Assembly: GCA_965207885.1 (NCBI GenBank)
Contig: OZ242311.1
Span: 4,448,001-4,512,000 of the forward strand
Source of the DNA: Candidatus Latescibacterota bacterium
GTDB taxonomy: Bacteria > Latescibacterota > UBA2968
Reading direction: 5' to 3'
Length of the DNA stretch: 64,000 nucleotides
Shown: in pieces, positions 1 to 64,000 of the stretch
Layout of the letters: every line of letters begins with the position of its first letter
How positions within the stretch are numbered: position 1 is the first letter of the stretch
Translations under genes and position numbers: made by a program
The notes under the pieces: model-generated
What the model saw: only the letters and a program-made list of their open reading frames with translations
What the model was told of the DNA's origin: nothing
Database searches by the model: none

Positions 1-1
1 T

Positions 2-412
2 GCACAACCCGACCGCTGGGTTCGCACCCCCATACACCTGTTTGACATCATGCCGACTATATGCGAAATTACCGGAGCCGAATATCCCAAAACGCACAAT
101 GGAGAACGCATTCACCCGCAAGAAGGAACGAGCCTTGTTCCCCTATTCAACGCGCAAAACCTGCCCGAACGCAGCCTGTGCTTCGATCACTTTGAAGCCA
201 GTGCCATACGCAGGGGAAAATGGAAATTGCTGAAGGGCAATACCCGATATCCCAACAAAAATTGGGAACTCTACGACATGGAAAAAGACCGCTGTGAAAC
301 CAGCGATCTATCAGCAGAACATCCCGAATTGGTAAAATCACTCGAGCGAGAATGGACCGAATGGGCCGTGCGGGTTAAGGTACACCCTTACCACCAAGAA
401 GTGGCAAAATGA
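2..412 (+). CDS. Arylsulfatase, C-terminal part (5' truncated by window edge)
   Basis: Frame open from base 2: HLFDIMPT..G.SLVP..AIRRGKWKL..WELYD...DRCET.DL matches the sulfatase C-terminal signature. Confidence 0.85.
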   Translation, partial: AQPDRWVRTPIHLFDIMPTICEITGAEYPKTHNGERIHPQEGTSLVPLFNAQNLPERSLCFDHFEASAIRRGKWKLLKGNTRYPNKNWELYDMEKDRCETSDLSAEHPELVKSLEREWTEWAVRVKVHPYHQEVAK

Positions 413-422
413 GCATCATCCG

Positions 423-1469
423 TCACCTCACTTTTTCAACAAACGGCCACATAAGATCGCTGTAGAAGCGGTGTCCCGCGGCGCCGTAGTGGTGTTCAAT
501 GCGATCGGGCACACCAGCGATCTCGTAGAGACGCGCGATACCTTTCACCGCGCGATCGACTTCGGGCACGGGGAATAGCGTATCCTGTTTCCCATTCACA
601 ATACAGAGATGGCGCGGGGCAATAAGACCCGTAACATCCCAGATCTCGCCAAAGCGCAAAATGCCAGGCACGCCATTGCAATCGCAATGGTGAATCAAAC
701 CACTGGTGCCCACAAGCGTACAAAAAGAGCAACTCGGCACAGCAATAGTAATGCGGGGATCAACCGCGGCGGCATAACAGGTGATAACTCCCCCCCCCGA
801 GTTGCCCATAACCAGAATCGTAGAAGTATCAATCTCGGGAATATCCTGTGCCCAGTCAATAAGACGCATCACATCCCACACGCGCTCACCCGTCGCAGTG
901 CGCCCGGCGAGCAAAGCGTGCATAAATTGACTGCGGCAATCGCGGTTATCGTGACGCTTGTTAATATCGGGAATAGCCGTAGTACTCGTACCGCGTGCAG
1001 CGGGTGCAATCGCGGCAAACCCACGCCTGACCGCCTGAACAGCAACATCGCGGTCTTCGGCCTCAATCTTTTTGCGGTGATCGTCATCGCGCGCTTTGCC
1101 AATATACGTATCCATTCCGTATTTGTCGTGCCCGTGTGGCAAAACAGCGAGCGGAAAAGGACCATCTCCCCTGGGTTGGAGATACCAGAATGGCAAACCA
1201 AAACGCGGCTCGGTAGTAATAACACCGGGTTGCAACGTATAATCGCCCATATCTTGCGCTACACCGAGTTGCACCTGAATCGTGTGATCGCCCAGAGACG
1301 CGCCAATACTTTCAAGACCCAGCAGATGCTGAAGCACAGGACGCGCCTCCTCTTGCCAGTAAAAAAAAGATTCGCGATCAGTTGCCCGACACGCGACATA
1401 GCGCAGTTCATCGGCATAAAGAGCGTCGAGATAGGTGCGAACCGCACCGCTGTGTTCGGGATGTTCCAT
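423..1469 (-). CDS. Alpha/beta hydrolase (dienelactone hydrolase / acetyl-esterase-like)
   Basis: GNSGGG nucleophile elbow, NGKQD acid, terminal GHRF histidine. Confidence 0.8.
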   Translation of the reverse strand: MEHPEHSGAVRTYLDALYADELRYVACRATDRESFFYWQEEARPVLQHLLGLESIGASLGDHTIQVQLGVAQDMGDYTLQPGVITTEPRFGLPFWYLQPRGDGPFPLAVLPHGHDKYGMDTYIGKARDDDHRKKIEAEDRDVAVQAVRRGFAAIAPAARGTSTTAIPDINKRHDNRDCRSQFMHALLAGRTATGERVWDVMRLIDWAQDIPEIDTSTILVMGNSGGGVITCYAAAVDPRITIAVPSCSFCTLVGTSGLIHHCDCNGVPGILRFGEIWDVTGLIAPRHLCIVNGKQDTLFPVPEVDRAVKGIARLYEIAGVPDRIEHHYGAAGHRFYSDLMWPFVEKVR

Positions 1470-1494
1470 ATTGAATACCTTTCAAGGAAAAAAA

Positions 1495-2259
1495 ATGGCA
1501 GATACACTGCGAGAAGTATTGGATTTTGCAACAGATGCCGCCTGGCAAGCCGGACGCATCACACTGCGATATTTCCAGACCGGAGTCGAAGTAGAGGAAA
1601 AGGATGATGAATCACCTGTAACGGCCGCAGACAAAGGAGCCGAAACAAAATTGAGAGAATTGATTGAAGCGCGTTTTCCCGACGACGGCATTGTGGGAGA
1701 AGAGCACGAAGACAAACAAGGCACAACCGGACGACGGTGGATTTTAGACCCCATTGACGGCACAAAATCATTCGTACACGGCGTACCCTTATACGGGGTA
1801 CTGATCGGCGTGGAAGTCGAGGACGAACCCACTGTTGGCGTCGTTCATTTTCCAGCACTAAATGAAATGATTTGTGCTGCTAGTGGATTGGGCTGCACCT
1901 GGAATGGTCGCCCCACACAAGTATCTGACATATCGGATATTCAGGACGCGACCGTGATCTTGACCGATTTTGTGAATGGGCATAGTCGGGGCGAAGCCAT
2001 AAACCGGATTTGCTCACGCGCCAAACTCGTGCGCGGCTGGGGCGATTGTTATGGCCACATGCTCGTCGCAACCGGGCGTGCAGAAATCATGCTCGACCCC
2101 ATTATGAGCGTATGGGACTGCGCCGCCCTCGCGCCCATCCTGAAAGAAGCGGGCGGCACATTCACAACGTGGAGCGGCGAAGCAACCATCTGGGGTAACG
2201 AAGCCGTGGGCACAAACGGAGCGTTGTTCGAAGAAGTAATGCAATTGATAAAAGGGTGA
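1495..2259 (+). CDS. hisN: Histidinol-phosphatase, inositol monophosphatase family
   Basis: SPVTAAD, GEE, WILDPIDGT, RGWGDCYG, WDCAAL motifs; AAGGA upstream of ATG 1495. Confidence 0.8.
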   Translation: MADTLREVLDFATDAAWQAGRITLRYFQTGVEVEEKDDESPVTAADKGAETKLRELIEARFPDDGIVGEEHEDKQGTTGRRWILDPIDGTKSFVHGVPLYGVLIGVEVEDEPTVGVVHFPALNEMICAASGLGCTWNGRPTQVSDISDIQDATVILTDFVNGHSRGEAINRICSRAKLVRGWGDCYGHMLVATGRAEIMLDPIMSVWDCAALAPILKEAGGTFTTWSGEATIWGNEAVGTNGALFEEVMQLIKG

Positions 2260-2263
2260 TCTT

Positions 2264-3463
2264 TTACCCTGCAAATATCGAGCGATTTGATATGCCACAG
2301 ATGTGGTCTTCGCGCATGAATCCGGGCACAAATTGGGCGGTTCGGCCAGAAGGTGCCACGCCTGTATAGTAGCCCGAAAATTGTTCATTAAACGTAGTCA
2401 AACGGTCGCGCGACGCCTCACTACTCTCCGCAGCCACAATGTACGCATTGTTAAAAACCCCATTTTCTTTCAACCCTGCGCCGCCTGCTGCTACGATATG
2501 CCCGTCAATCGTATTGAGAATAGCATCTGCATCATCGCCACCAACACCGCTCACGAGCACCTCGGATATCCCCTGTCGCCGGATGGCAGTCCATGTACTG
2601 AACCCATCCACAATCTCCCCCGAGCGATCAATGGCGACATCGCCGGTAACACAGCGCGGTTGGGGTTCAACAATGCCATCGAGATTGGGAATACGCGAAA
2701 CCGCATAAATTCTACCTGCGGGGCGGTGGTCACCAAAATAATCGGCAATCACTTCGCGCACAGTTTCAATGCGCGTCCAGGTCGCCGAAGGATCGTCATC
2801 AATCGCCACGAGCACCTCGAGATGCGCGGTTTGCGTTTTGAAATCCACATTGTCAGCCGCGAGCTTTTTTTCGTACTGATCTACGAGCACAAATTCCATC
2901 TCTTGTTTGAGATCATTACCGAGTGTCGTAACAGTATTGCCCTCAGTATCGGTGTGCATCACCGACGCGCCACTGGGCTGGTGGTCGGTCCATGCACCGT
3001 ATTCGATCTTCCCATCGCCAAAGGAAATATCCTCGCCCTTAACAGCTTTAATTTCCACCTCAAAAAGCGCTACTGGATCTGGAAACCCTTCTCCATGGGT
3101 AAAACGCGCCATGCGATTGGATTTGAGTTCACAATCCGTCACAGCATCAATCACAGGTCCATATACGGCATTGAACGCATCTCGGTAAGCCTCACAGTCG
3201 TCACGACTATCAGATGGCGTCGTCCACAGGACATCGGTTTTGTACACATCGCCCCAGTTCGCGCCCCCACGCGCAAGCCCCAGACTCAGGTTCTCAATGG
3301 TGCCAAACCACTCTGATCCGAGTTCATTGGGATACTGCGTACCCACATTGCCGCTGGGTTCAACGAGGCGCACGACCTGATCGTCGTTGTATGTCATAAC
3401 GACTTCGGCTGTGCTACAAAAAATGGGAATGGGCTTATGACGGATAATATTGACGCTTGCCAT
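2264..3463 (-). CDS. Protein with three tandem RidA/YjgF-like repeats
   Basis: DVYKTDV..FNAVY..LFEVEIKAV; EVIADYFGDHRPAGRIYAVSRIP..IVE; FNEQFSGYY..APSGRT resemble the RidA fold signature. Confidence 0.55.
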   Translation of the reverse strand: MASVNIIRHKPIPIFCSTAEVVMTYNDDQVVRLVEPSGNVGTQYPNELGSEWFGTIENLSLGLARGGANWGDVYKTDVLWTTPSDSRDDCEAYRDAFNAVYGPVIDAVTDCELKSNRMARFTHGEGFPDPVALFEVEIKAVKGEDISFGDGKIEYGAWTDHQPSGASVMHTDTEGNTVTTLGNDLKQEMEFVLVDQYEKKLAADNVDFKTQTAHLEVLVAIDDDPSATWTRIETVREVIADYFGDHRPAGRIYAVSRIPNLDGIVEPQPRCVTGDVAIDRSGEIVDGFSTWTAIRRQGISEVLVSGVGGDDADAILNTIDGHIVAAGGAGLKENGVFNNAYIVAAESSEASRDRLTTFNEQFSGYYTGVAPSGRTAQFVPGFMREDHICGISNRSIFAG

Positions 3464-3552
3464 AGTGAAAAATCCTTTGTGTTGAGGTTACCAAAAATTC
3501 GGTTTTCTAAAAGATAGAGCCTGAAATACACAATGTCAATGCGCGAGGATGA

Positions 3553-4293
3553 TCAGCGATCTTTGGATTGAAAAAACGCCCGCGCTTCGGCCAGAGATTC
3601 GCGGTTGCCAATATCGAGAACACCGCCTTCAATATCGTACGCATAAACGGTTTCGCATATATGCAACCACTCCAAAAAATGTCCGGGCGCGTCGGGATTG
3701 CCTCCGTTGGCGATATATTCCTTAAAACGGGACAGTATCGATGCCGGGTAAATATAAACGGGTGATGCCGACCACTCGGAAATGGGTCTATCTGGTTTTT
3801 CAATAAATTGCAAAACGCGATTATCTTTATCTAACCGGACATTGCCCCTGCGCTTGCGATCATCGTAATCGGGATTGTGGCGCACGGCAATATGGGAGAC
3901 GGGATTGGATTTGAATATATTGACCAATTTGGAGAGAGAAAACAGCAGAATATTATCCGCAGCGAAAACGAGAACATCATCGGCAATATCGCGCGCTTCA
4001 ATAGCAAAATGGATATCGCCCACAGCCCCCAAACGATTGTCGTTGGAAGTCGTGCCATCGTCGAGTATCTCAGTCTGTATCGCTCTATTTTCACGCGCCC
4101 AGTCGGCAAAGTGCCCGTAAAATCGGCGATTGGTCACCACATAAACACCATCGATATCTGCAATAGCTTTAATCTGTTCAAGCAGGTGATCGAGAATCGT
4201 CTTGCCCCCCACTTTGAGCAGAGGCTTGGGAAAATTTTTTGTAAGAGGATACAGCCGCGTAGCGTATCCCGCCGCGAGAATAATAGCTTTCAC
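3553..4293 (-). CDS. Sugar-1-phosphate nucleotidyltransferase (NTP_transferase)
   Basis: KAIILAAGYATRLYPLT..PKPLL, FIEKP, DIG motifs; GTG start overlaps the upstream TGA (GTGA, 4290-4293). Confidence 0.9.
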   Translation of the reverse strand: MKAIILAAGYATRLYPLTKNFPKPLLKVGGKTILDHLLEQIKAIADIDGVYVVTNRRFYGHFADWARENRAIQTEILDDGTTSNDNRLGAVGDIHFAIEARDIADDVLVFAADNILLFSLSKLVNIFKSNPVSHIAVRHNPDYDDRKRRGNVRLDKDNRVLQFIEKPDRPISEWSASPVYIYPASILSRFKEYIANGGNPDAPGHFLEWLHICETVYAYDIEGGVLDIGNRESLAEARAFFQSKDR

Positions 4294-5471
4294 AGAATCC
4301 TGACTCCATCGTCGGGTTGACAAATAAAGACCGGGGCATTTTTTGACAAATCGGGATATTTGGCGCGATAAGCCGATTGAATCTGTTCAATCGCCGCACT
4401 GGACTTTTGGGGATTCACCAGTGCAACACAACAGCCCCGAAACCCGGCACCACTAAAACGAGCACCGTAAACCCCATCGGTCTCAATGAGAATATGATAG
4501 AGATCAATGAGGGGCTTGCTACCACATTCGTAATTATCAATAGAACTGCGCCCCGATTCGGCGATCAGCCTGCCAAAAGTCATGAGATCGCCGGCACGCC
4601 AGGCATCAATACCCAGACGCACGCGTTCAGATTCCGTAAAAAAATGACTGGCGCGTTTGGCAGACGCACCGCTCAACAGGTTTTTATGCATATCGTATTC
4701 TTCAAAGGCAATATTGCCAAGCAGAGGTTCTCGGTCGGAACGCCCCACGGCATTGAGCAATATTCCCGCAGCACGGGCGCATTCATCTACCCGCGTGTTA
4801 TACCCCGTCGAAACCAGCGCCTCGCGCAAGCCCGATTGGGCAATCAGAATATCAAAGTCTGGCATAGTATTGGACCGGGGAATCAATTCGTGCGTGACAG
4901 AAGCGCAATCGATCACCGTGAGAAATCTCTTTTGCGATAACAGGATAGCCGATTGATCCAGAATGCCATTTTTGAGACCGAGGTAGCCATTTTCAATCGC
5001 CTGATCGAGCCGAATATTATCTGCGGGCGACAGGGACAAATCATTGGCCTCTTCATAAGCGAGCAAATACGCCACACCAATAGCAGCCGATGAACTCAAA
5101 CCCCCTTCGTTCATCCTGCCCGCTGTAAGTCCCATAATCCCGCGCGTGAGTTTATGGCCCTCTTGTTGCAACGCGCGTACTGCGCCGCGCGGAAAATTGC
5201 CCCAATCCCCATCTCTTTTGTCGGGCACATCGCTCAGTGCAAACGAGACCTCACCCTCAAAAGTACGGCTCTGAAGATGCGTATTTCCATCCTCCGATGG
5301 CGCGAAAGCCAGGTACACAGCCTGATCAATAGCCATAGCCGTAACCTGTCCGAGTTGGTGATCAATATGCGCACCGAGAAGACATATCCGATAAGGCGAT
5401 TGCACAACGCGCACATCGGCAGGCGCAACACCAAATCGGCGATTCATTTCAGTTTTGAGTTGATCTATCAT
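4290..5471 (-). CDS. GHMP kinase, plant-type galacturonokinase-like
   Basis: SPYRICLLGAHIDHQ, GLSSSAA, ENGYLGLKNGILDQSAILLS, SSIDNYECG, GARFSGAGFRGCC; closer to plant GalAK as I recall it than to GalK (GRVNLIGEHTDY). Confidence 0.8.
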   Translation of the reverse strand: MIDQLKTEMNRRFGVAPADVRVVQSPYRICLLGAHIDHQLGQVTAMAIDQAVYLAFAPSEDGNTHLQSRTFEGEVSFALSDVPDKRDGDWGNFPRGAVRALQQEGHKLTRGIMGLTAGRMNEGGLSSSAAIGVAYLLAYEEANDLSLSPADNIRLDQAIENGYLGLKNGILDQSAILLSQKRFLTVIDCASVTHELIPRSNTMPDFDILIAQSGLREALVSTGYNTRVDECARAAGILLNAVGRSDREPLLGNIAFEEYDMHKNLLSGASAKRASHFFTESERVRLGIDAWRAGDLMTFGRLIAESGRSSIDNYECGSKPLIDLYHILIETDGVYGARFSGAGFRGCCVALVNPQKSSAAIEQIQSAYRAKYPDLSKNAPVFICQPDDGVRIL

Positions 5472-5472
5472 G

Positions 5473-5507
5473 AGCAGTCAGTAGTCAGTGGTCAGCAGTC
5501 AGCGATC
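5473..5507. repeat. Five tandem degenerate heptamers AGYRRTC
   Basis: agcagtc agtagtc agtggtc agcagtc agcgatc. Confidence 0.8.
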
Positions 5508-5539
5508 AACAACATTACAAAAAAAGGAGAACAACCGCA

Positions 5540-6568
5540 ATGCCACAAATCAAAATAGGCAAAGGTATTGGCGATATTTCAGAGCAAACATTGCGATTTT
5601 ATCGGCAAATTGGGGTCGATGCGGTATCGATACCAACGCGATGGCGCACAGAACCGGGAACGGGCGAACGCAAACTGGTACCGCCAACACAGACGGGGCC
5701 AAAAGGCGCGCAGGGTGGGATATGGGACGAGCGGGAATTGCAACGCATCAAAGCCAGAATCGAATCGTATGATCTAATGCCTCTAATCGCGGGATTGGGT
5801 ATTTCAGGACGCGTATTAATGGGCCAACCGGGTAGAGAAGACGATCTGAAAATTATAAAAACCAATATCGAAATCGCAGGACGGCTGGGACTTCGAGCAT
5901 TGAACTACAGTTTCACAGCCCTCAGAGCATCAGAGGGATATGCGGCGCAGCGAGGTGCGGGACGCGGCGGCGCAGATTTGCGGGATTTTGACAACGAGCG
6001 GATAGCCAATCTCCCTCCCCTCAATTCAATCGGTCGAATTGGAATGGATGAAATGTGGGACAATCTGACCTATTTTTTGGAAAACGCGGTCCCAACAGCA
6101 GAAAAAGCGGATGTACAGTTGGCCGCACACCCCAATGATCCACCGGTTCCAGAATATCGCGGCGTTGCCCAACCCCTGGGCGATATCGAAGGCATGCAAC
6201 GGTTGATCGAAGTGATAGACAGCCCATCAAATTGCATTTTTTACGACACCGGCGTAATGACGGAAAAAGGCGCAGATGCAGTCGAAATGATTCGCTATTT
6301 TGGATCGCGGAATCGCATTGGAACCGTACATTTCCGAAATGTGAAAGTAGAAATACCTCGATTTAAGTATATCGAGACCTTTCACGATGACGGCGAATGC
6401 GATATGTTTGCCTGCGTACAGGCATTTCACGAGGTGGGTTACAACGGCATGATCGACCCCGACCACACGCCGGGCATTCTGGGCGATACACCAGATACGC
6501 GCATTGGCTGGGCGTATGCCATTGGTCAAATGGTAGCGATGCGAAATGCCGTGGAAAAAAACAAATAA
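5540..6568 (+). CDS. uxuA: Mannonate dehydratase (UxuA) family protein
   Basis: LTYFLE..VP.AE..VQLAAHPNDPP, VHFRNV, ETFHDDG..DM, PDHTP, AYAIG; AAGGAG RBS. Confidence 0.8.
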   Translation: MPQIKIGKGIGDISEQTLRFYRQIGVDAVSIPTRWRTEPGTGERKLVPPTQTGPKGAQGGIWDERELQRIKARIESYDLMPLIAGLGISGRVLMGQPGREDDLKIIKTNIEIAGRLGLRALNYSFTALRASEGYAAQRGAGRGGADLRDFDNERIANLPPLNSIGRIGMDEMWDNLTYFLENAVPTAEKADVQLAAHPNDPPVPEYRGVAQPLGDIEGMQRLIEVIDSPSNCIFYDTGVMTEKGADAVEMIRYFGSRNRIGTVHFRNVKVEIPRFKYIETFHDDGECDMFACVQAFHEVGYNGMIDPDHTPGILGDTPDTRIGWAYAIGQMVAMRNAVEKNK

Positions 6569-6600
6569 AAAAAGCCCCAACGCTTTTCAGCGTTGAGGCT
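6567..6600 (-). terminator. Rho-independent terminator for the small minus-strand ORF (hairpin may also act on uxuA)
   Basis: AGCCCCAACGCT-TTTC-AGCGTTGAGGCT hairpin with A7 on its left (U-tract on minus strand). Confidence 0.75.
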
Positions 6601-6619
6601 GTCTGTGATATTGTATGCA

Positions 6620-6745
6620 TTAGAAACTGAGAACACTATAAACCAGAGTAACCGCAAAAATTACGCCTATAATGCCCATAGCGACTTTGAATTGTAAGCT
6701 GATTCTATCCTCTTCCCGGTCGCGCAATTCGTTGAAAGTCTGCAT
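6620..6745 (-). CDS. 41-aa single-pass small membrane protein (absent from the ORF track)
   Basis: MQTFNELRDREEDRISLQFKVAMGIIGVIFAVTLVYSVLSF; AAAGGGGG RBS, upstream TTGACT-16-TATTAT, downstream terminator. Confidence 0.75.
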   Translation of the reverse strand: MQTFNELRDREEDRISLQFKVAMGIIGVIFAVTLVYSVLSF

Positions 6746-6834
6746 GGCTTTCCCCCTTTGAGTAGTGCGGACGGATATGGTCTATATAAATAATACTAAT
6801 TTTTTATATTAAGTCAATAGACAAAATACGACTC

Positions 6835-6863
6835 TTGACAATTCGTGCAGATAAATCTATCGT
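6835..6863 (+). promoter_or_regulatory. sigma70-type promoter for the cytochrome c gene
   Basis: TTGACA-17-TATCGT. Confidence 0.65.
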
Positions 6864-6908
6864 TTGCGATAGACTTTGTATGGATATCATACCCGGAGAG
6901 AAATACCA

Positions 6909-7883
6909 ATGAAGTGGGTGGTCGTGACTGTAACTGTTATAGTGGCACTCGTAATTGTGGGTGCGCTGGGCGTTGCTTACCATCTGAAAACCAATTTTCC
7001 CAAAGCAGATCCGCCTTATAATATTCGCGTGTCGGGAACACCCGAACAGGTCGCGCGGGGACGTTATTTAGCCAATCACGTCACGGTATGTCTCGAATGC
7101 CATTCAACGCGGGATTGGGCGCATTATTCTGCGCCACCGCTGCCGGGCACCGAAGGCAAAGGCGGCGAGATATTTCCGGAAACAGCGGGATTTCCAGGCA
7201 CCTTGATCGCCCCCAATATTACACCGGCAGCTCTGGGAGATTGGACAGACGGCGAAATCATTCGGGCTTTTACCAGCGGCGTAAATAAAAACGGCGATCC
7301 GCTTTTTCCACTGATGCCCTATCGCGCATATCGAAATCTCATGCCAGCAGATATTGACGCCATTGTCGCTTATGTGCGTACCCTATCTCCCATTGACCAT
7401 ATCCCACCGCGGTCCAAATTGAATTTTCCCATGAACCTGCTTGTACGCACAATGCCAGAACCCTATAAACTCCCCAAGCCGTTTGATCGTTCAGATCCCG
7501 TTGCTTATGGCAAGTATTTGGCGACCATTGCCGGATGTGCCACTTGCCATACGCCTCATAATCAACAGAGGCAGCCAGTTGAAGACATGCAATTCGCCGG
7601 AGGATTTCAATTTCGATTGCCCAGTGGCAAAACCGTGCAATCGGCCAATATTACACCCGACATAGAAACGGGAATTGGGCATTGGAAAAAAGAGTACTTC
7701 ATCGGGCGTTTCAGGCAATTTGCCGGGGAAAACGCAAAGCACATTCCATTGCAGGATGGCATGAACAGCGTAATGCCCTGGACCATGTACGCGGGCATGA
7801 CAGACGAAGACTTCAGCGCCATCTACGACTATCTGCAAACCGTCGCGCCAATCCGAAATGCTGTTGAACGGTTTATAGAATAA
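6909..7883 (+). CDS. Membrane-anchored diheme cytochrome c
   Basis: N-terminal TM; CLECH and CATCH; repeated (A/S)xNITP and MP(Y/W) motifs; GGAGAG RBS. Confidence 0.9.
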   Translation: MKWVVVTVTVIVALVIVGALGVAYHLKTNFPKADPPYNIRVSGTPEQVARGRYLANHVTVCLECHSTRDWAHYSAPPLPGTEGKGGEIFPETAGFPGTLIAPNITPAALGDWTDGEIIRAFTSGVNKNGDPLFPLMPYRAYRNLMPADIDAIVAYVRTLSPIDHIPPRSKLNFPMNLLVRTMPEPYKLPKPFDRSDPVAYGKYLATIAGCATCHTPHNQQRQPVEDMQFAGGFQFRLPSGKTVQSANITPDIETGIGHWKKEYFIGRFRQFAGENAKHIPLQDGMNSVMPWTMYAGMTDEDFSAIYDYLQTVAPIRNAVERFIE

Positions 7884-7896
7884 TAAAGGGGAAAGA

Positions 7897-8673
7897 ATGA
7901 ACACGGGTTCCGGAGCATTTAATTTTGATCGCGTCAAAGTATGGTATCATTGTCCCCAGGACCATCTTACCGACCTGCCAGTAGTATTTGCCCTGCACGG
8001 GGCCTCGCGCAATGCCAGCACCTATCGCGACACCTGGGCCAGCCATGCCGATACGCACGGATTTTTGTTATTGGCCCCGGAGTTTTCACAGGATAATTAC
8101 CCCGATGAAACAACATTTAACCTGGGCAATGTATTTGCCGAAGATGGAACGCGAAATGCCATAGCCGATTGGTCTTTTCAAATAATTGAAGGCATTTTTG
8201 ACCACGTCAAAAAACGAGTGGGACTCCGAGCATCGTCCTACGGGTTTTATGGGCATTCGGCGGGCAGCCAGTTTGTACACCGATTTTTGTACTTCATGCC
8301 TCAGTCACATGCACATATCTTTATAGCAGCCAACGCCGGGTGGTACACTATGCCCACATTCAAACAGACCTATCCCTATGGATTGGCCGAATCGGGTCTG
8401 ACTGTCGCGGATTTGAAACGATCACTGAGCCAGCGGATTGTGGTACTCCTGGGAACTGATGATGTAGATGTGAACCACCCCAAATTGAGACGCACGCCGC
8501 AGGCGATGATGCAGGGCGCACACCGCTTTGAGCGCGGCCACACATTTTTTGAAACGGCAAAACGAGAAGCCGAAGCACTCAATGTGCCATTTAACTGGCA
8601 GTTGGACACAGTACCCAACGTGGGACACAACAATGCGGGAATGGCAAAAGTGGGTGTTGCGTATTTGGTGTGA
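7897..8673 (+). CDS. Alpha/beta hydrolase (esterase/depolymerase-like)
   Basis: ALHGASR, GHSAGSQFVHR, AANAGWY, VGH. Confidence 0.8.
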   Translation: MNTGSGAFNFDRVKVWYHCPQDHLTDLPVVFALHGASRNASTYRDTWASHADTHGFLLLAPEFSQDNYPDETTFNLGNVFAEDGTRNAIADWSFQIIEGIFDHVKKRVGLRASSYGFYGHSAGSQFVHRFLYFMPQSHAHIFIAANAGWYTMPTFKQTYPYGLAESGLTVADLKRSLSQRIVVLLGTDDVDVNHPKLRRTPQAMMQGAHRFERGHTFFETAKREAEALNVPFNWQLDTVPNVGHNNAGMAKVGVAYLV

Positions 8674-8805
8674 TACGCAAAAAAAAACGCGAGTGAGCGG
8701 TGTACAACTGGCCGACTCTCAGGCCAGTTCATTTGAGCGTTTTTCGCAGATGAACGCAAATAAAAAAGAGGACTGGGGGCTGGATAGGCTAATCTTGCTT
8801 ATAAA

Positions 8806-8843
8806 TGAAAGAATGGCCGCGATCCCTGTTATCGCGGCCATTT
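8806..8843 (-). terminator. Strong hairpin terminator closing the 9149->8810 transcript (possibly bidirectional)
   Basis: AATGGCCGCGAT-7nt-ATCGCGGCCATT perfect 12-bp stem; T-rich run follows on the minus strand. Confidence 0.75.
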
Positions 8844-8859
8844 ATGTACTACAAGTCAT
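8842..8859 (-). CDS. Micro-ORF MTCST (5 aa)
   Basis: TAGGAGGTTCC immediately before ATG. Confidence 0.3.
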   Translation of the reverse strand: MTCST

Positions 8860-8872
8860 GGAACCTCCTATG

Positions 8873-8929
8873 TCAGCCGATCGGGGGAGAGGTCCTAACA
8901 CCCGACCGCTGGATACAGATTGGTGGCAT
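8873..8929 (-). CDS. Micro-ORF MPPICIQRSGVRTSPPIG (18 aa), possible leader peptide
   Basis: GAGGAGGTTACT immediately before ATG. Confidence 0.35.
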   Translation of the reverse strand: MPPICIQRSGVRTSPPIG

Positions 8930-9155
8930 AGTAACCTCCTCTTGTGAGTGCTGCGGCCCGTCACACCCACTCGCGGTCCAATGAACTCTCTATGCTCTGT
9001 GTGTTTGCGCGAAGGTCTAAAGAACGGTATCCAGGTCGGGTTACCGAATGGCGGCAACGAGTCCGACGAAAAAAAAGACCAGATGTAAAAACACACGGGC
9101 GAGAACCTTTTCGAGCGGAATGCCGCCTGACGATTCATATCGCCTGTTATTTTGG

Positions 9156-9185
9156 AATATAACCCGATAAATTGCGGGATGTCAA
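9156..9185 (-). promoter_or_regulatory. sigma70-type promoter for the candidate RNA
   Basis: TTGACA-18-TATATT on the minus strand. Confidence 0.65.
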
Positions 9186-9295
9186 GACCTAATTTGAAAT
9201 TTTTTTATAGGTATCTTTAGATAAGATTATATACTATATATCAGTACCCAATCCGCGCTAATCATTTTAGCGCCATAGAACAGGAGAACACAGAT

Positions 9296-10891
9296 ATGGG
9301 ATATGGCAGACGAGAAGACCCGAAATTGTTTAACGATGAACAAATGCGTCAATATATCGCAGATGGATACGTGGTTTTTGAGCCAGATGTCCCCGATGAC
9401 CTGCACGAGACAATTCGGCAAAAACTGCAATTTATGGTCGATGAAGAATTCAATTACGGCAACAACGTGCTGCCTCGCGTCCCCGAGATGGATCGCATCT
9501 TAAACAGCCCAGAAGTACAGGGCGCGCTCATCAGCGTACTCGGCCCGGGATATATCGAACACCCGCATCGGTTTTGTCACTACATCTCGCCCGACGCAAC
9601 ACAAAGAACACTCGCCCAAAATTGTCATCAAGATTCTTACACCCCCCTGGGACGCCCGCGCCAACACTACCCGCGCTTTGCGCGCATCATGTACTATCCA
9701 CAGGACTCACCCGTTGAAATCGGTCCCACACACGCGATTCCCGGCACACAGTATCACAGGCGATTGACCGATCAAGACCGCCAGAACGCCATTCCAATAG
9801 CCGGTAAAGCTGGCACAGTATCAATCACACACTTTGATATAGGACACGCCGCAGGCATCAACGCGCTTCGCCAACCCCGGCATATGATAAAATTCATTTA
9901 CGTGCGCGCCGAAGAACCGACCGCCCCCTCGTGGGATTGTCGGGATCACATCTGGCGAAATCCCGAAACATACAAAACACCGCATGATCTGCACCTGGCC
10001 TGGTCGCATATATGGGATTGGCTATGTGGCAAAAAGGATCAATACGAAAGTTTTCGCGCATCAGCCCCCGCAACTTGCAGATTGGAAGACCTGCATCACG
10101 ACAACCTGGACAAACGACTCGCAGCCCTGCACTCAATAGCCGCGACAAAAAACACCGATGCAATTCCCGCGCTGATTCGCAAGCTCAATACCGACGACCA
10201 GTGGACGCGCCTCGCGGCTATATATACTCTGGGCGCAATAGGCCAACCCGCAGTACAGCCCCTGATAGAAACACTCTTAGACACTGCCACACACAAAGAC
10301 GAGAACCCCGTACCCACATCCTGGAATGAAGGCGCCATATCGATGGAAGATGCTGTCCATGCCCTCGTTGCCATAGGCACACCTTCACTGGATCCTCTAA
10401 TTGGACTGCTGGAAAACTCAAGCGAATGGGCACGTATCAACGCGGCCTTCGCGCTCGGTGAAATGGATACTCTGGCGGCACAAGCCGTACCTGCACTCAC
10501 GCGCTGTCTGGACGATGCGTCTCACTGCGTTGTGCGAACAGCCACAGATGCACTGGGCAGCATTCGGAAAGATAGCGAAGAATTTATACCCGTACTCGAG
10601 CGACTGCTCAAAGTGGGACGCCCTGAATGGCAAATGCCCGACCGACGCGACTGGACGCCCTATGACCAGGTCCGCGTCAACGCCGCAATGGCATTTACGC
10701 GCCTGGGCAAAGACGCCACATCTGCCGAAGCTCTTCTACTCGATACATTATCCGACCCCAACGGTCACGTCGCTGCATTTGCCCTGGAAGCATTGCGGCG
10801 GATAGGCACGTCCTCGGCAATGGATGGCGTCATGGAATATCTGATGACCCGACGGTGGGATGAAAGCATAGAGAAAGGAAGACTATTTTGA
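9296..10891 (+). CDS. Phytanoyl-CoA dioxygenase (PhyH)-like domain fused to HEAT/PBS-lyase repeats
   Basis: HQD...H facial triad, YYPQD..GPT..IPGTQY; C-terminal repeats such as RLAAIYTLGAIG, RINAAFALGEM; CAGGAG RBS. Confidence 0.85.
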   Translation: MGYGRREDPKLFNDEQMRQYIADGYVVFEPDVPDDLHETIRQKLQFMVDEEFNYGNNVLPRVPEMDRILNSPEVQGALISVLGPGYIEHPHRFCHYISPDATQRTLAQNCHQDSYTPLGRPRQHYPRFARIMYYPQDSPVEIGPTHAIPGTQYHRRLTDQDRQNAIPIAGKAGTVSITHFDIGHAAGINALRQPRHMIKFIYVRAEEPTAPSWDCRDHIWRNPETYKTPHDLHLAWSHIWDWLCGKKDQYESFRASAPATCRLEDLHHDNLDKRLAALHSIAATKNTDAIPALIRKLNTDDQWTRLAAIYTLGAIGQPAVQPLIETLLDTATHKDENPVPTSWNEGAISMEDAVHALVAIGTPSLDPLIGLLENSSEWARINAAFALGEMDTLAAQAVPALTRCLDDASHCVVRTATDALGSIRKDSEEFIPVLERLLKVGRPEWQMPDRRDWTPYDQVRVNAAMAFTRLGKDATSAEALLLDTLSDPNGHVAAFALEALRRIGTSSAMDGVMEYLMTRRWDESIEKGRLF

Positions 10892-12138
10892 ACACACGAC
10901 ACCTGATTTCAACGCAGGGATCAGACCGCGGAACCGGATATAACATGAGCGGGAAACTGATTCGGCGCGATGGCAAATTATTCATCGGATGGTTGGATGC
11001 CCCATCAGAAAAAGGCACACAGGCGAGGATCATGATAGGCGTTTGTGACGAAGTATCCGGCGAGATGCACCGGACATTTCAAATTGGCGAAGGCATTGAC
11101 AACCACTGTGGACCCGCCCTGATACTGGACGACAACGGCCGATTGCACGCCCTCGTCGGAGCGCACCACGGTCCATTTTTTTATCGATGGTCGGACAACC
11201 CAGAAGATCCAAATACCTGGAGTGAAGCAGAGGCATTGGGCGCATTGAGCACATATCCCAGTTTCGCAGTGGATCAGGAGGGAACACTTCACCTATCGTA
11301 TCGCGAGAGCGGGGACAGATGGGCTATGTGGTATCGGCGAAAAAAAACCAACCAGAGTTGGGAACCACCGCGTTCAATTGCAGTAAGCCCGGTCGCGGGA
11401 TACAATCATTTCATGCAATCTCTGACCACGGGACCAGACGGAACCCTGCATCTAATATTTCAATTTCACTTTGCGGAATCTGGACACGCAGCAGATTGCC
11501 GGGGACGCGCAGCAGTACATGTGTATTCAGAAGACGGCGGCGATACGTGGTTTAACGAAGGCGCGCGCTTTGGAGACCCATTAACAATGGAAACCATGCG
11601 AGCCATTTGCCACGATCCGCAGGGCGGAGATGGCCAGCACAGCGTGCGCGTGGGCAATCACGTAGTAGATGCAAACAATCAACCGTGGTTCTTCTGCTCA
11701 TATCCCGGGTATCAAAGCGGTGTATTGTGGCATCGCAGCGACGCGGGATGGGAGCCTGTGGATCTATCTCCGATCCTCAATGGCTTAAACATGGAAGGTG
11801 GACGCGCGACATCGCTATCTCGAGATCACAAAGGCAGATTGCACTTTGCATTTGCAACACACCCGCACAAAAAGCGGTGTGAATGGTTCAGCCCCGAACT
11901 GGAATTATTTTATGCAATACTCGACGAAAAAGGCGCGTTAATCTCTTTAGACCAACGCACCGGAACCGACAGAGCGGCAGCGAACTGGTTACCCGCACTG
12001 GAGCAATGGGATTGGACGCGCCCCGATCAACGGTTTGGCGGTGGTCACTGGATGATGTACACACGTGGCTTAAATGCCGGCGGAATTGGCGGCGACAACA
12101 AAAGTGCATTGAAGACAGAAATTTATTTGACCCGATGA
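10888..12138 (+). CDS. BNR-repeat (BNR_4-like) beta-propeller, possible glycan-active enzyme
   Basis: DNHCGP, TYP, Asp-box YSEDGGDTW; TTGA overlap with upstream stop. Confidence 0.65.
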   Translation: MNTRHLISTQGSDRGTGYNMSGKLIRRDGKLFIGWLDAPSEKGTQARIMIGVCDEVSGEMHRTFQIGEGIDNHCGPALILDDNGRLHALVGAHHGPFFYRWSDNPEDPNTWSEAEALGALSTYPSFAVDQEGTLHLSYRESGDRWAMWYRRKKTNQSWEPPRSIAVSPVAGYNHFMQSLTTGPDGTLHLIFQFHFAESGHAADCRGRAAVHVYSEDGGDTWFNEGARFGDPLTMETMRAICHDPQGGDGQHSVRVGNHVVDANNQPWFFCSYPGYQSGVLWHRSDAGWEPVDLSPILNGLNMEGGRATSLSRDHKGRLHFAFATHPHKKRCEWFSPELELFYAILDEKGALISLDQRTGTDRAAANWLPALEQWDWTRPDQRFGGGHWMMYTRGLNAGGIGGDNKSALKTEIYLTR

Positions 12139-12184
12139 ATTTATCAAATCCTTCCTGCTGAACCTCCAATAATGAAAAAAATGA

Positions 12185-12247
12185 TTGACATCTGAAATCA
12201 TTTACTCTATTTTCCTAAGTAACTCTAAAAAATAGAGAACTCTAAAA
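12185..12247 (+). promoter_or_regulatory. Promoter with repeated ACTCTA boxes (candidate operator of the wHTH regulator)
   Basis: TTGACA at 12185; ACTCTA x3; CTCTA-AAAAA-TAGAG inverted repeat. Confidence 0.55.
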
Positions 12248-12267
12248 TCCATCAAAGGAGAAATCAA

Positions 12268-12837
12268 ATGCAACCCACACAAAAATTTGAAGAAGACGTA
12301 GCCTTCGTCCGCGAAGCCGTTGAAAAACGCGATCGGAGGCAATACAACTCCATTGCCATAGTCGTGCTCTGGGCCATCATCCTCGTCGCCGGTTATATGA
12401 TCAACGATTTTCGTCCCGAAATAAGCCACCTCTATTGGCCCATTGCGACCTCCATTGGATTCCTGATCAGCATCTGGATCGGCGTGCGGGCAAAGCGGGC
12501 GGAAGGCATCGCAAAACGCAGCGATGGGGCTAAACACAGCCTGCATTGGGGCAGTTTGTTTTTTACGATTGCCGCTATTGTGTTCATCGCCCTGCGACAC
12601 GGCCTGGATGGCTGGGTAATGGGTCAGTACATCACTCTAATTTCTGGTGTCACCTGGTACCTGGGCGGTCTGCACCTGGACCGTCGCTTTCTTCTCCCTG
12701 GTGTCGTATGCATCGTGAGTGCCCCTGCTGTTGACTATCTCGCTCCCTACCCCTGGACCATGGCCGGCATGGCCATCGCCGCCAGCCTGATCATCAGTGC
12801 CTTATGGATGAAACCTCATGAAAAAAGCACCGTCTAA
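12268..12837 (+). CDS. Integral membrane protein (~6 TM)
   Basis: Multiple hydrophobic segments; AAAGGAG RBS. Confidence 0.8.
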   Translation: MQPTQKFEEDVAFVREAVEKRDRRQYNSIAIVVLWAIILVAGYMINDFRPEISHLYWPIATSIGFLISIWIGVRAKRAEGIAKRSDGAKHSLHWGSLFFTIAAIVFIALRHGLDGWVMGQYITLISGVTWYLGGLHLDRRFLLPGVVCIVSAPAVDYLAPYPWTMAGMAIAASLIISALWMKPHEKSTV

Positions 12838-13144
12838 CACCTCCGATAGTCTTGCCCAACTGGACAAACTGCTGGAACACCGGTCTCGACTCGGCGCCTG
12901 CGTGCTCCTCGCCGACACTGACGCCATGACCTTTACCAGTTTGAAACAACTGCTAAAAGAAACCGACGGCAACATGGGCGCGCACCTGCGAAAACTGGAA
13001 GATATGGGCTACGTCAATGTTGACAAGCGATTCGAAAACCGAAAACCCGTCACCTGGTACAGCCTCACAGAAAAAGGCCGCGAGTCTTTAACCACACATG
13101 TAAAAGCCCTGCAAACAGTAATCCGCAGTGCCGGCATTGACTGA
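12818..13144 (+). CDS. Winged-helix transcriptional regulator (MarR/ArsR-like)
   Basis: F..LK.LL.ETDGNMGAHLRKLE..GYV..KP.TWYSLTEKG. Confidence 0.85.
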   Translation: MKKAPSNTSDSLAQLDKLLEHRSRLGACVLLADTDAMTFTSLKQLLKETDGNMGAHLRKLEDMGYVNVDKRFENRKPVTWYSLTEKGRESLTTHVKALQTVIRSAGID

Positions 13145-14564
13145 TAGGCGTACAAACATGAAACATCTCCCCACATCCACAACGCAATGGGCAATGGTCC
13201 TCCTCCTTCTGTCTTTCGCTATGCCCACCTTTGCACAGAATCACGCCTTTATTCAGGGACAGGTACTCGACGAAACAGATCGTCCAGTAGCCTATGTCAA
13301 CGTACAAATCACGGACACGCTCGACGGCGCAATCACTGATCGCGACGGCCGCTTTGCCTTCTCCACGCAGCACATGGGCAAATGCAAATTGCACGCATCC
13401 TCCATCGGCTATGAACCCGCTCAGCAGACCCTGTATCTAACGCCCGGCGATACCACAACTGTTCGCCTCATCCTGCGCCTCGTCCTCATCCAACTCGACG
13501 AAACCACCGTCACGGCAAGCACCTATACCACTGGGGAAGAGGAAACCGTAACCCTCTCTCCCCTGGATGTCGTGACAACACCTGGCGCTTCTGCCGATAT
13601 ATTCCGCGCATTCAAAACCTTTCCAGGCGTTGCAACCGTCGATGACGGCGCTGGCCTCTTTGTGCGCGGAGGCGACGTAAGCGAAACCGTCATATTGCTC
13701 GGACAAGCTACAGTCGTGCATCCCTACAAATACGAATCGCCCACAGGCGGCGTCTTCGGCACCATCTCTCCCTTTATGGTACAGGGCACCGTCTTCTCCA
13801 CAGGCGGATTTCCCGCGCGCTATGGCAACGCACTCTCCGCAGTCCTGTCCATGGAAACCCAGAACATGCCCGCGCAAAAAAGCTACACACTCAACCTGGG
13901 CCTCGCCGCTGGCTCTCTGGGCCTCAACCTGCCCCTTATGTCCGACAAATTGGGCGTACGCTTCACCGGCAACCTCAGCTTTACTGATCTTCTGTTTCGC
14001 GTCAACCGCCACAGCAGAGCGTTCACCACCACGCCGCGCGGACACGACGGCAACCTCAATTTGATCTACCAGTACTCGCCAACCGGACGCCTCAAATTCT
14101 TCAGCTTCAACGCGAGCGACCGCCTGGGCGTTCGCGTCACAGAACCCTCCTTTGACGGCATTTACAAAGGCAGCACCAACAGCGCATTGCACAACCTCGA
14201 GTGGATGGAGGTATTCGCCAATTGGGTCATGCAGACCAGCGCCTCGCTCAACCACCACACAGCGCGGAAACAACTGGGCAATCTGGATTTCTCGCCCCGC
14301 GACCTGACCCTCAAACTCCGCACAGACATAGAACGCGCCCTCACCACATCTGCGTTCTTGCGCCTGGGCGGCGAAATCGAACACACGGATAATCAATTCG
14401 TGGGCAGTATTCCTCAAGGCGATATATTCGACCCCCAGGCAGAGATATTTGAACTCGATACATCCTACGGTGCCCGGCGCGCGGGTGCCTACTTTGAAAT
14501 CGACTTTGAACCTGCCCGCCGCCTCGTCGTCAATCTCGGCACACGCGCCGACCACCACAATCTA

Positions 14565-15501
14565 GGTAGTGTCTGAAAAGTCGTAAAGTATGTATTTTAG
14601 TTGCAGCATACGCCCTAAACCAAGGAGTATGATATGCAACGGAGATATGAACTGCGCGACGAGGCTTGGCATCTGATCCAAGACCTGTTCCCACCGCCGA
14701 AGAAGATGGGTCGTCCCCGTCGGGATGATCGTACATTATTCAACGGGATCTTCTGGATATTGTGTTCAGGTGCAGCTTGGCGCGACCTGCCAGAACGATA
14801 TGGTCCTTGGCAGACAGCCTTTGACCGATTCTGCAAATGGAAACAGGATGGCACCTTTGATCGCATTGTAGAAAAGCTACATCTCAAATTGGGTGAAGAT
14901 GGTCTTTTAGATTATGCGACCTGGATGATGGATGCAACCCATATTCGAGCCACACAAGCCGCGGCAGGAGCGAAAAAAAAAGGGCAAAAAGGGTGAAGAA
15001 GAGCCCCCAGATCACGCTTTAGGACGCTCTCGTGGCGGTTTGACCACGAAAATCCATCTTCTTTGCGATGCAGTCGGGCATCCTTTAGCAGTGGATCTTC
15101 TCCCTGGTAACCAGTCAGAATCCACACAGGCTGAAAGGCTACTGTCAAAGGTATGCATACCCACCAAACGAGGGCGTCCAAGAAACCGACCCAAGTATCT
15201 GGTAGCTGATAAATCTTATGATGTCTCACGCATCAGAGTCTATCTACGCAAACGGGGTATCAAGGCTGCTATCCCAAACAAGGCGATTCCCAAAGGCAGA
15301 AAACGGCGTAAGAGAGGACCACGGCCTAAGTGTGATAAAAGATTATATGCCAAACGCAATATCGTGGAGCGTCTCTTTGGTTGGCTTAAACACTGCCGAC
15401 GGATTGTGACCCGATTTGAAAAAAAGGCGACTCATTTTCTCACTATGGTCAAGCTGGCCTGTATCAGACAACTCTTCAAAGCTTACTTTTCAGACACTAC
15501 C
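14565..15501 (+). mobile_element. IS5-family insertion sequence, copy 1 (937 bp)
   Basis: 17-bp perfect TIR GGTAGTGTCTGAAAAGT / ACTTTTCAGACACTACC; TA duplication. Confidence 0.95.
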
Positions 15502-15504
15502 TAA
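14634..15504 (+). CDS. IS5-family transposase split into two ORFs (14634-14996 and a +1 frame ending at 15504) at an A9 run
   Basis: WRDLPERYGPWQT, DAT, GRSRGGLTTKIH, ADKSYD, RNIVERLFGWLK. Confidence 0.9.
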
Positions 15505-16347
15505 GCGACCGGTTTGCCATAGACCCGCGCGTATCTGCGCGCTACCAGTTTACCGAACACACAGACGCACGCCTCGCCTGGGGCATCTACCACCAATTTC
15601 CCGGCCCGTCCAAATACAACGCCACCAGCGGCAATCCCAATATAGGACCTCAACGCGCCCAGCACAGAATCATCGGCCTGCACCACGAACGCGACCAGTT
15701 CATGATGCGCCTGGAGGCATACCACAAACCCTACCGCAACCTCGTACTGGATCATCCCGACCTGAACCTCTCCAACGATGGCAAAGGCAGCGCCTCTGGC
15801 TTAGATCTCTTCCTCAAACGCGGCGATTTTCTCAGCACGCGCTTCAGCGGTTGGATGGCCTACAGCCTGCTGAGATCCCGCCGCTTGCAGGTGCGCCACA
15901 TCGGATCAGAGATGCACTACGAAGAAGCCCCATCGCCTTATGACATCACACACAACCTGACACTCGTCGCAAAAATGCGGCTCATTGACGACCTCAGCGG
16001 CGGCCTGACCGTGAAGTATGCCACGGGTCGTCCCATCACCCCAATCGTGGGTGCAATTCCCGTAGCAGACCAGAACTACTATCTCCCCATAGAAGGGCGC
16101 GTCGGCTCAGAACGGCTGCCGTCCTTTCGGCAAGTAGATGGGCAACTGAGCTATTTGCTGCCCTTTGGCGCGAATCACCAGACCGTCTTCTATTTGGCGA
16201 TCAACAACCTGCTCAACCGCGCCAACGTACTCGACTACGACTACTCTATAGACTACAGCCAACGCCAGCCCCGCACCACCACCTTTAGCAGATCCATCTA
16301 CTTCGGTGCCACCGTCACCTTGAACCCATAAACTCAGGAGAACAGCC

Positions 16348-17208
16348 ATGCAATACATTTTACTCGCACTCATCGTCTCTCTCATCATCTTCACACAAAA
16401 AGGATATGCGGTTGCACAGCAACCAACGGATGGACAAAATCCCGACCAACCGACTATCAAACCTGACGAACCCGCACAATCCGCCGCCAGCCTCCTCACC
16501 AGCGGCAGAAATATCCTTCAACAGAGTATAAACGAGAACAATCTCGACGCCATGTACGCCGCCCGGGCGACATTTGAGCGCGCTCTGGCCGATAAAAACC
16601 TCTCGGCATGGAGCCATTACTACATCGCCCTCACCGACTACCGCATCGCCAACTATCTCTTAGCTCAAGGCAAAAAGAACAAAGACCGGGCCTCTGACCA
16701 CCTCAAAGAAGCGGCTGAGCATCTGGAAAAAGTCACTCGGGAAGACATCACCCGAGAAGATGCCAAAACGATCGCTGCCGAAGTCTATGCACTGCTCTCG
16801 AGCGTGTACGGACGGCAAATCAGCCTGAGTGGAATCAAAGGCATGTTCCTCGGACCCAAATCCGGCAATCTCCTAAAAAAATCCGAACAACTCGCACCCG
16901 ACAATCCGCGCGTAGTCCTGAGCGCGGCCATCAGTGCTTTTAACACACCCAAAATGTGGGGCGGGAGCAAAGAGAGAGCGATAGAAGGATTCCAGCGCGC
17001 CGCACATCTCTTTGCACGAGAAAAACCAACCGATCCCATCCATCCCGTTTGGGGACACAGCGAGACCTATGCCTGGCTGGGCATCGCGTATATGGACCGC
17101 GATGAGGAGAATTCAGCGCGAGCAGCTTTTGAAAAAGCGCTCGAAATTGATCCAAATAATGGCTGGGTCAAATACGATCTGTTGCCGAAGATGAAAAAGG
17201 AGAATTAG
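16348..17208 (+). CDS. Secreted TPR-repeat protein
   Basis: Signal peptide; helical repeats; AWLGIAY..FEKALEIDP. Confidence 0.8.
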   Translation: MQYILLALIVSLIIFTQKGYAVAQQPTDGQNPDQPTIKPDEPAQSAASLLTSGRNILQQSINENNLDAMYAARATFERALADKNLSAWSHYYIALTDYRIANYLLAQGKKNKDRASDHLKEAAEHLEKVTREDITREDAKTIAAEVYALLSSVYGRQISLSGIKGMFLGPKSGNLLKKSEQLAPDNPRVVLSAAISAFNTPKMWGGSKERAIEGFQRAAHLFAREKPTDPIHPVWGHSETYAWLGIAYMDRDEENSARAAFEKALEIDPNNGWVKYDLLPKMKKEN

Positions 17209-17308
17209 GTCACAGAGTATCTGTTTGTTACGTTTGATATGAAAATGTCAGCAGAAAGTAGAAAGTCATTTTGAGTCTGTTCAAGCCAGACTAAGCCTGG
17301 AGAAAAAA

Positions 17309-19717
17309 ATGTTCAAAATATACTTTAAGACAGCTCTGAGGATTCTGATTAAGTCCAGGACTTATACATTTATTAACATCATCGGGCTTGCACTGGGTAT
17401 GGCCTGCTGTTTGCTCATTATGCTTTATGTTAAAGACGAATTGAACTACGACGGATTTCATAGGCAAGCCCACAGGATTTACCGTATTACCAGCGAAGTG
17501 CTTCACAAAGGAATGGGGGTCACTCGGTCAGCTACCACGCCCGCACGACTTGCCCTGACCCTCCAAGATACCTACCCCGAGATTGAGGAAGTTGTTCGTC
17601 TATATCCCAAAAACTCTCTTGTTGCGCGGGGTGTACAGGCAGAATTTCAAGAGGAACGCTTCTTTTATACTGATCCTGCTTTTTTTAAAGTTTTTTCATT
17701 TCGAATTCTCGAAGGTAATCCCGCCGAAGTTTTGAAAGCACCCTTCTCGGTAGTACTGACTGAATCGACAGCTAAGCGGTACTTCGGAAATGAAAGTGCG
17801 ATTGGCCAAGTACTCAATATAGACCGGAAATTTGATTGCAAAATAACGGGCATTGTTCAGGATCCACCTTATAATTCACATATCCAGTTTGATTTTCTGG
17901 CGTCTTTTGCAACCGCTGAATCCGTGGATCCGTGGATTGTAAACTGGGAATGGCCTCCCATGTACACATATATCCTGCTCCATGAGGATCATGACATAGT
18001 TGAAATTCGAACCCAGATGCCAAAATTTATCGCGCAAAATATGCCTTCGCATATAAGCGGACAGGTGAGTTTTAGGGTTCAAGCTTTAAAACGCATACAT
18101 CTATATTCTCATCTCGAAAGAGAACTGACCCCCAACAGTGATATTGTCTATGTATATATTTTTTCCACCATTGCTTTTTTTATTTTGCTCATAGCCTGCA
18201 TCAATTTCATCAACATGACGACAGCCCAGTCAGCTCGACGTGCCTTGGAAGTCGGCATGCACAAAGTATTTGGTGCACACCGCAACCAGCTTGTCAGACA
18301 ATTTCTGTGCGAATCCCTACTTGTCGCAACACTGGCTTTTGTGCTTGCACTGGGGCTTGTAGAATGTCTGTTGCCAATATTTAACTCTGTTTCACAAAAG
18401 CAAGTCGTTTGGCAGGATTTGGGATATCTGACAGTTTTTCTCATCTCAGTGGGGTTGGTATTGGGGGTAGGTGTGATAGCCGGAAGCTATCCGGCATTTT
18501 ACCTTTCGAGATTTACACCTGCCAGAGCTGTAAAAGGCGTCTTATTTACGCCTCATAGCCATTCTGCCTGGCTGCGCAAAGGGTTGGTGATCTTTCAGTT
18601 CGCGATATCGAGCATTCTAATCATCGGTACGGTCATTATTTATAGCCAGCTTGATTTCCTGCAACATGCACGTCTGGGATTTGATAAAGAACAGATGGTG
18701 ATTGTCCCTTTACGCGAGATTGACGATCAAAAAAATTACAGAGTACTCAAACAGAAATGGAGTGAAGGAGCCAGCGTGATAAGCGTAACAGGTTCTTCAG
18801 GGGTGCCGACTCAAGTGGGGCTTTATGAATTTCATATCTTTCCCAATAATGCTCGAGACGACAGTTTGGAAATTTTTACTTTAACTGTGGATAAAGATTT
18901 TGTCGAGACCTATAATATGGAAATTCTCAACGGCCGTGACTTTTCTGAACATCATATCAGTGATGCGGCTCAAGCATTTCTCGTGAATGAAGCTGCGGCG
19001 AAAAAATTAGGCTGGCTGCAACCGACTGGAAAGGAACTAACGCTTAGATATTGGAGAGATAAATGGGTAAGAAAAAAAGGCCGCATCATCGGCCTTGTAA
19101 AAGATTTTCACTACCATTCTTTACATAGATCTATTGAACCCATCTTATTTCACATTGATACTATTGAAAAGTCTTACTATTATGCTTTTTTGTCAGTACG
19201 GATTTCAGGATCAGATGTTCAGAATGTACTAAGTTTCCTAAAACGCAGATGGAAAGAATTTAACCCCAATCGGCCATTTGAATTTTTCTTTTTAGACGAC
19301 CGGTTTGATCAACTGTATCGCGCTGAAGAAAGACAGGCACACATTATAGGCACTTTTGCCTTGATCGCGATTTCTATTGCTTGTCTGGGGCTATTTAGCC
19401 TTGCAGCTTTTTCCACAGAAGAAAGAACAAAGGAAGTGGGCGTGCGAAAAGTCCTCGGTGCTTCCGGTATCAACATCGTGGTATTACTCTCGAAGGAGTT
19501 CTCAAAATTGGTTATATATGCAAACTTGCTTGCCTATCCTATATCTTATTATGTTGCGGAGGTCTGGCTCCAGAGCTTTCCATATCGAATCCATCTGGGT
19601 GTTAGTCCTTTTCTCGTTGGAGGACTGCTCACCTTGACAATTGCTTCTGTAACTGTAGCCTATCACGCCTTCAAAGCCGCAACTTCCAATCCGGTTGAAG
19701 CCTTGCGGTATGAATAA
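17309..19717 (+). CDS. ABC transporter permease, duplicated MacB/FtsX type
   Basis: INIIGLALGMA, LLIACINFIN..A..RA.EVG..KV.GA, RTKEVGVRKVLGAS, NPVEALRYE. Confidence 0.92.
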   Translation: MFKIYFKTALRILIKSRTYTFINIIGLALGMACCLLIMLYVKDELNYDGFHRQAHRIYRITSEVLHKGMGVTRSATTPARLALTLQDTYPEIEEVVRLYPKNSLVARGVQAEFQEERFFYTDPAFFKVFSFRILEGNPAEVLKAPFSVVLTESTAKRYFGNESAIGQVLNIDRKFDCKITGIVQDPPYNSHIQFDFLASFATAESVDPWIVNWEWPPMYTYILLHEDHDIVEIRTQMPKFIAQNMPSHISGQVSFRVQALKRIHLYSHLERELTPNSDIVYVYIFSTIAFFILLIACINFINMTTAQSARRALEVGMHKVFGAHRNQLVRQFLCESLLVATLAFVLALGLVECLLPIFNSVSQKQVVWQDLGYLTVFLISVGLVLGVGVIAGSYPAFYLSRFTPARAVKGVLFTPHSHSAWLRKGLVIFQFAISSILIIGTVIIYSQLDFLQHARLGFDKEQMVIVPLREIDDQKNYRVLKQKWSEGASVISVTGSSGVPTQVGLYEFHIFPNNARDDSLEIFTLTVDKDFVETYNMEILNGRDFSEHHISDAAQAFLVNEAAAKKLGWLQPTGKELTLRYWRDKWVRKKGRIIGLVKDFHYHSLHRSIEPILFHIDTIEKSYYYAFLSVRISGSDVQNVLSFLKRRWKEFNPNRPFEFFFLDDRFDQLYRAEERQAHIIGTFALIAISIACLGLFSLAAFSTEERTKEVGVRKVLGASGINIVVLLSKEFSKLVIYANLLAYPISYYVAEVWLQSFPYRIHLGVSPFLVGGLLTLTIASVTVAYHAFKAATSNPVEALRYE

Positions 19718-19754
19718 CAAAAGACGCGGATTAGCCGCGCATCACCTATAAAGT

Positions 19755-19795
19755 AAAGACCACGAATCGAAATATCTCGCGGTCTTTCTTTTTTT
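19755..19795 (+). terminator. Rho-independent terminator
   Basis: AAAGACCACGA...TCGCGGTCTTT followed by a T-run. Confidence 0.6.
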
Positions 19796-19953
19796 AGAAA
19801 TCGGTTGATAGGGGATTATATACAATAGTGCCAAACTTAGATTGTCAATCCGTACAATATTACATCTCAGCTTGCTTAAAAAATAAAAAGTGAGTATAAT
19901 CAGGAGGATTGCCTGTAAGCGGTAGCCTGTTAGATGTAGTGAAAGGAGATGGC

Positions 19954-20184
19954 ATGGCGGATCATCTGGAAGAAGTTTATAAAAAATATGTTAAACCTTT
20001 ACCTGCATCAGAGCGTTTACGCTTGTTAGAGATGACGGTTCATGATTTGGCACTTACCGCTCCTCAGGACACCAAAAAACGGAGTATCCTGGAGTTGCGT
20101 GGCTTAGGCAAAGAAATTTGGAAAGGTGTAGATCCTCAAAAGTATGTTGACAGTCTTCGAGAAGAATGGGATCATCGACAGTGA
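19954..20184 (+). CDS. Putative antitoxin
   Basis: Short; C-terminal SILELRGLGKEIWKGVD..YVDSLREEW typical of PIN partners; GTGA overlap with toxin. Confidence 0.75.
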   Translation: MADHLEEVYKKYVKPLPASERLRLLEMTVHDLALTAPQDTKKRSILELRGLGKEIWKGVDPQKYVDSLREEWDHRQ

Positions 20185-20669
20185 TCACACTGGATGACGC
20201 ATTGGCAGATGTGACAATGTTGGGATGCGATACGCCGCTTATCATTTATTTAATCGAAATGCATCCCGAATACGATGTATTGGTTACGGAGATTTTTCGG
20301 AGGATTGAGCAAGGAATCATTACAGGATTTACTTCAGCTATTACCTTGACGGAAGTTTTAACTCAGCCTCTGAAACAAGGACATATTCATCTACAAAAAG
20401 AATATCGCGATTTGTTGCTTCATAGTGCCAACTTTTATATGTTACCTGTCAATATAGAGATAGCCGAGCAAGCCGCTGTTCTTCGAGCGCAGTATGGGTT
20501 ACGTACACCTGATGCACTGCAAGTTGCTGTTGCTAAAACGGCGAACTGCCAGGTCTTTCTGACCAATGATAAAGCTCTTAAACGAGTAGAGGATGTGAAA
20601 GTACTGGTCCTCGATGAATTAGTATTTAAACAAGAAGATGAAGCAGATAAAGGTATGGTAGATGTTTGA
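20181..20669 (+). CDS. PIN-domain (VapC-like) toxin
   Basis: DT..IY..E, TSAITLTEVL, LRTPDALQVA.A, FLTND. Confidence 0.9.
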   Translation: MITLDDALADVTMLGCDTPLIIYLIEMHPEYDVLVTEIFRRIEQGIITGFTSAITLTEVLTQPLKQGHIHLQKEYRDLLLHSANFYMLPVNIEIAEQAAVLRAQYGLRTPDALQVAVAKTANCQVFLTNDKALKRVEDVKVLVLDELVFKQEDEADKGMVDV

Positions 20670-20689
20670 ATGACAATGGTAAAATAGAA

Positions 20690-20725
20690 GAAGCGATTCC
20701 TATTGGGAATCGCCTTTTTTATTTT
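20690..20725 (+). terminator. Rho-independent terminator
   Basis: GCGATTCC-TATTG-GGAATCGC then T-run. Confidence 0.7.
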
Positions 20726-20768
20726 CTCAAATAGAAATACCGAAAACTCAACTCACAAAGGAACGCAC

Positions 20769-21857
20769 ATGTCCAACAACAACATCATTCGCGTCGCCAT
20801 CGGCGGTCAGGGTCGCAGTGGATACAACATCCACGCCAAACAATTGAATCAGATGCCCGACAAATTCAAAATTGTAGCCGTAGCCGACCAATTGCCCGAG
20901 CGCAGGCGCGATGCCCGCGAACAATTTGGAGCCGAAGCTTATGAAGACTGGCAAGACATGATCAAAGCGGGTGGATTTGATCTCTTTGTCAACGCCCTGC
21001 ACCAGCCCCTGCACCCCGTCGCCAGCATTGCCGCTCTCCAGGCGGGTGGCCATGTCGTATGCGAAAAACCCACCTGCAAAACCGTGGCGCAATTCGACGA
21101 CATCGTTCAGACAGCCAGAGACAACAACCGCGTCTTTGCCCCCTTCCAAAACAACCGGTTGCAGCCCTACTTCGACAAAATCCAGGAAATCATCAACTCG
21201 GGCGTCCTGGGCAAAATTGTGTACATCCGATCCTCCTGGGGCGGTTTTTCGCGGCGCTGGGACTGGCAAACCCGTCAGGAAAACTGGGGCGGTGGCCTGC
21301 TCAACACAGGTCCCCATCCCGTCGATCAAGCCCTCTGCCTCTTCGGCTTTGACCGCACCCCCAGCGTCTTTGCCCGAATGGACTGCAACAACCCCTTTGA
21401 TGGCGATGCCGACGATCACTGCACCGTCACATTGTACGACCCCGAACGACAAGCACCCCAAATCGACATCGTCGTGAGCAACTACCTCCATTATCCGCAA
21501 AACGATACCTACACCATTAACGGCACCTATGGCGGTCTCACAGGAGGATCATCAGCACTCAAATGGCGTTATTTTGATCCCGAAAAAGCACCCAAACACG
21601 ACATGTGGACCTGGTCGGTAAACCGACAGTACACCCGCGAAGAACTCGACTGGACCGAAGAAACGTGGACACTCGAAGAGGAAAAGAAAAACAACACCCC
21701 CTCCGTCTCACTCGAAAGCGGTCCCGAACGCTTCTACAACAACATCTACGACGTCCTCAAAAACAACGGCGAACTCCTCATCACCCCCGCGCAAGTACGC
21801 ACACAAATCGCCGTGATAGAAGAATCTCATCGGCAAAATCCGCTTCCGAAAAAATAA
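20769..21857 (+). CDS. Gfo/Idh/MocA oxidoreductase
   Basis: GQGRSG, HVVCEKP, GGGLLNTGPHPVD. Confidence 0.9.
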   Translation: MSNNNIIRVAIGGQGRSGYNIHAKQLNQMPDKFKIVAVADQLPERRRDAREQFGAEAYEDWQDMIKAGGFDLFVNALHQPLHPVASIAALQAGGHVVCEKPTCKTVAQFDDIVQTARDNNRVFAPFQNNRLQPYFDKIQEIINSGVLGKIVYIRSSWGGFSRRWDWQTRQENWGGGLLNTGPHPVDQALCLFGFDRTPSVFARMDCNNPFDGDADDHCTVTLYDPERQAPQIDIVVSNYLHYPQNDTYTINGTYGGLTGGSSALKWRYFDPEKAPKHDMWTWSVNRQYTREELDWTEETWTLEEEKKNNTPSVSLESGPERFYNNIYDVLKNNGELLITPAQVRTQIAVIEESHRQNPLPKK

Positions 21858-21878
21858 AGCACAACAAAGGAAAACCCC

Positions 21879-22730
21879 ATGAGCATCCCCATCTTAGATA
21901 CCCATCAACACCTCATCTATCCGGACAAATACCCCTATTCGTGGACCGATGACCTCGCGCCACTCAAAGGCAATGCCTTCCACATCGAAGACTATTTGAC
22001 CCTCACAAAAGGCAGCGGCATCACGCGCACCATTTTCATGGAAGCCTCGCCCGATGACCCCCACTGGCATGACGAAACGCAATTTGTTTATGAACTATCC
22101 GAACAACCCAATGCCATAATCGAAGGCATCATCGCCAACTGCCGTCCCGAATCCCCCTCTGGATTTGAAGCCTATATCGAATCTGTCCAGCACCCCAAAC
22201 TCGTCGGCTTCCGCCGCATCCTGCACACCATGCCCGACGACCTCTCCCAATCGGATCACTTCGCGGCAAACATCCGACTGCTCGAAAAATACGACCTCAC
22301 CTTCGACCTCTGCTTCCGCGCCGACCAACTACCCATCGCCCGCAACCTCGCGCAAAAATGTCCAGACGTCCAATTCATCCTCGACCACTGCGGCGTGCCG
22401 GATATTGCAAACAGCGAGACAGATCCCTGGCGAGACCACATCGCGCAAATAGCCGCCCTCCCCAATGTCGCATGCAAAATCTCGGGCGTCCTCTCCTATT
22501 GCGCCGAGGGAAATGCCACCACCGGAGCGGTACGCCCTTATGTCGAACACTGCATCGCCAGCTTTGGCTGGAATCGCGTGGTCTGGGGCAGCGACTGGCC
22601 CGTTTGCAACACGCGGTCCGATATCCAAACCTGGGTCCAAACATCGCGCGAAATCGTCGCCAACGCCGACGTGTCGGACCAGGAAAAACTCTTTCACAAA
22701 AACGCAGAACGCATCTATCTGAAAAAATAA
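21879..22730 (+). CDS. Amidohydrolase-family sugar lactonase (L-fuconolactonase-like)
   Basis: DTHQH, ILDHCGVP, CKISG, WGSDWPV. Confidence 0.88.
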   Translation: MSIPILDTHQHLIYPDKYPYSWTDDLAPLKGNAFHIEDYLTLTKGSGITRTIFMEASPDDPHWHDETQFVYELSEQPNAIIEGIIANCRPESPSGFEAYIESVQHPKLVGFRRILHTMPDDLSQSDHFAANIRLLEKYDLTFDLCFRADQLPIARNLAQKCPDVQFILDHCGVPDIANSETDPWRDHIAQIAALPNVACKISGVLSYCAEGNATTGAVRPYVEHCIASFGWNRVVWGSDWPVCNTRSDIQTWVQTSREIVANADVSDQEKLFHKNAERIYLKK

Positions 22731-22786
22731 TAACGGTCCCTCATAGAGAGAGACCGTCTAATCGTGACACATCTCAATTTCTATCT

Positions 22787-23017
22787 CTAACTCTCCTCTC
22801 CCCCATCTGTGCGATCTTGCTCAACCTTCTGAGTATCGGACATCCCGTCCTTTTTACCCATATTATAAGCGCGATATGATGCGGGTATCACCATCGCAGC
22901 CATAATCCCTGCCACAACAGCAGGCGATATATTAATATCCATAATAAACCGCAGTACGACTACAGCCACCAAACCAGATGCGATATATCCGATTCCCACT
23001 CCAATAGCCTTATACAT
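22787..23017 (-). CDS. Small 2-TM membrane protein
   Basis: AGGAGG RBS; two hydrophobic segments. Confidence 0.7.
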   Translation of the reverse strand: MYKAIGVGIGYIASGLVAVVVLRFIMDINISPAVVAGIMAAMVIPASYRAYNMGKKDGMSDTQKVEQDRTDGGEES

Positions 23018-23029
23018 AATCCCTCCTAT

Positions 23030-23827
23030 TTAACCAACACGCGCGCTCAACCCCCCATCCACCGGGAGTAAAATGCCCGTAATATACTTCGCCTCATCTG
23101 AAGCGAGAAACACCGCAGCGGCAGCCACATCCCACGCCGACCCCATTTTTTGTTCAAGGGGCACCTGTGCAGCGCGCTCATGGCGAAGCGCATCCCGGTT
23201 GACACCCTGATCTTGAACGCGGGATTCAATCGCCATCGGCGTATCCATCAAACCGGGCAAAATCGCATTTACGCGCACGCCATAAGGCGCGTTTTCAAGC
23301 GCGAGATTCTGCGTAAGTGCATTGATCCCCGCCTTGGCAATTTTGTACGCAAGCGTCCTGGGGCGAAAACACATAGCTGCCGTAGAAGAAATATTGACGA
23401 TAACACCACTTCTCTGTGCACGCATAACGGGAAGCACATATTTACAGGTAAGAAACAGCCCCTTGAGATTGATATCCATAAGTCGCTGCCAGCCTTCACC
23501 ACTCAAGTCAACAGAACCACCGTCACCCCTCAGCGTGCCGACATTATTGTGCAAAACATCGATACGCCCATAGCGCTGGCCACAAGTCTCGGCAATAGCC
23601 CGACAATCATGTTCAATTGTAATATCTGCGCCGAGCACCGACGCGCTCCCATTCTCCTGTGCAATCATCCGCGCAGTCTCTTCGGCAGACGCGACGTCTT
23701 TATCCACCAGAAGCACCTGCGCACCCGCTCTGGCAAAGCGAATAGCCGTTGCCCGCCCATTCCCAATAGTCTCGCCCGCTGACTGCCCTGCGCCAACAAC
23801 AATCGCTATTTTATTTTTAAGCTGCAT
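23030..23827 (-). CDS. SDR-family oxidoreductase
   Basis: VVGAG..IG.G, NNVG, NISS, YKIAK, NAILPG. Confidence 0.92.
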   Translation of the reverse strand: MQLKNKIAIVVGAGQSAGETIGNGRATAIRFARAGAQVLLVDKDVASAEETARMIAQENGSASVLGADITIEHDCRAIAETCGQRYGRIDVLHNNVGTLRGDGGSVDLSGEGWQRLMDINLKGLFLTCKYVLPVMRAQRSGVIVNISSTAAMCFRPRTLAYKIAKAGINALTQNLALENAPYGVRVNAILPGLMDTPMAIESRVQDQGVNRDALRHERAAQVPLEQKMGSAWDVAAAAVFLASDEAKYITGILLPVDGGLSARVG

Positions 23828-23833
23828 ATACCC

Positions 23834-25060
23834 TTACTCTCCCGCACACGCATGCACAATATCCGATTGCATATTGACAAACGTATTCCCCTCAATCACC
23901 GTTCCGCGTGCTTCGCGCTCAATCGCAATCCCCACCTTCTGCTTTTCTCCTCCCGAATCCTCAATCCGATTATCTCGAATCTCCACATCGTACGTCGTAC
24001 CGCGAATCTCAATCCCATACCCATTCTCGGCAAAACCATTATCGCGGATCACACACGAATGAATCGCATTTCTGTGCGCCCCTCGAAACTCGGATAACGG
24101 CGTCCGGAACAAGATCCCAACCTTGTGATTGCCAGCGATCTCGCAATTGACAATCCGGTTATCCGTATCTCTGTGCCCAATTGAAATGCCAAAATCCCGG
24201 TTGTCCAAACACGCGCAATCCTCGGCAATGCCATCCGACACACCCCAACAAAAGAAAATACCCTGACTATTGCCCGTTGACCGGCAATTGAGAAACTGCG
24301 GCCGCTGCGATCCACTACCCGGATGAAATCCCAGATTGGCATTGTTCTCCGACACACAATTTTCAAAAACAAAATCATCGCAAACCTGAAAACTGAACCC
24401 ATCGCCATTGTAATTGCGCGCCATCACATTCCGAAAAGTATAGCGGTGGCAGCGCTGCAAAAACACCGCACCCGAATAATTCCCATTAATCTCTTCATTC
24501 TCCTCTTTGTTGCCATCCAGAACGATATTCTCAATCGCAACATCGCAAACCCCCTCCTCCGCCGTCAAAATGGGAAAAATCGTCGCCAGCGTCGCCCGTT
24601 CATCCAGCCACATATTTTTGTACACGCGCTTACTAAGCGAAATCACCCGTCCCTCAATCGCCGTCACAGTATCTTTCACCACCGTCATCCCGGACTTGCC
24701 ATAAGACCGCAACATCACCCCGCATCCCACGCCAAACCCACGAGCATCTTCCACCTCGACCCGCGCCTCATACCAATCGGAATCCCGCACCAAAGGGATA
24801 ACAACATCCGCAGCCTTCTTCAAAACCGTTGCACTACCCGACCCGCGTACAGTCAAATTTGGATGCAGATAAAGCGCGTTCTGCATCGTATATATCCCCG
24901 GCAAAATCTGCAAAATACCACCACCCAGGCGGTGCAAATAATCTGCACCAGCTTGCAAAACCCGATCATCGCCCCCCTGCAAATCCCCCTCGCCCTGCCC
25001 CACTGTCAACACCATCTCCCGCCGCTCTGTCATAGGCCGATTAGCAGAAAAATCCGACAT
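23834..25060 (-). CDS. Right-handed parallel beta-helix protein (pectin-lyase fold)
   Basis: LQAG.D..GGG.LQILPG.Y; repeated N/G-ladder strands. Confidence 0.8.
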   Translation of the reverse strand: MSDFSANRPMTERREMVLTVGQGEGDLQGGDDRVLQAGADYLHRLGGGILQILPGIYTMQNALYLHPNLTVRGSGSATVLKKAADVVIPLVRDSDWYEARVEVEDARGFGVGCGVMLRSYGKSGMTVVKDTVTAIEGRVISLSKRVYKNMWLDERATLATIFPILTAEEGVCDVAIENIVLDGNKEENEEINGNYSGAVFLQRCHRYTFRNVMARNYNGDGFSFQVCDDFVFENCVSENNANLGFHPGSGSQRPQFLNCRSTGNSQGIFFCWGVSDGIAEDCACLDNRDFGISIGHRDTDNRIVNCEIAGNHKVGILFRTPLSEFRGAHRNAIHSCVIRDNGFAENGYGIEIRGTTYDVEIRDNRIEDSGGEKQKVGIAIEREARGTVIEGNTFVNMQSDIVHACAGE

Positions 25061-25167
25061 ATCAACGCTCTTTTCTATTTTTGTCGTGTGCCTGAGTCAA
25101 TCTCAAAATTCTCCGCATCCGAACTCATGTTAGGGACTCTCCTACATGGCATCCAGTCCCTGGAGCT

Positions 25168-27681
25168 TCAACGGGTCGGCTGATAGTTTGTCAAGTTACC
25201 CGCGGGTATGCCCCCATAATCCTCCACCCGTTTGTTGTCCCGATCGCTCTCGTGATGCGGAGGCGTGTACGTTAGCATCACATCTTGAGCCGTGAAGGTC
25301 GCCCCTGCCTGACCCGTCCAACTCAGGTCTATTGTCACCGTGTTCCTGTCATTGGCGAGGTAATTTTCTCTTTGAGGACGGACGCCTTCGATCATTATCG
25401 CACCCTGCACACCCTGTATCGAGACCGCGTAGGCGTCAGAAGGGACCTCTGTGATCGGGTTCAGTTTCTCGTTGTAGATCAACTTTAGTTCCCCAGTATA
25501 AGAGCCTGCGCTTATCTCCTCTGTTTCCAGCCTCATTCCTATTAGCGTTGGCGGTGTTCGGTCTGGTGGCAGAAAATTTGGCAGTGGCGTGTTGCGAATC
25601 GTTTCCCATTCCGTGCGAAGGGCTTTGAGCCAATCCGGGATGGCGCCGAGCCGCAGTTCGAGTTGTGCGTCGAAAAGCGATTCTGGCGCAACCGCACTGC
25701 CCTGGGATTCGTTAAGCTGGACAGTGTTTTCATCAATGGTGGCTGGATTGCCGTGCAATCCGATGATGATGGGTTTTATCACGACGCGGCCAGTCCCATT
25801 CCAAAAATTGTAATTTGGCGTACCTTCTCCCTGATGAAAATTATAGGCCACAAAATGTCCGAGGTGATGAGGGCAATTCCGTGAGCAGACACCGCTGCTG
25901 CCACTCAGGTTGCCTCCCTTGGCGCGATCAAACAGGGTAGCAATAGGTTCTCCGCTTTTTTGAGCGTGAAAATCAAGTGACGCGGGATAATCATAACGAT
26001 AATACACGTTTCCAGAGCGTGGTCCCTGTATATTTGGACCGTGTTGATGTCCTGCGAGGTCTTCTGAAAGACCGATCCACGAGTGGTCCGTGCTCCCCAA
26101 GAAAGCAAAATGACCCTTATTTCCCGCCAGTGTGACGTGATAAACCGACATGGCTGATCCATTAATGCCCAGTGCAATACTGGTGTTGATAAACGAGACG
26201 CGCCGAACCCAGGAATTGACACAGCCACTGAATTGGAGCATATACCAGCTATAATCGTGAATATAATTCTTATGATGGACAAAATCACCTGTCCACGATC
26301 CATGAAAACTGATGTCTTCAACGCCAACTTCCTCAAGGAACTTGTATTCGTGTACCTTCCAATTATAGTTGCTGTTGACATTGGCGTGCAGGGGTTCATG
26401 AAAGCGCATCCGATTGTTTTGGATTTCAGCAATGCGGTGCGTTTCATCCACGACAGCCCCCCTATCACCACTAATTTCCCAATTGGAACGTGGTGTGAAC
26501 CCGCCCATAAAATCAGCGACTGCCGCCTTGTCTTCCAGCTTCAGTGTAACCCAATCACCCACTTTAAACATGGAAGCATCTGCGACTGTGATCCAAAAGG
26601 TTTCGCGGGTAGCATTTTCTGTAACAGAGGTGCTTGTTCTCGAGTTGCCCCTATACCTGAACCGAAACATGGCAGGCCAACCCCGGCCAGAGTAGTTTTC
26701 GTACATGCTGTTCACCTGCCGGATGACTGTGCCTCCGGCTCGGCTGCCGCTTCCTCTGAGGACGATATTGCTGTTGCGAATCACGATGGGTGTGAACACA
26801 CCCGCTTCGGTTGTATCGGCATCGGTATTGACGAGAAATTCACCTGGTGGAAAGAAGATAATGCCGCTACCGTTCTGTTCCGCAGCAGCAATAGCAGCTA
26901 TAATGGCGGCCTGGTCAGACTGATCATCACCGGGGATGGCACCATAAGTTGTGACATCATATATCGGTGCCATAATTTCATTGCTATGAGGAACGGGTTG
27001 GTTGGCGTTGTGATAGCCCGCGTAGGAAAAATCGGGTAGGATAGGTTCTGTCCCATTCTCTTTGGCCTCCACAAATTGTCGATAGGTACTCGAGGTCTGT
27101 GGGGAACGGACACTGATCCTCACCGCGATGCTGTCAGTACCTCCATGACCATCGCGTACGTTCACCGTCACCGAGTAAACACGCCTGATTTCGTAATCGT
27201 AAGAGACCCCTTCCCGTGTCAGAAGTTGACCGTTGTCTGGGACAATTGTGAAGGCACTCGCATCCGGTCCTCTCAGGCTGTATGTGAGGGCGTGATTATC
27301 GGCATCGGTGGCAGAAATAGGTTTGCCGATAGGCGTTTCTGCCGAGGAGTTCTCATCCACTGAGCGTATAACAGGAGACGCGAAGGAGAATACCGGCACC
27401 TGATTTACCGCTTTGCCAAAGCTACTGGCAAAGATCAGAAAATCGTCAAATCCAATCGTGCCATCGCCAGTTAGATCGTATCTTGCCTCATACTTCGTTT
27501 GCCCCTCCTGAGATCCAAACGCCCCTACAAACAGCAAAAAGTCGGGAAAATCGACAATCCCACTCCCGTCAAAGTCGGGGGAAGGTTCCGCAGCGAGAGA
27601 TAAGGGATGACTCAACAGAGCGGTGAGTATAATAGCAAAACTCAAAGCATATGTTGATCGCACGTGAAGCAGCCTGGACAT
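25168..27681 (-). CDS. Secreted protein: dockerin/EF-hand pair + cadherin + DUF4955-like beta-helix domain + C-terminal Ig-like domain
   Basis: Signal peptide; DFDGSGIVDFPDFLLF..YDLTGDGTIGFDDF; cadherin ATDAD..YDYE; LPDFSYAGY; PESLFDAQL. Confidence 0.75.
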   Translation of the reverse strand: MSRLLHVRSTYALSFAIILTALLSHPLSLAAEPSPDFDGSGIVDFPDFLLFVGAFGSQEGQTKYEARYDLTGDGTIGFDDFLIFASSFGKAVNQVPVFSFASPVIRSVDENSSAETPIGKPISATDADNHALTYSLRGPDASAFTIVPDNGQLLTREGVSYDYEIRRVYSVTVNVRDGHGGTDSIAVRISVRSPQTSSTYRQFVEAKENGTEPILPDFSYAGYHNANQPVPHSNEIMAPIYDVTTYGAIPGDDQSDQAAIIAAIAAAEQNGSGIIFFPPGEFLVNTDADTTEAGVFTPIVIRNSNIVLRGSGSRAGGTVIRQVNSMYENYSGRGWPAMFRFRYRGNSRTSTSVTENATRETFWITVADASMFKVGDWVTLKLEDKAAVADFMGGFTPRSNWEISGDRGAVVDETHRIAEIQNNRMRFHEPLHANVNSNYNWKVHEYKFLEEVGVEDISFHGSWTGDFVHHKNYIHDYSWYMLQFSGCVNSWVRRVSFINTSIALGINGSAMSVYHVTLAGNKGHFAFLGSTDHSWIGLSEDLAGHQHGPNIQGPRSGNVYYRYDYPASLDFHAQKSGEPIATLFDRAKGGNLSGSSGVCSRNCPHHLGHFVAYNFHQGEGTPNYNFWNGTGRVVIKPIIIGLHGNPATIDENTVQLNESQGSAVAPESLFDAQLELRLGAIPDWLKALRTEWETIRNTPLPNFLPPDRTPPTLIGMRLETEEISAGSYTGELKLIYNEKLNPITEVPSDAYAVSIQGVQGAIMIEGVRPQRENYLANDRNTVTIDLSWTGQAGATFTAQDVMLTYTPPHHESDRDNKRVEDYGGIPAGNLTNYQPTR

Positions 27682-27731
27682 GTTGAACTTTCCACAAAAG
27701 GCAGTCGTCAATCTTTTGACGGCGTAAACCT

Positions 27732-28559
27732 TTACACCTGAGCACTGACCTTATGCACCTTCAAATTCGCATATTCGCCAATCAAAGGTGCCATCTGTCG
27801 AAAACCGATCTTGCCATCGCCCAACAAAGGCCCATACGTCTGACCATCATCAAACCAGTGGAAAATCTTCAAATCGCGAATATAAAAAACAACCTCAGCA
27901 CCGCATTTGATCAGCGTAATCGGGTATGGCGGTCTGGCATCGACAACAGAAGGCAGGGGATCAGCTCCCTGACTGACCATGTGAAAACCATAACTCTTGC
28001 GCAAATTGCAAACCTGAAAAGCGCGTTCTTTGAGTGCCTTCCGCCGAAAATAAGACACGTGCAACGCATTGATATCGCTGCTGTGATACTGCTTGTATTC
28101 GCCAGCCCGAGGCACCAATGACGAATCAAATATATCTTCACCGCCTCGTCCCAAAGCAGAAAAAAACAGAATGCACAACCCCGGCTCGCGCACCGGCCAA
28201 AAATCCCACGTCACGGCAATATCCGCTGGAAAATCTTCGGGACACCAAAAAACAAAATTTGCCGCCTGCCCTTCCCCGGGATCGCGGCGATTTTCCATTC
28301 GCATGCGACCATTTGGAAAGGTCACTTCGGCATCCCCCTCCAGCCGAAACCCTTCAATATCTGACGCGGAAGACAGCGGATTGTCATAAAGCAATTCGCC
28401 AAATTCAAAATTATCCATAACACCTCTCCTGATGCGTTGACGTATCGGGTTCTTCGCCGCATGGACAGCCTGTCTCAAAAACAGCGGCGCACCGCCAAAA
28501 GATACTGAAAACAACGCCATCTTGCTGCATTTTATGAACGCCCTGCGAGTCCATTCCAT
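27732..28559 (-). CDS. YesU/DUF1961-like protein, with an in-frame Tat-signal extension (alternative start 28418)
   Basis: ANFVFWCP..FP, HVSYFRR, NLRKS.GF, GKIGFRQM; two RBS-ATG pairs. Confidence 0.75.
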   Translation of the reverse strand: MEWTRRAFIKCSKMALFSVSFGGAPLFLRQAVHAAKNPIRQRIRRGVMDNFEFGELLYDNPLSSASDIEGFRLEGDAEVTFPNGRMRMENRRDPGEGQAANFVFWCPEDFPADIAVTWDFWPVREPGLCILFFSALGRGGEDIFDSSLVPRAGEYKQYHSSDINALHVSYFRRKALKERAFQVCNLRKSYGFHMVSQGADPLPSVVDARPPYPITLIKCGAEVVFYIRDLKIFHWFDDGQTYGPLLGDGKIGFRQMAPLIGEYANLKVHKVSAQV

Positions 28560-28575
28560 CACTTTAGTCTCCTGT

Positions 28576-30213
28576 TCACTTTGGAAGCGAGATTTTGCGA
28601 AGCGATTCCCATTCTGCACGCAACGTATTCAGCCAGATGGGCAGCTTTCCAAGACGCAACGCGAGTTGAGCCTCAAAAAGAGATTCCGGCTCAACCGGGC
28701 TACCATTGGATTCCAGAACCTCAAGCGCACTTTCATTGAAAGTGGCGGGATTGCCGTGAAATCCCACAACAATCGGATGCAAAAATCGGAGATACCCCTG
28801 CCAAAAATCGTAGCGCGTATCATCCCCCCCGTGGTTGAAATTCCAGAACACAAGACGCCTGAGATGATGCGGCTGAACGCCGGCACCACTGCTGCCATAT
28901 AGCCTGCCATTATTCACGCGATCGTACAAATTGGCATAACTCGGTTTGGTCTTATGGATATCGAGCGACTGTTTGGACCCCATATCAAAGCGATAGACCA
29001 CATTGCCTGTCGTGCTATGGCTCATACCCACGCCATGTAACTGGCTTGCAAGGTCTTCCGACAGACCCACCCATATCCCATAACTGCCCTGACTCTTAAT
29101 CGCATAATGCCCCTTATTACCTGCCACCGTAACTTGATAAACAGATACGGCTGCACTGCTGAGTATATCAAGAGCACAACTGACATTGACAAAAGAGATG
29201 CGCCGAACCCACGAATTGACACATCGGTTAAATTCGACCAAACTATAGCCCCCATCGTGGATGGCATTTTTGTGATGGACAAATTTCTCCAAAAACGAAC
29301 CGTGAAAACTAATGTCTTCAACGCCGACTTCCTCGAGATGTGGATAGACACGCACACGCCATTTATGTGCGGAATTGACATGCGCGTGCAGGGGTTCATT
29401 GAGGCGAATGCGATTGCCCTGAATCTCGGCAATACTGTGTTCTTCATCAATGGTAATCCCCTCGTCGAACAGTTTTTTCCAGCGTCTTTCAGGTGAACGC
29501 GGAGCCAGGAACTCATCAATTGCCTCGGGACTCCTCATATAGACCTTGACCCACTGACCAACTTCAAGCCTGGAAGCATCTGCCACTGTAATCCAAAACG
29601 TCTCTCTATCTGCACTCTCTGTAATACGCGTTATATTTGGAGAGCGTGTCGTGCTGGGTTTAAAAATGAACATATAGGGCGTTGAAAACAGTTGATTGGG
29701 ATTTCTTGGAGGCAGATGGGTAACCTGTCGAATGACCGTCCCTCCCCCTCGGCTACCGCTGCCTCTCAGAACAATATGGCTGCTATGGATATAGATAGGC
29801 TCATTGTCATCAGCATCTGTATTGACGAGAAATTCACCCGGCGGGAAAAAGACAATGCCCCTGCCATTGGCCTCTGCTGCGGCAATGGCTGCCTGTATAG
29901 CCTTCTGGTCAGACAGATCATCATTGGGGATTGCACCATACTTTGTGACATCGAAAATGGGATGTGCGACATCGGGAACAGGCTTGTTGAAGTAGTGATA
30001 TCCCGCGTAGGAAAAATCAGGTAAGATAGGTTCTGTCTCCTTCTCTTTGGCTTCCACAAACTGTTGATAAGTAGTCGAGATGCGTGGCGTTCCCGCTGGA
30101 ATGGCAACATCTCGGTCTCCTTCTGAACCATCCATCAGAGATGGAATCAACAGCAAGATAACTGCAAAGATCCAAACACAGGCGAAACGCCTGCGATGTA
30201 GCAACTCGGGCAT
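28576..30213 (-). CDS. Secreted DUF4955-like beta-helix protein (putative polysaccharide lyase), paralog of 25168-27681
   Basis: Signal peptide; LPDFSYAGYH, FFPPGEFL, PESLFEAQL; GGAGGAG RBS. Confidence 0.75.
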   Translation of the reverse strand: MPELLHRRRFACVWIFAVILLLIPSLMDGSEGDRDVAIPAGTPRISTTYQQFVEAKEKETEPILPDFSYAGYHYFNKPVPDVAHPIFDVTKYGAIPNDDLSDQKAIQAAIAAAEANGRGIVFFPPGEFLVNTDADDNEPIYIHSSHIVLRGSGSRGGGTVIRQVTHLPPRNPNQLFSTPYMFIFKPSTTRSPNITRITESADRETFWITVADASRLEVGQWVKVYMRSPEAIDEFLAPRSPERRWKKLFDEGITIDEEHSIAEIQGNRIRLNEPLHAHVNSAHKWRVRVYPHLEEVGVEDISFHGSFLEKFVHHKNAIHDGGYSLVEFNRCVNSWVRRISFVNVSCALDILSSAAVSVYQVTVAGNKGHYAIKSQGSYGIWVGLSEDLASQLHGVGMSHSTTGNVVYRFDMGSKQSLDIHKTKPSYANLYDRVNNGRLYGSSGAGVQPHHLRRLVFWNFNHGGDDTRYDFWQGYLRFLHPIVVGFHGNPATFNESALEVLESNGSPVEPESLFEAQLALRLGKLPIWLNTLRAEWESLRKISLPK

Positions 30214-30277
30214 ATTGTACTCCTCCCGTAGATAAAATCAGCCATCAATCTAAGTCCAATGCTCGCTGGAACATCTA

Positions 30278-31214
30278 GGTAGTGTCTGAAAAGTCGTAAA
30301 GTATGTATTTTAGTTGCAGCATACGCCCTAAACCAAGGAGTATGATATGCAACGGAGATATGAACTGCGCGACGAGGCTTGGCATCTGATCCAAGACCTG
30401 TTCCCACCGCCGAAGAAGATGGGTCGTCCCCGTCGGGATGATCGTACATTATTCAACGGGATCTTCTGGATATTGTGTTCAGGTGCAGCTTGGCGCGACC
30501 TGCCAGAACGATATGGTCCTTGGCAGACAGCCTTTGACCGATTCTGCAAATGGAAACAGGATGGCACCTTTGATCGCATTGTAGAAAAGCTACATCTCAA
30601 ATTGGGTGAAGATGGTCTTTTAGATTATGCGACCTGGATGATGGATGCAACCCATATTCGAGCCACACAAGCCGCGGCAGGAGCGAAAAAAAAAGGGCAA
30701 AAAGGGTGAAGAAGAGCCCCCAGATCACGCTTTAGGACGCTCTCGTGGCGGTTTGACCACGAAAATCCATCTTCTTTGCGATGCAGTCGGGCATCCTTTA
30801 GCAGTGGATCTTCTCCCTGGTAACCAGTCAGAATCCACACAGGCTGAAAGGCTACTGTCAAAGGTATGCATACCCACCAAACGAGGGCGTCCAAGAAACC
30901 GACCCAAGTATCTGGTAGCTGATAAATCTTATGATGTCTCACGCATCAGAGTCTATCTACGCAAACGGGGTATCAAGGCTGCTATCCCAAACAAGGCGAT
31001 TCCCAAAGGCAGAAAACGGCGTAAGAGAGGACCACGGCCTAAGTGTGATAAAAGATTATATGCCAAACGCAATATCGTGGAGCGTCTCTTTGGTTGGCTT
31101 AAACACTGCCGACGGATTGTGACCCGATTTGAAAAAAAGGCGACTCATTTTCTCACTATGGTCAAGCTGGCCTGTATCAGACAACTCTTCAAAGCTTACT
31201 TTTCAGACACTACC
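30278..31214 (+). mobile_element. IS5-family insertion sequence, copy 2 (937 bp; ORF translations identical to copy 1)
   Basis: Same TIRs, TA duplication and length. Confidence 0.95.
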
Positions 31215-31217
31215 TAA
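30347..31217 (+). CDS. IS5-family transposase (two ORFs joined at an A9 run)
   Basis: Identical translations to copy 1. Confidence 0.9.
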
Positions 31218-31260
31218 TACCATATCCACAAGATACTATACTCCATTGTATAGTGTCAGC

Positions 31261-31297
31261 AAAAAACAAAAAGCTCTGGCAAAACACCAGAGCTTTT
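31261..31297 (-). terminator. Rho-independent terminator downstream of the giant gene
   Basis: AAAAGCTCTGG-7nt-CCAGAGCTTTT with a long U-tract on the minus strand. Confidence 0.8.
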
Positions 31298-31422
31298 CTG
31301 TTCCATTTGGAGAGCCACGGGTTTTCCACTTACCGATCTGCCAAATCCCTCTGCAAAAATCATGATCCATCGTTGCAAGTTCATTATATACTCCTGTTAT
31401 TTTTTACTTTTCACTACTGACT

Positions 31423-34400
31423 CTATTCTCCAAACAGGACGAGCGAAGTGCCCACGGCAGTCTGGATGCCAACGTAGTTCGCCGGTAATGAAGGTGCTGT
31501 TCCCAGACTAACGGTGGTCGATGTTGTCCCGCTCTGCGTCACTGTTATGGGTTCGCTTTGGATATTGCCCTTTGAAATTGTGACTTCTGTGATCGCATTG
31601 CCATCCCCATCGGTCAGTGTGCCGTCTGTTGCCGATAGCTCAACAGTCATATCAAACGGTGCACCCTGAGCAATACTGACCACAACAGTGGCGGGTCCCT
31701 GTGCTGTCAAGTCCGCATTGTCTATGCGTTTCAATTCCAGCGTGAGGGTGAAGGGCGCACCCGTATTATTAGATACATCCAGATTACCCAGATTGGACAA
31801 TCCATAGAACAAACTATCGGGAAGCGTACTCAACGTGTTGTTCTTAAGATTCAAGGTTCGCAGGTTGGACAAATCAGCGAACACCCTGTCGGGTAATTGG
31901 CTCAACTGATTGCGTTCAAGACGCAGGACTTGCAGACTGGTCAGACCAGAGAACACGTTATCTGGCAGTGCGCTCAACTGGTTTCTGTCAAGCTCTAACC
32001 TTTGCAGGTTGGTCAGATCAGAGAACACATTAGCGGGTAGCGCACTCAACTGGTTTCTGTCAAGATTCAGGGTTTGCAGACCGAACAGACCAGAGAAATC
32101 ATTTTCCTGTAAGGTAGTGATACTTTCATTGGTAAAACCAAGAGTTCCTGAGATATTTTCCAGGTGTGAGTCTGTGACCAGAGCACAGTCGGTAATCCCG
32201 GCTATCGCAGACAATATCTCGGTTTGAACAGCCGCTGTGCGGGTACATATCCCTGGCGCGATTTCGGTCATCCCTACTACAGTATCTGACCACCCACTTG
32301 TCCCTTCGTCATTCTCTGCTCTGACCTGTACATCGTAGCTTGTATCTTGACTTAGGCTGCTAATCGTATATTCAAGAGCACCATCACCACTCTCCCACGC
32401 ATCCTCTGCCACCGTCCAGTTGGCATCATCAGTCTCATCCTCACTTGTCAGAATATGACGCACATCATAAGCACTGATCGCTGGTCCTGTATTCGCCGGT
32501 GCTTCCCATTCCACCATCAGACTATTAAAGGTCGAGGATGCCACTGTCGGGGCATCAGGCACGCCGGGAGCCTCACCATCCACATCAGTCAGGGTCACTG
32601 TGAGCGTATCCCTCGCTGTCAAAGCTCGACCACCCGTGCCGCTTGTCGCAGACACGAACACGATATATTCATTATTGCCCGCTGCATTGGCTGGGTCGGT
32701 AACCGCCACATCAGCAGGTGCCTCATAGTTGGGGGCTACCTTGAACGTCAACACACCCGTAGATGCTCCAATGGAGAACTGTGCGCCATCTGCACCAGAC
32801 TCAATGCCATAACGCTCGATATCATCCCCCATATCATCATCCGTCGCACTCACAGTCACAAGCGCTGATGTGGTATTCTCATTCACAGTGATCGGTGAGA
32901 TAGATGTGATCACGGGGGCCACGTTGGTAGTAATTTTGATATCGTCTAATCGGAAAATCGTATCTCCAAAGTCCTCCGTTGTGGTGAATATGATTCCGTC
33001 TACATCTTCCCAGGTGGCATTGCTCCGCCCTAATCTGCTCAGGGGAATGCTAACCTGGTGCCACTGACTGTCCCATGAAGTTATGCCTATATTCTCTTCA
33101 TTGACGCGGTATCCCCTGTTCGAATCCATGTCGAAGCGGACTCTGAACTCGGTTCCTGGGGTATCGCCCCATACCCAGAATTCAAAGACATAGTCGCCAA
33201 CCAGGAAGGACAAGTCGAAGTTCGGGGTAAAATCGAACCTCACAATATCGCTCTTTTTGGCTCCTGACCAGTAAATGCTTTTGTTCCCCACGACCGCCTC
33301 TGTATCATCGTCGAACGTGAGCCATCCCCTGCTATAAAGTTTGCCGGAAATACCCTCTCCGAGGCTATTGAGGCCATCGGTATATATCTCAAAGCCAGCC
33401 TGCTTAGACACGGTCACCCATTCAAGCTGAGGGGGGACGTTCAGCCCGAGTGCCCCGACTATAGAGATATCGAGATTGTAGTCGAAGTGATCATCACCCT
33501 CATTTTCAAATATTTTGAAACCTCCTACGCCGTATTCCCAGAGCGTCCAGGCAATATTGTTGTCTTCCATATAAGTTCGCGCTTCTCGAATCCAGGCTGC
33601 GCGGTCATCTGGGGGGGCATATGGCCCATAGACGCCAAACTCGCCGCACCACACAGGCACGTTGCGATCCTCAGCAAAATCGACAGCGTTCTTGAGCCCA
33701 TTCTGCAATTTCTCTAACGTCCCCTTCGTGTGATAATCTTCAAGGATTTCGGGCACGGGGTCCGGCATGCGGCTGGCATCATACGGCCAGGGCACGCCCC
33801 TGAGATCCTTAAATCTGTCTATCCAGCCAGCCCCCTGGTGCGTAAACTCTCCAGGATTGTAGATATGAAATGTGTAGATAAGGTTATCGTCTGTATATTC
33901 CGGCAGCGTTCTGAGGGCGCCCGAATGGAATTTGCCACCTGTGACCACGATGGTGTGTGTGTTATCATGGGCGCGAATGGTGTCGATAACTGCCTGCTGA
34001 ATCGGATTCCAAATACTGGGTTGGATGTTTGGCTCGTTGAAGACTTCGTACAACACCAGCTTAGAGCGATTTTTATAGCGCTCGGCGATCTGAGGCCAGA
34101 CCTGGACGAGATATTCCCTGGTATCACTCCGGTTATTTTGGTCTGTTTCTTCCGCGGCTAGTTTATGGTTGGTGTGATTGTCGAGGATAATGTAGAGGCC
34201 GAGTTCCTCTGCCCAATCGACTATCTGGTCGAGATAGGTGAAAAAGAGAGGGTCTATGATGTGTGAGGGTCCCCCACTGGTCAGAGGAACAAAGGGCAGT
34301 CGCACAACGTCGCATCCAAGGGTCTTAACGTTCACAAACGTCTGCCGATCATAGGTTATGAAAGGATGCGTCCTGGGACGCTGCATAAACACAGTGAGAT

Positions 34401-37400
34401 TTACGCCGCGACTAAAAGGAGGGAGTCGCCGCTTCGGAGTGGCGGTCGCCTGGTTGGAGACGAGGCTGTTGCCCACGACATTCACAGCGCGGACCTCGAA
34501 GGTATATTCCGTGTCGAAGGTCAGATCCCCTACGGTGTAGGTCGTGGCCGTGCCCCCAGTGGTCGTCCAGTTCGGATCCCACGTTGTACCATCATCGTCG
34601 CTGGCGCGGTATTCGTAGCGCGTGATGGGTGAGCCTCCCTCGTCCGCAGGCGCGATCCAGGACAGTGTTACCAAAAAGCCAGAAGTGGCAATCAGGTCTG
34701 TGGGTGCGCCCGGGACGGTGACCAGTGTTGTCCCACTTACTGAGTCTGACCAATCACTTATGCCTTCATCACTTTCTGCTCGCACCTGCACTTCATAGCT
34801 TGTATTTGGACTTAAACTACCAATCGTGTAGGAAAGATCACCACCATCTGTCTCCCACGCATCCTCAACCACTATCCAGTTGGCATCATCTGTCTCATCC
34901 TCACTGGCCAGAATGTAGCGCACATCGTAAGCTGTGATTTCAGGGCCTGTGTTCTCTGGCGCATTCCATTCCACGGTCAGACTATTAAAGGTCGAAGATG
35001 CTACCGTCGGCACATCAGGTACACCGGGCACTTCTGTGTCTACATCAGTCACTGTCACCGTAATCGTCTGCGTCGCTGTCAGAACACGCGCATCTGCACC
35101 ACTCGTTGCTTCGACAATCACGATGTATTCATTATCACCCGCTCCACTGACAGGGGCTGTGCTGGCCACATCGGTAGGGGCCTCATAATTGGGTGCCACC
35201 TTGAACGTCAACACACCTGTTTGGTCATCAATCTCAAACTGTGATCCATCGGCACCTTCAACAATGCTATAACCCTCTACGTCATCATCGCTATCTGCAT
35301 CAGTCGCACTGACTGTGACAAGGGCACCTGTGCTATTCTCTGCCACGCTGATCGGCGAGATAGTAGCAATCACTGGGGTCACATTCGCACTTGTTGTCCC
35401 ACTCACTGAAGAAGACCAGTCACTCGTGCCTTCGTCACTTTCTGCTCTAACCTGTATATCATAGCTCGTATTCTGGCTCAAGCCGCCTATCAGATATTCG
35501 AGATTGCCATCACCACTCTTCCAGGCCTCTTCCTTCACGGCCCAGTTGGTATCATCTGTCTCATCCTCACTTGTCAGAATATGACGTACATCATAAGCAC
35601 TGATCGCTGGTCCCATGTTCGTAGGCGCTTCCCATTCCACGGTCAGACTATTAAAGGTCGAGGATGCCACTGTCGGGGCATCAGGCACACCAGGGGCCTC
35701 ATCCACATCACTCACTGTCACGGTCAGTGTATCTCTTACCATCAACTCACGCGCATCTGTCCCACTCTTCACCTCCACCACCACGATGTATTCATTATTC
35801 TCTCCTGCATTGTTGTTCGCCGAATTGGATATATCCTCAAACGCTACATCGGTAGGTGCCTCATAGTTGGGAGCCACCTTGAAACTCAACACACCCGTCT
35901 GATCATTGAGATCAAACTGTGCTCCATCACCAACTTCAACGATACCATACTCTATGATGCTATCATTCTCATCTGCATCTGTTGCACTGACTGTGACAAC
36001 ATCACCTGTGCTGTCCTCACTGAATGTAACCGCAGAGACACTCGTGAAGACAGGGGCGACATTAGCTTCGGTTGTCCCTGCTACAGTATCTGACCACCCA
36101 CTTGTTCCTTCATCATTCTTTGCACGCACCTGCACATCATAGCTTGTGTTCTGCACCAAACTGCCAATCGTGTATTCAAGATAGCCGCCATTAACACTCG
36201 TCCATACATCTTCGGTCACTACCCAGTTAGCATCTGCCTTATCCGTTGCACTACTGAGGATGTGGCGCACATCATACGCACTAATCTCAGGACCCGTGTT
36301 CGTCGGCGCTGTCCAACTCACCGTCAAGTTGTTAAACGTTGAAGCAGAGACTGTCGGTGTATCAGGCACTCCAGGAGCTTCGTTCACATCCTCTACAGTC
36401 ACCGTAAGCGTATCCCCTGCTGTCAACGCACGATCACCTGTCCCACTCGTCGCCTCAACAATCACAATGTATTCATTATTCTCTGCTGCATTGGCTGGAT
36501 CGGTAACAGCCACATCTACAGGATCTTCATAGTTCGGCGCTGTATTAAATGTCAATACACCACTCTGATCATCAATCTCAAACTGTGACCCATCTGCATC
36601 ATCAACAATGCCATAACTCTCAATGTCATCATCGGCATCCCTATCTGTTGCACTCACGGTAGCTATATCTGCTGTGCTGTTCTCATTCACACTGAACGCT
36701 GAGGCACTCGTGATGACGGGTGCCTCATTGGCCTGTGTCATCCCCACTACAGCATCAGACCAGTCACCAGTGCCCTCATCACTTTCTGCCCTAACCTGCA
36801 CATCATAGCTTGTATTCTGAGACAGTAAACTGATCGTATACTCAAGACTACCACCATCACTACTCTTCCAAGCATCTTCCTTCACGGTCCAGTTGGCATC
36901 ATCTGTCTCATCCTCACTTGTCAGAATATGACGCACATCATAAGCACTGATCGCTGGTCCCGTGTTCGTAGGCGCTTCCCATTCCACGGTCAGACTGTTA
37001 AAGGTCGAGGATGCCACTGTCGGGGCATCAGGCACACCAGGTGCTTCGTTCACATCACTCACTGTCACGGTCAGTGTATCTCTTACCATTAACTCACGAT
37101 CACCTGTCCCGCTCTTCACTTCCACCACCACGATATACTCATTGTTGCTTGCTGCATTGGATGGATCAGCTACCGCTACATCCTTAGGATCCTCATAGTT
37201 TGGATCCGCTTTGAACGTCAGTACACCACTTTGTTCAGTAAGCGCAAACTGCTCTCCATCTGCTGCATCAACAATCTCATACCCTGTAATACTATCATCG
37301 TCATCGGCATCACTCGCAGTGACTGTGACCAGTGCCCCCGTGCTGTTCTCTGCCACACTGATTGGAGAGATAGTGGCGATGACTGGCGCCACATTCGCTC

Positions 37401-39480
37401 TTGTTGTCCCACTCACCGAAGAAGACCAGTCACTGGTGCCTTCATCACTTTCTGCTCGCACTTGAATATCATAGCTTGTGTTCTGCTCCAGACTGCCAAT
37501 CGTATATTCAAGGTCATCACCATTATTACTCGTCCACACTTCCTCAACCACTGTCCAGTTGTCATCTGCCTTATCTGATGCATTGGTCAGAATGTAGCGG
37601 ATATCATACGCGCTTATATCAGGACCTGTGTTATCAGGCGCACTCCATTGCACCTTTAAGCTATTCACTGTTGCCTCTGCCACTGTTGGTGCATCAGGTG
37701 CTCCAGGGGCTTCGTTCACATCCTCCACAGTCACCGTAAGCGTATCTCTACCTGTCAACTCACGACCACCTGTCCCACTCTTCACCTCCACCACCACGAT
37801 GTATTCATTATTCTCTCCTGCATTGTTGTTCGTCGAATTGGATACATCCTTAAACGCTACATCGGCAGGTGCCTCATAGTTGGGAGCCACCTTGAAACTC
37901 AACACACCTGCAGCTTGAACAATCTCGAACTGTGATCCATCTGCACCTTCAACAATGTGATACCCTGTGATGTTGTCATCTGCACTGGCATCTGTCGCTG
38001 TGACTGTGACAATGTCCGCTGTGCTGTTCTCACTAAATGTAACCTCAGATAAACTCGTGAATACAGGAGGCGTATTATGGCCGGTAGTAGCTCGAATCGC
38101 TGGAGACCAATTACTTTTTCCGCCCTCAAAGACGGTTCTAACTTGAAACTCATAAGTCGTCGATCTCCCCAGGCCGACGACTGTATAAGACATATCAGAT
38201 CTGGTAAAATTGACGGGTATAATGGTATTATAGTCCTCATCAACCTTTCTATATTGGATCTCATAGCCAATAATAACATAATCATTCGCAGGTGGTGCTC
38301 TCCAGGTGATCTCAACAAAAACAGTCCCAATTGGTTTCACTCTTGCGAAGATAGGTTTATCCGGCGTGAGTGGATGTATAATATTTATAGTAACTTCAGC
38401 AGTAGCAACACCACCATTACTGTCATCTACAACGATGGTGAACGTGTAAACCTCTTTATTGAACACCGCACCTGCTTTCGTCTTAATATGACCGAACCAA
38501 TTAACCGTAAAATTGGAAGCATCATCACCCATTAAAGAATAATTCAACTTGTCATCATTGGGATCATAGGCTCTTACAGGCGGATCAATTTCCAGTATGA
38601 TAGACGGGTCTAAAGTAGATGGGTCTAAAGTAAAAGAGAGAACAACAGAATTTTTGGGAAACACCGGTGGCATATCCATATCTGTCACCGGCTCAACAGA
38701 GATATGAAAATAGGACATATAATACTGTTCGCCATCAACCACATCTATTTCTATCTTGAAAACGCCCACCTTCTCCGGGATTCCGACGACCGTCATCATG
38801 GTCTTACCCGTCGTAGAATCATAGTGAAAGTCATCCATACGTATGCCGCGTGGGAAATTTGCAATGCCCATCTGATCATAATGTGGCGTGCCACCAGATA
38901 CAGTAACAAGGACATCTGGCATGGCAGTACCAAATGCAAGTTTTAGAGTATCGGAGAGTGTTAAAATTCTACCAGACTCTTTTATGGCTATTTCTATGTG
39001 AACAGAAGACTCACCGTCAACTGCACCAGTTTGTTGATTTTTTACTAACTCTTGCCCTGATACGATATTTTTATCTCCCAAAACCTTCACAGGATGCGCT
39101 GAGATAGCGGTCGGCGTATGATTCACCACTTTGCCATAGTTTTTCGCAAAAATTAAAAAATCGGCAAAATCAACTGTCTCATTGCCATTGATGTCGTATT
39201 TTGCATTGTATTTTTCATCTTCATCCTGTGTCCCAAAGTGGTTGACAAACGCCCGAAAGTCATGTGAATCGACAATCCCATTTCTATCAAAATCTAAAGA
39301 AGATACGATCGCAGTTTGCAATTCTACATTTAGTATTTCACTGGCAACCTGTCCATTCCTGCCAGGTTCAGCACGCACCAACCGAATCAAAAAAAGAGGC
39401 CATGAGAAAATCAACAGAGTGATGAGTATGAGTGCAAAGATCAAGGCAGGTACTGAACACCTGTTAAGCAGCTTTGACAT
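31423..39480 (-). CDS. Giant (~2685 aa) surface protein: dockerin/EF-hand pair, alternating cadherin-FN3 repeats, GH5 glycoside hydrolase, CBM-like domain, LRRs
   Basis: AGGAGG RBS; signal peptide; NYEAP cadherin and W.AP..Y.VQVRA FN3 repeats; RGVNL..VRLP..LDNH..YEVFNEP..FHIY..GEFG..W (GH5); L.L..NQLS.LP..VF LRRs. Confidence 0.88.
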   Translation of the reverse strand: MSKLLNRCSVPALIFALILITLLIFSWPLFLIRLVRAEPGRNGQVASEILNVELQTAIVSSLDFDRNGIVDSHDFRAFVNHFGTQDEDEKYNAKYDINGNETVDFADFLIFAKNYGKVVNHTPTAISAHPVKVLGDKNIVSGQELVKNQQTGAVDGESSVHIEIAIKESGRILTLSDTLKLAFGTAMPDVLVTVSGGTPHYDQMGIANFPRGIRMDDFHYDSTTGKTMMTVVGIPEKVGVFKIEIDVVDGEQYYMSYFHISVEPVTDMDMPPVFPKNSVVLSFTLDPSTLDPSIILEIDPPVRAYDPNDDKLNYSLMGDDASNFTVNWFGHIKTKAGAVFNKEVYTFTIVVDDSNGGVATAEVTINIIHPLTPDKPIFARVKPIGTVFVEITWRAPPANDYVIIGYEIQYRKVDEDYNTIIPVNFTRSDMSYTVVGLGRSTTYEFQVRTVFEGGKSNWSPAIRATTGHNTPPVFTSLSEVTFSENSTADIVTVTATDASADDNITGYHIVEGADGSQFEIVQAAGVLSFKVAPNYEAPADVAFKDVSNSTNNNAGENNEYIVVVEVKSGTGGRELTGRDTLTVTVEDVNEAPGAPDAPTVAEATVNSLKVQWSAPDNTGPDISAYDIRYILTNASDKADDNWTVVEEVWTSNNGDDLEYTIGSLEQNTSYDIQVRAESDEGTSDWSSSVSGTTRANVAPVIATISPISVAENSTGALVTVTASDADDDDSITGYEIVDAADGEQFALTEQSGVLTFKADPNYEDPKDVAVADPSNAASNNEYIVVVEVKSGTGDRELMVRDTLTVTVSDVNEAPGVPDAPTVASSTFNSLTVEWEAPTNTGPAISAYDVRHILTSEDETDDANWTVKEDAWKSSDGGSLEYTISLLSQNTSYDVQVRAESDEGTGDWSDAVVGMTQANEAPVITSASAFSVNENSTADIATVSATDRDADDDIESYGIVDDADGSQFEIDDQSGVLTFNTAPNYEDPVDVAVTDPANAAENNEYIVIVEATSGTGDRALTAGDTLTVTVEDVNEAPGVPDTPTVSASTFNNLTVSWTAPTNTGPEISAYDVRHILSSATDKADANWVVTEDVWTSVNGGYLEYTIGSLVQNTSYDVQVRAKNDEGTSGWSDTVAGTTEANVAPVFTSVSAVTFSEDSTGDVVTVSATDADENDSIIEYGIVEVGDGAQFDLNDQTGVLSFKVAPNYEAPTDVAFEDISNSANNNAGENNEYIVVVEVKSGTDARELMVRDTLTVTVSDVDEAPGVPDAPTVASSTFNSLTVEWEAPTNMGPAISAYDVRHILTSEDETDDTNWAVKEEAWKSGDGNLEYLIGGLSQNTSYDIQVRAESDEGTSDWSSSVSGTTSANVTPVIATISPISVAENSTGALVTVSATDADSDDDVEGYSIVEGADGSQFEIDDQTGVLTFKVAPNYEAPTDVASTAPVSGAGDNEYIVIVEATSGADARVLTATQTITVTVTDVDTEVPGVPDVPTVASSTFNSLTVEWNAPENTGPEITAYDVRYILASEDETDDANWIVVEDAWETDGGDLSYTIGSLSPNTSYEVQVRAESDEGISDWSDSVSGTTLVTVPGAPTDLIATSGFLVTLSWIAPADEGGSPITRYEYRASDDDGTTWDPNWTTTGGTATTYTVGDLTFDTEYTFEVRAVNVVGNSLVSNQATATPKRRLPPFSRGVNLTVFMQRPRTHPFITYDRQTFVNVKTLGCDVVRLPFVPLTSGGPSHIIDPLFFTYLDQIVDWAEELGLYIILDNHTNHKLAAEETDQNNRSDTREYLVQVWPQIAERYKNRSKLVLYEVFNEPNIQPSIWNPIQQAVIDTIRAHDNTHTIVVTGGKFHSGALRTLPEYTDDNLIYTFHIYNPGEFTHQGAGWIDRFKDLRGVPWPYDASRMPDPVPEILEDYHTKGTLEKLQNGLKNAVDFAEDRNVPVWCGEFGVYGPYAPPDDRAAWIREARTYMEDNNIAWTLWEYGVGGFKIFENEGDDHFDYNLDISIVGALGLNVPPQLEWVTVSKQAGFEIYTDGLNSLGEGISGKLYSRGWLTFDDDTEAVVGNKSIYWSGAKKSDIVRFDFTPNFDLSFLVGDYVFEFWVWGDTPGTEFRVRFDMDSNRGYRVNEENIGITSWDSQWHQVSIPLSRLGRSNATWEDVDGIIFTTTEDFGDTIFRLDDIKITTNVAPVITSISPITVNENTTSALVTVSATDDDMGDDIERYGIESGADGAQFSIGASTGVLTFKVAPNYEAPADVAVTDPANAAGNNEYIVFVSATSGTGGRALTARDTLTVTLTDVDGEAPGVPDAPTVASSTFNSLMVEWEAPANTGPAISAYDVRHILTSEDETDDANWTVAEDAWESGDGALEYTISSLSQDTSYDVQVRAENDEGTSGWSDTVVGMTEIAPGICTRTAAVQTEILSAIAGITDCALVTDSHLENISGTLGFTNESITTLQENDFSGLFGLQTLNLDRNQLSALPANVFSDLTNLQRLELDRNQLSALPDNVFSGLTSLQVLRLERNQLSQLPDRVFADLSNLRTLNLKNNTLSTLPDSLFYGLSNLGNLDVSNNTGAPFTLTLELKRIDNADLTAQGPATVVVSIAQGAPFDMTVELSATDGTLTDGDGNAITEVTISKGNIQSEPITVTQSGTTSTTVSLGTAPSLPANYVGIQTAVGTSLVLFGE

Positions 39481-39521
39481 ATTACACCTCCTAAAGACAG
39501 ACACCATCCTATCTGTAGTGA

Positions 39522-39538
39522 TGCAATATGTGTGCCAA
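39522..39538 (-). promoter_or_regulatory. sigma54 (-24/-12) promoter of the giant gene
   Basis: TTGGCACACATATTGCA, exact TGGCAC-N5-TTGCA consensus. Confidence 0.9.
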
Positions 39539-39631
39539 CATGACTTTCTCTAAATCATTTTACACATAAAGTATTATTTTTATTTGAGATAAAAATTTAA
39601 AAACAAAAAAGAGCCAGACCGATTTTTATGC

Positions 39632-39748
39632 CATTAGACGATATATAGTCCAATGATATAATCAGACTGACTCGTAATTTTAGGTAATTTTACTTATTAT
39701 CAAAGCTTTAAGACAAATGGATTAAATATAGTCCCTGGACTATATTTA
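39632..39748. promoter_or_regulatory. Candidate enhancer (UAS) palindromes
   Basis: CATTAGAC-N8-GTCCAATG (39632-39655) and TAAATATAGTCC-CT-GGACTATATTTA (39723-39748). Confidence 0.6.
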
Positions 39749-39835
39749 GTCTTTATTATAGACATTTTTTACCTGTTTAGACCGATTTCATGTCTTTTAA
39801 GACGGCATAGCGTCAAAAAATAATCAAACTAATCC

Positions 39836-42800
39836 TTACAAACCAGGACGTTCAATACCCAACTTTTTCATTTTGCTGTACAGAGTAGAAGGCGGTAATC
39901 CCAGCAGAATCGCCGCACCCTTTGCTCCTTTTACCCGCCAGTTGGTGTCTTGAAGCACTTCAATGAGATATCGGCGTTCAAATTCCTCCAAAGGCACGAC
40001 TTTGGGATCTTGAGAAACTGGCGACGCATTATCTTCATTGTCAGGAGCTATATGAGAACCATATAGTCCGAGATCTCGCACTTCAGTTTGAGAACCGCGG
40101 CACACGATAACCGCTCGTTGTATGATATGCTCCAGTTCCCGCACATTTCCCGGCCAATAGTAGGTTTGCAACCCCTCTATAACATCTGGCGTCAAGGCAC
40201 CGACTTGCTTTCCCAGATGTGTAGCTATGCGAGTCTTGAAAAATTCGGCCAGACGCGGTATATCCTCCTTGCGCTCGCGCAGGGGGGGGAGAATAATTGG
40301 AAAAACCTGGAAACGATAATACAGATCCTCGCGAAAAGTACCTGCACTGACCATCTCCTGCAGGTCGCGATTGGTCGCTGCCACAATCCGCGCCTGCACC
40401 CTCAGTATCTCGCTACCCCCAACGCGCTCAAAAGTACGCTCTTCCAGCAAACGCAACATCCTGGCCTGCGTTTTCGGAGCCATATCACCAATCTCATCCA
40501 AAAAGAGTGTGCCGCCCTTAGCCAGTTCCACCTTGCCCAGCTTGCGAGACACTGCGCTGGTAAACGCCCCCTTCTCATGACCAAAAAGTTCACTATCGAT
40601 CAGCGTTTCAGGCAGTGCACCGCAGTTGACCTGGATAAAAGGACCATCGCAATGGGGACTCAGCGCGTGTAACACCCGCGCAGCCAATCCCTTACCCACA
40701 CCTGTCTCACCCAGAATCAGCACAGTTATATCAGTGGATGCCACCTCCATGAGTCTGATTTGAAACTGGCGCATAGCTTTGCTCTGCCCGATAAACTCTT
40801 TGCCAACACCATCTGTGTTGTTGAGCACGGAGGTCAGCGCGCTGATGCGCGGATCCATCTCTACTGCAAGTTGCACCTGCGCCATCTCTGAGTAATTGAG
40901 GTCGCGATCTACAGCCCTGACCTGAAAGGTGTAGTCTCCCGGTGGCAGGTCCCGGTAATAGACCCGCATCTCTCGGATCGCTGGCTGCCAGTCGTGGTCA
41001 TAGCCCTTCAAACGATAGACATAGAGCATGTCGCGGGGATGAGTGGAAAAACTCAGGCCTTTATACTCGAAAATCACACTCTGCTCTGTCGTAGATAGGA
41101 CTCTTTCCTCTAAGTTCTCATAGACCTTATCCGCGACGACCTGGAGCAGGCGAACAGTGGGAGGCGTCTGTCGTGGGCGGTAGCGTATTATGGCCTCCCC
41201 AGCAGTGCCAAACCAGAAAGCTCCGTTGCGGTCTTCGAGTATTTGGAAAATTGATCCTATATGCGGTGACTTGATGGTCTGAAAAATCTGACCATCGTAG
41301 TGAGCTACACCCCCGTCCATGCCGAGCCAGAGATCTCCTCGCGAATCCTCAAATAAGCAATGGATGCGGTTGCACGGCAAGCCATCTTCGGTGGTAAAGT
41401 TGCGAAAAACAACACCATCAAAGCAACTGAGACCTCTTTGAGTGGCGATCCACAAATTGCCGTGTCGGTCTTCTAATAAGTCGGTAATCCGGTTATCTAA
41501 CAACCCATCTGCAACAGTATAAAAAGAAATACCGTCTTCTATGTGCCACCGCCCGATACCCTTGCCACTGCCGAAGGGATTGTAGGTGCTCACACTAAAC
41601 CAGAATTCACGGTTGCGCCTGGCGACCAGAGCACTAATGTAGTTGAATTGCTCTTCTTTCTTCTCAAAAACGGTTTGGCACTGCCCATCCCGGTAGTAAA
41701 CGATCTGCAGTGGTCTGGCAAACATCTCTTCTGTTTTTTTTCTAAGACCATTTTCCCACTGTCCAAAAATAAGTTGTCCATCCCGGCTCTCGGCGATTGC
41801 GCTGACACCCACTTCACCAGTACCTACGGCAATGTCCATTTTTTGAAAGGCCTGCCCATCGTAGCGAAACAGACCGTTATCCCCTCCAAACCACAGGTGT
41901 CCATCGCGGTCCTCGTAGATGGCGGAACAACTATTGAGATCAAGACCTTGTTCTGCTCCAACAAATTCAAAGTGCTCGCCATCGAAGCGCGCCAGGCTTT
42001 TGGTTGCGGGGCACAGAAAAGGCTCGGAAAATCCGATCCATATATCTCCCTGTCGATCCTGCAACATCCGTGATATTCTACTATCATCTTCGGGAAAATT
42101 CGTACCAAAATCGAAAATACTGATACTATACGCATCGTATAGTCCTAAACCGCCGCCCCATGTGGCGAACCAGAACTGATACTCGCGATCCTGAAATACG
42201 GCGTTGACAACGGGATGGGGCAGGCCATCGACAAGGGTAAACCTGCCGAATCCATCACCATTCCAGTAGAGGACCCCTGTCGAGGTACAGAACCACATCC
42301 GACCTTCGCGGTCACACTGAATTTTGCGTAACTCACCACCCAAATTCACCTCAACAGACTGAAAGGCACCATCGGCATAGCACCACAGTCCATCTCTGCG
42401 CTGCGATCGACCAATCCACACCTTGCCAGTATGATCCTTGCCCACAGTATAGCTACTCTGGTCTGGTGGAAAACCCTCTTTCTCGTCGTATCGATAAAAG
42501 GATTCTCCATCGAAGCGGATGAGGTAGTCAAAGCCAAACCACAGGTGGCCTTCCATATCCTGGGTGATGCCCCAACACTGATTGGTCCACTCAGGAGAAG
42601 GCGGCTGCTCATAGTGCTGTAGATAGAGCGGAATCAGGTCGTGGAAAGCTGTGCCCTCGTAATACCCCAGAGTACTGATACCACCAAACCATATACGGCC
42701 CTTATTATCTTCGTAGATGAATAACACGGATCGGTCTGCGATCCCATCGTCCTCCAAATGATGGAAATTTATCCCATCGTACCAGCAGACCCCATTCATT

Positions 42801-43045
42801 GTACCGAACCATAGCCGCTTCTGACTATCCAAATGGATGGCAAAAACTCGATCGCTACACAAACCTTCCTGCTCGGTAAACGTCTCGAACTTGTCCCCAT
42901 CAAAGCGGCTAACACCACTATCCCAGGTAGCAATCCAGAGGCAACCCTCGCTGTCTTCTGCGATATGTTCGGTGCGCACCCCAGCCAGACCATTGGCAAG
43001 GGAATAAGTCCGCCAGGTGCCCTTTCTGTCGAGTGACTCGATCAT
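39836..43045 (-). CDS. sigma54-dependent activator with N-terminal beta-propeller (Reg_prop) and YYY domains
   Basis: ED..G.LW..T..G repeats; [23 protein letters not shown]; [29 protein letters not shown]-terminal HTH. Confidence 0.92.
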
Positions 43046-43221
43046 GGCTAAGAAACCTCATGATATAGGTGAAAGAAAACTCTACCCCGCCCCAAAATAT
43101 CATGCAACATCCCAACCAAAATATTTATCCCAGGCGAGTGAATCATTAACCCTATTACTTTGACGCTTTACCTCTCCAATGGTTCGGATTCCTAAAGACA
43201 ATATCAGTTCTGTTTGAAAGG

Positions 43222-43238
43222 TGCAATATGCGTGCCAA
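43222..43238 (-). promoter_or_regulatory. Second sigma54 promoter, upstream of activator 1
   Basis: TTGGCACGCATATTGCA. Confidence 0.85.
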
Positions 43239-43330
43239 CGTGAATATCTCGAGGCAATTGTAATCATAACAGATTATTTTTACTCAAGATATGATTTTTT
43301 TAAAAAATAAAAAACCAGACTGTACTTCAT

Positions 43331-43362
43331 CTAATAATGGACAATAGACCGTCCATTATTAG
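43331..43362. promoter_or_regulatory. Candidate enhancer palindrome
   Basis: CTAATAATGGAC-N8-GTCCATTATTAG, ~110 bp from the -24 box as in module 1. Confidence 0.65.
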
Positions 43363-43444
43363 TCAATCTGGCTTCTTTGATTCTGCTATATGTAGAGTTT
43401 TACAATAAAGGTCTCTATATCGCATTAAAAATGATATATCGCAT

Positions 43445-46400
43445 TCATGAAGAACGTCTAATACCCAATTTTTTCATTCGGCTGTACAGGGTAGAAGGCG
43501 GCAATTCCAGCCGCGCCGCCGCGCCTTTTGTTCCCTTTACCTTCCAATTAGTAATTTCGAGCACTTCGAGAATATAGAGACGTTCAAATTCATCCAAAGG
43601 CACGATTTCGCGGTCTTGAGAATCCGATAAGGAAGTCCACACCAGGTCCAGAGCAGCGCCTTTGATTCGCGAACGATACGATCCAAGATCCTCCAATTCG
43701 ATCCGAGCCCCCTGGCACACGGTTACTGCTCGCTGCATCGCATGCTCCAGTTCCCGCACATTTCCAGGCCAATCGTAGGCTTGAAACTCCTCTATAACAT
43801 CTGGCGTCAAGGGACCTATCTCCTTGCCGATATGAGCCGCCATGCAAGCCTTGAAAAATTCAGCCAGATCCGGTATATCCTCCTTGCGCTCGCGCAGAGG
43901 TGGCAAATAAAGCGGAAAACCATAGATGCGATAATAGAGGTCCTCGCGAAAAGCACCTGTGCTGACCATCTCCTCCAGGTTGCGATTGGTCGATGCTACA
44001 ATGCGCGTCTGCGCTTTTAGTGTCTCGCCCCCCCCAACGCGCTCAAACGTTCCCTCTTCCAGCAAGCGCAATAGCCTGGCCTGCGTTTCCAGAGTCATAT
44101 CGCCGATCTCGTCCAAAAAGAGCGTGCCATCTTTGGCCAGTTCCACCTTGCCCAGCCTGCGAGAAACTGCACTGGCAAAAGCCCCTTTCTCGTGACCAAA
44201 CAGTTCACTATCGATCAATGTCTGGGACAGGGCACCGCAGTTGACCTGAATAAAAGGACCACCATTATGGGCACTCTGTTCGTGTAATACCCGCGCAGCC
44301 AATCCCTTACCCACACCCGTCTCACCCATAATCAGCACGGATAGATCAGTCGATGCTACCTCCTTGAGTCTGGTTTGAAACTGGCCCAGGGCCGTACTCT
44401 GCCCGATAAATTTGTTGCTCTCCTGGCTATTGAGTGCCGCTGTCAGAGCTTCAATACGCAAGTCTGGTTCTATTGAGATTTGCACCTGTGCTATCTCTGA
44501 GTAATTGAGGTCGCGATCTACAGCCCTGACCTGAAAGGTGTAATCGCCCGGTGGCAAATCCCGGTAATGCGCCCTCATTTCTCGGGTCGCTGGCTGCCAG
44601 TCGAGGTCGTGTCCCTCCAGGCGATAGACATAGAGCATATCGCTGGAACGAGTAGAAAAGCTCAGGCCCTTGTACTCGAAAATCACATTCTGCTCTGTGA
44701 TAGATAGGATGCCTTCTTCTATGTTCTCATGGACCTTATCGGTAATCACCTGCAGCAGGCAAATCCGAGGCGGGGTTTTTTGTTGCCTATAGCGCACCAG
44801 AGAATTTTGGACTGTCCCGAACCAAAAGACTCCATCACGGTCTTCGAGTATTTGAAGAACAGGTCCTATATGCGGCGAATTGATGGTCTGGAAAAGTTGA
44901 CCATCGTAGTGAGCCACGCCCCCGTCTGTGCCAATCCAGATGTGGCCTCGCTGATCTTCTAACAAGCAGCGGATGCGGTTGCTCGGCAAACCGTCTTCAG
45001 TGGTGAAGGTGTGGAAGGTGCTACCATCAAAGCGACTGAGACCGCTTTGGGTAGCAATCCATACGCTCCCATGCAGGTCTTCCAGCAGGTCCTCGACTTT
45101 GTCATCTATCAGCCCATCTTCAATCCCATAAAATTTAAGGCCATCTTCGGAATGCCAGCGCGCAAAACCCTTATCTTTGTCGAAAAAATTTGGGTAATGA
45201 ATAAAAAAATAAAACTCGCCATTACGCCCGGCAATCACCGTGCCGATGCGGCCGAAAGGATCTCTCTGTACATTAACCTCAAGAATAGTTTGTAACTGAT
45301 CGTCTCGCTGGTAAAAGAGCCTCAATGGGCTACCCCAAAAGTCTCTTTTTCTTGTTATTTTTTCTTTTCCCCAATCGCCAAAAAGAAATCTCCCTTGCGA
45401 ATCCTGGGCAATTGCACAAATACCACTTTCGCCTAAACCTGCAGTTGTTTGCATTTTTTTGAGCTTATCTCCATCATAGCGGAACAAGCCATTGCCACCT
45501 CCAAACCACAGGTCCCCGGCGGAGTCCGCGTAGATGGCGAAACAGTTGTTGATGTCAAAACCATCCTCAGTGCCTACGAATTCAAAGTGCTCGCCATCAA
45601 AGCGAAAAACGCTTTTCTCCACACGGTTGAGAAAGGGAGCTATATACCCGACCCATATATCTCCTCGCCTGTCTTGCACGATCTGTGAGATCTCAACCAT
45701 ATTGTTGTTTTCAAAAACCGCCGCATTGTGATCAAAAACACTGATACTATGTGCATCGTAAAGCCCGACGCCCCCCCAGGTAGCAAACCAGAACTGATGC
45801 TCGCGGTCCTGGAACACAGCTTTGACTGCGGGATGGGGCAAGCCATCGGCAACGGTAAACCTGCTAAACCCATCTCCATCCTGATAGAACACCCCATCTG
45901 AAGTGCAAAACCACATCCGCCCTTCCCTGTCGCACTGAATTTTGCGCAGGCTGTCACCCAAATCTACCTCAACAGATTGGAAGGTGCCATCGGCATAGTA
46001 ACAGAGTTTATCCTGGTATCTACGATGACCGATCCAAACATAGCCGGTAGAGTCCTGCGCCACAGCATAGGCCGTGTTGCCTTTCGGAAAACCATCTTTC
46101 TTCTCATAGCGATGAAAGGATGTGCCGTCGAAACGGATGAGGTAGTTAAATCCAAACCACATCTGACCTTGTGGATCCTGAGCAATACCCCGACACTGAC
46201 TGGGCCAGAGAGGAGAAGGCGGCTCCTCATAATGCTGAAGGTAGATCGGAATTAAATCGCGGAACACAGTGCCATCATAATATCCCAGAGTCCTGTGACC
46301 GCCACACCATATACGCCCCTCCCTGTCTTCGTAGATGAACTGCACAGCACGCCCTGCGATCCCATCGTCCTCCAAATGGTGGAAATCTGCTCCGTCATAC

Positions 46401-46663
46401 CAGCAGACCCCATTTAGTGTACCAAACCACAATCGCTTCTGACTGTCCTGTAAAATAAAATAAACGCGGTCGCTAATCAGACCATCCTGTCGCGTAAAAT
46501 TCTGGAACTCGTCTCCGTCAAAGCGGCTGGCCCCATTGTCCCAGGTGGCGAACCAGAGATAGCCCTGGCTATCCTCGGCGATGTGTTCAATGCGCATCCC
46601 AGCCAGGCCATCTGCCATAGAATAAGTTTGCCAGGTACCCGTGCGGTCAAGTGACTTGATCAT
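43445..46663 (-). CDS. Paralogous beta-propeller/YYY sigma54 activator with GAFASA loop
   Basis: Collinear with 39836-43045 over its full length; start MIKSLDR aligns with MIESLDR. Confidence 0.9.
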   Translation of the reverse strand: MIKSLDRTGTWQTYSMADGLAGMRIEHIAEDSQGYLWFATWDNGASRFDGDEFQNFTRQDGLISDRVYFILQDSQKRLWFGTLNGVCWYDGADFHHLEDDGIAGRAVQFIYEDREGRIWCGGHRTLGYYDGTVFRDLIPIYLQHYEEPPSPLWPSQCRGIAQDPQGQMWFGFNYLIRFDGTSFHRYEKKDGFPKGNTAYAVAQDSTGYVWIGHRRYQDKLCYYADGTFQSVEVDLGDSLRKIQCDREGRMWFCTSDGVFYQDGDGFSRFTVADGLPHPAVKAVFQDREHQFWFATWGGVGLYDAHSISVFDHNAAVFENNNMVEISQIVQDRRGDIWVGYIAPFLNRVEKSVFRFDGEHFEFVGTEDGFDINNCFAIYADSAGDLWFGGGNGLFRYDGDKLKKMQTTAGLGESGICAIAQDSQGRFLFGDWGKEKITRKRDFWGSPLRLFYQRDDQLQTILEVNVQRDPFGRIGTVIAGRNGEFYFFIHYPNFFDKDKGFARWHSEDGLKFYGIEDGLIDDKVEDLLEDLHGSVWIATQSGLSRFDGSTFHTFTTEDGLPSNRIRCLLEDQRGHIWIGTDGGVAHYDGQLFQTINSPHIGPVLQILEDRDGVFWFGTVQNSLVRYRQQKTPPRICLLQVITDKVHENIEEGILSITEQNVIFEYKGLSFSTRSSDMLYVYRLEGHDLDWQPATREMRAHYRDLPPGDYTFQVRAVDRDLNYSEIAQVQISIEPDLRIEALTAALNSQESNKFIGQSTALGQFQTRLKEVASTDLSVLIMGETGVGKGLAARVLHEQSAHNGGPFIQVNCGALSQTLIDSELFGHEKGAFASAVSRRLGKVELAKDGTLFLDEIGDMTLETQARLLRLLEEGTFERVGGGETLKAQTRIVASTNRNLEEMVSTGAFREDLYYRIYGFPLYLPPLRERKEDIPDLAEFFKACMAAHIGKEIGPLTPDVIEEFQAYDWPGNVRELEHAMQRAVTVCQGARIELEDLGSYRSRIKGAALDLVWTSLSDSQDREIVPLDEFERLYILEVLEITNWKVKGTKGAAARLELPPSTLYSRMKKLGIRRSS

Positions 46664-46861
46664 AAAAAAGAAACCTTGCGATATTGGTAAAAGAAAACCG
46701 GATAGATTCAACTCTTTCAAGACAGACCAAACTCTTTTGCTGCAAAAAAAATTTGTGTAATATATGTGCTAATGTGAATTTATTCAAGCAATTATATGTT
46801 ATAAGATATTATTTTTTATGGGGCATAATGGATCGCGCATCGCCTACATTCATATCCATCG

Positions 46862-48148
46862 TCACATCTCCTTTGCCACACCGGCAACCGCTTCAATCGT
46901 CGCATCAATCACATCATCTGTATGCGCTGTCGATAAAAACCACGCGCCTCGCTCCAACGCGCGCACGCCTTTGTAGTGGAGTGCCTCTGTAAATTTGATG
47001 TACTGCTCGCGATCTGCTTGAAGCGAACTCCGATAATCGACAACTGGGGCATCAACGCCAAAGCCCACGTGAAAAATCTGCGGGAAACCCGCAACCCTGG
47101 CTTGAATACCGACATCTCTTAGTGCGCGCGCGATACCTTCCATAAGCCGATTGCCCCGCGCATTGAGCGCGTCAAACGTCTCTTCTTTGCCCAACTCAGT
47201 CAGCGTAGCGATCACCGCGGCCATAGAAGCGGGTTGCGCATTATAAGTGCCGCCGTGCATCACATCCGCGACGAGCATATCCATCAAATCGCCTCGCCCT
47301 GCCAAACACGAAACTGGAAACCCATTGGCTATCGCCTTGCCAAACGTCGCCAGATCGGGCGTCACCCCAAAGTATTGCTGTGCGCCGCCAGGCGCCACGC
47401 GAAACCCCGTAATCACCTCGTCAAAAATGAGCACCGTTCCCGTATCGGTACACACCTCTCGAAGCCCTTCCAAATAGCCCTCAGCGGGAAAAATTGTGCT
47501 GGTATTGCACATCGCAGGCTCCATAATAACAGCCGCGACATCCCCGCGTTTCAGGCGTGCACTCAGAAGCTCCAGATTATTCCAGGGAAGCACCTCAGTG
47601 TGCTGACCTACCAGCAGGTCTTGCCCTGCACTGGCGGGAATGGGAATGGGCGCATCAACCGGACCATACTGCTCGGGCGGGGGCGCGACAGACCACAGCA
47701 CATTGTCAAACCAGCCGTGATAATGTCCCTCAAATTTGATAACACAAAACCGCTCCGTAGCCGCACGTGCCAGGCGCAAAGCCGCCTGCACCACTTCACT
47801 ACCCGTGCAGTTAAAACGCACCCGCTCCGCGCAGGGCACCATATCGCAAACCATCCTGGCTGCCTCTTGCTCTACTGCTGTTTGTCCGGCAAAAAGAATG
47901 CCCGACTCGAGCTGTTCTCGAACAGCAGACAATACGGGTTCTGGATTGTGCCCGAGAATCATCGGCCCCATGCCCAGATAATAATCGATCAAACGATTGC
48001 CATCCACATCGTAGAGATATGGCCCTTCGCCGCGTTCAAAAACCAGAGGCGAGGGAACCATCCCCAGCCGAAAATTGCTGTTCACACCGCCCGGCAAATA
48101 GCGCGAGGCTTCGGCGATCAAACGCCTGGATTCTTCAAAACTTTTCAT
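46862..48148 (-). CDS. Class III aminotransferase (glutamate-1-semialdehyde aminomutase-like)
   Basis: LPGGVNS, DVDGN, KFEGHYHG, LIFDEVITGFR, PDLATFGKAIANG, HGGTYN. Confidence 0.88.
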   Translation of the reverse strand: MKSFEESRRLIAEASRYLPGGVNSNFRLGMVPSPLVFERGEGPYLYDVDGNRLIDYYLGMGPMILGHNPEPVLSAVREQLESGILFAGQTAVEQEAARMVCDMVPCAERVRFNCTGSEVVQAALRLARAATERFCVIKFEGHYHGWFDNVLWSVAPPPEQYGPVDAPIPIPASAGQDLLVGQHTEVLPWNNLELLSARLKRGDVAAVIMEPAMCNTSTIFPAEGYLEGLREVCTDTGTVLIFDEVITGFRVAPGGAQQYFGVTPDLATFGKAIANGFPVSCLAGRGDLMDMLVADVMHGGTYNAQPASMAAVIATLTELGKEETFDALNARGNRLMEGIARALRDVGIQARVAGFPQIFHVGFGVDAPVVDYRSSLQADREQYIKFTEALHYKGVRALERGAWFLSTAHTDDVIDATIEAVAGVAKEM

Positions 48149-49100
48149 GGGATGATTCTTTATCGAGTTCCATAAATCGCACACGTGAGGAAACATCTTC
48201 GAGAAGGGCGCGGTTGGTGGCGATGAGATCGGCGACAATACCGGTGAGAAACATCTGAAATCCAGCGAGCAGAAGGATAGCGGCGAGGATAAGCGATTGA
48301 ATGTGAAGCTCGCCTTCGTCGGTAAAAAAGAAAAAATAGAGAAACCGGAGACCAATTAACGTGCCAAAAGCGAAAACAACAGCACCAAAAATAGAAAATA
48401 TGCGGAGTGCTTTGTAGCGTGCGTAAGTCCTCAAACTGATCATGCCCGACTTAAAAACAAATACACCCGGATTTTTGAAAAGGCGAGATTCGCGTGTTTT
48501 GGGATTCGTGCGAATGGGCACAGTTTCGACAGCGAGACGGTCTTGACCTGCTTGCACAACATGCTCGGCGGTGTGATCAAAATCCGTAAACATCGACAGA
48601 TGCAGGACCGCGTCTCGTGAAAAGGCGCGGAAACCACTGGCGACATCGGGCACCTCAATATGGGCGAGGCGACTGATGACGCGACTACCCAAACCCTGTA
48701 GCCATCGTTTAACAAAAGAAAAGTGGCCGATATCACCTGTCTGTCGATCTCCAATAACGATATGGGCGCGCTTTTTGAGAATGGGCTGAACGAGCGCGAC
48801 AATATCAGGACCGTAGTACTGGTTATCGCCATCGGTATTGACAATAATATCGGCACCGAGTTTGAGGCCAGTGTCAAAACCCGCTTTGAATGCATGACCC
48901 AGACCGCGATTTTTAGGGAATCTGATAATATGATCCACGCCGAGGTCGCGCGCGACCTCAGACGTGCGATCCGTAGAACCATCGTCAATGACCAGAATCT
49001 CGACTTTGTCAATACCGGGAACTTTGCGCGGAATATCGTTAACCGTAGCGGGCAGGGTTTCTTCTTCGTTGAAGCAGGGGATTTGGACAATCAGTTTCAT
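48135..49100 (-). CDS. Glycosyltransferase family 2 with C-terminal TM helices
   Basis: IPCFNEE, IDDGSTD, NTDGDNQY, SGFRA. Confidence 0.9.
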   Translation of the reverse strand: MKLIVQIPCFNEEETLPATVNDIPRKVPGIDKVEILVIDDGSTDRTSEVARDLGVDHIIRFPKNRGLGHAFKAGFDTGLKLGADIIVNTDGDNQYYGPDIVALVQPILKKRAHIVIGDRQTGDIGHFSFVKRWLQGLGSRVISRLAHIEVPDVASGFRAFSRDAVLHLSMFTDFDHTAEHVVQAGQDRLAVETVPIRTNPKTRESRLFKNPGVFVFKSGMISLRTYARYKALRIFSIFGAVVFAFGTLIGLRFLYFFFFTDEGELHIQSLILAAILLLAGFQMFLTGIVADLIATNRALLEDVSSRVRFMELDKESSHEKF

Positions 49101-49101
49101 T

Positions 49102-50775
49102 TTAGTCGCCAAAAATAGCAGCCGATGCGGCTTCGGCCTTTTTCATTTTTTCTTCATCGGATAAATCACCCATCGCTTTGTAAAAAATTTCATCGTAATC
49201 GCGCGTTTTAATAACCACGGGCATAGGTACCGCATGACCAAATACAAGAGCTTGCTGTTTGGAATCGAGACTCGCCAGAACACTTCGCAAGCCAGCGGCA
49301 TTGGACACCCCTGTGAGCACTCCCTGTATGTCTTTTTCGTCATTTAGCAAAGCCGTGATTTTTGTGCCGAGTTGTGAAAGTACCTCTTCGTCAATACCCG
49401 AGGGACGCTGGTCAACCACGAGGAGCGAAACGTAATATTTACGCATTTCCCTGGCAATCGTACCAAAAATGGTTTGCCTTGCAGTCGCGGGATTTAGAAA
49501 CTTGTGGGCCTCTTCTATGGTGATAACCAGGTGCCGCGGCTGATCTTCGGGATTTTGCGAGGCGTAAAACTTTTCGCTTTTTGTGACGTATTGTTCGTGA
49601 ATGCGGCGAGAGAGAATATTCGCCACGAGCAAATACGCGAGCATGCCGGTCTGCCGACCAAACTCGAGCACAATGTGAATGCCGCGGTCGATGTAATCCA
49701 TCATCGTATCGACGGCATCGGCTCCGTTGAGGCTATTGACCATAAAGGGAAAGTTTTCAAGGCGTTTGAGTTTGCGATGTAGCGCGGAAAGCGAACTTTT
49801 ATTGGCGCCGATATCCTCGGCAAATTGCTCGACATCGGGACCATCAATAGAAAGCAATTGGCGCAGCCAGCGATCTTTGTACATCGCGTAAACGAGATAG
49901 GCAGATTCAGAAGCCGTGGGATTGAGTTGCAGTTCGTCTTGCAACGCGATAACATCTTCGACCGCGACCTGATCGTAGGTGATGTACACCTCGTGGTCGG
50001 GTTGAATACCGCGCTGCCGAGACGATTCGGGATCGAGAGAAAAAAGGGCGACCTGATTCCCAAAAAGCTGCTTAAGGCCCTTGACAAAGCTATTGCCCTG
50101 CCCGCCCTCTTTCATAGCGCGAAAACCGTATTCATTGTGCATATCAAAAATGAGATTGACGGCTTTCTTGTTTTTGATCAGACCGCACAATACCAGACGC
50201 GTGAGAAAGGACTTACCCGTGCCCGTCTTGCCAAAAATGCCATTGCTGCGTTCGACAAAGCGATTGAGATTGATGCACACCGGCGTATCCATATCCAATG
50301 GCGTACCCATGTTGAAAAACCGGTCGTCTTTTTCCTCGCTGCCAAAAACGCGCGAGACATCCTCTTTTTCAGCTTCAACAACTTTGGAAAAATGACTGGG
50401 AATAGTTTTCACCGGACGCGGTTCATCGACGATTTCTTCGCCCTGTTCCAGCATAAGCATGGGGCGCAGTGCAACTGTGACATAGGTGCTGGAACCATTG
50501 AGAACGCTGTGCAATAACTGATCGCTCTCGCGCGGTGGATAAAGCAAAATTTCGGGATTGGTCGCATCCAAACTCAGGTCGGTGATCATGGAGAAAAACT
50601 GATTTTTATACCCCTCAATAACCACAAATTTGCCAGCTTTGACGTCTTCTACGCTGCGGTCGGGGTTGAGCTTCATCTCAACGCCCTCGGTCAAAGACCC
50701 CTGCGTGACAACGCCGATTTCGCCGCCATCCTGAATATTGGGCGAACCATTTAGATTATTCCAAAGATCGTTCAT
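49102..50775 (-). CDS. herA: HerA-type helicase/ATPase with N-terminal HAS barrel
   Basis: GKTGTGKS, IFDMHNEY, IEEAH, IAREMRKY, QRPS. Confidence 0.88.
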   Translation of the reverse strand: MNDLWNNLNGSPNIQDGGEIGVVTQGSLTEGVEMKLNPDRSVEDVKAGKFVVIEGYKNQFFSMITDLSLDATNPEILLYPPRESDQLLHSVLNGSSTYVTVALRPMLMLEQGEEIVDEPRPVKTIPSHFSKVVEAEKEDVSRVFGSEEKDDRFFNMGTPLDMDTPVCINLNRFVERSNGIFGKTGTGKSFLTRLVLCGLIKNKKAVNLIFDMHNEYGFRAMKEGGQGNSFVKGLKQLFGNQVALFSLDPESSRQRGIQPDHEVYITYDQVAVEDVIALQDELQLNPTASESAYLVYAMYKDRWLRQLLSIDGPDVEQFAEDIGANKSSLSALHRKLKRLENFPFMVNSLNGADAVDTMMDYIDRGIHIVLEFGRQTGMLAYLLVANILSRRIHEQYVTKSEKFYASQNPEDQPRHLVITIEEAHKFLNPATARQTIFGTIAREMRKYYVSLLVVDQRPSGIDEEVLSQLGTKITALLNDEKDIQGVLTGVSNAAGLRSVLASLDSKQQALVFGHAVPMPVVIKTRDYDEIFYKAMGDLSDEEKMKKAEAASAAIFGD

Positions 50776-50812
50776 AAAAGATAGCTTTCATCCGTTCTTA
50801 CACTCTTCAAAC

Positions 50813-51409
50813 TTATTGCGAAATCCGCCGCATAATAGAACTCAGGCGGTCGTAGTCGTCGCGGATCAGGCGACACAGGTCTTTGCCAATGCCTACCAAA
50901 TAGGGCATATCTAAAGCACGAGCTGCCCACGCATTTCGCACCGAGGCGATGATGAGATCGTCGGCGGGCAGGCGGTTGCCACATAAAATGCTGCGGAGAA
51001 AATCCCCGCTATTGGTCAGGGCTTTGATTTCGGATTCGGTACAGGGAAAAACAAAGCTGTGAATCCCGGGCGGTTGCGGTGGCAAGACCTGTTGCGGGCC
51101 CTGGTCGTCGCCATAGCCAATAATAACGGCTTCAAATTCAGTCTTGAGAAGTTCAAAAATTTGCGGTTGCTCTTCGCGCAATTCTTGTTCGGTAAGACCA
51201 TACGCCGTGGCGCGTCGGTTGGGTTCAATAGAGTGCGTACACACATTGAAAACCAGACCATATACAGGCAATGCACCAATAGTCTTAACAAAGGAACCAA
51301 ATGGCGGCGCGCCATTTAACTCCCGACTTTCAGAAGTAAATTGCGAAGTAGAGCTTTCGACAATTTCACCAATATATTCAGTGCTGATATCGATAGAAGA
51401 AAGAGCCAT
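50813..51409 (-). CDS. Stand-alone HAS-barrel domain protein
   Basis: IGEIVES..PPFGSFV..PP.PP.IHSFV; lies between nurA and herA. Confidence 0.75.
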   Translation of the reverse strand: MALSSIDISTEYIGEIVESSTSQFTSESRELNGAPPFGSFVKTIGALPVYGLVFNVCTHSIEPNRRATAYGLTEQELREEQPQIFELLKTEFEAVIIGYGDDQGPQQVLPPQPPGIHSFVFPCTESEIKALTNSGDFLRSILCGNRLPADDLIIASVRNAWAARALDMPYLVGIGKDLCRLIRDDYDRLSSIMRRISQ

Positions 51410-51423
51410 AAAAAAAACCCTCG

Positions 51424-52644
51424 CTATACTGCTGCAGCCATTTTTTTGAGTTGTTTGAGCGACTGTTCAGTTTTGATATTATTTTTTACAAAAGCATCTT
51501 TCAAGAACTTAAAGAATATGTCACGATCGGCTCCGCGCACAATGGCGCGTTCGTGGGATTCGGATAAGACGACGGGATATCCGCGCCCCTTATCGATCTG
51601 ATCGACAACCGTGGCGTGTACGAGATCGAGCAACTCGCGGTCTTTGGCAACCCATTCAGGGATTTCGACGCGACCAATTTCCCAACCCGTGTGTACGTAA
51701 AAAAAGCAAATGCGGTGGGGACCGTAGTCCTCGAGAATTTTAGACGCGCTGCGATAAACGCCACTGCGCTCGCCGCGTTTGAGTTTGCGGGCATACAGCA
51801 TATCGTCGGTAACGCCGGCAATGGGTTCACAGGGAATGGGCGCAGGCGGTTCAGAATCCCCATCAAGATCGAGAAGATGCTGCGCCTCGGCTGCTTTCCA
51901 CGGGCACTTGTCGCAGTTGGGGGGCTGTTCGGGACAGAGGCCTACGCGCAAGGCATTGAGCACATCGGCACTGCCGGGATCTGAAATGTACCCGGCAATG
52001 GGAACGCGGAGTTCGCGCAGACGCTCCAAACCGACGAGCGTAGCCTGAAGCGTTTCGCGGCGGAAATCGTAGGGTTTACCTTCGAGCATCCATAAAATCA
52101 GCGTTCCATCGGTCAGCCCGACACAGGTTCGGCCCTCTGCGTGCGCCTGGGCAGAGAGGGAGACGACCTTTTCGAGTTCCATGGCATTTCGCCGCACGCC
52201 AACGATTTCGCGGGTGATTGGACTGCGCTTGCCCGCCCATTCCTGATAGAGGTCGTCTTCATCGTAAAAAAGCGTTGGTTCGCTGTTTAACACCGGGCGT
52301 TCTCCCGTGCCGTAATGAATGACGACATAGCCAATATTGATCAGAAAACAATTGGCGACTTCGTGCCGGTCGGGGAATATCTGAGATCCATCGGCGGCAA
52401 TAACGGTAAGTTCTTTGGGGCGGTCGGGTCTTGGACACGCCTCGGTAATCGGCCCGCCGAGTTGGGCAACCAGCCAGGAGGTGCGGCTACGCGCAATTTT
52501 AATACCCAGGGTTTCCCAGGCATCTTCCCAGCGATCCATTTCGGAACACGCCAGATCAATACGGGTAAAAAAGTCGTCTTGCAAAGTACTGGCATCAACC
52601 GCCATCTGGTCAATCTGGCGTTTGAGCAAACCGTAATCGAGCAT
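51424..52644 (-). CDS. nurA: NurA-family nuclease
   Basis: AADGSQ, LTDGTL, GYIS, RVEIP.W, GYP.VL.ESHE.A. Confidence 0.88.
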   Translation of the reverse strand: MLDYGLLKRQIDQMAVDASTLQDDFFTRIDLACSEMDRWEDAWETLGIKIARSRTSWLVAQLGGPITEACPRPDRPKELTVIAADGSQIFPDRHEVANCFLINIGYVVIHYGTGERPVLNSEPTLFYDEDDLYQEWAGKRSPITREIVGVRRNAMELEKVVSLSAQAHAEGRTCVGLTDGTLILWMLEGKPYDFRRETLQATLVGLERLRELRVPIAGYISDPGSADVLNALRVGLCPEQPPNCDKCPWKAAEAQHLLDLDGDSEPPAPIPCEPIAGVTDDMLYARKLKRGERSGVYRSASKILEDYGPHRICFFYVHTGWEIGRVEIPEWVAKDRELLDLVHATVVDQIDKGRGYPVVLSESHERAIVRGADRDIFFKFLKDAFVKNNIKTEQSLKQLKKMAAAV

Positions 52645-52671
52645 AAGAGGCTCCAGTGAGGTGGCTCTTTA

Positions 52672-53235
52672 CTATACGATTGATTCATAAAAGAATTGCC
52701 GACCGCCTCCGGGCACACTACCATCGCGCACGCGACACACAAGGCCCATTTTTTGAAGGGCATTGAGCCGGTTACAGGCTATATTGATATTTTTTTTCAA
52801 CGCGTGGGCAAACTCGGAAGACGTACCTTTTTTTCGAGACAGGACAATGTCAAGGGCTTCTCGAATGGGCGTTTTGAGCACACCGAGCACGTGAATATTG
52901 CCTTCGTCATCTTTGAAAAGTGCGGCCAGATCGCGCAATCTGAGCACGGCCTCGAAGGTCTCGCGCACGGAATCATTGGCGTTTTGGATAAAGGTAAAGC
53001 GATTGCCAAGCTCCCCGCTGCCAATACGCATAAGGAGTTTGCAGAGCAACTCGTCGGCGCATGAGATATCAATAAACGAGACATTGGCAAAGTCGAGGGG
53101 CGTAACCGCATCGTCATCGGCCATTTGCATAAATGCCATAAGCTGATTGAGCAGGGCTTCGCCTCGATCGCGCCCACTCAGAATACCCGTAGGCGTCTCA
53201 AAAACGAAAGGGAGGGTTTGTTCAGGCATCTTCAT
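52672..53235 (-). CDS. STAS-like (DUF4325-like) + winged-helix protein
   Basis: LSGRDRG..LDF.NV.FI..S.ADEL..L; C-terminal HTH and wing. Confidence 0.65.
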   Translation of the reverse strand: MKMPEQTLPFVFETPTGILSGRDRGEALLNQLMAFMQMADDDAVTPLDFANVSFIDISCADELLCKLLMRIGSGELGNRFTFIQNANDSVRETFEAVLRLRDLAALFKDDEGNIHVLGVLKTPIREALDIVLSRKKGTSSEFAHALKKNINIACNRLNALQKMGLVCRVRDGSVPGGGRQFFYESIV

Positions 53236-53379
53236 CGTCCCTTAAAATTCGGTTGAAATTCGATTTGTGGGGATTGGGGGAACGATGGGGAAGAAGGTTT
53301 AATTGAATTCAGTTAAGTTGTTGGGAAATTAGGCGTTCTAAAATAATATGTCAAGTATTTTCTTCACTTGGTGCAGTAC

Positions 53380-53408
53380 TTGCAAATACGACGTGTGTGA
53401 GATATATT
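53380..53408 (+). promoter_or_regulatory. sigma70-type promoter for queE; divergent TTGACA-17-TAATTT (53326-53354, minus) for the nurA operon
   Basis: TTGCAA-17-TATATT. Confidence 0.55.
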
Positions 53409-53508
53409 TCTTTAAGAACACACAAAAACACACTGAGCACCTCATAAAGGTTTGAATGTGAACCCTCCAGCATCCAAAGATCAAATGCCCGTTTGGCGCG
53501 GCGATGGC

Positions 53509-54081
53509 GTGATTTTGCAAGTCAATGAAATTTTCTATTCCATAGAAGGCGAAGGCCTGCGCGTGGGACAACCCACAACATTTGTCAGACTTGCGCGTTG
53601 TAATTTGCGCTGTTTTTTTTGCGATACGGAATTTGATTATTTTGAGGAAATGACCATTACTCAAATTGTCGATGAGGTCAGGCGTCATCCGGCAAAGTGG
53701 GTGTGTTTAACCGGAGGAGAGCCGCTGGGACAAAATATCACGCCGCTGTGCAGGAAACTCGTCAGCGCGGGTTTTAGGTTGCATATCGAGACAAATGGAA
53801 CGATTGATCCAGATCCTGTTTTGTGCAATCTAATCGAACACTGGACCGTATCGCCCAAACGGCAAAAAATTGCCGATGGTCTGACACATATCACCGAACT
53901 CAAATACGTGGTGGGCAAAACGTTTTGCGAAAATACGGTCGATGAAAACCGCGCAAAATATATTTATTTACAGCCCGAATCGAGCAAACCCCAATACATT
54001 CACAAGGCATTGAAAATTTTGTCGCGACATCCCAACTGGCGCTTGTCGTGTCGCATTCACAAAATGTTGCAATTGCCATAG
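53509..54081 (+). CDS. queE: 7-carboxy-7-deazaguanine synthase-like radical SAM enzyme (start uncertain)
   Basis: EIFYSIEGEG..G..TTFVRL..CNLRCFFCDT, TGGEP, IETNG, SPK, YLQP, HK. Confidence 0.85.
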   Translation: MILQVNEIFYSIEGEGLRVGQPTTFVRLARCNLRCFFCDTEFDYFEEMTITQIVDEVRRHPAKWVCLTGGEPLGQNITPLCRKLVSAGFRLHIETNGTIDPDPVLCNLIEHWTVSPKRQKIADGLTHITELKYVVGKTFCENTVDENRAKYIYLQPESSKPQYIHKALKILSRHPNWRLSCRIHKMLQLP

Positions 54082-54093
54082 GGAGACAGATAC

Positions 54094-55095
54094 ATGATCA
54101 AACTGGGTATGATCGGATGCGGCGGCATGGGGGGTGCCCACATGCGGCGGTTTCACACACTGAGCGATCGCGTCACATTAGCCGCTGCTGTCGATGTTGT
54201 TCCAGAACGTGCAGAAGCAGTCGCGCAGCAATTTCCGGGAGCCTGTGTAGCGACAGATTATCGCGAGATTTTAGACTCGGTAGATGCCGTACTGCTCGCC
54301 CTACCCCACCATTTGCACTTTTCCGTGGGACAGGCGTGCCTCAATGCTGGCGTTCATGTCCTGCTCGAAAAACCCATGGCCAATTACGAAGTCGCCTGCA
54401 AAGAACTGATTGAGGCATCTGAAACTTCGGGCAAAGTGCTGATGATTGCGTACTGCATGCGCTTTCATCCAATTGTACAGTATTTGAAAACACTGCTGGA
54501 TGAAGGCGCGTACGGCGATGTATTTCAAGTGTCGATCTGGACCGAACAACTCACCCGGTATCCCCCCGATCACTGGGCTTCGAGCAAAGAGCGATTGGGC
54601 GGAGGGCAGTTGTTTAGCCATGGCTGTCATTATATCGATTTGTTGCTCTGGTTTTTGGGGCGCCCCGTGCAGGGCATGCACATGGGCACAAATTTTGGTA
54701 CGCCGTGGATGGAGCGAGAAGGCACGAGCAATGTGACGATGGAATTTGAAAATGGCCGACTGGGCTATCACTTTGGCACCTGGGGCGCGCGAGGCACCCG
54801 GCTGCGGTACTCAATCCACGCGCATTGCACAGAAGGTTTGCTCGATGCCAATCTCTCAGGTGGCAAGCTCGTACACATCGTACGCGGTCAAGAAAAAATT
54901 TTATCTGAAGCAGAGCCGGGCAAACACACGGAAAACGAGATGGCCCATTTTCTCGATTGCATTGAAACCGGGCAAACACCGCTGACAGATGGCAAAAGCA
55001 GCTTGCAGGGATTGCGCGTGATCTGGCGACTATATGAAGCCGAACAAGCAGGGCATATTGCAGATTTGACGGGATTGGGTTTGGATGAGGCCTAA
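54094..55095 (+). CDS. Gfo/Idh/MocA oxidoreductase
   Basis: IGCGGMG, HVLLEKPM, GGGQLFSHGCHYID. Confidence 0.9.
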   Translation: MIKLGMIGCGGMGGAHMRRFHTLSDRVTLAAAVDVVPERAEAVAQQFPGACVATDYREILDSVDAVLLALPHHLHFSVGQACLNAGVHVLLEKPMANYEVACKELIEASETSGKVLMIAYCMRFHPIVQYLKTLLDEGAYGDVFQVSIWTEQLTRYPPDHWASSKERLGGGQLFSHGCHYIDLLLWFLGRPVQGMHMGTNFGTPWMEREGTSNVTMEFENGRLGYHFGTWGARGTRLRYSIHAHCTEGLLDANLSGGKLVHIVRGQEKILSEAEPGKHTENEMAHFLDCIETGQTPLTDGKSSLQGLRVIWRLYEAEQAGHIADLTGLGLDEA

Positions 55096-55123
55096 TAAGT
55101 TTCGAAAATTCAATGAATTGAGG

Positions 55124-56321
55124 CATGGTACACGACAAAACTTAAATTGTTTTAAACAGTGGCGGATTACTCAGTAAACGAATGCATATGAGGAACTGTT
55201 GGGTTTGTTGGTTTATATTGAGCAGGACATACTGCAAATAGTCCAACCCATATCGGAAGAGACTTTTCTCCATCCGCCCGTGATTTTTGATCGTCAAAGG
55301 ATTTGTTTTTGCTATCCATTCGCCGATGATATGCGCCCAGATGCAGGCAATGGCCAAAAGCGCGATGAGTTTCTCAATGCGGTCTTGATGTATAAGATGG
55401 GTCTCTTCCAGATTAAATCCTCGACTTTTAAGATTGGCAAAAAGGACTTCAATGCCCCATCGTTTTTTATAGGTATCCAATGCGGCTTGACCTTTTTGGT
55501 TGCTGGCAAGAATGAGGTATTGGTCCTTCAATCTTAGTGCAGACAGATATACAGGCAGGTCATAAACGCGGTGGCGTTTGCACAAGTTGACCTGCTGATG
55601 GATATTAAGATTTTCAAACCGTTTTCTTATGGGGATCTCTCTACCGCCTGATGAGACAAGAGCGTTTTCCTTGATGCGAATAACAAAGGGTATATTTTGT
55701 GTGTCTAACCACCTAAACCATTCTCTTCCAATAAATTCTCTGTCTGCGACGACAACGCGGATATGCGATTTGCAGATGCAGTTGAGCATTTCTTGCATCA
55801 AATGGATACGCTCATCACTATTGGAATTGCCCCGTTTTTTTAACAAGTGCCAACAGATAGGAAAGGCGACCCCTTCATAGATAATGCCTGCGGTTAGGAT
55901 GTTGATATTGAATTTTCCCAACTTCCAATTGGTGCGATCTATTGAGACTATAAAATCCGACTTTATAGGTAATAAGTGCAAGATCAATTGTCTCACACAC
56001 GCATAGGGTAAGGCAAAGTGGGCAAAGAAGCGTTGGATACGACGATAATTAGATTTCTGCTTGACGGTTCCATTGAGTGCGTTTGCCAGTTTCATAAAAT
56101 TGACGCTACGCAATTTTATCAGCGACAATATGAACGCAGCGGTAAACGTTATTCGGGCTTTATGCCAGTGAAAATATCCTTGCATAATCGTTTGAAGTTC
56201 AATAGTTTCAGGAGACATAGACCTGTGCCTTGTTAAGATGAGAAAGGTTTGTCTTGGGACATTCAAACCTAACTCTTTTTAGCTTTTTTCACAGGTCTTT
56301 TATTTTTTGTCGTGTACTATG
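55124..56321 (-). mobile_element. IS4-family insertion sequence
   Basis: TIR CAT(G/A)GTACACGACAAAA (16/17 match); 9-bp target duplication GAATTGAGG at 55115-55123 and 56322-56330. Confidence 0.93.
55142..56218 (-). CDS. IS4-family DDE transposase (start could be 56266)
   Basis: IDRTNW, ADREF, Y..RW.IE..F..LKS.GF.LE (YREK motif). Confidence 0.9.
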   Translation of the reverse strand: MSPETIELQTIMQGYFHWHKARITFTAAFILSLIKLRSVNFMKLANALNGTVKQKSNYRRIQRFFAHFALPYACVRQLILHLLPIKSDFIVSIDRTNWKLGKFNINILTAGIIYEGVAFPICWHLLKKRGNSNSDERIHLMQEMLNCICKSHIRVVVADREFIGREWFRWLDTQNIPFVIRIKENALVSSGGREIPIRKRFENLNIHQQVNLCKRHRVYDLPVYLSALRLKDQYLILASNQKGQAALDTYKKRWGIEVLFANLKSRGFNLEETHLIHQDRIEKLIALLAIACIWAHIIGEWIAKTNPLTIKNHGRMEKSLFRYGLDYLQYVLLNINQQTQQFLICIRLLSNPPLFKTI

Positions 56322-56365
56322 GAATTGAGGTTATGATTCTATCTCTGCAATTGGGGAATTTCCGC

Positions 56366-56394
56366 TTGACACTCCGATACTCTTATTATAGATT
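56366..56394 (+). promoter_or_regulatory. sigma70-type promoter of the thrS operon
   Basis: TTGACA-17-TAGATT. Confidence 0.7.
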
Positions 56395-56523
56395 TGTTAA
56401 ACTTTGACAGGTTTCTATCTTTTAATCTCATTGCTGAGGGATGTTTGCGGGCGAAACTGCTCACCGAACGGTTCCACGATTTCACATTTCGCGTGCCGGC
56501 AATTTCCGAGCGCGATTTTTTTT

Positions 56524-58458
56524 ATGGCAGAAAACCACTCCATAACCATTACACTTCCCGACGGTTCGACCAAAGAAATTGATCGCGGTACAACCGTGCT
56601 ACAAGTAGCCGAATCCATTGGCTCCGGTCTTGCCCGCGCCGCTCTGGCCGGGCGGGTTGATGGTCGGGCTGTAGATTTGAGTTACCCGGTTGCTTCAGAT
56701 GCTGCGGTTGAGATCTTAACTTTTTCGGATGACAAAGGCAAAGAGGTTTACTGGCATAGCACAGCGCATGTAATGGCACAAGCTGTACAGGATTTGTTTC
56801 CCACTGCCAAAGTAACCATCGGTCCGCCTATTGAAAACGGATTCTATTACGATTTTGATGTCGATCGGCCCTTTACACCCGATGAACTGGAAAAAATTGA
56901 AGCGCGAATGCTGGAAATTGCCAGAGAAGACCAGCCCTTTTCTCGCGAGGAAATCTCGCGCGATGAGGCTTCTGGGCGCTTTCAGGATTTGGGTGAGTCC
57001 TACAAACTCGAGCTTTTAGACGGCATTGCGCCCGATGAGACCGTGAGCATCTACAAGAATACCAGGTGGTTTGATCTGTGTCGGGGGCCACACTTACCGT
57101 CAACAGGGCGCATTAAGGCCATCAAGTTGTTAAACGCATCCGGGGCTTATTGGCGGGGCGATGAAAACAACAAAATGCTGCAGCGCATCTACGGCATCTC
57201 GTTTCCCGGCAAAAAAGAATTGCAGGCATATCTCGATAAACTCGAAGAAGCCAAACGTCGAGACCACCGCACTTTGGGCGTGCAGTTAGACCTGTATTCA
57301 GTAAATGACAATGTAGGTCCAGGCCTGGTGCTCTGGCACCCTAAGGGAATGCGCATCCGGCACGAGATTGAATCATTCTGGCACAGTGCTCATTTCGACG
57401 GTGGATATGAACTCGTTGGCTCCCCTCATATTGGGCGATCCAGCCTGTGGAACACAAGCGGACATCTGGATTTTTTCCGCGAAAATATGTACTCGCCGAT
57501 GGATGTCGATGGACAGGAATATTTTGCCAAACCCATGAACTGTCCATTTCACAGCATGATTTACAAAAGCCGTCGTCGGAGTTATCGCGAGTTGCCATTG
57601 CGCTGGGCAGAAATGGGAACGGTTTACCGGTATGAACCGGCGGGAGTACTGCACGGGCTTTTGCGAGCGCGCGGATTTACACAGGATGACGCGCATATCT
57701 TTTGCCGCCCAGACCAGGTCGAAAGTGAAATTAAACAGACCATAGATTTTACGCTGTTTATTCTGCGGTCATTTGGTCTTGAAGATTTTAAGATCGATAT
57801 TTCCACACGACCCGAAAAAGCCGTAGGCGATCCCCGCGACTGGGATATGGCGACAAATGCCTTGAAAGCTGCGATAGATGCACAGGGTTTAAAATATGGC
57901 ATTGACGAAGGTGGCGGCGCATTTTACGGACCCAAAATTGACGTGCAAATTAGAGATGCGCTGGGGCGTGAATGGCAGTGTTCGACAATTCAGTTTGACT
58001 TCAACCTGCCCGAGCGATTCGATCTGACTTTTGCCGGGCAAGATGGCAAGATGCACCGCCCCTATATGGTACATCGCGCGCTTTTGGGGTCAATGGAACG
58101 GTTCTTTGGCACACTCATTGAGCATTATGCCGGTAATTTCCCCGTGTGGTTGGCGCCTGTGCAGGCCGTTATTCTACCTGTATCGGATCGTTTTATCGAC
58201 TATGCACAGCAAGTTGCCAAACTGCTTCGAGATACTCAGGTGCGCGTTGAAATGGATGATCAGGATGCCAAACTGGGCTACAAAATTCGAGAGGCAGAAG
58301 TTCAAAAAGTGCCCTATATGCTTATTGTTGGCGCGCGGGAAGTTGAGAATGGCACAGTGTCGGTTCGCCGTCATGGACAGGGGGATTTGGGTGCGCTGAG
58401 CCTGAAAAATTTAATCGCGCGTATTCAGACAGAGGTCGAATCCAAACAATTGTCATAA
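56524..58458 (+). CDS. thrS: Threonine--tRNA ligase
   Basis: TGS domain, HSTAH, DLCRGPH, RDHR, KPMNCP, FYGPKID, GSMERF. Confidence 0.98.
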   Translation: MAENHSITITLPDGSTKEIDRGTTVLQVAESIGSGLARAALAGRVDGRAVDLSYPVASDAAVEILTFSDDKGKEVYWHSTAHVMAQAVQDLFPTAKVTIGPPIENGFYYDFDVDRPFTPDELEKIEARMLEIAREDQPFSREEISRDEASGRFQDLGESYKLELLDGIAPDETVSIYKNTRWFDLCRGPHLPSTGRIKAIKLLNASGAYWRGDENNKMLQRIYGISFPGKKELQAYLDKLEEAKRRDHRTLGVQLDLYSVNDNVGPGLVLWHPKGMRIRHEIESFWHSAHFDGGYELVGSPHIGRSSLWNTSGHLDFFRENMYSPMDVDGQEYFAKPMNCPFHSMIYKSRRRSYRELPLRWAEMGTVYRYEPAGVLHGLLRARGFTQDDAHIFCRPDQVESEIKQTIDFTLFILRSFGLEDFKIDISTRPEKAVGDPRDWDMATNALKAAIDAQGLKYGIDEGGGAFYGPKIDVQIRDALGREWQCSTIQFDFNLPERFDLTFAGQDGKMHRPYMVHRALLGSMERFFGTLIEHYAGNFPVWLAPVQAVILPVSDRFIDYAQQVAKLLRDTQVRVEMDDQDAKLGYKIREAEVQKVPYMLIVGAREVENGTVSVRRHGQGDLGALSLKNLIARIQTEVESKQLS

Positions 58459-58513
58459 TTCACAACGCGTTTGTGAGTTGAGTTCTCTATATCCAAATCT
58501 GGAGGTGGTCGCA

Positions 58514-59053
58514 ATCAATAGAGGTTCAAGAAGTCGAGATACCAGACGAGAAATCGGGCCGCGCGTGAATCGGCAGATTCGCATTCCACAGGTTCGCTTA
58601 ATCGGTGAATCAGGTGCTCAAGTGGGCATTGTAGAAACGAGCAAAGCCCTGACAATGGCTCAGGGGGCCGGGCTTGATCTGGTCGAAGTTGCGCCAAATG
58701 CACGCCCACCTGTTTGCCGGATTATGGACTACGGTAAATACAGGTATGAGCGGGGAAAAAAAGCCAGAAAAAATCGCCAAAGTGCCTCGCAATTAAAAGA
58801 AATTCGGATGCGTGTTCGAATCAGCGATCACGATTATCAATTTAAGATCAGGCATGCTGAGAAATTTTTGACCCAGCGCCATAAAGTGAGGCTTGTCATT
58901 GAGTTTTTTGGACGGGAAAATGCACATCGCGATATGGGCCGCGACTTATTGCAGCGCATTGAAGACGATTTGCAACATGTTGGACAGATCGAAACGCATC
59001 CCCGCGACGAAGGGCGAAAGCTCGTGATGATTGTCGCGCCAAAATCTCAGTAG
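58514..59053 (+). CDS. infC: Translation initiation factor IF-3 (ATC start)
   Basis: N..IR..VRLI, LDLVEVAP..PPVCRIMDYGKY; GGAGGT RBS 7 nt before an in-frame ATC. Confidence 0.95.
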   Translation: MNRGSRSRDTRREIGPRVNRQIRIPQVRLIGESGAQVGIVETSKALTMAQGAGLDLVEVAPNARPPVCRIMDYGKYRYERGKKARKNRQSASQLKEIRMRVRISDHDYQFKIRHAEKFLTQRHKVRLVIEFFGRENAHRDMGRDLLQRIEDDLQHVGQIETHPRDEGRKLVMIVAPKSQ

Positions 59054-59100
59054 TAGTCCGCTTCAACTGATCTGTGACGTTGTTAGCAAAGGAGTTTGTC

Positions 59101-59295
59101 GTGCCCAAAATGAAAACCCATAGCGGTGCCAAAAAGCGTTTCAAAAAGCGCAGTTCTGGCAAAATCAGCCGTCGCCAGGCCACTGCAGCGCACAACCTGA
59201 CCAAAAAGACGAGCAAGCGCAAAAGAGGCCTCCGTCAAACTGTGCATGTTCACGACACTGACCAAAGCCGCGTCAATCGCCTGCTGGCGTCTTGA
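59101..59295 (+). CDS. rpmI: 50S ribosomal protein L35
   Basis: [15 protein letters not shown]; AAAGGAG RBS, GTG start. Confidence 0.97.
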
Positions 59296-59330
59296 CAGGG
59301 GTTGGTGATCACTGTTCATTGGAGATTAAA

Positions 59331-59684
59331 ATGCCGAGAGTAACCAATAGTCCTGCGTCTCGACGCAGGAGGAAAAAAATTTTAAAACAAGCCAGAGGCT
59401 ATCGAGGAGGGCGCAGCAAACTGCTTCGCACAGCCAGCAATGCTGTGGATCGCGCCTTGCAATACGCCTATCGCGACCGAAGGCAAAAGAAAAGAAACTT
59501 CAGAGCATTGTGGATTACCCGAATCAACGCAGCTGCCAGGCAACACGGATTGACTTACAGCCGATTTATGGCGGGTTTAAAGCGAGATGGCATTGATATC
59601 AACCGCAAAGTATTGGCCAATCTGGCCGTAACCGACGCCAATGCATTTGCCGCCCTGGCCGAAAGGGTTAAGCAAAACGACTGA
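59331..59684 (+). CDS. rplT: 50S ribosomal protein L20
   Basis: [28 protein letters not shown]. Confidence 0.98.
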
Positions 59685-59700
59685 GTATCTCATTGATCCC

Positions 59701-59738
59701 AAAAAGCGAAATCCGGCACCGTGTGGATTTCGCTTTTT
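59701..59738 (+). terminator. Rho-independent (bidirectional) terminator
   Basis: AAAAAGCGAAATCC-N10-GGATTTCGCTTTTT. Confidence 0.85.
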
Positions 59739-59840
59739 GCATGAGGGCCAAATCCTCGTGGGGCGAGCTTGACTTTCGGATAAGATGGTGTTAAATTTCT
59801 TCTATATTCAATAGCCTTTGATTTCTTTCAAGGAGCAGAT

Positions 59841-60281
59841 ATGGATATTAACCCCTGGATAGTTAGAAATGTGAAAGAAGAAGCGGAGGAAGAAGTGGAG
59901 GACAATGCCGAGGCTACCGAAGAGACTGAAGACGCCGAAGAAGTGGAGGAAGAAGTGGATGAGGAAGTAGATCTGATGGATATTAACGCGGGAGCAGTGG
60001 CGGAGGGAGTGGATCGGCTCGTTGAAGCAATCAACAACGCCGTTGCAACAATTGAAGATTTGCGTCGTGAAAATGCCGAATTGAAGCAACAGAGTCAGGC
60101 ATTGCAGTCAGATATATCGCGCCTCGAAGAAGAACGGGTGGCTCTGTGTAACGAACGAGATCGGTTGCAAGACATTTACAACGACAATATGCTTCTAATA
60201 GACAATAAGGCGGAAATCCTGGATAAGGTCGAGGCGATGTTGCAGCGCCTCAATTCCTTAAACCCCGAGAAAAATGAGTGA
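59841..60281 (+). CDS. ZapB-like coiled-coil protein with acidic N-terminal extension
   Basis: L.E.I..AV.TI..LR.EN..L coiled coil; directly upstream of zapA. Confidence 0.7.
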   Translation: MDINPWIVRNVKEEAEEEVEDNAEATEETEDAEEVEEEVDEEVDLMDINAGAVAEGVDRLVEAINNAVATIEDLRRENAELKQQSQALQSDISRLEEERVALCNERDRLQDIYNDNMLLIDNKAEILDKVEAMLQRLNSLNPEKNE

Positions 60282-60574
60282 TGTCTGGTTTGTCCGACGT
60301 GCGCGTTCAGGTATTTGGCTCAGAATATCGCATTGCCAGCGATACTGATCCCGAACATATCCGCGAGGTGGCGAGTTATATCGATCAGAAAATGCGAGAA
60401 ATAGCCAGTGCTCTTGCACTGCGCAACAGATCGACAGTAGCTATATTAACGGCTGTGAATTTGGCTGATGAGCTTTTTAAGATCGAGGAAGAAAGTCGCC
60501 TGATGAATCGGATTTCACGTGAGAAAGCCGATCAACTCGCAGACTCGGTAACCTTTAGCTCACGAACGAAGTGA
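60281..60574 (+). CDS. zapA: Cell division protein ZapA
   Basis: V.VFG.EY.I..VA.YID.KM..AILTAVNLADEL. Confidence 0.9.
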   Translation: MSGLSDVRVQVFGSEYRIASDTDPEHIREVASYIDQKMREIASALALRNRSTVAILTAVNLADELFKIEEESRLMNRISREKADQLADSVTFSSRTK

Positions 60575-60698
60575 GTAAATCGCACAATGCGAGTATGAGA
60601 CAAGCTATCTCACGGGAGTGTGAACCCCGTCGCGTTTGTCCTTAAAAGTGAGCACAAGCGCGGTGGGGATTTCTTTTAATACCACATTGGAGAAAGTC

Positions 60699-62261
60699 AT
60701 GGAAATCGTATCTGTGATTGCACTATCTACCGGGCTGTTGGTTCTGGGATTTGTTGTGGGATGGCTGATCAGCAGTAAAATCTCACACAAGAGATTTTAC
60801 CGCACCGACGCCTCAATTGAACAAATTTTGGAAGATGCTCGAAGAGAAGCAGAAACTGAAAAACGCACCGCGCTTTTAGAAGCTAAGGATCAGATTTATC
60901 ACGAGCGCGTACATGCCGAAAAAGCGCTGGAAGGCCGCAACAGTGAAGTGGCACACAAAGAAGAAGAATTAGATCGCATGTCGAGCGAGTTGAATCGACG
61001 TGCAGACCTGCTCAACCACAAAGCTGGACAAATGGAAGAATTGGAACAAAAACTGGTACAGCAGCAGGACGAATTAACCGTAAAAGAACTGGAATTGGAA
61101 GCGATTTTGGAGGCTCAAAATGCGCGATTAGAACGCATTGCGGCCCTGACACGCCAGCAGGCCAAACGCGAATTGATGGAAAATTTGGAGGCCGAAGCCC
61201 AGCGCGAAGTTGCCTGGCGCTTAAAAGAAATTCGGGAAGACGCACAAGCGCGGGCCAATGATGAAGCGAGAGAAATTATCGCAAGTGCGATTCAAAGACT
61301 GGCAGTCGATTACACGGTAGAATCAACTGTGACAGTTGTCGAGTTGCCAGCCGATGAAATGAAAGGTCGAATTATCGGACGCGAAGGGCGCAATATCCGA
61401 GCTTTTGAGATGTGTACTGGCGTGGATGTGATTGTTGACGATACCCCCAAAGCCGTCGTGCTGTCCGGATTTGATCCCATTCGCCGCGCGATTGCCAAGA
61501 CAGCTTTGGAGCACCTTTTAATGGATGGACGCATTCATCCGGGCCGGATCGAAGAAGTGGTTGAAAAATCGAAAGAAAATATGCACGAATTGATTCAACA
61601 AGCGGGTGAAGAGGCCATCTTTGACATGGGAGTACCCGGCTTGCATGATCGTCTGATTGAATGTCTTGGGCGATTAAAATTTCGGACGAGCTATGGGCAA
61701 AATATGTTAAACCACAGCAAAGAGGTGGCTTTTCTATCGGGGATGATGGCCACGCATTTGGGGCTGGATGCACAACTTGCCAAGCGCGCCGGCCTACTAC
61801 ACGATATTGGCCAGGGAATCAGCCACGAATTTGAAGGTACACCCGGCCAAAATGGCGCTGATATGGCAAAAAAATACGGTGAAGATGACGAGGTAATCAA
61901 CGCGATTGAAGCCCACCACGGCGAGGCTGACCCCATCTCACCAATTGCAGTGCTGGTCGATGCCGCAGATACCATTTCGAGGGTTCGACCGGGCGCAAGG
62001 CGTGAGGTGTTGGAAAATTATGTGCGACGATTGGAGCATTTGGAACAAACCGCCCAAGAAATAGAGGGAGTAGATGCGGTTTACGCCATTCAAGCCGGTC
62101 AAGAAATTCGGGTAGTCGCCAACTATGGGTTAATCAGCGATGAAGACACCGAGCGATTATCTGCTCAAATTGCCGAACGACTGGAAAAAACAATGACGTA
62201 TCCGGGGCATATAAAAGTGACCGTAATTCGCGAGGTGCGCGCCATCAATTTTGCGCGATAA
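60699..62261 (+). CDS. rny: Ribonuclease Y
   Basis: N-terminal TM, coiled coil, KH (KGRIIGREGRNIR), HD (LLHDIG), RPGARRE, YPG.IKVTVIRE. Confidence 0.97.
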   Translation: MEIVSVIALSTGLLVLGFVVGWLISSKISHKRFYRTDASIEQILEDARREAETEKRTALLEAKDQIYHERVHAEKALEGRNSEVAHKEEELDRMSSELNRRADLLNHKAGQMEELEQKLVQQQDELTVKELELEAILEAQNARLERIAALTRQQAKRELMENLEAEAQREVAWRLKEIREDAQARANDEAREIIASAIQRLAVDYTVESTVTVVELPADEMKGRIIGREGRNIRAFEMCTGVDVIVDDTPKAVVLSGFDPIRRAIAKTALEHLLMDGRIHPGRIEEVVEKSKENMHELIQQAGEEAIFDMGVPGLHDRLIECLGRLKFRTSYGQNMLNHSKEVAFLSGMMATHLGLDAQLAKRAGLLHDIGQGISHEFEGTPGQNGADMAKKYGEDDEVINAIEAHHGEADPISPIAVLVDAADTISRVRPGARREVLENYVRRLEHLEQTAQEIEGVDAVYAIQAGQEIRVVANYGLISDEDTERLSAQIAERLEKTMTYPGHIKVTVIREVRAINFAR

Positions 62262-62271
62262 AAAATAGCGA

Positions 62272-63063
62272 ATGAAAATTCTATTTGTAGGCGATGTTTA
62301 TGGCAGGCCCGGACGACGGGCCGCCGCACATTTGATTCCTCAACTGGTTGCACAGCACGCCATTGATTTCTGCGTTGTCAATGGCGAAAATTCTGCTGGC
62401 GGTTTTGGTATTACTGCAAAAATCGGACAAAAATTTCACGCTTACGGCGCCGATGTAATTACCATGGGAGATCACATCTGGGATCAAAAAGATTCGGTTG
62501 ACTATATTCAAACGGGCGACCGGATTTTGCGTGCAGCCAATTTTCCCAAAGAGGTTGGGGGTGTGGGTGCGGCGATTTTTTCAGCGCGCAACGGGGCGTC
62601 GGTTGCAGTGCTCAGCTTGCTTGGACGAACATATATGAAAATGGCTTTGGACTGTCCCTTTAGAACGGGGCAATGCGCCGTGGAGAAATTACAAAAGAAA
62701 ACGCCCATTATTCTCATCGACTTCCACGCCGAAGCGACCTCGGAAAAAATTGCTTTTGGGCACTATATGGACGGCAAAGTCAGCGCGGTTTTGGGCACGC
62801 ATACCCATGTTCAAACAGCCGATAATGGGATCTTGCCCGGCGGAACTGCGTATATGACAGATGTTGGCATGACAGGGCCTCACGATTCGGTTATTGGCGC
62901 AAAAAAAGACCCTGCGATCCGCCGATTTGTAAACCAGATGCCTGTGCGTTTTGAGCCAGCCACAAACGATATAAAACTCTGCGGTGCGCTCATCGATGTG
63001 GATGAATGCTCTGGGCGTGCGCAACACATCGAGCGGTTGTGTCTCGATTTAGAGGAGGGATAA
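62272..63063 (+). CDS. ymdB: YmdB-like metallophosphoesterase (TIGR00282 family)
   Basis: GDVYG.PGR, NGEN, DFHAEATSEK, GTHTHVQTAD, TDVGMTG. Confidence 0.93.
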   Translation: MKILFVGDVYGRPGRRAAAHLIPQLVAQHAIDFCVVNGENSAGGFGITAKIGQKFHAYGADVITMGDHIWDQKDSVDYIQTGDRILRAANFPKEVGGVGAAIFSARNGASVAVLSLLGRTYMKMALDCPFRTGQCAVEKLQKKTPIILIDFHAEATSEKIAFGHYMDGKVSAVLGTHTHVQTADNGILPGGTAYMTDVGMTGPHDSVIGAKKDPAIRRFVNQMPVRFEPATNDIKLCGALIDVDECSGRAQHIERLCLDLEEG

Positions 63064-63064
63064 G

Positions 63065-64000
63065 GTGGAACACCCGCTTTCTGTATCGGACGTCACACAA
63101 GCGGTCAAGCAAACCCTTGAGATGCAATTTCCGCCCATGTGGGTCGCCGGTGAATTGACCTCCTTTTCTCAGCCCTCATCCGGACATCGGTATTTCACGC
63201 TCTCAGATCCGCACAGTCAATTGCGCTGTGTGATGTGGCGCTCGCGTCCCATAACTGGATTTCGTCCCACAGCGGGAATGGCCGTGTTGGCACAGGGGCA
63301 GTTGACGGTGTATGAGCGGCGGGGCGAATATCAATTTAATGTGTCACAACTGTTTCCCGCAGGGGTGGGACAACAGCTAATCGCCTATGAAAAACTGAAA
63401 AAAAAACTGTCAGAAGAGGGCCTTTTTGACGAAGATCGAAAACGATCTCTGCCCGAATACCCCAGAGCCATTGGGGTTGTGACTTCGAAGACAGGTGCAG
63501 CTTTTCGAGATATTTGGGATGTGTTGAAGCGGCGATTTCCCGCTGTCCGCATTGTTTTGCGCCCTGCGCAGGTGCAGGGATTGGACGCGCCAGAAGATAT
63601 TGCACAAGGCATTGCCGATCTCAATGACTTTGGCAAAGTAGATGTATTGATTGTTGGACGCGGCGGTGGCTCCGCTGAGGATTTAGCTGCCTTTAATGAC
63701 GAGACAGTAGTGCGGGCAATTGCGGATTCGGAGATTCCAGTTATTTCAGCCGTAGGACACGAGATCGACATTTCCCTATCGGATATAGCGGCTGACGTAC
63801 GCGCACCAACCCCTTCTGCTGCCGCAGAAATTGCCGTACGCGATGTTTTAGAAGTGCGCGAACAAGTCGGGCGGCTCACACTCCGCACGGGGGAGGCCAT
63901 GCAGCGACTATTAGAAAAAAATAAAAATCTGATAGAAACTTACGAAAGCAGTTATGGCATGCGGCGGTTGTCCGATTTGATCTTTCAAAACGCGCAACAC
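63065..64000 (+). CDS. xseA: Exodeoxyribonuclease VII large subunit (3' truncated by window edge)
   Basis: GTG after GGAGG; LSVS..WVAGE..SGHRYFTL, GRGGGS.EDL, SAVGHE.D, APTPSAAAE. Confidence 0.95.
   Translation, partial: MEHPLSVSDVTQAVKQTLEMQFPPMWVAGELTSFSQPSSGHRYFTLSDPHSQLRCVMWRSRPITGFRPTAGMAVLAQGQLTVYERRGEYQFNVSQLFPAGVGQQLIAYEKLKKKLSEEGLFDEDRKRSLPEYPRAIGVVTSKTGAAFRDIWDVLKRRFPAVRIVLRPAQVQGLDAPEDIAQGIADLNDFGKVDVLIVGRGGGSAEDLAAFNDETVVRAIADSEIPVISAVGHEIDISLSDIAADVRAPTPSAAAEIAVRDVLEVREQVGRLTLRTGEAMQRLLEKNKNLIETYESSYGMRRLSDLIFQNAQH

Follow-up and report, generated by a model that had tools for sequence, protein, structure and literature searches.

Which sugar is activated, and toward what product, by a galactokinase-like gene that overlaps a small nucleotidyltransferase gene in the 64,000-nucleotide stretch of DNA analyzed here (the window), which comes from an uncultured Latescibacterota bacterium? 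To our knowledge, textbooks have bacteria only degrading D-galacturonic acid (GalA), the sugar of pectin, by isomerase or oxidative pathways, and hold no direct bacterial route from GalA to UDP-GalA. A first-pass annotation had read the two genes as a pathway from GalA through GalA-1-phosphate to an NDP-GalA, and this reading agrees with all of the computational tests run (family cut-offs, tree, gene adjacency, and gene fusions). Judged from sequence, the kinase and the transferase probably form a salvage route that converts GalA through GalA-1-phosphate to UDP-GalA for glycan synthesis.

Identity of the kinase

The kinase gene lies at positions 4290 to 5471 on the reverse strand and encodes a GHMP anomeric sugar kinase of 393 amino acids (aa), which is assigned to the galacturonokinase (GalAK) type on the basis of its open reading frame, Pfam domains, sequence identities, tree position, and residues and is predicted to be a D-galacturonate 1-kinase. 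All four motifs quoted in the first-pass annotation are present in its translation, at residues 26 to 39 (PYRICLLGAHIDHQ), 159 to 179 (IENGYLGLKNGILDQSAILLS), 309 to 317 (SSIDNYECG), and 336 to 348 (GARFSGAGFRGCC). The protein matches the Pfam domains GalKase_gal_bdg (PF10509, 46.7 bits), GHMP_kinases_N (PF00288, 37.6 bits), and GHMP_kinases_C (PF08544, 37.4 bits), all above their cut-offs; these matches place it in the GHMP kinase fold and give it the N-terminal sugar-binding signature of the galactokinase type. Its relatives number 3541 at an E value of ≤0.001 among the 7999 candidates scored, and the family extends to at least 576 species genomes from 11 named phyla.

The kinase does not group with ordinary galactokinase (GalK), the outcome that the first-pass annotation had set against its plant-type reading. 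It misses the cut-offs of all five NCBIfam GalK models (scores of 224.1, 196.2, 188.9, 181, and 150.5 against cut-offs of 385, 226.65, 443, 499, and 509, respectively); a second GalK-like gene in the genome passes two of them (428.2 against 385 and 376.5 against 226.65), and this true GalK adjoins GalT. With the GalK of its own genome the kinase shares 34% identity, and with a Camellia sinensis galacturonokinase, a Spirogloea protein, and a Micromonas sequence it shares 50%, 53%, and 43%, respectively, the plant comparators being named by homology to the Arabidopsis enzyme. In a quick tree of 62 rows (55 from the GalAK-like clade and 7 from GalK), the clade that holds the window kinase and four named Viridiplantae sequences is split from GalK with an SH-aLRT value of 100. 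Seven residues of the kinase, A34, H38, Q39, V228, S310, G317, and P373, are clade specific: each is shared by at least 85% of the 85 GalAK-like representatives compared, and 9 GalK rows differ there. The clade carries GAHxDHQ where GalK has GEHTDYN, the Glu of the GalK GEH being replaced by Ala in 84 of the 85 representatives and, as Ala34, in the window kinase. R28, D37, D172, and Y224, which we take to be galactose-binding residues in GalK, are retained. The identity of 50 to 53% to streptophyte GalAK, the clade-specific residues, and the grouping with plant sequences bear out the plant-type reading of the first-pass annotation.

The window, Camellia, Spirogloea, and Micromonas sequences are identical at positions 28, 34, 37, 38, 39, 172, 224, 337, and 345. 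The last three of these positions vary among the 85 GalAK-like representatives (Y in 52 and F in 30 at position 224, A in 44 and S in 20 at position 337, and R in 39 and G in 30 at position 345), so that specificity may differ between family members; the window kinase has the plant state, Y/A/R. Galacturonokinase is already the name given to bacterial homologs by JGI and NCBI, including 24 of the best 120 kinase homologs at JGI, and the kinase is therefore less novel than the first-pass annotation had supposed. Descriptions of the partner transferase and of its fusions were not found in the literature searched, nor was an assay of any bacterial GalAK-type kinase.

The overlapping transferase and its neighborhood

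The kinase stop codon TGA (4292 to 4290) overlaps the GTG (4293 to 4291) that opens the transferase reading frame (MKAIILAAG...), and the resulting GTGA stop/start overlap at 4290 to 4293 on the reverse strand, to which the first-pass annotation had pointed, is read directly in the sequence. A GGAG stands 10 nt upstream of this GTG, and the identical 4-nt overlap (a gap of -3) recurs in at least 10 other loci. The overlap suggests that the kinase and the transferase are translationally coupled, and two RNA-library contigs that bridge the junction give a weak hint of co-transcription.

The transferase gene, at positions 3553 to 4293 on the reverse strand, encodes a small sugar-1-phosphate nucleotidyltransferase of 246 aa from the GTG at 4293 and is predicted to specify a UTP:galacturonate-1-phosphate uridylyltransferase. 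Because most of the 120 transferase relatives listed are 244 to 256 aa long, this start and the 246-aa product fit better than a start at the TTG at 4323. The protein matches Pfam NTP_transferase (PF00483; 1.9e-28, 100.2 bits) over profile positions 1 to 243 of 245, and its N terminus, LAAGYATRLYPLT, contains a G-x-G-T-R-like loop. Among the best 25 of the 38 NCBIfam models that it matched (RmlA, GalU, GlmU, MurU, ManC, and others), it falls below every cut-off, with the top scores coming from AglF (70 against 400) and rmlA_long (68.9 against 320.25) and a weak score coming from MurU (44.1 bits against 250). Its best solved relative is 3hl3, at merely 4e-12.

Fusion proteins are found among the 103 longer transferase relatives: 45 join the transferase to an epimerase, 42 of them being 43 to 57% identical to the SDR that is linked to the gene pair in other loci; 12 join it to a GalAK-type kinase; and at least 4, according to precomputed Pfam assignments, join it to Ugd. 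In eukaryotic proteins that bear the name glucuronokinase, those of red algae among them, the transferase domain is N terminal, and the window transferase is 31% identical to the Galdieria fusion (E value of 5.7e-19) and 30% identical to that of Gracilariopsis. From the fusions to 4-epimerase-like and Ugd proteins and from the neighborhoods given below, we propose that the transferase acts as a UDP-uronate pyrophosphorylase, and with this proposal a large transferase family that has merely generic names gains a testable function.

On its other side, the kinase gene is separated by 68 bp (5472 to 5539), the presumed promoter region, from the divergent gene noted in the first-pass annotation, which encodes a UxuA-family or xylose-isomerase-like TIM-barrel protein of 342 aa (5540 to 6568, forward strand). 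Scans for promoters and terminators gave site counts in 2000 to 7000 that were not above those of shuffled sequences, and no consensus sigma-70 site was reported in 5472 to 5539. The UxuA-like protein matches Pfam UxuA (3.2e-45, 154.9 bits against a cut-off of 23.7) over profile positions 113 to 333 of 352 only and falls below the cut-offs of the NCBIfam mannonate dehydratase models (119.3 against 191 and 90.5 against 199.55). Because such a gene adjoins the kinase in only three of 80 loci, all from close Latescibacterota (L003, L004, and L020), nothing ties it to the pathway, and its membership in the module is not supported.

A 399-aa protein is encoded on the same strand as the transferase and 89 nt downstream of it (2264 to 3463, reverse strand), has no family in Pfam or NCBIfam, and is possibly co-transcribed with the transferase; one RNA-library contig covers 2995 to 3965. 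Its ESM Atlas neighbors are Latescibacterota hypothetical proteins. BLAST found homologs in 5 of the 80 loci, and in four loci (L003, L004, L005, and L020) the gene map shows one downstream of the pair. The idea that this protein is a conserved transferase partner in relatives that lack the kinase was rejected, the candidate neighbors in L095 and L096 being nonhomologous (best BLASTP E values of 0.038 and 0.74, with crude ORF picking). The other neighbors are polysaccharide-degradation genes, in which the window is rich and which encode a sulfatase fragment, a glucuronyl-esterase-like hydrolase, pectate-lyase-like beta-helix proteins, and a GH5 giant protein, and no glycosyltransferase, epimerase, or Ugd gene adjoins the pair in the window.

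Conservation of the pair and the proposed route

In 45 of the 80 loci, from 7 named phyla, the kinase has a transferase ortholog next to it on its own strand, and in the phylum sample the two genes are adjacent in all 23 of the genomes that hold both, the window genome included. The 3541 kinase relatives and the recurrence of the gene pair across phyla are more than chance would produce. The pairing is not obligate. In 24 of the 80 loci there is room for the transferase yet no adjacent copy, including 11 of 12 Planctomycetota loci, and in 4 Chloroflexota loci a different NTP_transferase with LbH occupies its place. Within the phylum sample, 3 of 15 genomes of family f3 carry the kinase, with no transferase at 1e-40, and 5 of 6 genomes of family f2 carry the transferase, with no GalAK-type kinase. 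In 7 loci from Planctomycetota and Verrucomicrobiota the kinase has a 390-aa neighbor, which was considered as an alternative transferase and rejected, having no Pfam or PDB match. The ESM Atlas hints that this protein may be a Gfo/Idh/MocA-like oxidoreductase, and we treat the hint as no more than a lead.

A UDP-glucuronic acid (UDP-GlcA) 4-epimerase-like SDR lies at most 4 genes from the kinase in 25 of the 80 loci, Ugd in 10, and either of them in 27. The best solved relatives of this linked SDR are 5u4q (7e-111) and then the Bacillus cereus UDP-GlcA 4-epimerase 6zl6 and MoeE5, and UpxY/NusG-like or Wzz genes often accompany these UDP-uronate genes. Both gene families are tied to UDP-uronate enzymes by fusions and neighborhoods. 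The coupling of the kinase to a nucleotidyltransferase, which the first-pass annotation had based on one locus, holds in the adjacency across loci and in the fusions to UDP-GlcA 4-epimerase-like, Ugd, and GHMP-kinase domains. A clear UDP-glucose 6-dehydrogenase was sought in the window genome with a Bacteroidales Ugd query, which returned two weak matches only (26% identity), both closer to UDP-ManNAc dehydrogenase models and below every equivalog cut-off, a result compatible with either the presence or the absence of de novo UDP-GlcA synthesis.

In the proposed route, the GHMP kinase would use ATP to phosphorylate free D-galacturonic acid at C1, giving alpha-GalA-1-phosphate, and the small nucleotidyltransferase would convert this intermediate and UTP to UDP-GalA and pyrophosphate. 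The UDP-GalA could then be used by glycosyltransferases for EPS, capsule, or LPS, and it may be interconverted with UDP-GlcA by the separate 4-epimerase-like enzyme of the genome. That the sugar is GalA and the nucleotide UTP, which way the flux runs, and what becomes of the product are inferences. The zebrafish protein DrUP, the sole studied homolog of the transferase domain, gave barely detectable UDP-GlcA after 70 h (PMC3938481).

If the route operates, bacteria would have a direct path from GalA to UDP-GalA that bypasses UDP-glucose dehydrogenase and 4-epimerase. Capsule or EPS loci house the pair in Bacteroidales and Clostridia of the gut and rumen, so dietary pectin could go directly into surface glycans, as fucose is known to do. 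The pair would also be a matched bacterial source of kinase and pyrophosphorylase for making UDP-GalA, for which the instability of the plant kinase is a practical bottleneck, according to PMC7984243.

Alternative readings and known systems

It is unlikely, though worth weighing, that the same two-step architecture serves another substrate, namely, GlcA, both uronic acids, or a galacto-configured sugar without a 6-OH (such as L-arabinose or D-fucose), and yields the matching NDP-sugar, possibly not from UTP. The specificity of the kinase is one that we only infer, and the GalAK-like family is variable at positions 224, 337, and 345, but the window kinase is in the plant state at all three and has the high identity to streptophyte GalAK given above. 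With the GalK-type Glu lost, the Ala at this O6-contacting residue would equally suit a sugar without a 6-OH, such as a 6-deoxy sugar or a pentose, and JGI labels the transferase a glucose-1-phosphate thymidylyltransferase; however, the genes to which the pair is linked are Ugd and 4-epimerase-like genes and not those for arabinose or fucose. The neighborhoods do not separate the two uronates, because the linked 4-epimerase-like enzyme would interconvert UDP-GlcA and UDP-GalA. Against GlcA, the characterized glucuronokinases (GlcAK) belong to a different GHMP family with almost no identity to GalAK, as described in PMC2823444, and a BLASTP comparison of the window kinase with the kinase halves of fusions P0504 to P0509, which are named glucuronokinase, gave no match at an E value of ≤1e-5.

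Less probable by a good deal is a catabolic or interconverting entry, a Leloir-like path for uronates in which GalA would pass through UDP-GalA to UDP-GlcA and on to, for example, UDP-xylose. A window rich in polysaccharide-degradation genes would suit such a path, and so would the genome, in which UxaC (uronate isomerase) was not found (a single contig with 97% completeness; the control search found UxaC in 7 of 14 named genomes) and which holds a 4-epimerase homolog (5u4q match of 7.1e-129) and a UXS/ArnA-like SDR adjoining a nucleotide-sugar dehydrogenase. However, we know of no route by which UDP-GlcA or UDP-Xyl returns to central carbon metabolism, and in other phyla the pair is part of loci for capsule or EPS biosynthesis, together with Ugd, UpxY, and Wzz, which points to biosynthesis. 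An ordinary galactokinase paralog that stands by chance beside an unrelated nucleotidyltransferase is hardly credible: Pfam reports generic GalK and GHMP domains alone, the closest solved structures are galactokinases (the top one being 1pie, 8.6e-42), and NCBI names some homologs "galactokinase family protein," but an ordinary GalK identity is ruled out by the five missed cut-offs, the tree, the genome's true GalK, and the seven differently fixed positions, and chance is opposed by the 4-nt overlap, by the 12 clusters of kinase-transferase fusions, and by the 45 of 80 loci in which the two genes adjoin.

A broader form of the GalA salvage reading seems possible, although we hold it only tentatively. 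The pair may be a dedicated two-enzyme module for UDP-GalA salvage that is widespread among bacteria from the 11 named phyla in the sample, with which pectin-exposed Bacteroidales and Clostridia of the gut and rumen, as well as the Latescibacterota associated with sponges, would build surface glycans directly from scavenged GalA, and the plant GalAK and the glucuronokinase-fused pyrophosphorylase domain of algae and lower animals may derive from this bacterial toolkit. The first-pass annotation had also held that the locus bears on the origin of the plant enzyme. The free tree does nest plant GalAK among bacterial sequences, but bacterial monophyly survives the AU test (p = 0.349), so a nesting of plant GalAK within bacteria is not claimed, and its origin is a question that better sampling could resolve.

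Compared with known systems, the kinase shares with GalK of the Leloir pathway the GHMP fold, the signature at the N terminus, and two catalytic residues, an Arg (R28) and an Asp (D172), and it differs in Ala34 for Glu, HQ for YN, and five further fixed residues. The partner of GalK is GalT, whereas the window kinase is partnered by a pyrophosphorylase-type transferase and stands apart from the true GalK of its genome. The plant GalAK (Arabidopsis At3g10700) belongs to the same family and the same clade as the window kinase and has the same diagnostic residues. Plant USP, which is promiscuous, belongs to a family different from that of the window transferase. Plant GalAK and USP/SLOPPY together follow the salvage logic proposed for the window pair, from GalA through GalA-1-phosphate to UDP-GalA, as set out in the review PMC8636097. 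The window pair differs in that its second step falls to a 246-aa RmlA/GalU-fold NTP_transferase (PF00483) from the same operon, its host is bacterial, and its genes overlap in a manner that suggests translational coupling.

Zebrafish DrGKUP is a fusion, found in lower eukaryotes, of a glucuronokinase and a putative UDP-GlcA pyrophosphorylase, and the bacterial relatives listed with it (Ruminococcus, Prevotella, Alistipes, Verrucomicrobium, and others; PMC3938481) overlap the taxa that hold the kinase-transferase pair. Its architecture is common to the red-algal and other eukaryotic glucuronokinase-named proteins with an N-terminal transferase domain. Fusions of this type resemble the window pair in that N-terminal domain, which is homologous to the window transferase, and in their logic of uronate kinase plus pyrophosphorylase, but their kinase is of the GlcAK type, from a GHMP family unrelated to the window kinase, their parts are fused where the window has separate genes, and the pyrophosphorylase activity of the zebrafish protein was barely detectable. 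AmgK-MurU, which makes UDP-MurNAc, and Bacteroides Fkp, which makes GDP-fucose, are bacterial salvage pairs of an anomeric kinase and a nucleotidyltransferase, AmgK not being known as a GHMP kinase. They differ from the window pair in sugar, kinase family, and transferase subfamily, the window transferase falling below the equivalog cut-offs, and they resemble the route proposed here in taking a free sugar to an NDP-sugar in two steps for surface glycans.

Gene organization and surroundings of the kinase-transferase pair

The kinase (393 aa; 4290 to 5471, minus strand, with an ATG at 5471; Pfam GalKase_gal_bdg, GHMP_kinases_N, and GHMP_kinases_C) is followed by an NTP-transferase (246 aa; 3553 to 4293, minus strand; Pfam NTP_transferase), whose GTG start codon (4293 to 4291) overlaps the TGA stop codon of the kinase (ctGTGAaa) and has a GGAG 10 nt upstream. 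This GTG is favored over a TTG at 4323 because most of the best 120 relatives are 244 to 256 aa long. A UxuA-like gene (342 aa; 5540 to 6568, plus strand; Pfam UxuA) lies 68 bases upstream of the kinase on the opposite strand. The overlapping pair with its divergent UxuA-family neighbor, as described in the first-pass annotation, is read from the sequence and the Pfam assignments, and the four kinase motifs named there are all present, at residues 26 to 39, 159 to 179, 309 to 317, and 336 to 348. The genome is a single contig of 6.23 Mb (97% complete, 5% contamination). Among the matches listed, the closest named relatives of the window are Candidatus Latescibacterota MAGs, and per the run records the stretch is also contained in sponge and marine metagenomes.

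The pair is surrounded by a sulfatase fragment, a glucuronyl-esterase-like hydrolase, and a HisN/IMPase-family phosphatase, with pectate-lyase-like beta-helix proteins and a giant GH5 protein farther out; Pfam and NCBIfam annotation found no glycosyltransferases among the neighbors. These polysaccharide-active neighbors suit a bacterium that breaks polysaccharides down to release uronic acids. A glucuronyl-esterase-like/Abhydrolase_7 hydrolase is found near the kinase twice, in the window (423 to 1469, minus strand) and in a Eubacteriales locus (L048, 9102 to 10130), a hint that the link to uronic acid release recurs. Directly downstream of the transferase is a 399-aa protein (2264 to 3463, minus strand) of no assigned family, with homologs in 5 of the 80 loci compared, a faint RidA/L-PSP match (E 0.0096), and Latescibacterota hypothetical proteins as its ESM Atlas neighbors. 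Two sponge metatranscriptome libraries from a single study yielded contigs that match part of the region, mostly at 95 to 99% identity, and bridge the kinase/transferase junction (4116 to 4580 and 4218 to 4463) and the transferase/399-aa junction (2995 to 3965). They give only a weak hint of expression, since such libraries can hold DNA and a contig is not equivalent to a single transcript.

Farther along the window, two IS element copies (14560 to 15504 and 30273 to 31217; DUF4096 and DDE_Tnp_1 ORFs with identical Pfam scores, 100% identity in a 300-nt comparison) point the same way, 15,713 nt apart, and enclose genes for a MacB-like permease, a PIN protein, an oxidoreductase, an amidohydrolase, and pectate-lyase-like proteins. 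The GH5 protein (31423 to 39507, minus strand; 2694 aa) carries, besides its GH5 cellulase domain, eight FN3 domains, one cadherin and one Rha78A-like Ig domain, and leucine-rich repeats. Two tandem sigma-54 activators (39836 to 43045 and 43445 to 46720, minus strand; about 1070 to 1090 aa), with a Reg_prop beta-propeller and a Y_Y_Y sensor, resemble hybrid polysaccharide sensors. A HerA-like helicase (DUF87, HAS barrel) and a NurA nuclease (49102 to 52644, minus strand) are separated by a 198-aa ORF, which has no Pfam family, nor do the short ORFs flanking the two genes.

Distribution and linkage of the pair

Kinase relatives occur in at least 576 species genomes (one genome per species; at least 600 stretches matched). 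The best 80 loci belong to Latescibacterota, Planctomycetota, Verrucomicrobiota, Sumerlaeota, Calditrichota, KSB1, Gemmatimonadota, Chloroflexota, Armatimonadota, Bacteroidota (Prevotella, Bacteroides, Alistipes, and others), Bacillota, and one Pseudomonadales MAG. The first-pass annotation had proposed synteny in relatives as a check, and the pair does recur: a transferase ortholog (E <= 1e-40, same strand, within 1.3 kb) lies beside the kinase in 45 of the 80, comprising 21 of 25 loci from Bacteroidota, 9 of 11 from Bacillota, 5 of 5 from Latescibacterota, 3 of 6 from Verrucomicrobiota, one each from Calditrichota, Armatimonadota, Pseudomonadota, and Chloroflexota, and three of unassigned phylum. 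At four Chloroflexota loci another NTP_transferase with an LbH tail occupies the partner position, and three further loci (Anaerolineae, L025 to L027) were placed in the transferase cluster by single linkage alone. Seven loci are too short to be judged, and 24 carry no transferase despite sufficient room, including 11 of 12 from Planctomycetota. Five of the genomes with such loci were searched whole: two Pirellulaceae encode a copy at another site (38 to 39% identity), a third yielded nothing closer than a 27% match, and the last two gave no hit at E <= 1e-10. In seven transferase-less Planctomycetota and Verrucomicrobiota loci (L006, L007, L011, L014, L016, L021, and L022), the kinase adjoins a protein of about 390 aa (e.g., L007, 7194 to 8366), without a Pfam or PDB match and close to Gfo/Idh/MocA oxidoreductases in the ESM Atlas; the fate of the sugar phosphate may differ there.

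Within the phylum, 26 of 81 sampled genomes carry the kinase (E <= 1e-80), including 22 of 23 in the window's own family and 3 of 15 in family f3; searches of the remaining sampled families found none. The transferase is present in 34 of the 81, and wherever both genes occur, they are adjacent (23 of 23, the window's genome included). Each gene also occurs alone: in family f2, 5 of 6 genomes encode the transferase but no GalAK-type kinase, and in f3 the kinase occurs with no transferase. The partnership is frequent, looks ancient, and is not obligate.

Links to UDP-uronates and the proposed pathway

Neighbor ORFs within four genes of the kinase in each direction (539 in all) were clustered. 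The families seen most often besides the transferase are an NAD-dependent SDR, with 31 copies across 25 loci and always on the kinase strand, and a UDP-glucose/GDP-mannose dehydrogenase family member, present at 10 loci. The top solved relative of the SDR is 5u4q (7e-111), named dTDP-glucose 4,6-dehydratase by its depositors, followed by Bacillus cereus UDP-glucuronate 4-epimerase (6zl6 and 6zlj; the subject of PMC7984243) and MoeE5. The representative of the dehydrogenase family reaches 549.2 on the UDP-glucose 6-dehydrogenase model, whose cut-off is 757, and passes a nucleotide-sugar dehydrogenase subfamily model. Some of these loci are capsule or EPS loci, since they also hold NusG/UpxY-like, Wzz/tyrosine-kinase, or WecG genes.

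Fusions, known from protein sequences, point the same way as the neighborhoods, to UDP-uronates. Local BLAST of 103 transferase relatives longer than 431 aa identified 45 transferase-SDR fusions (42 at 43 to 57% identity to a Bacteroidales SDR and 3 at about 25%), two of them named UDP-glucuronate 4-epimerase by JGI. Precomputed Pfam assignments gave at least four fusions with Ugd domains (P0450, P0454, P0465, and P0497), three with WecG, and three with aldose 1-epimerase (mutarotase, PF01263; P0412, P0436, and P0458), the last of which would fit alpha-anomer supply to an anomeric kinase. Some of the remaining 45 single-hit long relatives look like chance chimeras with unrelated enzymes. Twelve clusters fuse a GalAK-type kinase (GAHVDHQ motif) to the transferase in one shared architecture (P0188, P0415 to P0421, P0424, P0425, and P0432; about 570 aa, one 527 and one 546), and in one of the 103 the order is reversed and the kinase is a distant one. 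The fused kinases lack the GHMP C-terminal domain with its glycine-rich motif; their activity is doubtful because the kinase part stops near residue 307, and they could represent either a genuine variant or gene decay.

Family membership, linkage, and fusions of the two proteins are observed; for the pathway we infer the sugar, the nucleotide, and the fate of the product. The pair probably constitutes a salvage module leading from D-galacturonic acid (GalA) to UDP-GalA for glycans. The kinase would convert GalA and ATP to GalA-1-P, the transferase would convert GalA-1-P and UTP to UDP-GalA and PPi, and UDP-GalA would enter glycans or be converted to UDP-GlcA by a separate epimerase-like enzyme. 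That the same two-gene architecture serves another substrate or nucleotide is rather unlikely, and a Leloir-like entry route for uronate assimilation has a low probability.

No UxaC was found in the genome (a control query was positive in 7 of 14 named genomes). The genome's Leloir kinase is a different gene: the only other GalK-like gene, 34% identical to the kinase, passes two NCBIfam galactokinase cut-offs (428.2/385 and 376.5/226.65) and lies immediately downstream of an ORF carrying GalT domains. In this frame (about 3.656 to 3.660 Mb; L002, 2655 to 4088, minus strand), which is open at the locus end, a GalE-like C terminus (GDP_Man_Dehyd/epimerase, residues 3 to 125) precedes and is joined to both GalT domains, so that it may encode a GalE-GalT fusion protein. 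The genome also encodes, at about 183 kb, a 341-aa SDR with 52% identity to the epimerase-like protein of Bacteroidales (5u4q match, 7.1e-129). Two nucleotide-sugar dehydrogenases lie by a UDP-GlcNAc 2-epimerase and a UXS/ArnA-like SDR, respectively; de novo UDP-GlcA synthesis is at most possible, since both fall below every equivalog cut-off.

The kinase family and comparison with known systems

The kinase had been described as a plant-type galacturonokinase (GalAK), and cut-offs, diagnostic residues, and phylogeny all bear this out. It misses every one of the five NCBIfam galactokinase cut-offs (224.1/385, 196.2/226.65, 188.9/443, 181/499, and 150.5/509). A search of 1.84 billion cluster representatives returned 9640 proteins at E <= 0.001, the best matches including Camellia sinensis galacturonokinase (P0125, 50% identity), a Tetracentron protein so named (P0137), and proteins of the streptophyte alga Spirogloea (P0123, 53%) and Micromonas (P0193, 43%). 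The alignment (103 rows) comprised 101 of the best 150 representatives (340 to 520 aa; the other 49 were fragments or longer proteins), the window kinase, and the genome's GalK. Between 85 rows with a G[A/S]HxDH[Q/N] motif and 9 GalK-like rows (9 fitting neither were excluded), seven positions are fixed differently (GalAK-like/GalK: A34/E, H38/Y, Q39/N, V228/R, S310/L, G317/S, and P373/G), and R28, D37, and D172 are common to both. Aligned with Lactococcus GalK 1pie, the kinase has the Ala of GAHIDH in place of the Glu of GEHTDY, which we take to contact the galactose 6-hydroxyl in GalK structures; without this Glu there would be space for a carboxylate. Positions 224 (Y 52, F 30), 337 (A 44, S 20), and 345 (R 39, G 30) vary among the 85, and there the window kinase has the residues of four Viridiplantae sequences.

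A quick maximum-likelihood tree (LG+C20+F+G4, SH-aLRT only) was built from 62 rows: the window kinase, 37 of the 80 loci hand-picked across phyla, 4 named eukaryotes, 13 unnamed representatives, and 7 GalK outgroup rows. The GalAK-like clade (55 rows) is separated from GalK with a support of 100. An ordinary GalK next to an unrelated gene is very improbable, being contradicted by this split, the missed cut-offs, and the seven fixed positions. The eukaryotic clade (7 rows, support 99) is nested within a larger one of 27 rows (support 96), which also takes in Verrucomicrobiota, Planctomycetota, Latescibacterota, Sumerlaeota, and Gemmatimonadota; Bacteroidota/Bacillota, Chloroflexota, and Calditrichota/KSB1 fall outside. 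The kinase was also thought to bear on the origin of the plant enzyme. The best tree with all 48 bacterial rows together was not rejected by the AU test (delta lnL 9.66, p = 0.349), so a bacterial origin of the plant enzyme is no more than suggested by the nesting.

Eukaryotic proteins named glucuronokinase have an N-terminal transferase domain with a GHMP kinase behind it, and the window transferase is 31% identical to that of Galdieria (E 5.7e-19) and 30% to that of Gracilariopsis. Zebrafish DrGKUP is described with the same architecture, and the bacterial relatives listed for it (Ruminococcus, Prevotella, Alistipes, Butyrivibrio, Verrucomicrobium, and others; PMC3938481) overlap the taxa carrying the pair. 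DrGKUP gave UDP-GlcA only as a trace after 70 h (PMC3938481) and is therefore no firm biochemical anchor. In the full-text literature searched, which includes few subscription journals, all mentions of galacturonokinase or its synonyms concern plants or cite the plant enzyme. In public annotation the name is already in use: JGI names 24 of the best 120 kinase homologs galacturonokinase (one of them also so named by NCBI) and 2 galactokinase, and transferase relatives bear generic names only among the matches listed. The salvage logic and the kinase family are known; what would be new, judging from the sequences, is their occurrence in the bacterial domain of life, with a partner for which the searched literature yielded no description. 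The window kinase belongs to the plant GalAK family, here in a bacterium. In plants, GalAK (a single gene, At3g10700) is followed by the UDP-sugar pyrophosphorylase SLOPPY (PMC8636097), whereas here the second step would fall to a small operon-encoded NTP_transferase of another family.

Follow-up and report, generated by a model that had tools for sequence, protein, structure and literature searches.

A structured, independently transcribed RNA of sponge-associated Candidatus Latescibacterota, apparently akin to translation-coupled gene switches but without a gene

The leader of Salmonella mgtA (264 nt) combines an RNA sensor with a proline-codon ORF, mgtL, and its attenuation is affected by EF-P, according to the account in PMC6460261. 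In this leader and in that of mgtCBR, which contains mgtP, a long structured RNA carries a Shine-Dalgarno (SD)-led short ORF with proline codons, the translation of which decides the choice of stem-loop and thereby transcription, in dependence on prolyl-tRNA and EF-P (PMC6460261). In the pyrBI leader the ORF pyrL extends up to or into an intrinsic terminator which the translating ribosome can block, and termination rises without EF-P when a polyproline motif is placed ahead of this terminator, making it EF-P-dependent (PMC5021804).

The RNA gene described here, of approximately 335 nt, was found on the minus strand of a 64,000-nt stretch of genomic DNA (the window) from Candidatus Latescibacterota. 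Its family appears to resemble the mgtA and mgtCBR leaders of PMC6460261 in joining an RNA sensor and a ribosome sensor in one leader. It differs from them in that no sequence or structure match was found (Rfam), in that its prolines are consecutive and at the N-terminus, and in that the stop codon adjoins an intrinsic terminator; a CBS-pair gene takes the place of the controlled gene in those copies that have one, whereas the copy in the window controls no gene and belongs to another phylum. pyrL senses UTP via polymerase pausing, is not known to have a large structured sensor domain and always precedes its operon, whereas the window copy has no gene behind it. The SAM-riboswitch transcripts SreA and SreB of Listeria, which reportedly act in trans, are said likewise to pair a cis sensor with a terminator in a short terminated transcript having a role of its own; they are also said to sit before genes still, whereas the present RNA has a putatively translated frame within the device. 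6S and other housekeeping RNAs are likewise abundant and single-copy with a strong promoter and terminator of their own, but differ in architecture.

The RNA gene is real, independently transcribed and structured. Its promoter and transcript are located as follows.
9156..9185, minus strand: sigma-70-type promoter with TTGACA at 9185-9180, an 18-nt spacer and TATATT at 9161-9156, agreeing with the consensus at 11 of 12 positions
8806..9149, minus strand: transcript of ~335 nt, with its 5' end within ~9142-9149 and its 3' end past the terminator, at ~8812-8806

This promoter and a 12-bp terminator stem had been read on the minus strand in a preliminary description of the window, and both were found. 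The two hexamers showed no change across the 21 genus members, and near-consensus promoters of a similar kind lie upstream of the homologues in g6, g8, g9 and g10 (genera are designated by g and a number). In one metatranscriptome (run X17) the summed contig depth was 24,560-601,366 over 8817-9145, compared with 0 in 9146-9380 and 9-70 over 8300-8816 in the flanks, contig depth being a poor measure of expression in that strains and organisms are summed. Only this one run showed such very high depth. Adapter-joined contig ends at 9142 and 8820 give a weak hint of the termini, which contigs are unable to fix; in runs X15, X16 and X18 parts of the window are without contig cover, and their contigs stop at 9098-9103. 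The source genome has a single copy of the RNA, and each of the 20 congeners carries it over its full length, with identities of 70-96%. The neighbouring downstream gene, which is convergent both in the window and in those congeners that were examined, varies in identity among lineages; no regulated gene lies directly 3' in the same transcription unit at any of these loci, and no antisense promoter was detected in a promoter scan of the element. The earlier reading of a stand-alone structured RNA is borne out by its own promoter and terminator, the convergent downstream gene at the loci examined, covariation and a discrete, very abundant transcript.

The element could previously not be assigned to tmRNA, RNase P, SRP, T-box or common riboswitches, and a search of Rfam 15, leaders and candidate-phylum motifs included, agrees with this: there were no matches across the whole window at gathering thresholds and none at E<=10 over 8600-9400, while nine homologous loci gave only sub-threshold chance matches outside the element. 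No description of this RNA was found in the literature either, and the family is, as had been suspected, previously undescribed. RNase P RNA, tmRNA and SRP RNA are present elsewhere in the source genome. No match to 6S RNA (RF00013) was obtained there, which carries little weight since the RF00013 control was positive in only 5 of 14 known genomes.

The 5' part of the RNA comprises the following elements.
9129..9144, minus strand: 5'-terminal hairpin GGCGAU/AUCGUC (helix 1), in which 93.7% of cells pair and all changes are one-sided
8953..9126, minus strand: conserved 5' domain of ~175 nt, whose long irregular stem bears two hairpins at its tip (single-sequence MFE)
9126-9122/8957-8953, minus strand: P0 of the 5' domain
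9121-9119 opposite 8966-8958, minus strand: asymmetric internal loop of the 5' domain, AUU opposite GUGUGACGG
9118-9112/8973-8967, minus strand: P1a of the 5' domain
9111-9108, minus strand: A-rich bulge of the 5' domain
9107-9103/8979-8975, minus strand: P1b of the 5' domain
9100-9089/9006-8994, minus strand: P2b and P2 of the 5' domain
9080-9076/9018-9014, minus strand: P3 of the 5' domain
9067-9035 and 9032-9021, minus strand: tip hairpins of the 5' domain

The helices 9112-9118/8967-8973 and 9089-9096/8999-9006 and the pairing GGUCU/AGACC, all proposed earlier, recur in the single-sequence MFE structure, and the full structure placed on the genus alignment is 96.4% paired, compared with 34-46% in slid controls. 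Two-sided changes were seen in only 7 of 96 pairs of the unfitted genus alignment, as against 1-5 in slid controls. A comparison with homologues and a covariation score came out in favour of the structure: a cross-genus alignment of the 5' domain (16 sequences), which was fitted to the model and is thus biased towards the structure, had 93.6% of cells pairing, two-sided changes in 34 of 50 pairs and a covariation score of 0.273, compared with 0.154 in shuffles (0 of 500 reaching 0.273) and 0.04-0.07 in slid controls. A conserved structured domain with covariation, as is expected of a riboswitch, is present in this model-fitted alignment. Thermodynamic stability was only modest: the whole RNA had z = -2.13, and the 5' domains of ten members ranged from +1.2 to -2.4. 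In the modelled fold the domain, with its A-rich bulge and its asymmetric internal loop, which is conserved in sequence, gives the impression of a site at which a ligand or factor would bind.

Not all of the pairings proposed earlier, though present in this sequence, survived comparison. The pseudoknot-like crossing helix 9121-9127/9050-9056 includes a pair that holds in only 4 of 21 congeners, shows no covariation and would have to displace two helices with better support. For the 15-bp long-range helix 9027-9041/8900-8916, pairing reaches 89.5% within the genus, but the four most distant congeners break it, and visual inspection did not reveal it in g6 or g8; on the sequences compared, it would be lineage-specific at best. 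The multi-state switch that had been built on these two helices receives no support from the comparison. The local hairpin 8901-8911/8874-8885 (helix 11) was confirmed and is conserved. A further local hairpin in the MFE structure, GAGUG/CACUC 3' of the domain, was rejected, its 3' arm varying freely while the 5' arm is invariant, and no K-turn, T-box sequence or tetraloop receptor likeness could be fitted by eye against consensus sequences. From a reading of the sequence only, and as a candidate antiterminator pairing, GGCCGC in the 3' strand of P0 could pair with GCGGUC in the 5' arm of the mini-ORF hairpin H listed below.

Downstream of this domain lie two SD-led frames and the terminator.
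8915..8945, minus strand: hairpin around the ribosome-binding site, with flanks ACA-AGA/UCUGU and the SD GGAGG opposite CCACC with an A-A mismatch
8934..8941, minus strand: SD site 1, GAGGAGGU, 4 nt 5' of the start codon, read directly
8873..8929, minus strand: mini-ORF 1, AUG CCA CCA ... UGA, MPPICIQRSGVRTSPPIG, 18 aa, start AUG at 8929
8874..8911, minus strand: hairpin H in mini-ORF 1, GCGGUCGGG/CCCGAUCG (helix 11), 96.1% paired
8861..8895, minus strand: anti-SD GGACCUCU at 8895-8888, in the loop of H, and second SD AGGAGGUUC at 8869-8861 (helix 12)
8842..8859, minus strand: mini-ORF 2, AUG ACU UGU AGU ACA UAA, MTCST, the final base of its stop being the first base of the terminator stem
8802..8842, minus strand: intrinsic terminator with a 12-bp stem (8842..8812) and 7-nt loop, then CUUUCAUUUA

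The hairpin around the ribosome-binding site (helix 10), with the start codon in its loop or adjoining it, is 99.5% paired in the genus with one compensation (AGA/UCU to UGA/UCA). By eye, the flanking helix is CCUG/CAGG in g9 and g11, GUAA/UUAC in g8 and ACAG/CUGU in G022 of g3; it was not seen in G029 of g3, and no SD-enclosing helix was seen in g6. At SD site 1, AAGAGGAGGT is near-invariant in the genus; its GGAGG core recurs in each of the family members that were found and, in the 32 domain-bearing members listed, stands without exception 3-6 nt ahead of AUG, GUG or UUG.

Both mini-ORFs had been noted before and exist in the sequence. Mini-ORF 1 is open in 21 of 21 congeners, with a 3-nt indel that is in-frame and an invariant stop, and in all members found, and its start codon is AUG, GUG (g6) or UUG (g2). 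The two prolines are encoded by CCA, CCG or CCC followed by CCA, CCU, CCG or CCC, all differences seen in codons 2-3 being third-position synonymous (CCA CCA, CCA CCU, CCA CCG, CCG CCU in G050 and CCC CCC in the G001 leader). Only Met-Pro-Pro and about three more residues recur. The remainder diverges in sequence and even in frame, with ORF lengths of 12-32 aa, and purifying selection along the whole peptide was not apparent. Past codon 5, approximately 10 non-synonymous differences were counted by eye within the genus as against 2 synonymous, and constraint thus appears to be limited to the N-terminus, reading frame and stop codon. Part of this constraint could come from RNA pairing, namely of CCACC with GGAGG and of AUGCC(A/G)CC with the 5' GGCGGCAU. 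A type I toxin-antitoxin system, with a hydrophobic membrane peptide and an overlapping antisense RNA, does not fit, as the encoded peptide is not hydrophobic.

A hairpin of other sequence occupies the place of hairpin H in g8, g9 and g11, and the g3 equivalent is an intrinsic terminator. It had been proposed that the anti-SD may pair with either of two SDs; the pairing with the second AGGAGGUU was confirmed, being 94.6% paired with two-sided changes in two pairs within the genus, and in g6 it is formed by another complementary sequence (AUCUCC or GUCUCC with GGAGAU). Mini-ORF 2 has an in-frame start in 17 of 21 congeners (with a 3-nt deletion in G014), is without a start codon in G016, G018 and G011 and lies in another frame in G009; its equivalents, the 5-aa MCCHI and MSCHT in g6 and MISF in g10, all end at the terminator. 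The terminator (helix 13) is 99.2% paired, with U-A changed to C-G in 5 of 21, and the stop of the last mini-ORF adjoins it in g1, g6 and g10 and lies inside it in g9, g11, g3 and the CBS leaders. As in leader attenuators, the RNA has an SD-led short ORF and a terminator placed for interference by a ribosome on that ORF.

It should also be noted that a 98-aa ORF (8842-9138, minus strand), overlooked in the preliminary description, spans the element. It was judged spurious, having no Pfam match and a start that is not conserved, and being disrupted by 1-nt indels.

All family members found came from a single order of Candidatus Latescibacterota, which is sponge-associated. Model R1, built from the source genus, finds the 5' domain in g6, g9, g3, g11, g8, g10 and g2, and in a compact g5 copy. 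The stand-alone form occurs in seven genera (the source genus and six others) of two families, with approximately 30 copies, and five cis copies all lie ahead of the same CBS-pair gene family, two each in two sister genera, g3 and g2, and the compact one in g5. In the g3 leader (two genomes) the domain and the Met-Pro-Pro ORF are followed by a hairpin with a U-tract terminator and then by the CBS-pair gene; the g2 leader (two genomes) has the same order with a hairpin without a clear U-tract. In g5 the compact domain stands ahead of an additional mini-ORF; next come the Met-Pro-Pro ORF and a terminator, with the CBS-pair gene downstream. The Met-Pro-Pro frame in the CBS leaders is 6-8 codons long.

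In the searches run, the RNA was not found in any of 15 genomes of genus g7, nor outside the order. The pattern GAGGAGG-N3-6-RTGCCACC matched 53 of 168 genomes of the phylum; the matches outside the order that were inspected (L057-L073, L075 and L076) were all within coding sequence, as were L027, L030 and L036 inside the order. The pattern GAGTTGNGGGCC..GGAGG matched 32 of 132 genomes of the class, with the inspected matches in family f3 and the g7 match again coding, and BLAST of the g9 copy into its family gave two g7 matches, both coding. A pattern scan of genome contigs, which is silent on absence elsewhere, returned at least 119 stretches, mostly chance matches in unrelated phyla. Among the at least 119 stretches listed, the terminator-hairpin pattern gave no clear new member in metagenome contigs, and with nhmmer and the genus profile almost all of the metagenome stretches matched in the hairpin only, L292 matching over ~100 positions.

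A tiny frame, putatively read by ribosomes, is coupled to hairpins and a terminator, which makes the RNA seem akin to translation-coupled gene switches, but without a gene. The reading preferred here, with a probability of roughly 0.5, is that of a new translation-coupled attenuator-type regulatory RNA, nearest in its logic to the Salmonella mgtA/mgtL leader and kept as a gene-less, abundant transcript. It would be made up of three parts, namely the covarying 5' domain, a very strong ribosome-binding site and start codon in a small hairpin, and one or two mini-ORFs. The transcript with its abundance, the structure, the conserved ORF start and Pro-Pro, and the arrangement of stop codon and terminator are observed; translation, the attenuation logic and any action in trans make up the proposed part of this reading. 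The path of the ribosome would lead from Met-Pro-Pro through hairpin H, releasing the second SD from the anti-SD, and would end at the foot of the terminator. The Pro-Pro step depends on EF-P and prolyl-tRNA. An initiating ribosome that moves past Pro-Pro would melt H and the terminator, while a masked SD or a ribosome stalled at Pro-Pro would let the hairpins form. In g3, g2 and, in compact form, g5 the device would act ahead of the CBS-pair gene. In the source genus it is an independent transcript without a gene behind it, and the output would most likely be the RNA as such, acting in trans by way of its amount, its conformation or its 3' end. Against the attenuator reading stand the missing gene to control downstream, the lack of an established antiterminator pairing and the start of mini-ORF 2 missing in 3 of 21 congeners.

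Considerably less likely is a hyper-abundant, gene-less RNA reporting on translation status, with a very strong ribosome-binding site directly ahead of Met-Pro-Pro, a domain for binding a ligand or factor and a global action in slow-growing sponge symbionts, or, in another form of this idea, a 5' domain that is the aptamer of a new riboswitch class with mostly orphan copies. If the former were true, the RNA would, for example, trap ribosomes, or report the sufficiency of EF-P and prolyl-tRNA via its own folding, termination or stability, and would control no neighbouring gene.

About as improbable is a trans-acting non-coding RNA, either a riboswitch-like sensor or a protein sponge, in which loop and bulge would bind a small molecule or protein and the SD and AUG would be structural and untranslated. 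It is consistent with the 5' domain being the most conserved and covarying part, with its sequence-conserved asymmetric loop, and with a compact copy (L033, 37.4 bits), which retains only the domain core. The abundance, which is at the usual level of housekeeping RNAs, and the hairpins at both ends fit as well, and CCA occupies codon 2 in every member except two, suggesting a degree of nucleotide-level constraint on CCACC. The RNA is also present where the CBS gene was not found: a CBS orthologue was detected in 13 of 20 congeners and neither of two g9 genomes (one protein query, E<=1e-25), and the RNA in all of them, so that the idea of a sponge for the CBS protein in particular is weakened. 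Hard to account for without ribosomes, however, are a start codon varying only among AUG, GUG and UUG, a Pro-Pro maintained through CCG CCU and CCC CCC, a frame that survives an indel and stops placed at terminators in many lineages.

Ribosomes are also invoked if the RNA is the mRNA of a micro-protein (18 aa here and 12-32 aa elsewhere) and the long structured 5' region its regulatory UTR, which is less probable still. The strong SD, the conserved start, an ORF open in every member, the very high transcript level and the recurrence of M-P-P-(G/D/I)-x-(L/F/Y) across genera agree with it, but past residue 5-6 the peptides vary freely in sequence and length, non-synonymous differences are in excess in the genus and the CBS-leader frame has few codons. 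In addition, a frameshift within the ORF separates the two g8 species, whose nucleotides are still similar there.

The preliminary description had offered an attenuator whose regulated gene was lost. The attenuator part of this stands, the g3 and g2 homologues being the 5' leader of the CBS-pair gene, but gene loss is not the best description since the gene-less form is the commoner one, is conserved at full length in every congener, including the seven without a CBS-orthologue match, and is highly expressed. An attenuator orphaned by gene duplication or loss and transcribed without function would have all the parts of the g3/g2 leader and no gene behind, as seen here, but is very improbable given the invariant promoter, the stand-alone copies in two families, paired positions that stay paired and the very high expression. 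Equally far-fetched is a divergent 6S-like, RNA-polymerase-binding housekeeping RNA of the lineage, for which the missing RF00013 match, the abundance, the single stand-alone copy with a near-consensus promoter and the ~175-nt rod of the 5' domain can be cited, but 6S RNA is a ~180-nt rod closed by both RNA ends with a large central bubble, whereas this rod is not closed by the two ends, has no large two-sided bubble (1-2 nt face 14-19 nt), is followed 3' by ~150 nt with SD sites, ORFs and hairpins, and was not found in g7 or outside the order.

The translation-coupled attenuator-type RNA favoured here has several implications. With a depth 3-4 orders of magnitude above its flanks in one sponge metatranscriptome, it lies outside curated families and would stay unannotated. 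It would offer a compact natural case of a folded sensor domain, a ribosome-read Pro-Pro frame and a terminator in one RNA. A candidate phylum without a cultured model also gains a candidate for a riboswitch-like domain. The existence of leader and free-standing forms provides a route to test how cis leaders become trans-acting RNAs, and the family would allow a test of Pro-Pro (EF-P-dependent) translation as a physiological signal outside the enterobacteria.

A scan of the minus strand recovered both the promoter, which agrees with the consensus at 11 of 12 positions, and the 12-bp terminator stem that the preliminary description had placed at the two ends of the element (9185..8806), which specifies a structured RNA of about 335 nt. 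The features of the locus are as follows.

7897-8673, plus strand: gene for a 258-aa hydrolase-like protein, convergent with the element
8842..8812, minus strand: terminator stem, 12 bp with 7 GC, followed by CUUUCAUUUA
8859-8842, minus strand: mini-ORF 2 (MTCST), its last base lying in the terminator stem
8869-8861, minus strand: second SD, pairing with GGACCUCU of the H loop
8911-8874, minus strand: hairpin H, its loop carrying GGACCUCU
8929-8873, minus strand: mini-ORF 1, passing through H
8941-8934, minus strand: first SD, GAGGAGGU, in a small hairpin with the AUG (8929)
9126-8953, minus strand: 5' domain of 175 nt, a long irregular stem
9185..9156, minus strand: promoter TTGACA-18-TATATT
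9296-10891, plus strand: PhyH+HEAT gene, divergent from the element

The element is single-copy in the 6.23-Mb single-contig genome (G000), and the sequencing runs containing its sequence are mostly labelled as sponge or marine metagenome. Across the genus (g1) the PhyH+HEAT gene adjoins the RNA in 17 of 21 loci and the full hydrolase gene in 16 of 21, with the neighbours differing in the four most distant congeners; the gene 3' of the RNA was convergent in all congener loci examined (n = 5). Among the other genera (g2 to g11), the corresponding gene is a convergent pdxA-like gene in g6 and g10. In g8 (G042, locus L028) and g2 (G021, locus L357), genera of different families, the stand-alone RNA has a sigma-70-family gene 220-450 nt 3' of it on its own strand. 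A 98-aa ORF spanning the element (8842-9138, minus strand), which the preliminary description did not mention, was rejected as a gene: it has no Pfam match, the distant congeners have another codon in place of its AUG, and indels of one base disrupt the reading frame.

Contigs of four metatranscriptome runs (X15-X18) were mapped onto 8300-9700. In X17 the summed contig depth was 99,936 over 9099-9145, 267,325 over 9052-9098, 579,915-601,366 over 8911-9051, 285,380 over 8864-8910 and 24,560 over 8817-8863, with the flanks serving as a silent control (0 over 9146-9380 and 9-70 over 8300-8816). The covered block matches the promoter-to-terminator unit, which disposes of the first refuting condition of the preliminary description, the absence of a transcript. 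This reading carries two caveats: the depth of contigs adds up different organisms and gauges expression poorly, and values this high were seen in this one run. Of the 537 contig pieces, 138 were at ≥99% identity, 193 at 95-99%, 188 at 90-95% and 18 below 90%, and many strain variants therefore contribute to the depth. Adapter-joined contig ends were found at 9142 and 8820, although contigs cannot fix transcript ends. In each of the other three runs (X15, X16, X18) one contig, with a depth of 380-474, spans the hydrolase gene and the element and is uninformative. It should also be noted that in the contigs of these three runs the spacer of 134 nt separating the hydrolase gene from the RNA terminator (8673-8808) is swapped for 56 other letters, making it a strain-variable indel region.

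The earlier view that the element belongs to no known RNA family holds: a search of Rfam 15 gave no match at gathering thresholds in the whole window and none at E ≤ 10 over 8600-9400. RNase P RNA, tmRNA and SRP RNA were located elsewhere in the genome, while RF00013 detected no 6S RNA in it, this model matching only 5 of 14 known control genomes. Full-text searches of the main text of papers outside the subscription journals found no description of the family.

The 5' domain is built from the following parts, listed from the outside inwards with their counterparts in other genera.

P0: GCGGC/GCCGC, the outermost helix; GCGAC/GUCGC in g6
Asymmetric internal loop: AUU opposite GUGUGACGG, between P0 and P1a
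P1a: CCGCUCG/CGAGUGG (9112-9118/8967-8973); CCAUCCA/UGGAUGG in g11, CGUCCG/CGGACG in g3, GCGUCCG/CGGGCGU in g8
A-rich bulge: between P1a and P1b
P1b: GGUUC/GGACC; GAUUC/GAAUC in g6, GGACCC/GGGGUC in g3
P2b+P2: includes 9089-9096/8999-9006
P3: GGUCU/AGACC; GGGUUUUC/GAAAACCC in g6, UCGCUUUC/GAAAGCGA and UUCACCC/GGGUGAA in g3
Two tip hairpins: at the innermost end

The three nested helices proposed in the preliminary description thus correspond to P1a, part of P2b+P2 and P3, and the minimum free energy (MFE) prediction from the single sequence gives exactly this fold in this genome. The whole RNA has an MFE of -119.8 kcal/mol (z = -2.13), so its stability alone is unremarkable. The same architecture was predicted by MFE in members of g6, g9, g11, g8 and g3 and in a compact g5 copy, and was missed in three of ten folded sequences (G011, the most distant congener, G025 and G029). 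As read from the sequences, the helices hold their position across genera while their sequences change. In the unfitted genus alignment (A1) the full structure of 96 pairs was 96.4% paired, against 34-46% with slid partners, and seven pairs were changed on both sides, against one to five in the slid controls.

A covariance model of the domain (R1; 177 positions, 50 pairs), built from the 21 genus sequences only, scored the g6 copies at 56-60 bits, the compact g5 copy at 37, g3 at 35 and 24, g9 at 31-32, g10 at 24.5, g11 at 22, g8 at 18 and 8 (E about 1 for the lower score), the stand-alone g2 copy at 18 and the g2 CBS leader at 11 (E 0.14). The 16-sequence alignment produced by R1 is biased towards the structure, having been fitted to it. 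Of its cells 93.6% pair, and both partners differ in 34 of 50 pairs; only 9-12 of the sequences are aligned in the interior helices. The covariation score of this fitted alignment was 0.273, compared with 0.154 ± 0.009 for shuffles (0 of 500 reached it) and 0.04-0.07 for slid partners. The compact g5 copy consists of P0, the loop, P1a, the bulge and P1b only, around a 21-nt insert, and these parts are therefore the core. R1 also matched, at about 11 bits, a short hairpin resembling a tip hairpin (GUUGC.GCCA.UCGGCAAC) near CBS loci in two distant congeners (L047 189-213 and L380 3043-3067), possibly by chance.

Two further pairings fared less well. The crossing helix 9121-9127/9050-9056, read as pseudoknot-like, spans 7 bp here; one pair is kept in no more than 4 of the 21 congeners, and the helix is in competition with P0 and the tip hairpin. 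The proposed 15-bp long-range helix is present here and 89.5% paired in the genus, but fails in the four distant congeners and was not found in g6 or g8; three of its pairs are changed on both sides, partly from a one-column alignment shift in the distant sequences.

The full 378-380 nt were found by BLAST in 20 of 20 same-genus genomes at 70-96% identity, and any match at E ≤ 0.01 in 25 of 61 relatives. Further stand-alone members, obtained from weak BLAST matches, two patterns and one covariance model, were identified in g6 (G025, G028), g8 (G042, G032), g9 (G035, G047), g10 (G050), g11 (G052) and g2 (G021). Among the genomes searched with these queries, no genuine member was detected in the 15 g7 genomes or outside the order.

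In the 3' half, GGAGG of the first SD lies opposite CCACC, with flanking pairs ACA-AGA/UCUGU. By eye, this flanking helix is present with other sequences in g9, g11, one g3 member (G022), g8, g2 and g10, and was not seen in g6 or G029. The suggested pairing of the anti-SD in the H loop with the second SD gains support from two base pairs in which both partners vary within the genus, and from complementary alternatives in g6 (AUCUCC or GUCUCC with GGAGAU).

Several observations point to mini-ORF 1 being read by ribosomes. Among the 32 domain-bearing members the start codon is AUG, GUG (g6) or UUG (g2), 3-6 nt past the GGAGG core, and codons 2-3 are CCA CCA, CCA CCU or CCA CCG, with CCG CCU in G050 and CCC CCC in the CBS leader of G001, all differences seen being synonymous. 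Within the genus a 3-nt indel leaves the reading frame intact, and all members share the UGA. In g1, g6 and g10 the last mini-ORF has its stop directly adjoining the terminator, whereas in g9, g11, g3 and the CBS leaders this stop falls within the loop or 5' arm of the terminator. Three features speak against a functional peptide: the mini-ORF 1 peptides (12-32 aa) diverge past residue 5-6, the two g8 species are a frameshift apart inside the ORF, and the genus differences, counted by eye, are about 10 non-synonymous to 2 synonymous. Since the start, Pro-Pro, frame and stop placement are kept but the peptide is divergent, the act of translation rather than its product looks to be under selection, the pattern expected of leader peptides.

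The terminator hairpin GGCCGCGAU..AUCGCGGCC (8812-8842) is also present in at least 119 unrelated metagenome contigs (loci L196-L314), and its conservation between genera may for this reason reflect a generally favoured terminator sequence and not a specific binding site.

This genome has a second copy of the SD-AUG-CCA-CCN motif, at contig position 6,001,341, in the leader of a gene for a 147-aa protein with two CBS domains (leader and gene at contig position 6,001,155-6,001,912, outside the window; L368). Here the promoter (TTGACA..TATATT) is followed first by the mini-ORF MLPKPDS-stop, next by another SD with AUG CCA CCA, and finally by an intrinsic terminator and the gene. In g1 and g6 the CBS leader is without the 5' domain and has this extra mini-ORF, M(L)P(K/R)PD(S/T)-stop, which varies synonymously; its form in g6 and g5 is M(P/H)RPDT-stop, and the synonymous codon differences suggest that it is probably translated. 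In g3 and g2 (two genomes each) the full domain, the Met-Pro-Pro ORF and a hairpin precede the CBS gene, the g3 hairpin being followed by a U-tract and acting as a terminator and the g2 hairpin having no clear U-tract. In g5 the compact domain is followed by a separate mini-ORF, MHRPDT-stop, with the Met-Pro-Pro ORF and terminator about 200 nt downstream. In spirit, the CBS gene behind the g3 and g2 copies is the full-length gene that the preliminary description had named as counting against its own reading, and some lineages have the device as a cis-regulator. One protein query (E ≤ 1e-25) detected the CBS orthologue in 13 of 20 congeners and in neither of two g9 genomes, while the RNA is present in all of them, and the stand-alone RNA is therefore independent of the CBS gene. 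Directly after the CBS gene in this genome lies an SD-led ORF of 14 codons with a GUG start, VSEELPEKKVFGCW (contig position about 6,001,915-6,001,990), which extends as far as a terminator hairpin and into it; micro-ORFs of this kind, led by an SD and ending at a terminator, may recur across this genome.

It is proposed that a ribosome which initiates and gets past Pro-Pro would unwind H, releasing the second SD from its anti-SD, and that the same ribosome, or one on mini-ORF 2, would then sit at the terminator foot. If the SD were masked, a step that the 5' domain may control, initiation would fail and H and the terminator would form. They would likewise form with a ribosome stalled at Met-Pro-Pro, as this would end just short of H. 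Candidate pairings for an antiterminator are GGCCGC (P0 3' strand) with GCGGUC (H 5' arm), and 5' GGCGGCAU with AUGCC(A/G)CC, the latter perfect over six bases in G050. In cis copies the outcome of translation would set read-through into the CBS gene; in the stand-alone form it would govern the 3' end, stability or conformation of the RNA itself, the abundant species presumably being the terminated form capped by hairpins at both ends.

The closest described logic is that of the 264-nt Salmonella mgtA leader, which combines a Mg2+-sensing RNA with a proline-codon ORF (mgtL); the attenuator stem-loop is determined by how this ORF is translated and by its dependence on EF-P (PMC6460261). Another relevant finding is that a polyproline motif ahead of the pyrL terminator gives more termination without EF-P (PMC5021804). 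The kind of device, an RNA sensor with a proline mini-ORF and attenuation, is already known; what is new is the RNA family, the N-terminal Met-Pro-Pro and, above all, the conserved, hyper-abundant form without a gene.

Follow-up and report, generated by a model that had tools for sequence, protein, structure and literature searches.

Double beta-propeller sensors fused to sigma-54 activator domains: candidate cytoplasmic regulators beside a giant GH5 protein gene

The hybrid two-component systems (HTCS) of Bacteroides thetaiotaomicron, represented by BT4663, BT3049 and BT4673 (PDB 4A2L/4A2M, 3V9F and 3OTT/3VA6), hold a periplasmic sensor between flanking membrane segments and carry a kinase, a receiver and an AraC HTH output. 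Other sensory regulators, including XylR and DmpR (V4R) and NorR (GAF), are sigma-54 enhancer-binding proteins that bind the effector themselves; their single cytoplasmic chain runs from an N-terminal sensor through a short linker to AAA+ and HTH_8 domains. We describe below two paralogous genes, act1 and act2, whose products appear to draw on both designs. Our preferred explanation, which as a whole we put at roughly 70%, is that they are soluble cytoplasmic sigma-54 enhancer-binding proteins in which the N-terminal regulatory domain has been replaced by a 14-bladed double propeller and a Y_Y_Y domain.

On the minus strand of the 64-kb window (the whole stretch of DNA that was analysed), the order is act2, cassette, act1, cassette and a giant GH5/cadherin/fn3/LRR gene. 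The cassette is a conserved unit of ~170 bp, found by these genes, in which a hairpin and its T-run are followed by an AT-rich tract and a consensus -24/-12 promoter. The features are as follows.

46756..46820, minus strand: promoter-proximal half of a cassette upstream of act2 (nhmmer E 0.027)
43445..46663, minus strand: act2, 1,072 aa from ATG 46663; the listed ORF, 43445..46720, opens at TTG 46720
43307..43376, minus strand: hairpin and T-run after act2, outer stem CCAGAUUG/CAGUCUGG; RNA fold -31.1 kcal/mol, z -6.8
43222-43237, minus strand: sigma-54 promoter upstream of act1, exact consensus, TGGCACGCATATTGCA
43046..43221, minus strand: act1 leader, ~176 nt, conserved for act1-type regulator genes
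39836..43045, minus strand: act1, 1,069 aa, Reg_prop/Y_Y_Y with sigma-54 AAA+ and HTH_8, predicted soluble
39720..39751, minus strand: second palindrome, GATTAAATATAGTCC-N2-GGACTATATTTAGTC, ~200 bp upstream of the giant-gene promoter; weak RNA fold, z -2.4
39606..39675, minus strand: hairpin and T-run after act1; RNA fold -27.2 kcal/mol, z -5.6
39522-39537, minus strand: sigma-54 promoter upstream of the giant gene, exact consensus, TGGCACACATATTGCA
31423..39480, minus strand: giant protein gene, 2,685 aa from ATG 39480; listed ORF 31423..39507
30273..31217, plus strand: IS element with DUF4096 and DDE_Tnp_1 ORFs, separating the giant gene from downstream polysaccharide genes
23030..30213, minus strand: these downstream genes, namely DUF4955 beta-helix, DUF1961 (YesU-like), DUF4955 with cadherin, beta-helix and short-chain dehydrogenase

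Pfam assigns 14 Reg_prop repeats, Y_Y_Y, Sigma54_activat and HTH_8 to both regulators, which confirms the fusion described in the original prediction. In act1 (P0001), the matches are Reg_prop (E 6e-52), Y_Y_Y (residues 669-720), Sigma54_activat (752-917, E 3e-65), AAA_lid_14 and HTH_8 (1019-1062), and act2 (P0002) has the same set; neither protein has a Pfam match to HisKA, HATPase_c or Response_reg. The two are 66% identical (705/1073), with nearly identical recognition helices (STLYSKMKK and STLYSRMKK), and diverge most in the second propeller (54% identity overall, 33% in residues 419-500). An AlphaFold2 model of act1 (mean pLDDT 85.1) contains 56 strands forming 14 blades, a seven-strand Y_Y_Y, the AAA+ domain and the HTH, joined through a linker helix at 732-742, although pLDDT falls below 50 at 736-748 and the domain orientation is thus unreliable. 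Foldseek pairs the act1 sensor best with BT4663 (4A2M, E 7e-42) and BT3049 (3V9F, TM-score 0.70), and also with BT4673, the three sensors spanning E 1e-35 to 7e-42 and TM-scores of 0.65-0.70, and phmmer matches act1 to 4A2L at E 1e-40. The AAA+ domain matches those of sigma-54 activators (TM-score 0.86-0.96), and DmpR (6IY8) is among the structural matches. As modelled, the sensor of act1 and act2 is an HTCS-type double propeller plus Y_Y_Y.

Judged from its sequence, this sensor must be cytoplasmic, because it is fused to a sigma-54 AAA+ domain and an HTH without any membrane segment. Hydropathy reveals no signal peptide or TM segment in either protein (no window of at least 1.6): 19-residue Kyte-Doolittle means rise no higher than 1.18 in act1, and the maximum of 1.32 in act2 arises only within the doubtful 19-residue TTG extension. 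That mildly hydrophobic N-terminus is what could be cited for a periplasmic sensor, with misassigned starts or a frameshift hiding its signal peptide or TM segment, a reading that we regard as extremely improbable and that the starts, the hydropathy and the short interdomain gap of act1 and act2 contradict. ATG 43045 is the first start codon of act1 following an in-frame stop, and no start codon lies upstream of it before that stop. For act2, 46663 is favoured over TTG 46720 because the MIK[PS]LD N-terminus is conserved across the family, and homologues that share this N-terminus argue against a missed periplasmic signal. No hydrophobic segment lies between Y_Y_Y and AAA+, which are ~30 residues apart in act1 and act2 and ~12-20 residues apart in 66 representative clusters, whereas true membrane-spanning relatives carry one TM at the N-terminus and another behind Y_Y_Y, with ~60-250 more residues before AAA+ (~80-100 where the HTH is kept). 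Hydropathy values of at least 1.6 are reached in 2 of 120 close homologues, both within the propeller. The scan and the Pfam results therefore agree with the earlier statements that signal peptide, TM, kinase and receiver are missing; the matches to BT4663 and BT3049, taken with the lack of a membrane segment, likewise uphold the proposal that a sensor normally periplasmic in HTCS is here cytoplasmic.

The architecture is not a one-off: it is widespread, and its database entries already carry generic names. Our literature search found no paper that describes a propeller/Y_Y_Y module joined to a sigma-54 AAA+ domain. The best 120 matches are all at least 65% identical over their full length and all contain PF07494, PF07495 and PF00158, and Y_Y_Y is joined to AAA+ without a TM in 66 of the best 150 representative clusters (50% identity). 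Nine of ten full-length genomic loci (given below by L numbers) are in Latescibacterota-labelled records, with at most three per chromosome. By sequence, this is a large, generically annotated and uncharacterised family that has expanded in Latescibacterota.

The product of the giant gene has an N-terminal hydrophobic segment, a dockerin-like domain, repeated cadherin and fn3 units, GH5 (residues 1720-1993 of P0003), a C-terminal LRR region and a tail without a match. Its N-terminal hydrophobicity peaks at 2.71 at residue 23 (19-residue Kyte-Doolittle mean), and among solved structures endoglucanases come nearest to its GH5 domain (CelH, E 2e-31); these features indicate a secreted or anchored, cellulase-like protein. 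Translation most likely starts at ATG 39480 rather than ATG 39507, because AGGAGG lies 6 nt upstream of the former and the latter is ~4 nt from the expected transcription start. Giant cadherin/fn3/LRR/FG-GAP/GH5 proteins are also the downstream genes in L001, L005 and L009, and in L003 and L006 a gene set of the 23030..30213 type comes directly after an act1-type regulator. A second copy of the IS element is present at ~14560-15504 (300 nt 100% identical, spacing 15,713 nt).

Exact matches to TGGCAC-N5-TTGCW number two in 64 kb, against 0.10 expected, and 1 of 100 shuffles reached two. Perfect -24/-12 promoters had been placed directly downstream of each regulator, with the first driving the giant gene. 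Both exact sites are present, and the consensus promoter upstream of the giant gene is supported as its driver; the other precedes act1. Since this second promoter would drive act1 itself, the layout points to a cascade or feedback loop, not to two parallel outputs. Strict sigma-54 promoters also stand immediately after regulators in L001, L002, L005 and L009. Upstream of act2, the sole -24/-12 copy is degenerate (TAGCAC-N5-TTACA, 46756-46771) and is overlapped by a sigma-70-like TTGAAT-N17-TATATT (46759-46787), which recurs in the cassettes preceding the first regulator of L006, L009 and L013. No rpoN gene is present within the 64-kb window. The act1-type leader has 75% mean column identity among five loci and a predicted stem that encloses the ribosome-binding site, with a single covarying pair; the act1 leader has no Rfam match.

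The original prediction further read palindromes near these promoters as enhancers, and this reading is weakened by their structural context. The palindrome after act2, CTAATAATGGAC-N8-GTCCATTATTAG (43331-43362), has perfect 12-nt arms and a TGGAC-N8-GTCCA core, and an imperfect copy of it spans 39626-39661; upstream of TGGCAC, the distance to the centre is 109 bp for 43331-43362 and 106 bp for 39626-39661. The apical palindrome of the act1 hairpin is ATTGGAC-N8-GTCTAAT (39635-39652). Both are apical helices of long hairpins followed by T-runs, with RNA folds of -27 to -34 kcal/mol (z -5.3 to -6.8). The hairpins are conserved in 17 cassette copies at E<1e-10 (window plus loci): 92.9% of cells are paired (slid controls 29-50%), 10 of 19 pairs show a compensatory change (0/500 shuffles as high), and 44 cells are G.U versus 2 A.C. 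Given this covariation, the G.U excess and the T-run on the sense strand, the sequences indicate selection as sense-strand RNA, with the hairpins acting at least as intrinsic terminators.

An enhancer role nevertheless remains plausible for these candidate sites. The bare pattern is not enriched (TGGAC-N8-GTCCA with at most one mismatch: 3 in the window, 1.64 expected), and the weight of the palindrome comes from its position plus its recurrence in related loci. Of 11 strict promoters in regulator loci, six are preceded at 85-109 bp by an exact RGNC-N8-GNCY palindrome and three more by GGGC-N8-GTCC at the same position, leaving two without (L002, where it is disrupted; L008, which has only an imperfect GGTC-N8-GTCC, 150 bp away). 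An HTH variant, STLFS[KR]IKRLGL, accompanies the GGGC variant in L005 and L009, two related loci where descent confounds the association. It is quite conceivable, at somewhat under even odds, that the palindromes are solely terminator tips of act2 and act1, with the activator sites elsewhere in the cassette, at 39720-39751, or non-palindromic. A terminator would fully explain the T-run and the G.U strand pattern, and three cassettes without any sigma-54 promoter (L003_5679, L006_5713 and L013_9187) retain the palindrome, which argues for a primary role independent of the promoter. The missing enrichment of the bare pattern in the window points the same way. Against this explanation, flanking pairs covary freely while the GGACGA/TCGTCC core keeps its sequence, with no two-sided change at pairs 26/39 and 28/37, and the distance to the -24 element is fixed at 85-109 bp. 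Moreover, the divergent arrangement of L004 retains the cassette, hairpin included, though no gene precedes it on that strand, and has two such palindromes 43 bp apart. The size and symmetry of the palindrome presumably also suit a dimeric Fis-type HTH, as at NtrC sites.

The notion of two activators is itself doubtful. The sigma-54 contact loop of act1 is GAFTSA, which departs from the consensus GAFTGA and is the family loop in 97 of 123 sequences, whereas that of act2 is GAFASA, without the sigma-54-contacting Thr. GAFASA is found in 9 of the 120 best homologues, all closer to act2 (mean identity 78.8% versus 67.5%), and in L006_reg1 and L013_reg; the tandem of an act2-type and a GAFTSA act1-type regulator recurs in L006. 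PMC3105312 reports that Thr-to-Ala in the GAFTGA motif abolishes activation in HrpR, HrpS and PspF. Because this replacement is conserved in the act2-like subgroup, act2 is by analogy probably not an activator in its own right but a partner or modulator. Independent, redundant activators that respond to different ligands and each fire both promoters, the model implicit in the original prediction, would accord with the complete AAA+ and HTH domains, the near-identical recognition helices and the divergent second propeller, but we think this unlikely given the substitution and its persistence beside a GAFTSA partner.

We infer a glycan ligand only from sensor homology (BT4663, BT3049) and from polysaccharide-degrading neighbours, which at the ten paralogous loci include PL8 lyases (L002, L009), a sulfatase (L013), an ABC permease (L009), DUF4955 and YesU-like genes. 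There is an appreciable chance, short of one half, that the propeller instead binds a non-glycan metabolite or a partner protein and that the Bacteroides homology reflects a shared scaffold only. Identity to BT4663 is just 18%, the adhesin-like giant targets of L005, L009 and L002 have no glycosidase domain, and TM-less sensor relatives are fused to outputs as varied as HisKA/HATPase/REC/Hpt, SpoIIE and PAS-GAF kinases, which suggests a general-purpose input module. However, the solved relatives are all sensors of polysaccharide-utilisation systems, and the paralogues adjoin PL8 lyase, sulfatase, YesU-like and beta-helix genes, with GH5 in one target.

Under the soluble-activator reading, act2 would be made from the sigma-70-like promoter, and act1 and the giant gene would remain off until the sigma-54 holoenzyme at each promoter is remodelled by a hexameric activator, so that control of the act1 promoter could create a cascade or positive-feedback switch. 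The hairpins would terminate the upstream gene, leaving each downstream gene reliant on its own sigma-54 promoter. The propeller may bind a small ligand in the cytoplasm. The likeliest candidate is an imported product of acidic or beta-linked polysaccharide breakdown, and its binding, by analogy with other enhancer-binding proteins, would relieve an inhibitory hold on AAA+ via the short helical linker (731-750). The best candidate HTH binding site would be the TGGAC-N8-GTCCA core in the hairpin apex, ~107 bp upstream of the -24 element, and act2 could serve as a co-sensor or modulator, perhaps by forming mixed rings with act1 or by competing with it for a shared DNA site.

Compared with known systems, act1 and act2 share with the Bacteroides HTCS the two seven-bladed propellers, the Y_Y_Y domain and an association with polysaccharide-degrading genes, but they differ in having no signal peptide, TM, kinase or receiver and in their output, a sigma-54 AAA+ domain with a Fis-type HTH. 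With XylR/DmpR and NorR they share the single-chain layout and, as we propose, the logic of ligand-relieved inhibition, whereas their sensor is a beta-propeller module of ~730 residues in place of a domain of about 200. PspF-type activators without a sensor have a natural counterpart in a 340-aa paralogue of L001 (9591-10613), from a close relative, which has AAA+ and HTH_8 only. It sits under a sigma-54 promoter, with a full-length regulator on one side and the giant gene on the other, and no PspA-like partner was seen. Finally, HrpR and HrpS of Pseudomonas syringae are tandem, co-dependent paralogous enhancer-binding proteins whose divergent GAFTGA loops suggest specialised subunits (PMC3105312), as in act1 and act2, but they have no sensor domains and both keep the Thr, whereas act1 and act2 have large sensors and one has exchanged Thr for Ala.

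Open reading frame calling placed three co-oriented genes on the minus strand of the window, two paralogous regulator genes followed by a giant gene:

43445-46720 as listed, minus strand: act2 (protein P0002), the first regulator gene; its start is very probably ATG 46663
39836-43045, minus strand: act1 (protein P0001), the second regulator gene
31423-39507 as listed, minus strand: the giant gene (protein P0003); its start is very probably ATG 39480

The shorter form of the giant gene is preferred because AGGAGG lies 6 bases upstream of ATG 39480, and because position 39507 is only ~4 bases from the expected transcription start.

Both regulators, which are 66% identical, match the same set of Pfam families: many Reg_prop repeats, Y_Y_Y, Sigma54_activat, an AAA lid and HTH_8. 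Within act1, Y_Y_Y covers residues 669-720 and Sigma54_activat residues 752-917 (E = 3e-65). The PF00158 scores are 219 bits for act1 and 210 bits for act2, relative to a curated cut-off of 20.2, and HTH_8 is located at residues 1019-1062 of act1 (E = 8e-9) and 1042-1085 of act2 (E = 9e-5). No HisKA, HATPase_c, receiver or AraC-type HTH domain was found by Pfam at E ≤ 0.01 in either protein. These results agree, for both paralogues, with the original prediction of a Reg_prop and YYY sensor joined to a sigma-54 AAA+ domain and an HTH with no kinase or receiver. Its accompanying claim, that there is neither a signal peptide nor a transmembrane segment after YYY, is borne out by hydropathy. The maximal 19-residue mean is 1.18 in act1 and 1.32 in act2, the latter only within a doubtful TTG extension; no window of 1.6 or more exists in either protein, and only ~30 residues separate Y_Y_Y from the ATPase. 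We also considered a hidden signal peptide, which was rejected in view of an in-frame stop that comes before any start codon upstream of ATG 43045 of act1, the N-terminal sequence MIK[PS]LD common to close homologues, and the lack of a hydrophobic segment. Given that the two regulators must touch sigma-54 and DNA, and that they carry no membrane segment, both are predicted to be cytoplasmic throughout.

An AlphaFold2 model of act1 (63-row alignment, mean pLDDT 85.1) contains 56 strands that form 14 four-stranded blades across residues 10-622, followed by a seven-strand Y_Y_Y sandwich, a low-confidence linker that includes a helix at residues 732-742, and then the ATPase and HTH domains. Foldseek places the sensor nearest to the periplasmic domains of BT4663, BT3049 and BT4673 (E values of 7e-42 to 1e-35, ~18% identity). 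The nearest matches of the ATPase are FlrC, NtrC1, FleQ and LuxO, with AAA+ TM-scores of 0.86-0.96 to the first three. A sequence search against solved structures is consistent with these assignments.

The giant protein begins with a hydrophobic segment (19-residue hydropathy mean up to 2.71) and continues with a dockerin-like stretch and then repeated cadherin and fn3 units, followed by a GH5 domain whose closest solved structures are endoglucanases (E = 2e-31), and by leucine-rich repeats; its last ~100 residues have no Pfam match. The gene is internally repetitive: its cadherin and fn3 units recur, and at 73-79% identity their DNA matches several shifted positions in the orthologue at L001, one of the other genomic loci that carry related regulators (denoted L001, L002 and so on).

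Regulators of this type form a sizeable family. All of the 120 best hits in a collection clustered at 90% are full-length proteins with at least 65% identity that match the same three Pfam families; their database names, where present, are generic (for example, 'sigma 54-interacting transcriptional regulator'). Several pairs of distinct clusters have longest contigs of equal length, which suggests that there are several paralogues per genome. A genome scan recovered 10 full-length loci, of which nine come from Latescibacterota-labelled records and one from a Gemmatimonadota-labelled record, with three paralogues on chromosome OZ242320.1 and two on another. Representatives of the wider family were sorted by architecture, with Pfam run on 34 of the 150 proteins listed below.

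Architecture classes assigned to the best 150 representatives at 50% identity
66 of 150: Y_Y_Y fused straight to the ATPase, no transmembrane segment
16 of 150: sensor, transmembrane segment, then ATPase (one of these, P0130, is misassigned owing to a hydrophobic window within the ATPase)
30 of 150: sensor, transmembrane segment, other output
25 of 150: sensor without a transmembrane segment, other output or none
3 of 150: longer gap between sensor and ATPase, no clear transmembrane segment
10 of 150: no match to the Y_Y_Y probe; part of the propeller is nonetheless matched in 6 of these

Members of the class with a membrane segment before the ATPase carry a genuine Sigma54_activat domain, and HTH_8 is present in 10 of 15 (8 by Pfam and 2 by a script HTH match). 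Seven homologues from outside the window (P0211, P0216, P0228, P0234, P0271, P0156 and P0168) are membrane-spanning sigma-54 activators, ordered as an N-terminal transmembrane segment, periplasmic Reg_prop/Y_Y_Y, a second transmembrane segment, ~80-100 residues, and then Sigma54_activat and HTH_8. A membrane-tethered, ring-forming, DNA-binding ATPase of this kind would be unusual. Nine further homologues (P0141, P0154, P0174, P0180, P0181, P0229, P0183, P0248 and P0172) have Reg_prop/Y_Y_Y sensors that start at residues 3-10 without any transmembrane segment, and their outputs by Pfam are HisKA/HATPase(/receiver/Hpt), SpoIIE phosphatase or GAF-PAS-HisKA_3 kinases. The soluble Reg_prop/Y_Y_Y sensor is thus predicted to be a general input module.

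No NCBIfam model exceeded its curated equivalog cut-off, the best being nifA at 330.6 bits versus 528.85; the 25 best matches per protein are all below cut-off and span only the AAA+/HTH part. Among the papers listed, our literature search yielded no publication on a propeller/Y_Y_Y sensor joined to a sigma-54 activator, no paper combining Latescibacteria with sigma-54, and, among reports on Reg_prop as judged by title or the start of the abstract, nothing on sigma-54. Neither 'propeller' nor 'Reg_prop' occurs in the main text or 11 supplements of a 2025 survey of sigma-54 regulons (PMC12316311). On the matter of prior description, which the original prediction had raised, no describing paper was found, and the family is widespread under generic names.

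The predicted -24/-12 promoter after each regulator is present as an exact site. Perfect TGGCAC-N5-TTGCW sequences occur exactly twice in the window versus 0.10 expected, one located 176 bp upstream of act1 and the other 42 bp upstream of ATG 39480. Promoters of this type are also found beside regulator genes in L001, L002, L004, L005, L008 and L009; rpoN was not found within the 64-kb window. The regions upstream of act2, act1 and the giant gene are mutually homologous, and a profile built from these three recovers 17 copies (E < 1e-10) across the window and related loci, some downstream and some upstream of regulator genes. A full cassette consists of an outer inverted repeat (GCCAGNCTGA ... 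TCAGNCTGGC), an apical palindrome with the consensus TGGACGATATATCGTCCA, a T-run, ~60 AT-rich bases, and the promoter TTCACNTTGGCAC-N5-TTGCA. Cassettes that precede the first regulator of a cluster (upstream of act2 and in L006_2144, L009_5770 and L013_3877) have a decayed -12 element and share the sigma-70-like sequence TTGAAT-N17-TATATT. We credit this candidate because it is conserved in the four cassettes and not from the scan count, which at 13 sigma-70 sites versus 9.9 expected is not above chance. Cassettes L003_5679, L006_5713 and L013_9187 have no sigma-54 promoter at all.

A leader of ~176 nt precedes act1 (43046-43221, minus strand) and its counterparts in L001, L003, L006 and L013, with 75% conservation across the five loci, even at those without a sigma-54 promoter. 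Its predicted stem encloses the ribosome-binding site and contains only one covarying pair. An Rfam search of the whole window, including this leader, gave 0 matches. The G+C content dips to 0.40 at 38001-40000, a stretch that takes in the AT-rich cassette as well as the 5′ end of the giant gene, and to 0.42 at 18001-20000, versus ~0.50 elsewhere in the window.

The palindromes located ~110 bp upstream of each promoter, which form the tips of the cassette hairpins, were originally predicted to be enhancers. As RNA, the hairpin after act2 folds at -31.1 kcal/mol (z = -6.8) and that after act1 at -27.2 kcal/mol (z = -5.6), and both are followed by T6AT6 or T6GT5. The consensus from 17 aligned copies has 19 pairs with 92.9% of cells paired, and in 10 of the 19 both partners have changed. 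None of 500 shuffles scored as high as observed on any of five measures, and a control with slid partners lowered pairing to 29-50%. Counted from pair types, the non-Watson-Crick cells comprise 44 G.U versus 2 A.C. Because a double-stranded protein site would give no such strand bias, the hairpins are judged to be under selection as sense-strand RNA, and intrinsic terminators are the simplest reading. A simple terminator scan missed both long hairpins, which lie beyond its loop and stem rules.

Several features nevertheless hint at enhancer function. The GGACGA/TCGTCC core is conserved in sequence, whereas neighbouring pairs covary freely. At 6 of the 11 strict promoters of regulator loci the palindrome is located 85-109 bp upstream of the -24 element, and GGGC-N8-GTCC occupies the equivalent place in 3 more. 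The divergently arranged L004 keeps the whole cassette together with another dyad at a distance of 43 bp. In two regulators the recognition helix reads STLFS[KR]IKRLGL, and these go with the GGGC variant, a weak association from two related loci. L008 was examined as a possible palindrome without terminator context and was rejected, as its only site is an imperfect GGTC-N8-GTCC 150 bp upstream, which is too weak. The dyad has the position (80-150 bp upstream) and symmetry expected of an enhancer, but it coincides with a stem whose covariation and G.U bias favour a terminator. We consider the element a probable terminator that may double as the enhancer.

The two regulators diverge most in the second propeller, which is 54% identical as a whole and 33% identical across residues 419-500. 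The loop corresponding to GAFTGA reads GAFTSA in act1, which retains Phe and Thr, replaces Gly with Ser, and is the family norm (97 of 123). In act2 it reads GAFASA, such that the Thr that contacts sigma-54 is lost. GAFASA occurs in 9 of 120 homologues, with GALASA or RAFASA in 2 more, and all 11 Thr-less homologues are nearer to act2 than to act1; the 9 with GAFASA average 78.8% identity to act2 versus 67.5% to act1. Genes of the act2 type also occupy the same place, after an aminotransferase gene, in L006 and L013. Because the loss is common to act2-like homologues and recurs at this position, it is judged to be conserved rather than a product of decay. A study on enhancer-binding proteins states that this Thr, which contacts sigma-54, is present in >97% of them, that activation is abolished when Ala takes its place in HrpR or HrpS, and that the same change in PspF leaves assembly and ATPase activity unaffected (PMC3105312). 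From their sequences, act1 and act2 are not expected to be equivalent.

L001 is syntenic with the window. Its DNA is 92-94% identical in two stretches, the aminotransferase gene and act1 plus flanks, and 84% identical at the start of the giant gene, and it lacks act2 at the position seen in the window. Between its act1 orthologue and giant gene, L001 carries a sensor-less gene (9591-10613, plus strand) for a 340-aa ATPase and HTH protein that is complete by Pfam, has the loop GAFTSA, and shares ~70-75% identity with full-length regulators over their C-terminal parts. This paralogue has its own perfect sigma-54 promoter upstream (9477-9492) and another cassette after it. The gene after the promoter again encodes a giant protein in L005 and L009, with LRR/FG-GAP/LDL-receptor repeats or cadherin/fn3 repeats, and in L002 a 1,075-aa protein without a Pfam match.

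Upstream of paralogues in the related loci are genes for PL8 lyases, together with one for a sulfatase and one for an ABC permease. The act1-type regulator of L003 and L006 is followed directly by a set of DUF4955, DUF1961, beta-helix and dehydrogenase genes; the window has this set as well, there separated from act1 by the giant gene and an IS element. The DUF1961 protein is YesU-like (E = 2e-76), and the DUF4955 protein has a beta-helix weakly similar to mannuronan epimerases; a literature search on DUF4955 or DUF1961 found nothing relevant. These neighbours support, by association only, a link between the regulators and acidic-polysaccharide use.

Mobile elements are also present. Two plus-strand copies of the IS element (14560-15504 and 30273-31217), each with DUF4096 and DDE_Tnp_1 ORFs of identical Pfam scores, are spaced by 15,713 nt and share one orientation, with a reported 100% identity over 300 nt, and bracket the MacB/PIN/oxidoreductase and DUF4955/DUF1961 genes. 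A third DDE transposase is encoded at 55142-56266. A transposase insertion, cassette and leader in L013 precede a 107-aa ORF (9508-9831, plus strand) that starts like an act1-type regulator and is probably a truncated remnant. The window also carries a HerA-like (DUF87 and HAS barrel) and NurA pair (49102-52644, minus strand), located upstream of the aminotransferase gene and syntenic in L001 and L003.

Our joint reading of these data is tentative, and we give it about one chance in four. Latescibacterota would possess a paralogue-expanded system in which a cytoplasmic, Bacteroides-type glycan sensor directly gates a sigma-54 ATPase. Each regulator would sense an imported piece of acidic polysaccharide, of host or environmental origin, and in response activate a giant, eukaryote-like surface protein by way of a portable cassette that combines terminator, enhancer and promoter. 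The GAFASA paralogues would be non-activating ring partners that set a threshold, and the membrane-spanning relatives would be evolutionary intermediates.

Sigma-54 activators are a textbook example of AAA+ machines gated by signals, and the range of sensor domains that they use (receiver, GAF, PAS, V4R, ACT and PRD) is regarded as well known. A 730-residue double propeller as the gate of a sigma-54 ATPase was not found in the literature searched, and it raises the mechanical question of how a large, presumably dimeric propeller could control ring assembly via a 20-residue linker. For an uncultured phylum, a circuit comprising sensor, terminator, promoter and giant adhesin/glycosidase target is readable within a few kb. 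This circuit can be rebuilt in E. coli, and the sensor-less paralogue of L001 and the Thr-less act2 are informative natural variants.

For polysaccharide sensing more broadly, Reg_prop/Y_Y_Y is not bound to the periplasm, given that forms without transmembrane segments feed kinases, phosphatases and sigma-54 ATPases. The closest known comparison is with the hybrid two-component systems of Bacteroides, whose sensor fold, a Reg_prop double propeller with Y_Y_Y, is also that of act1 and act2. In the Bacteroides proteins, however, the sensor is periplasmic, held between a signal or transmembrane segment and a second transmembrane segment, whereas act1 and act2 have neither. The hybrid systems furthermore carry HisKA, HATPase_c, a receiver and an AraC-type HTH in one polypeptide, none of which is present in the two regulators described here.
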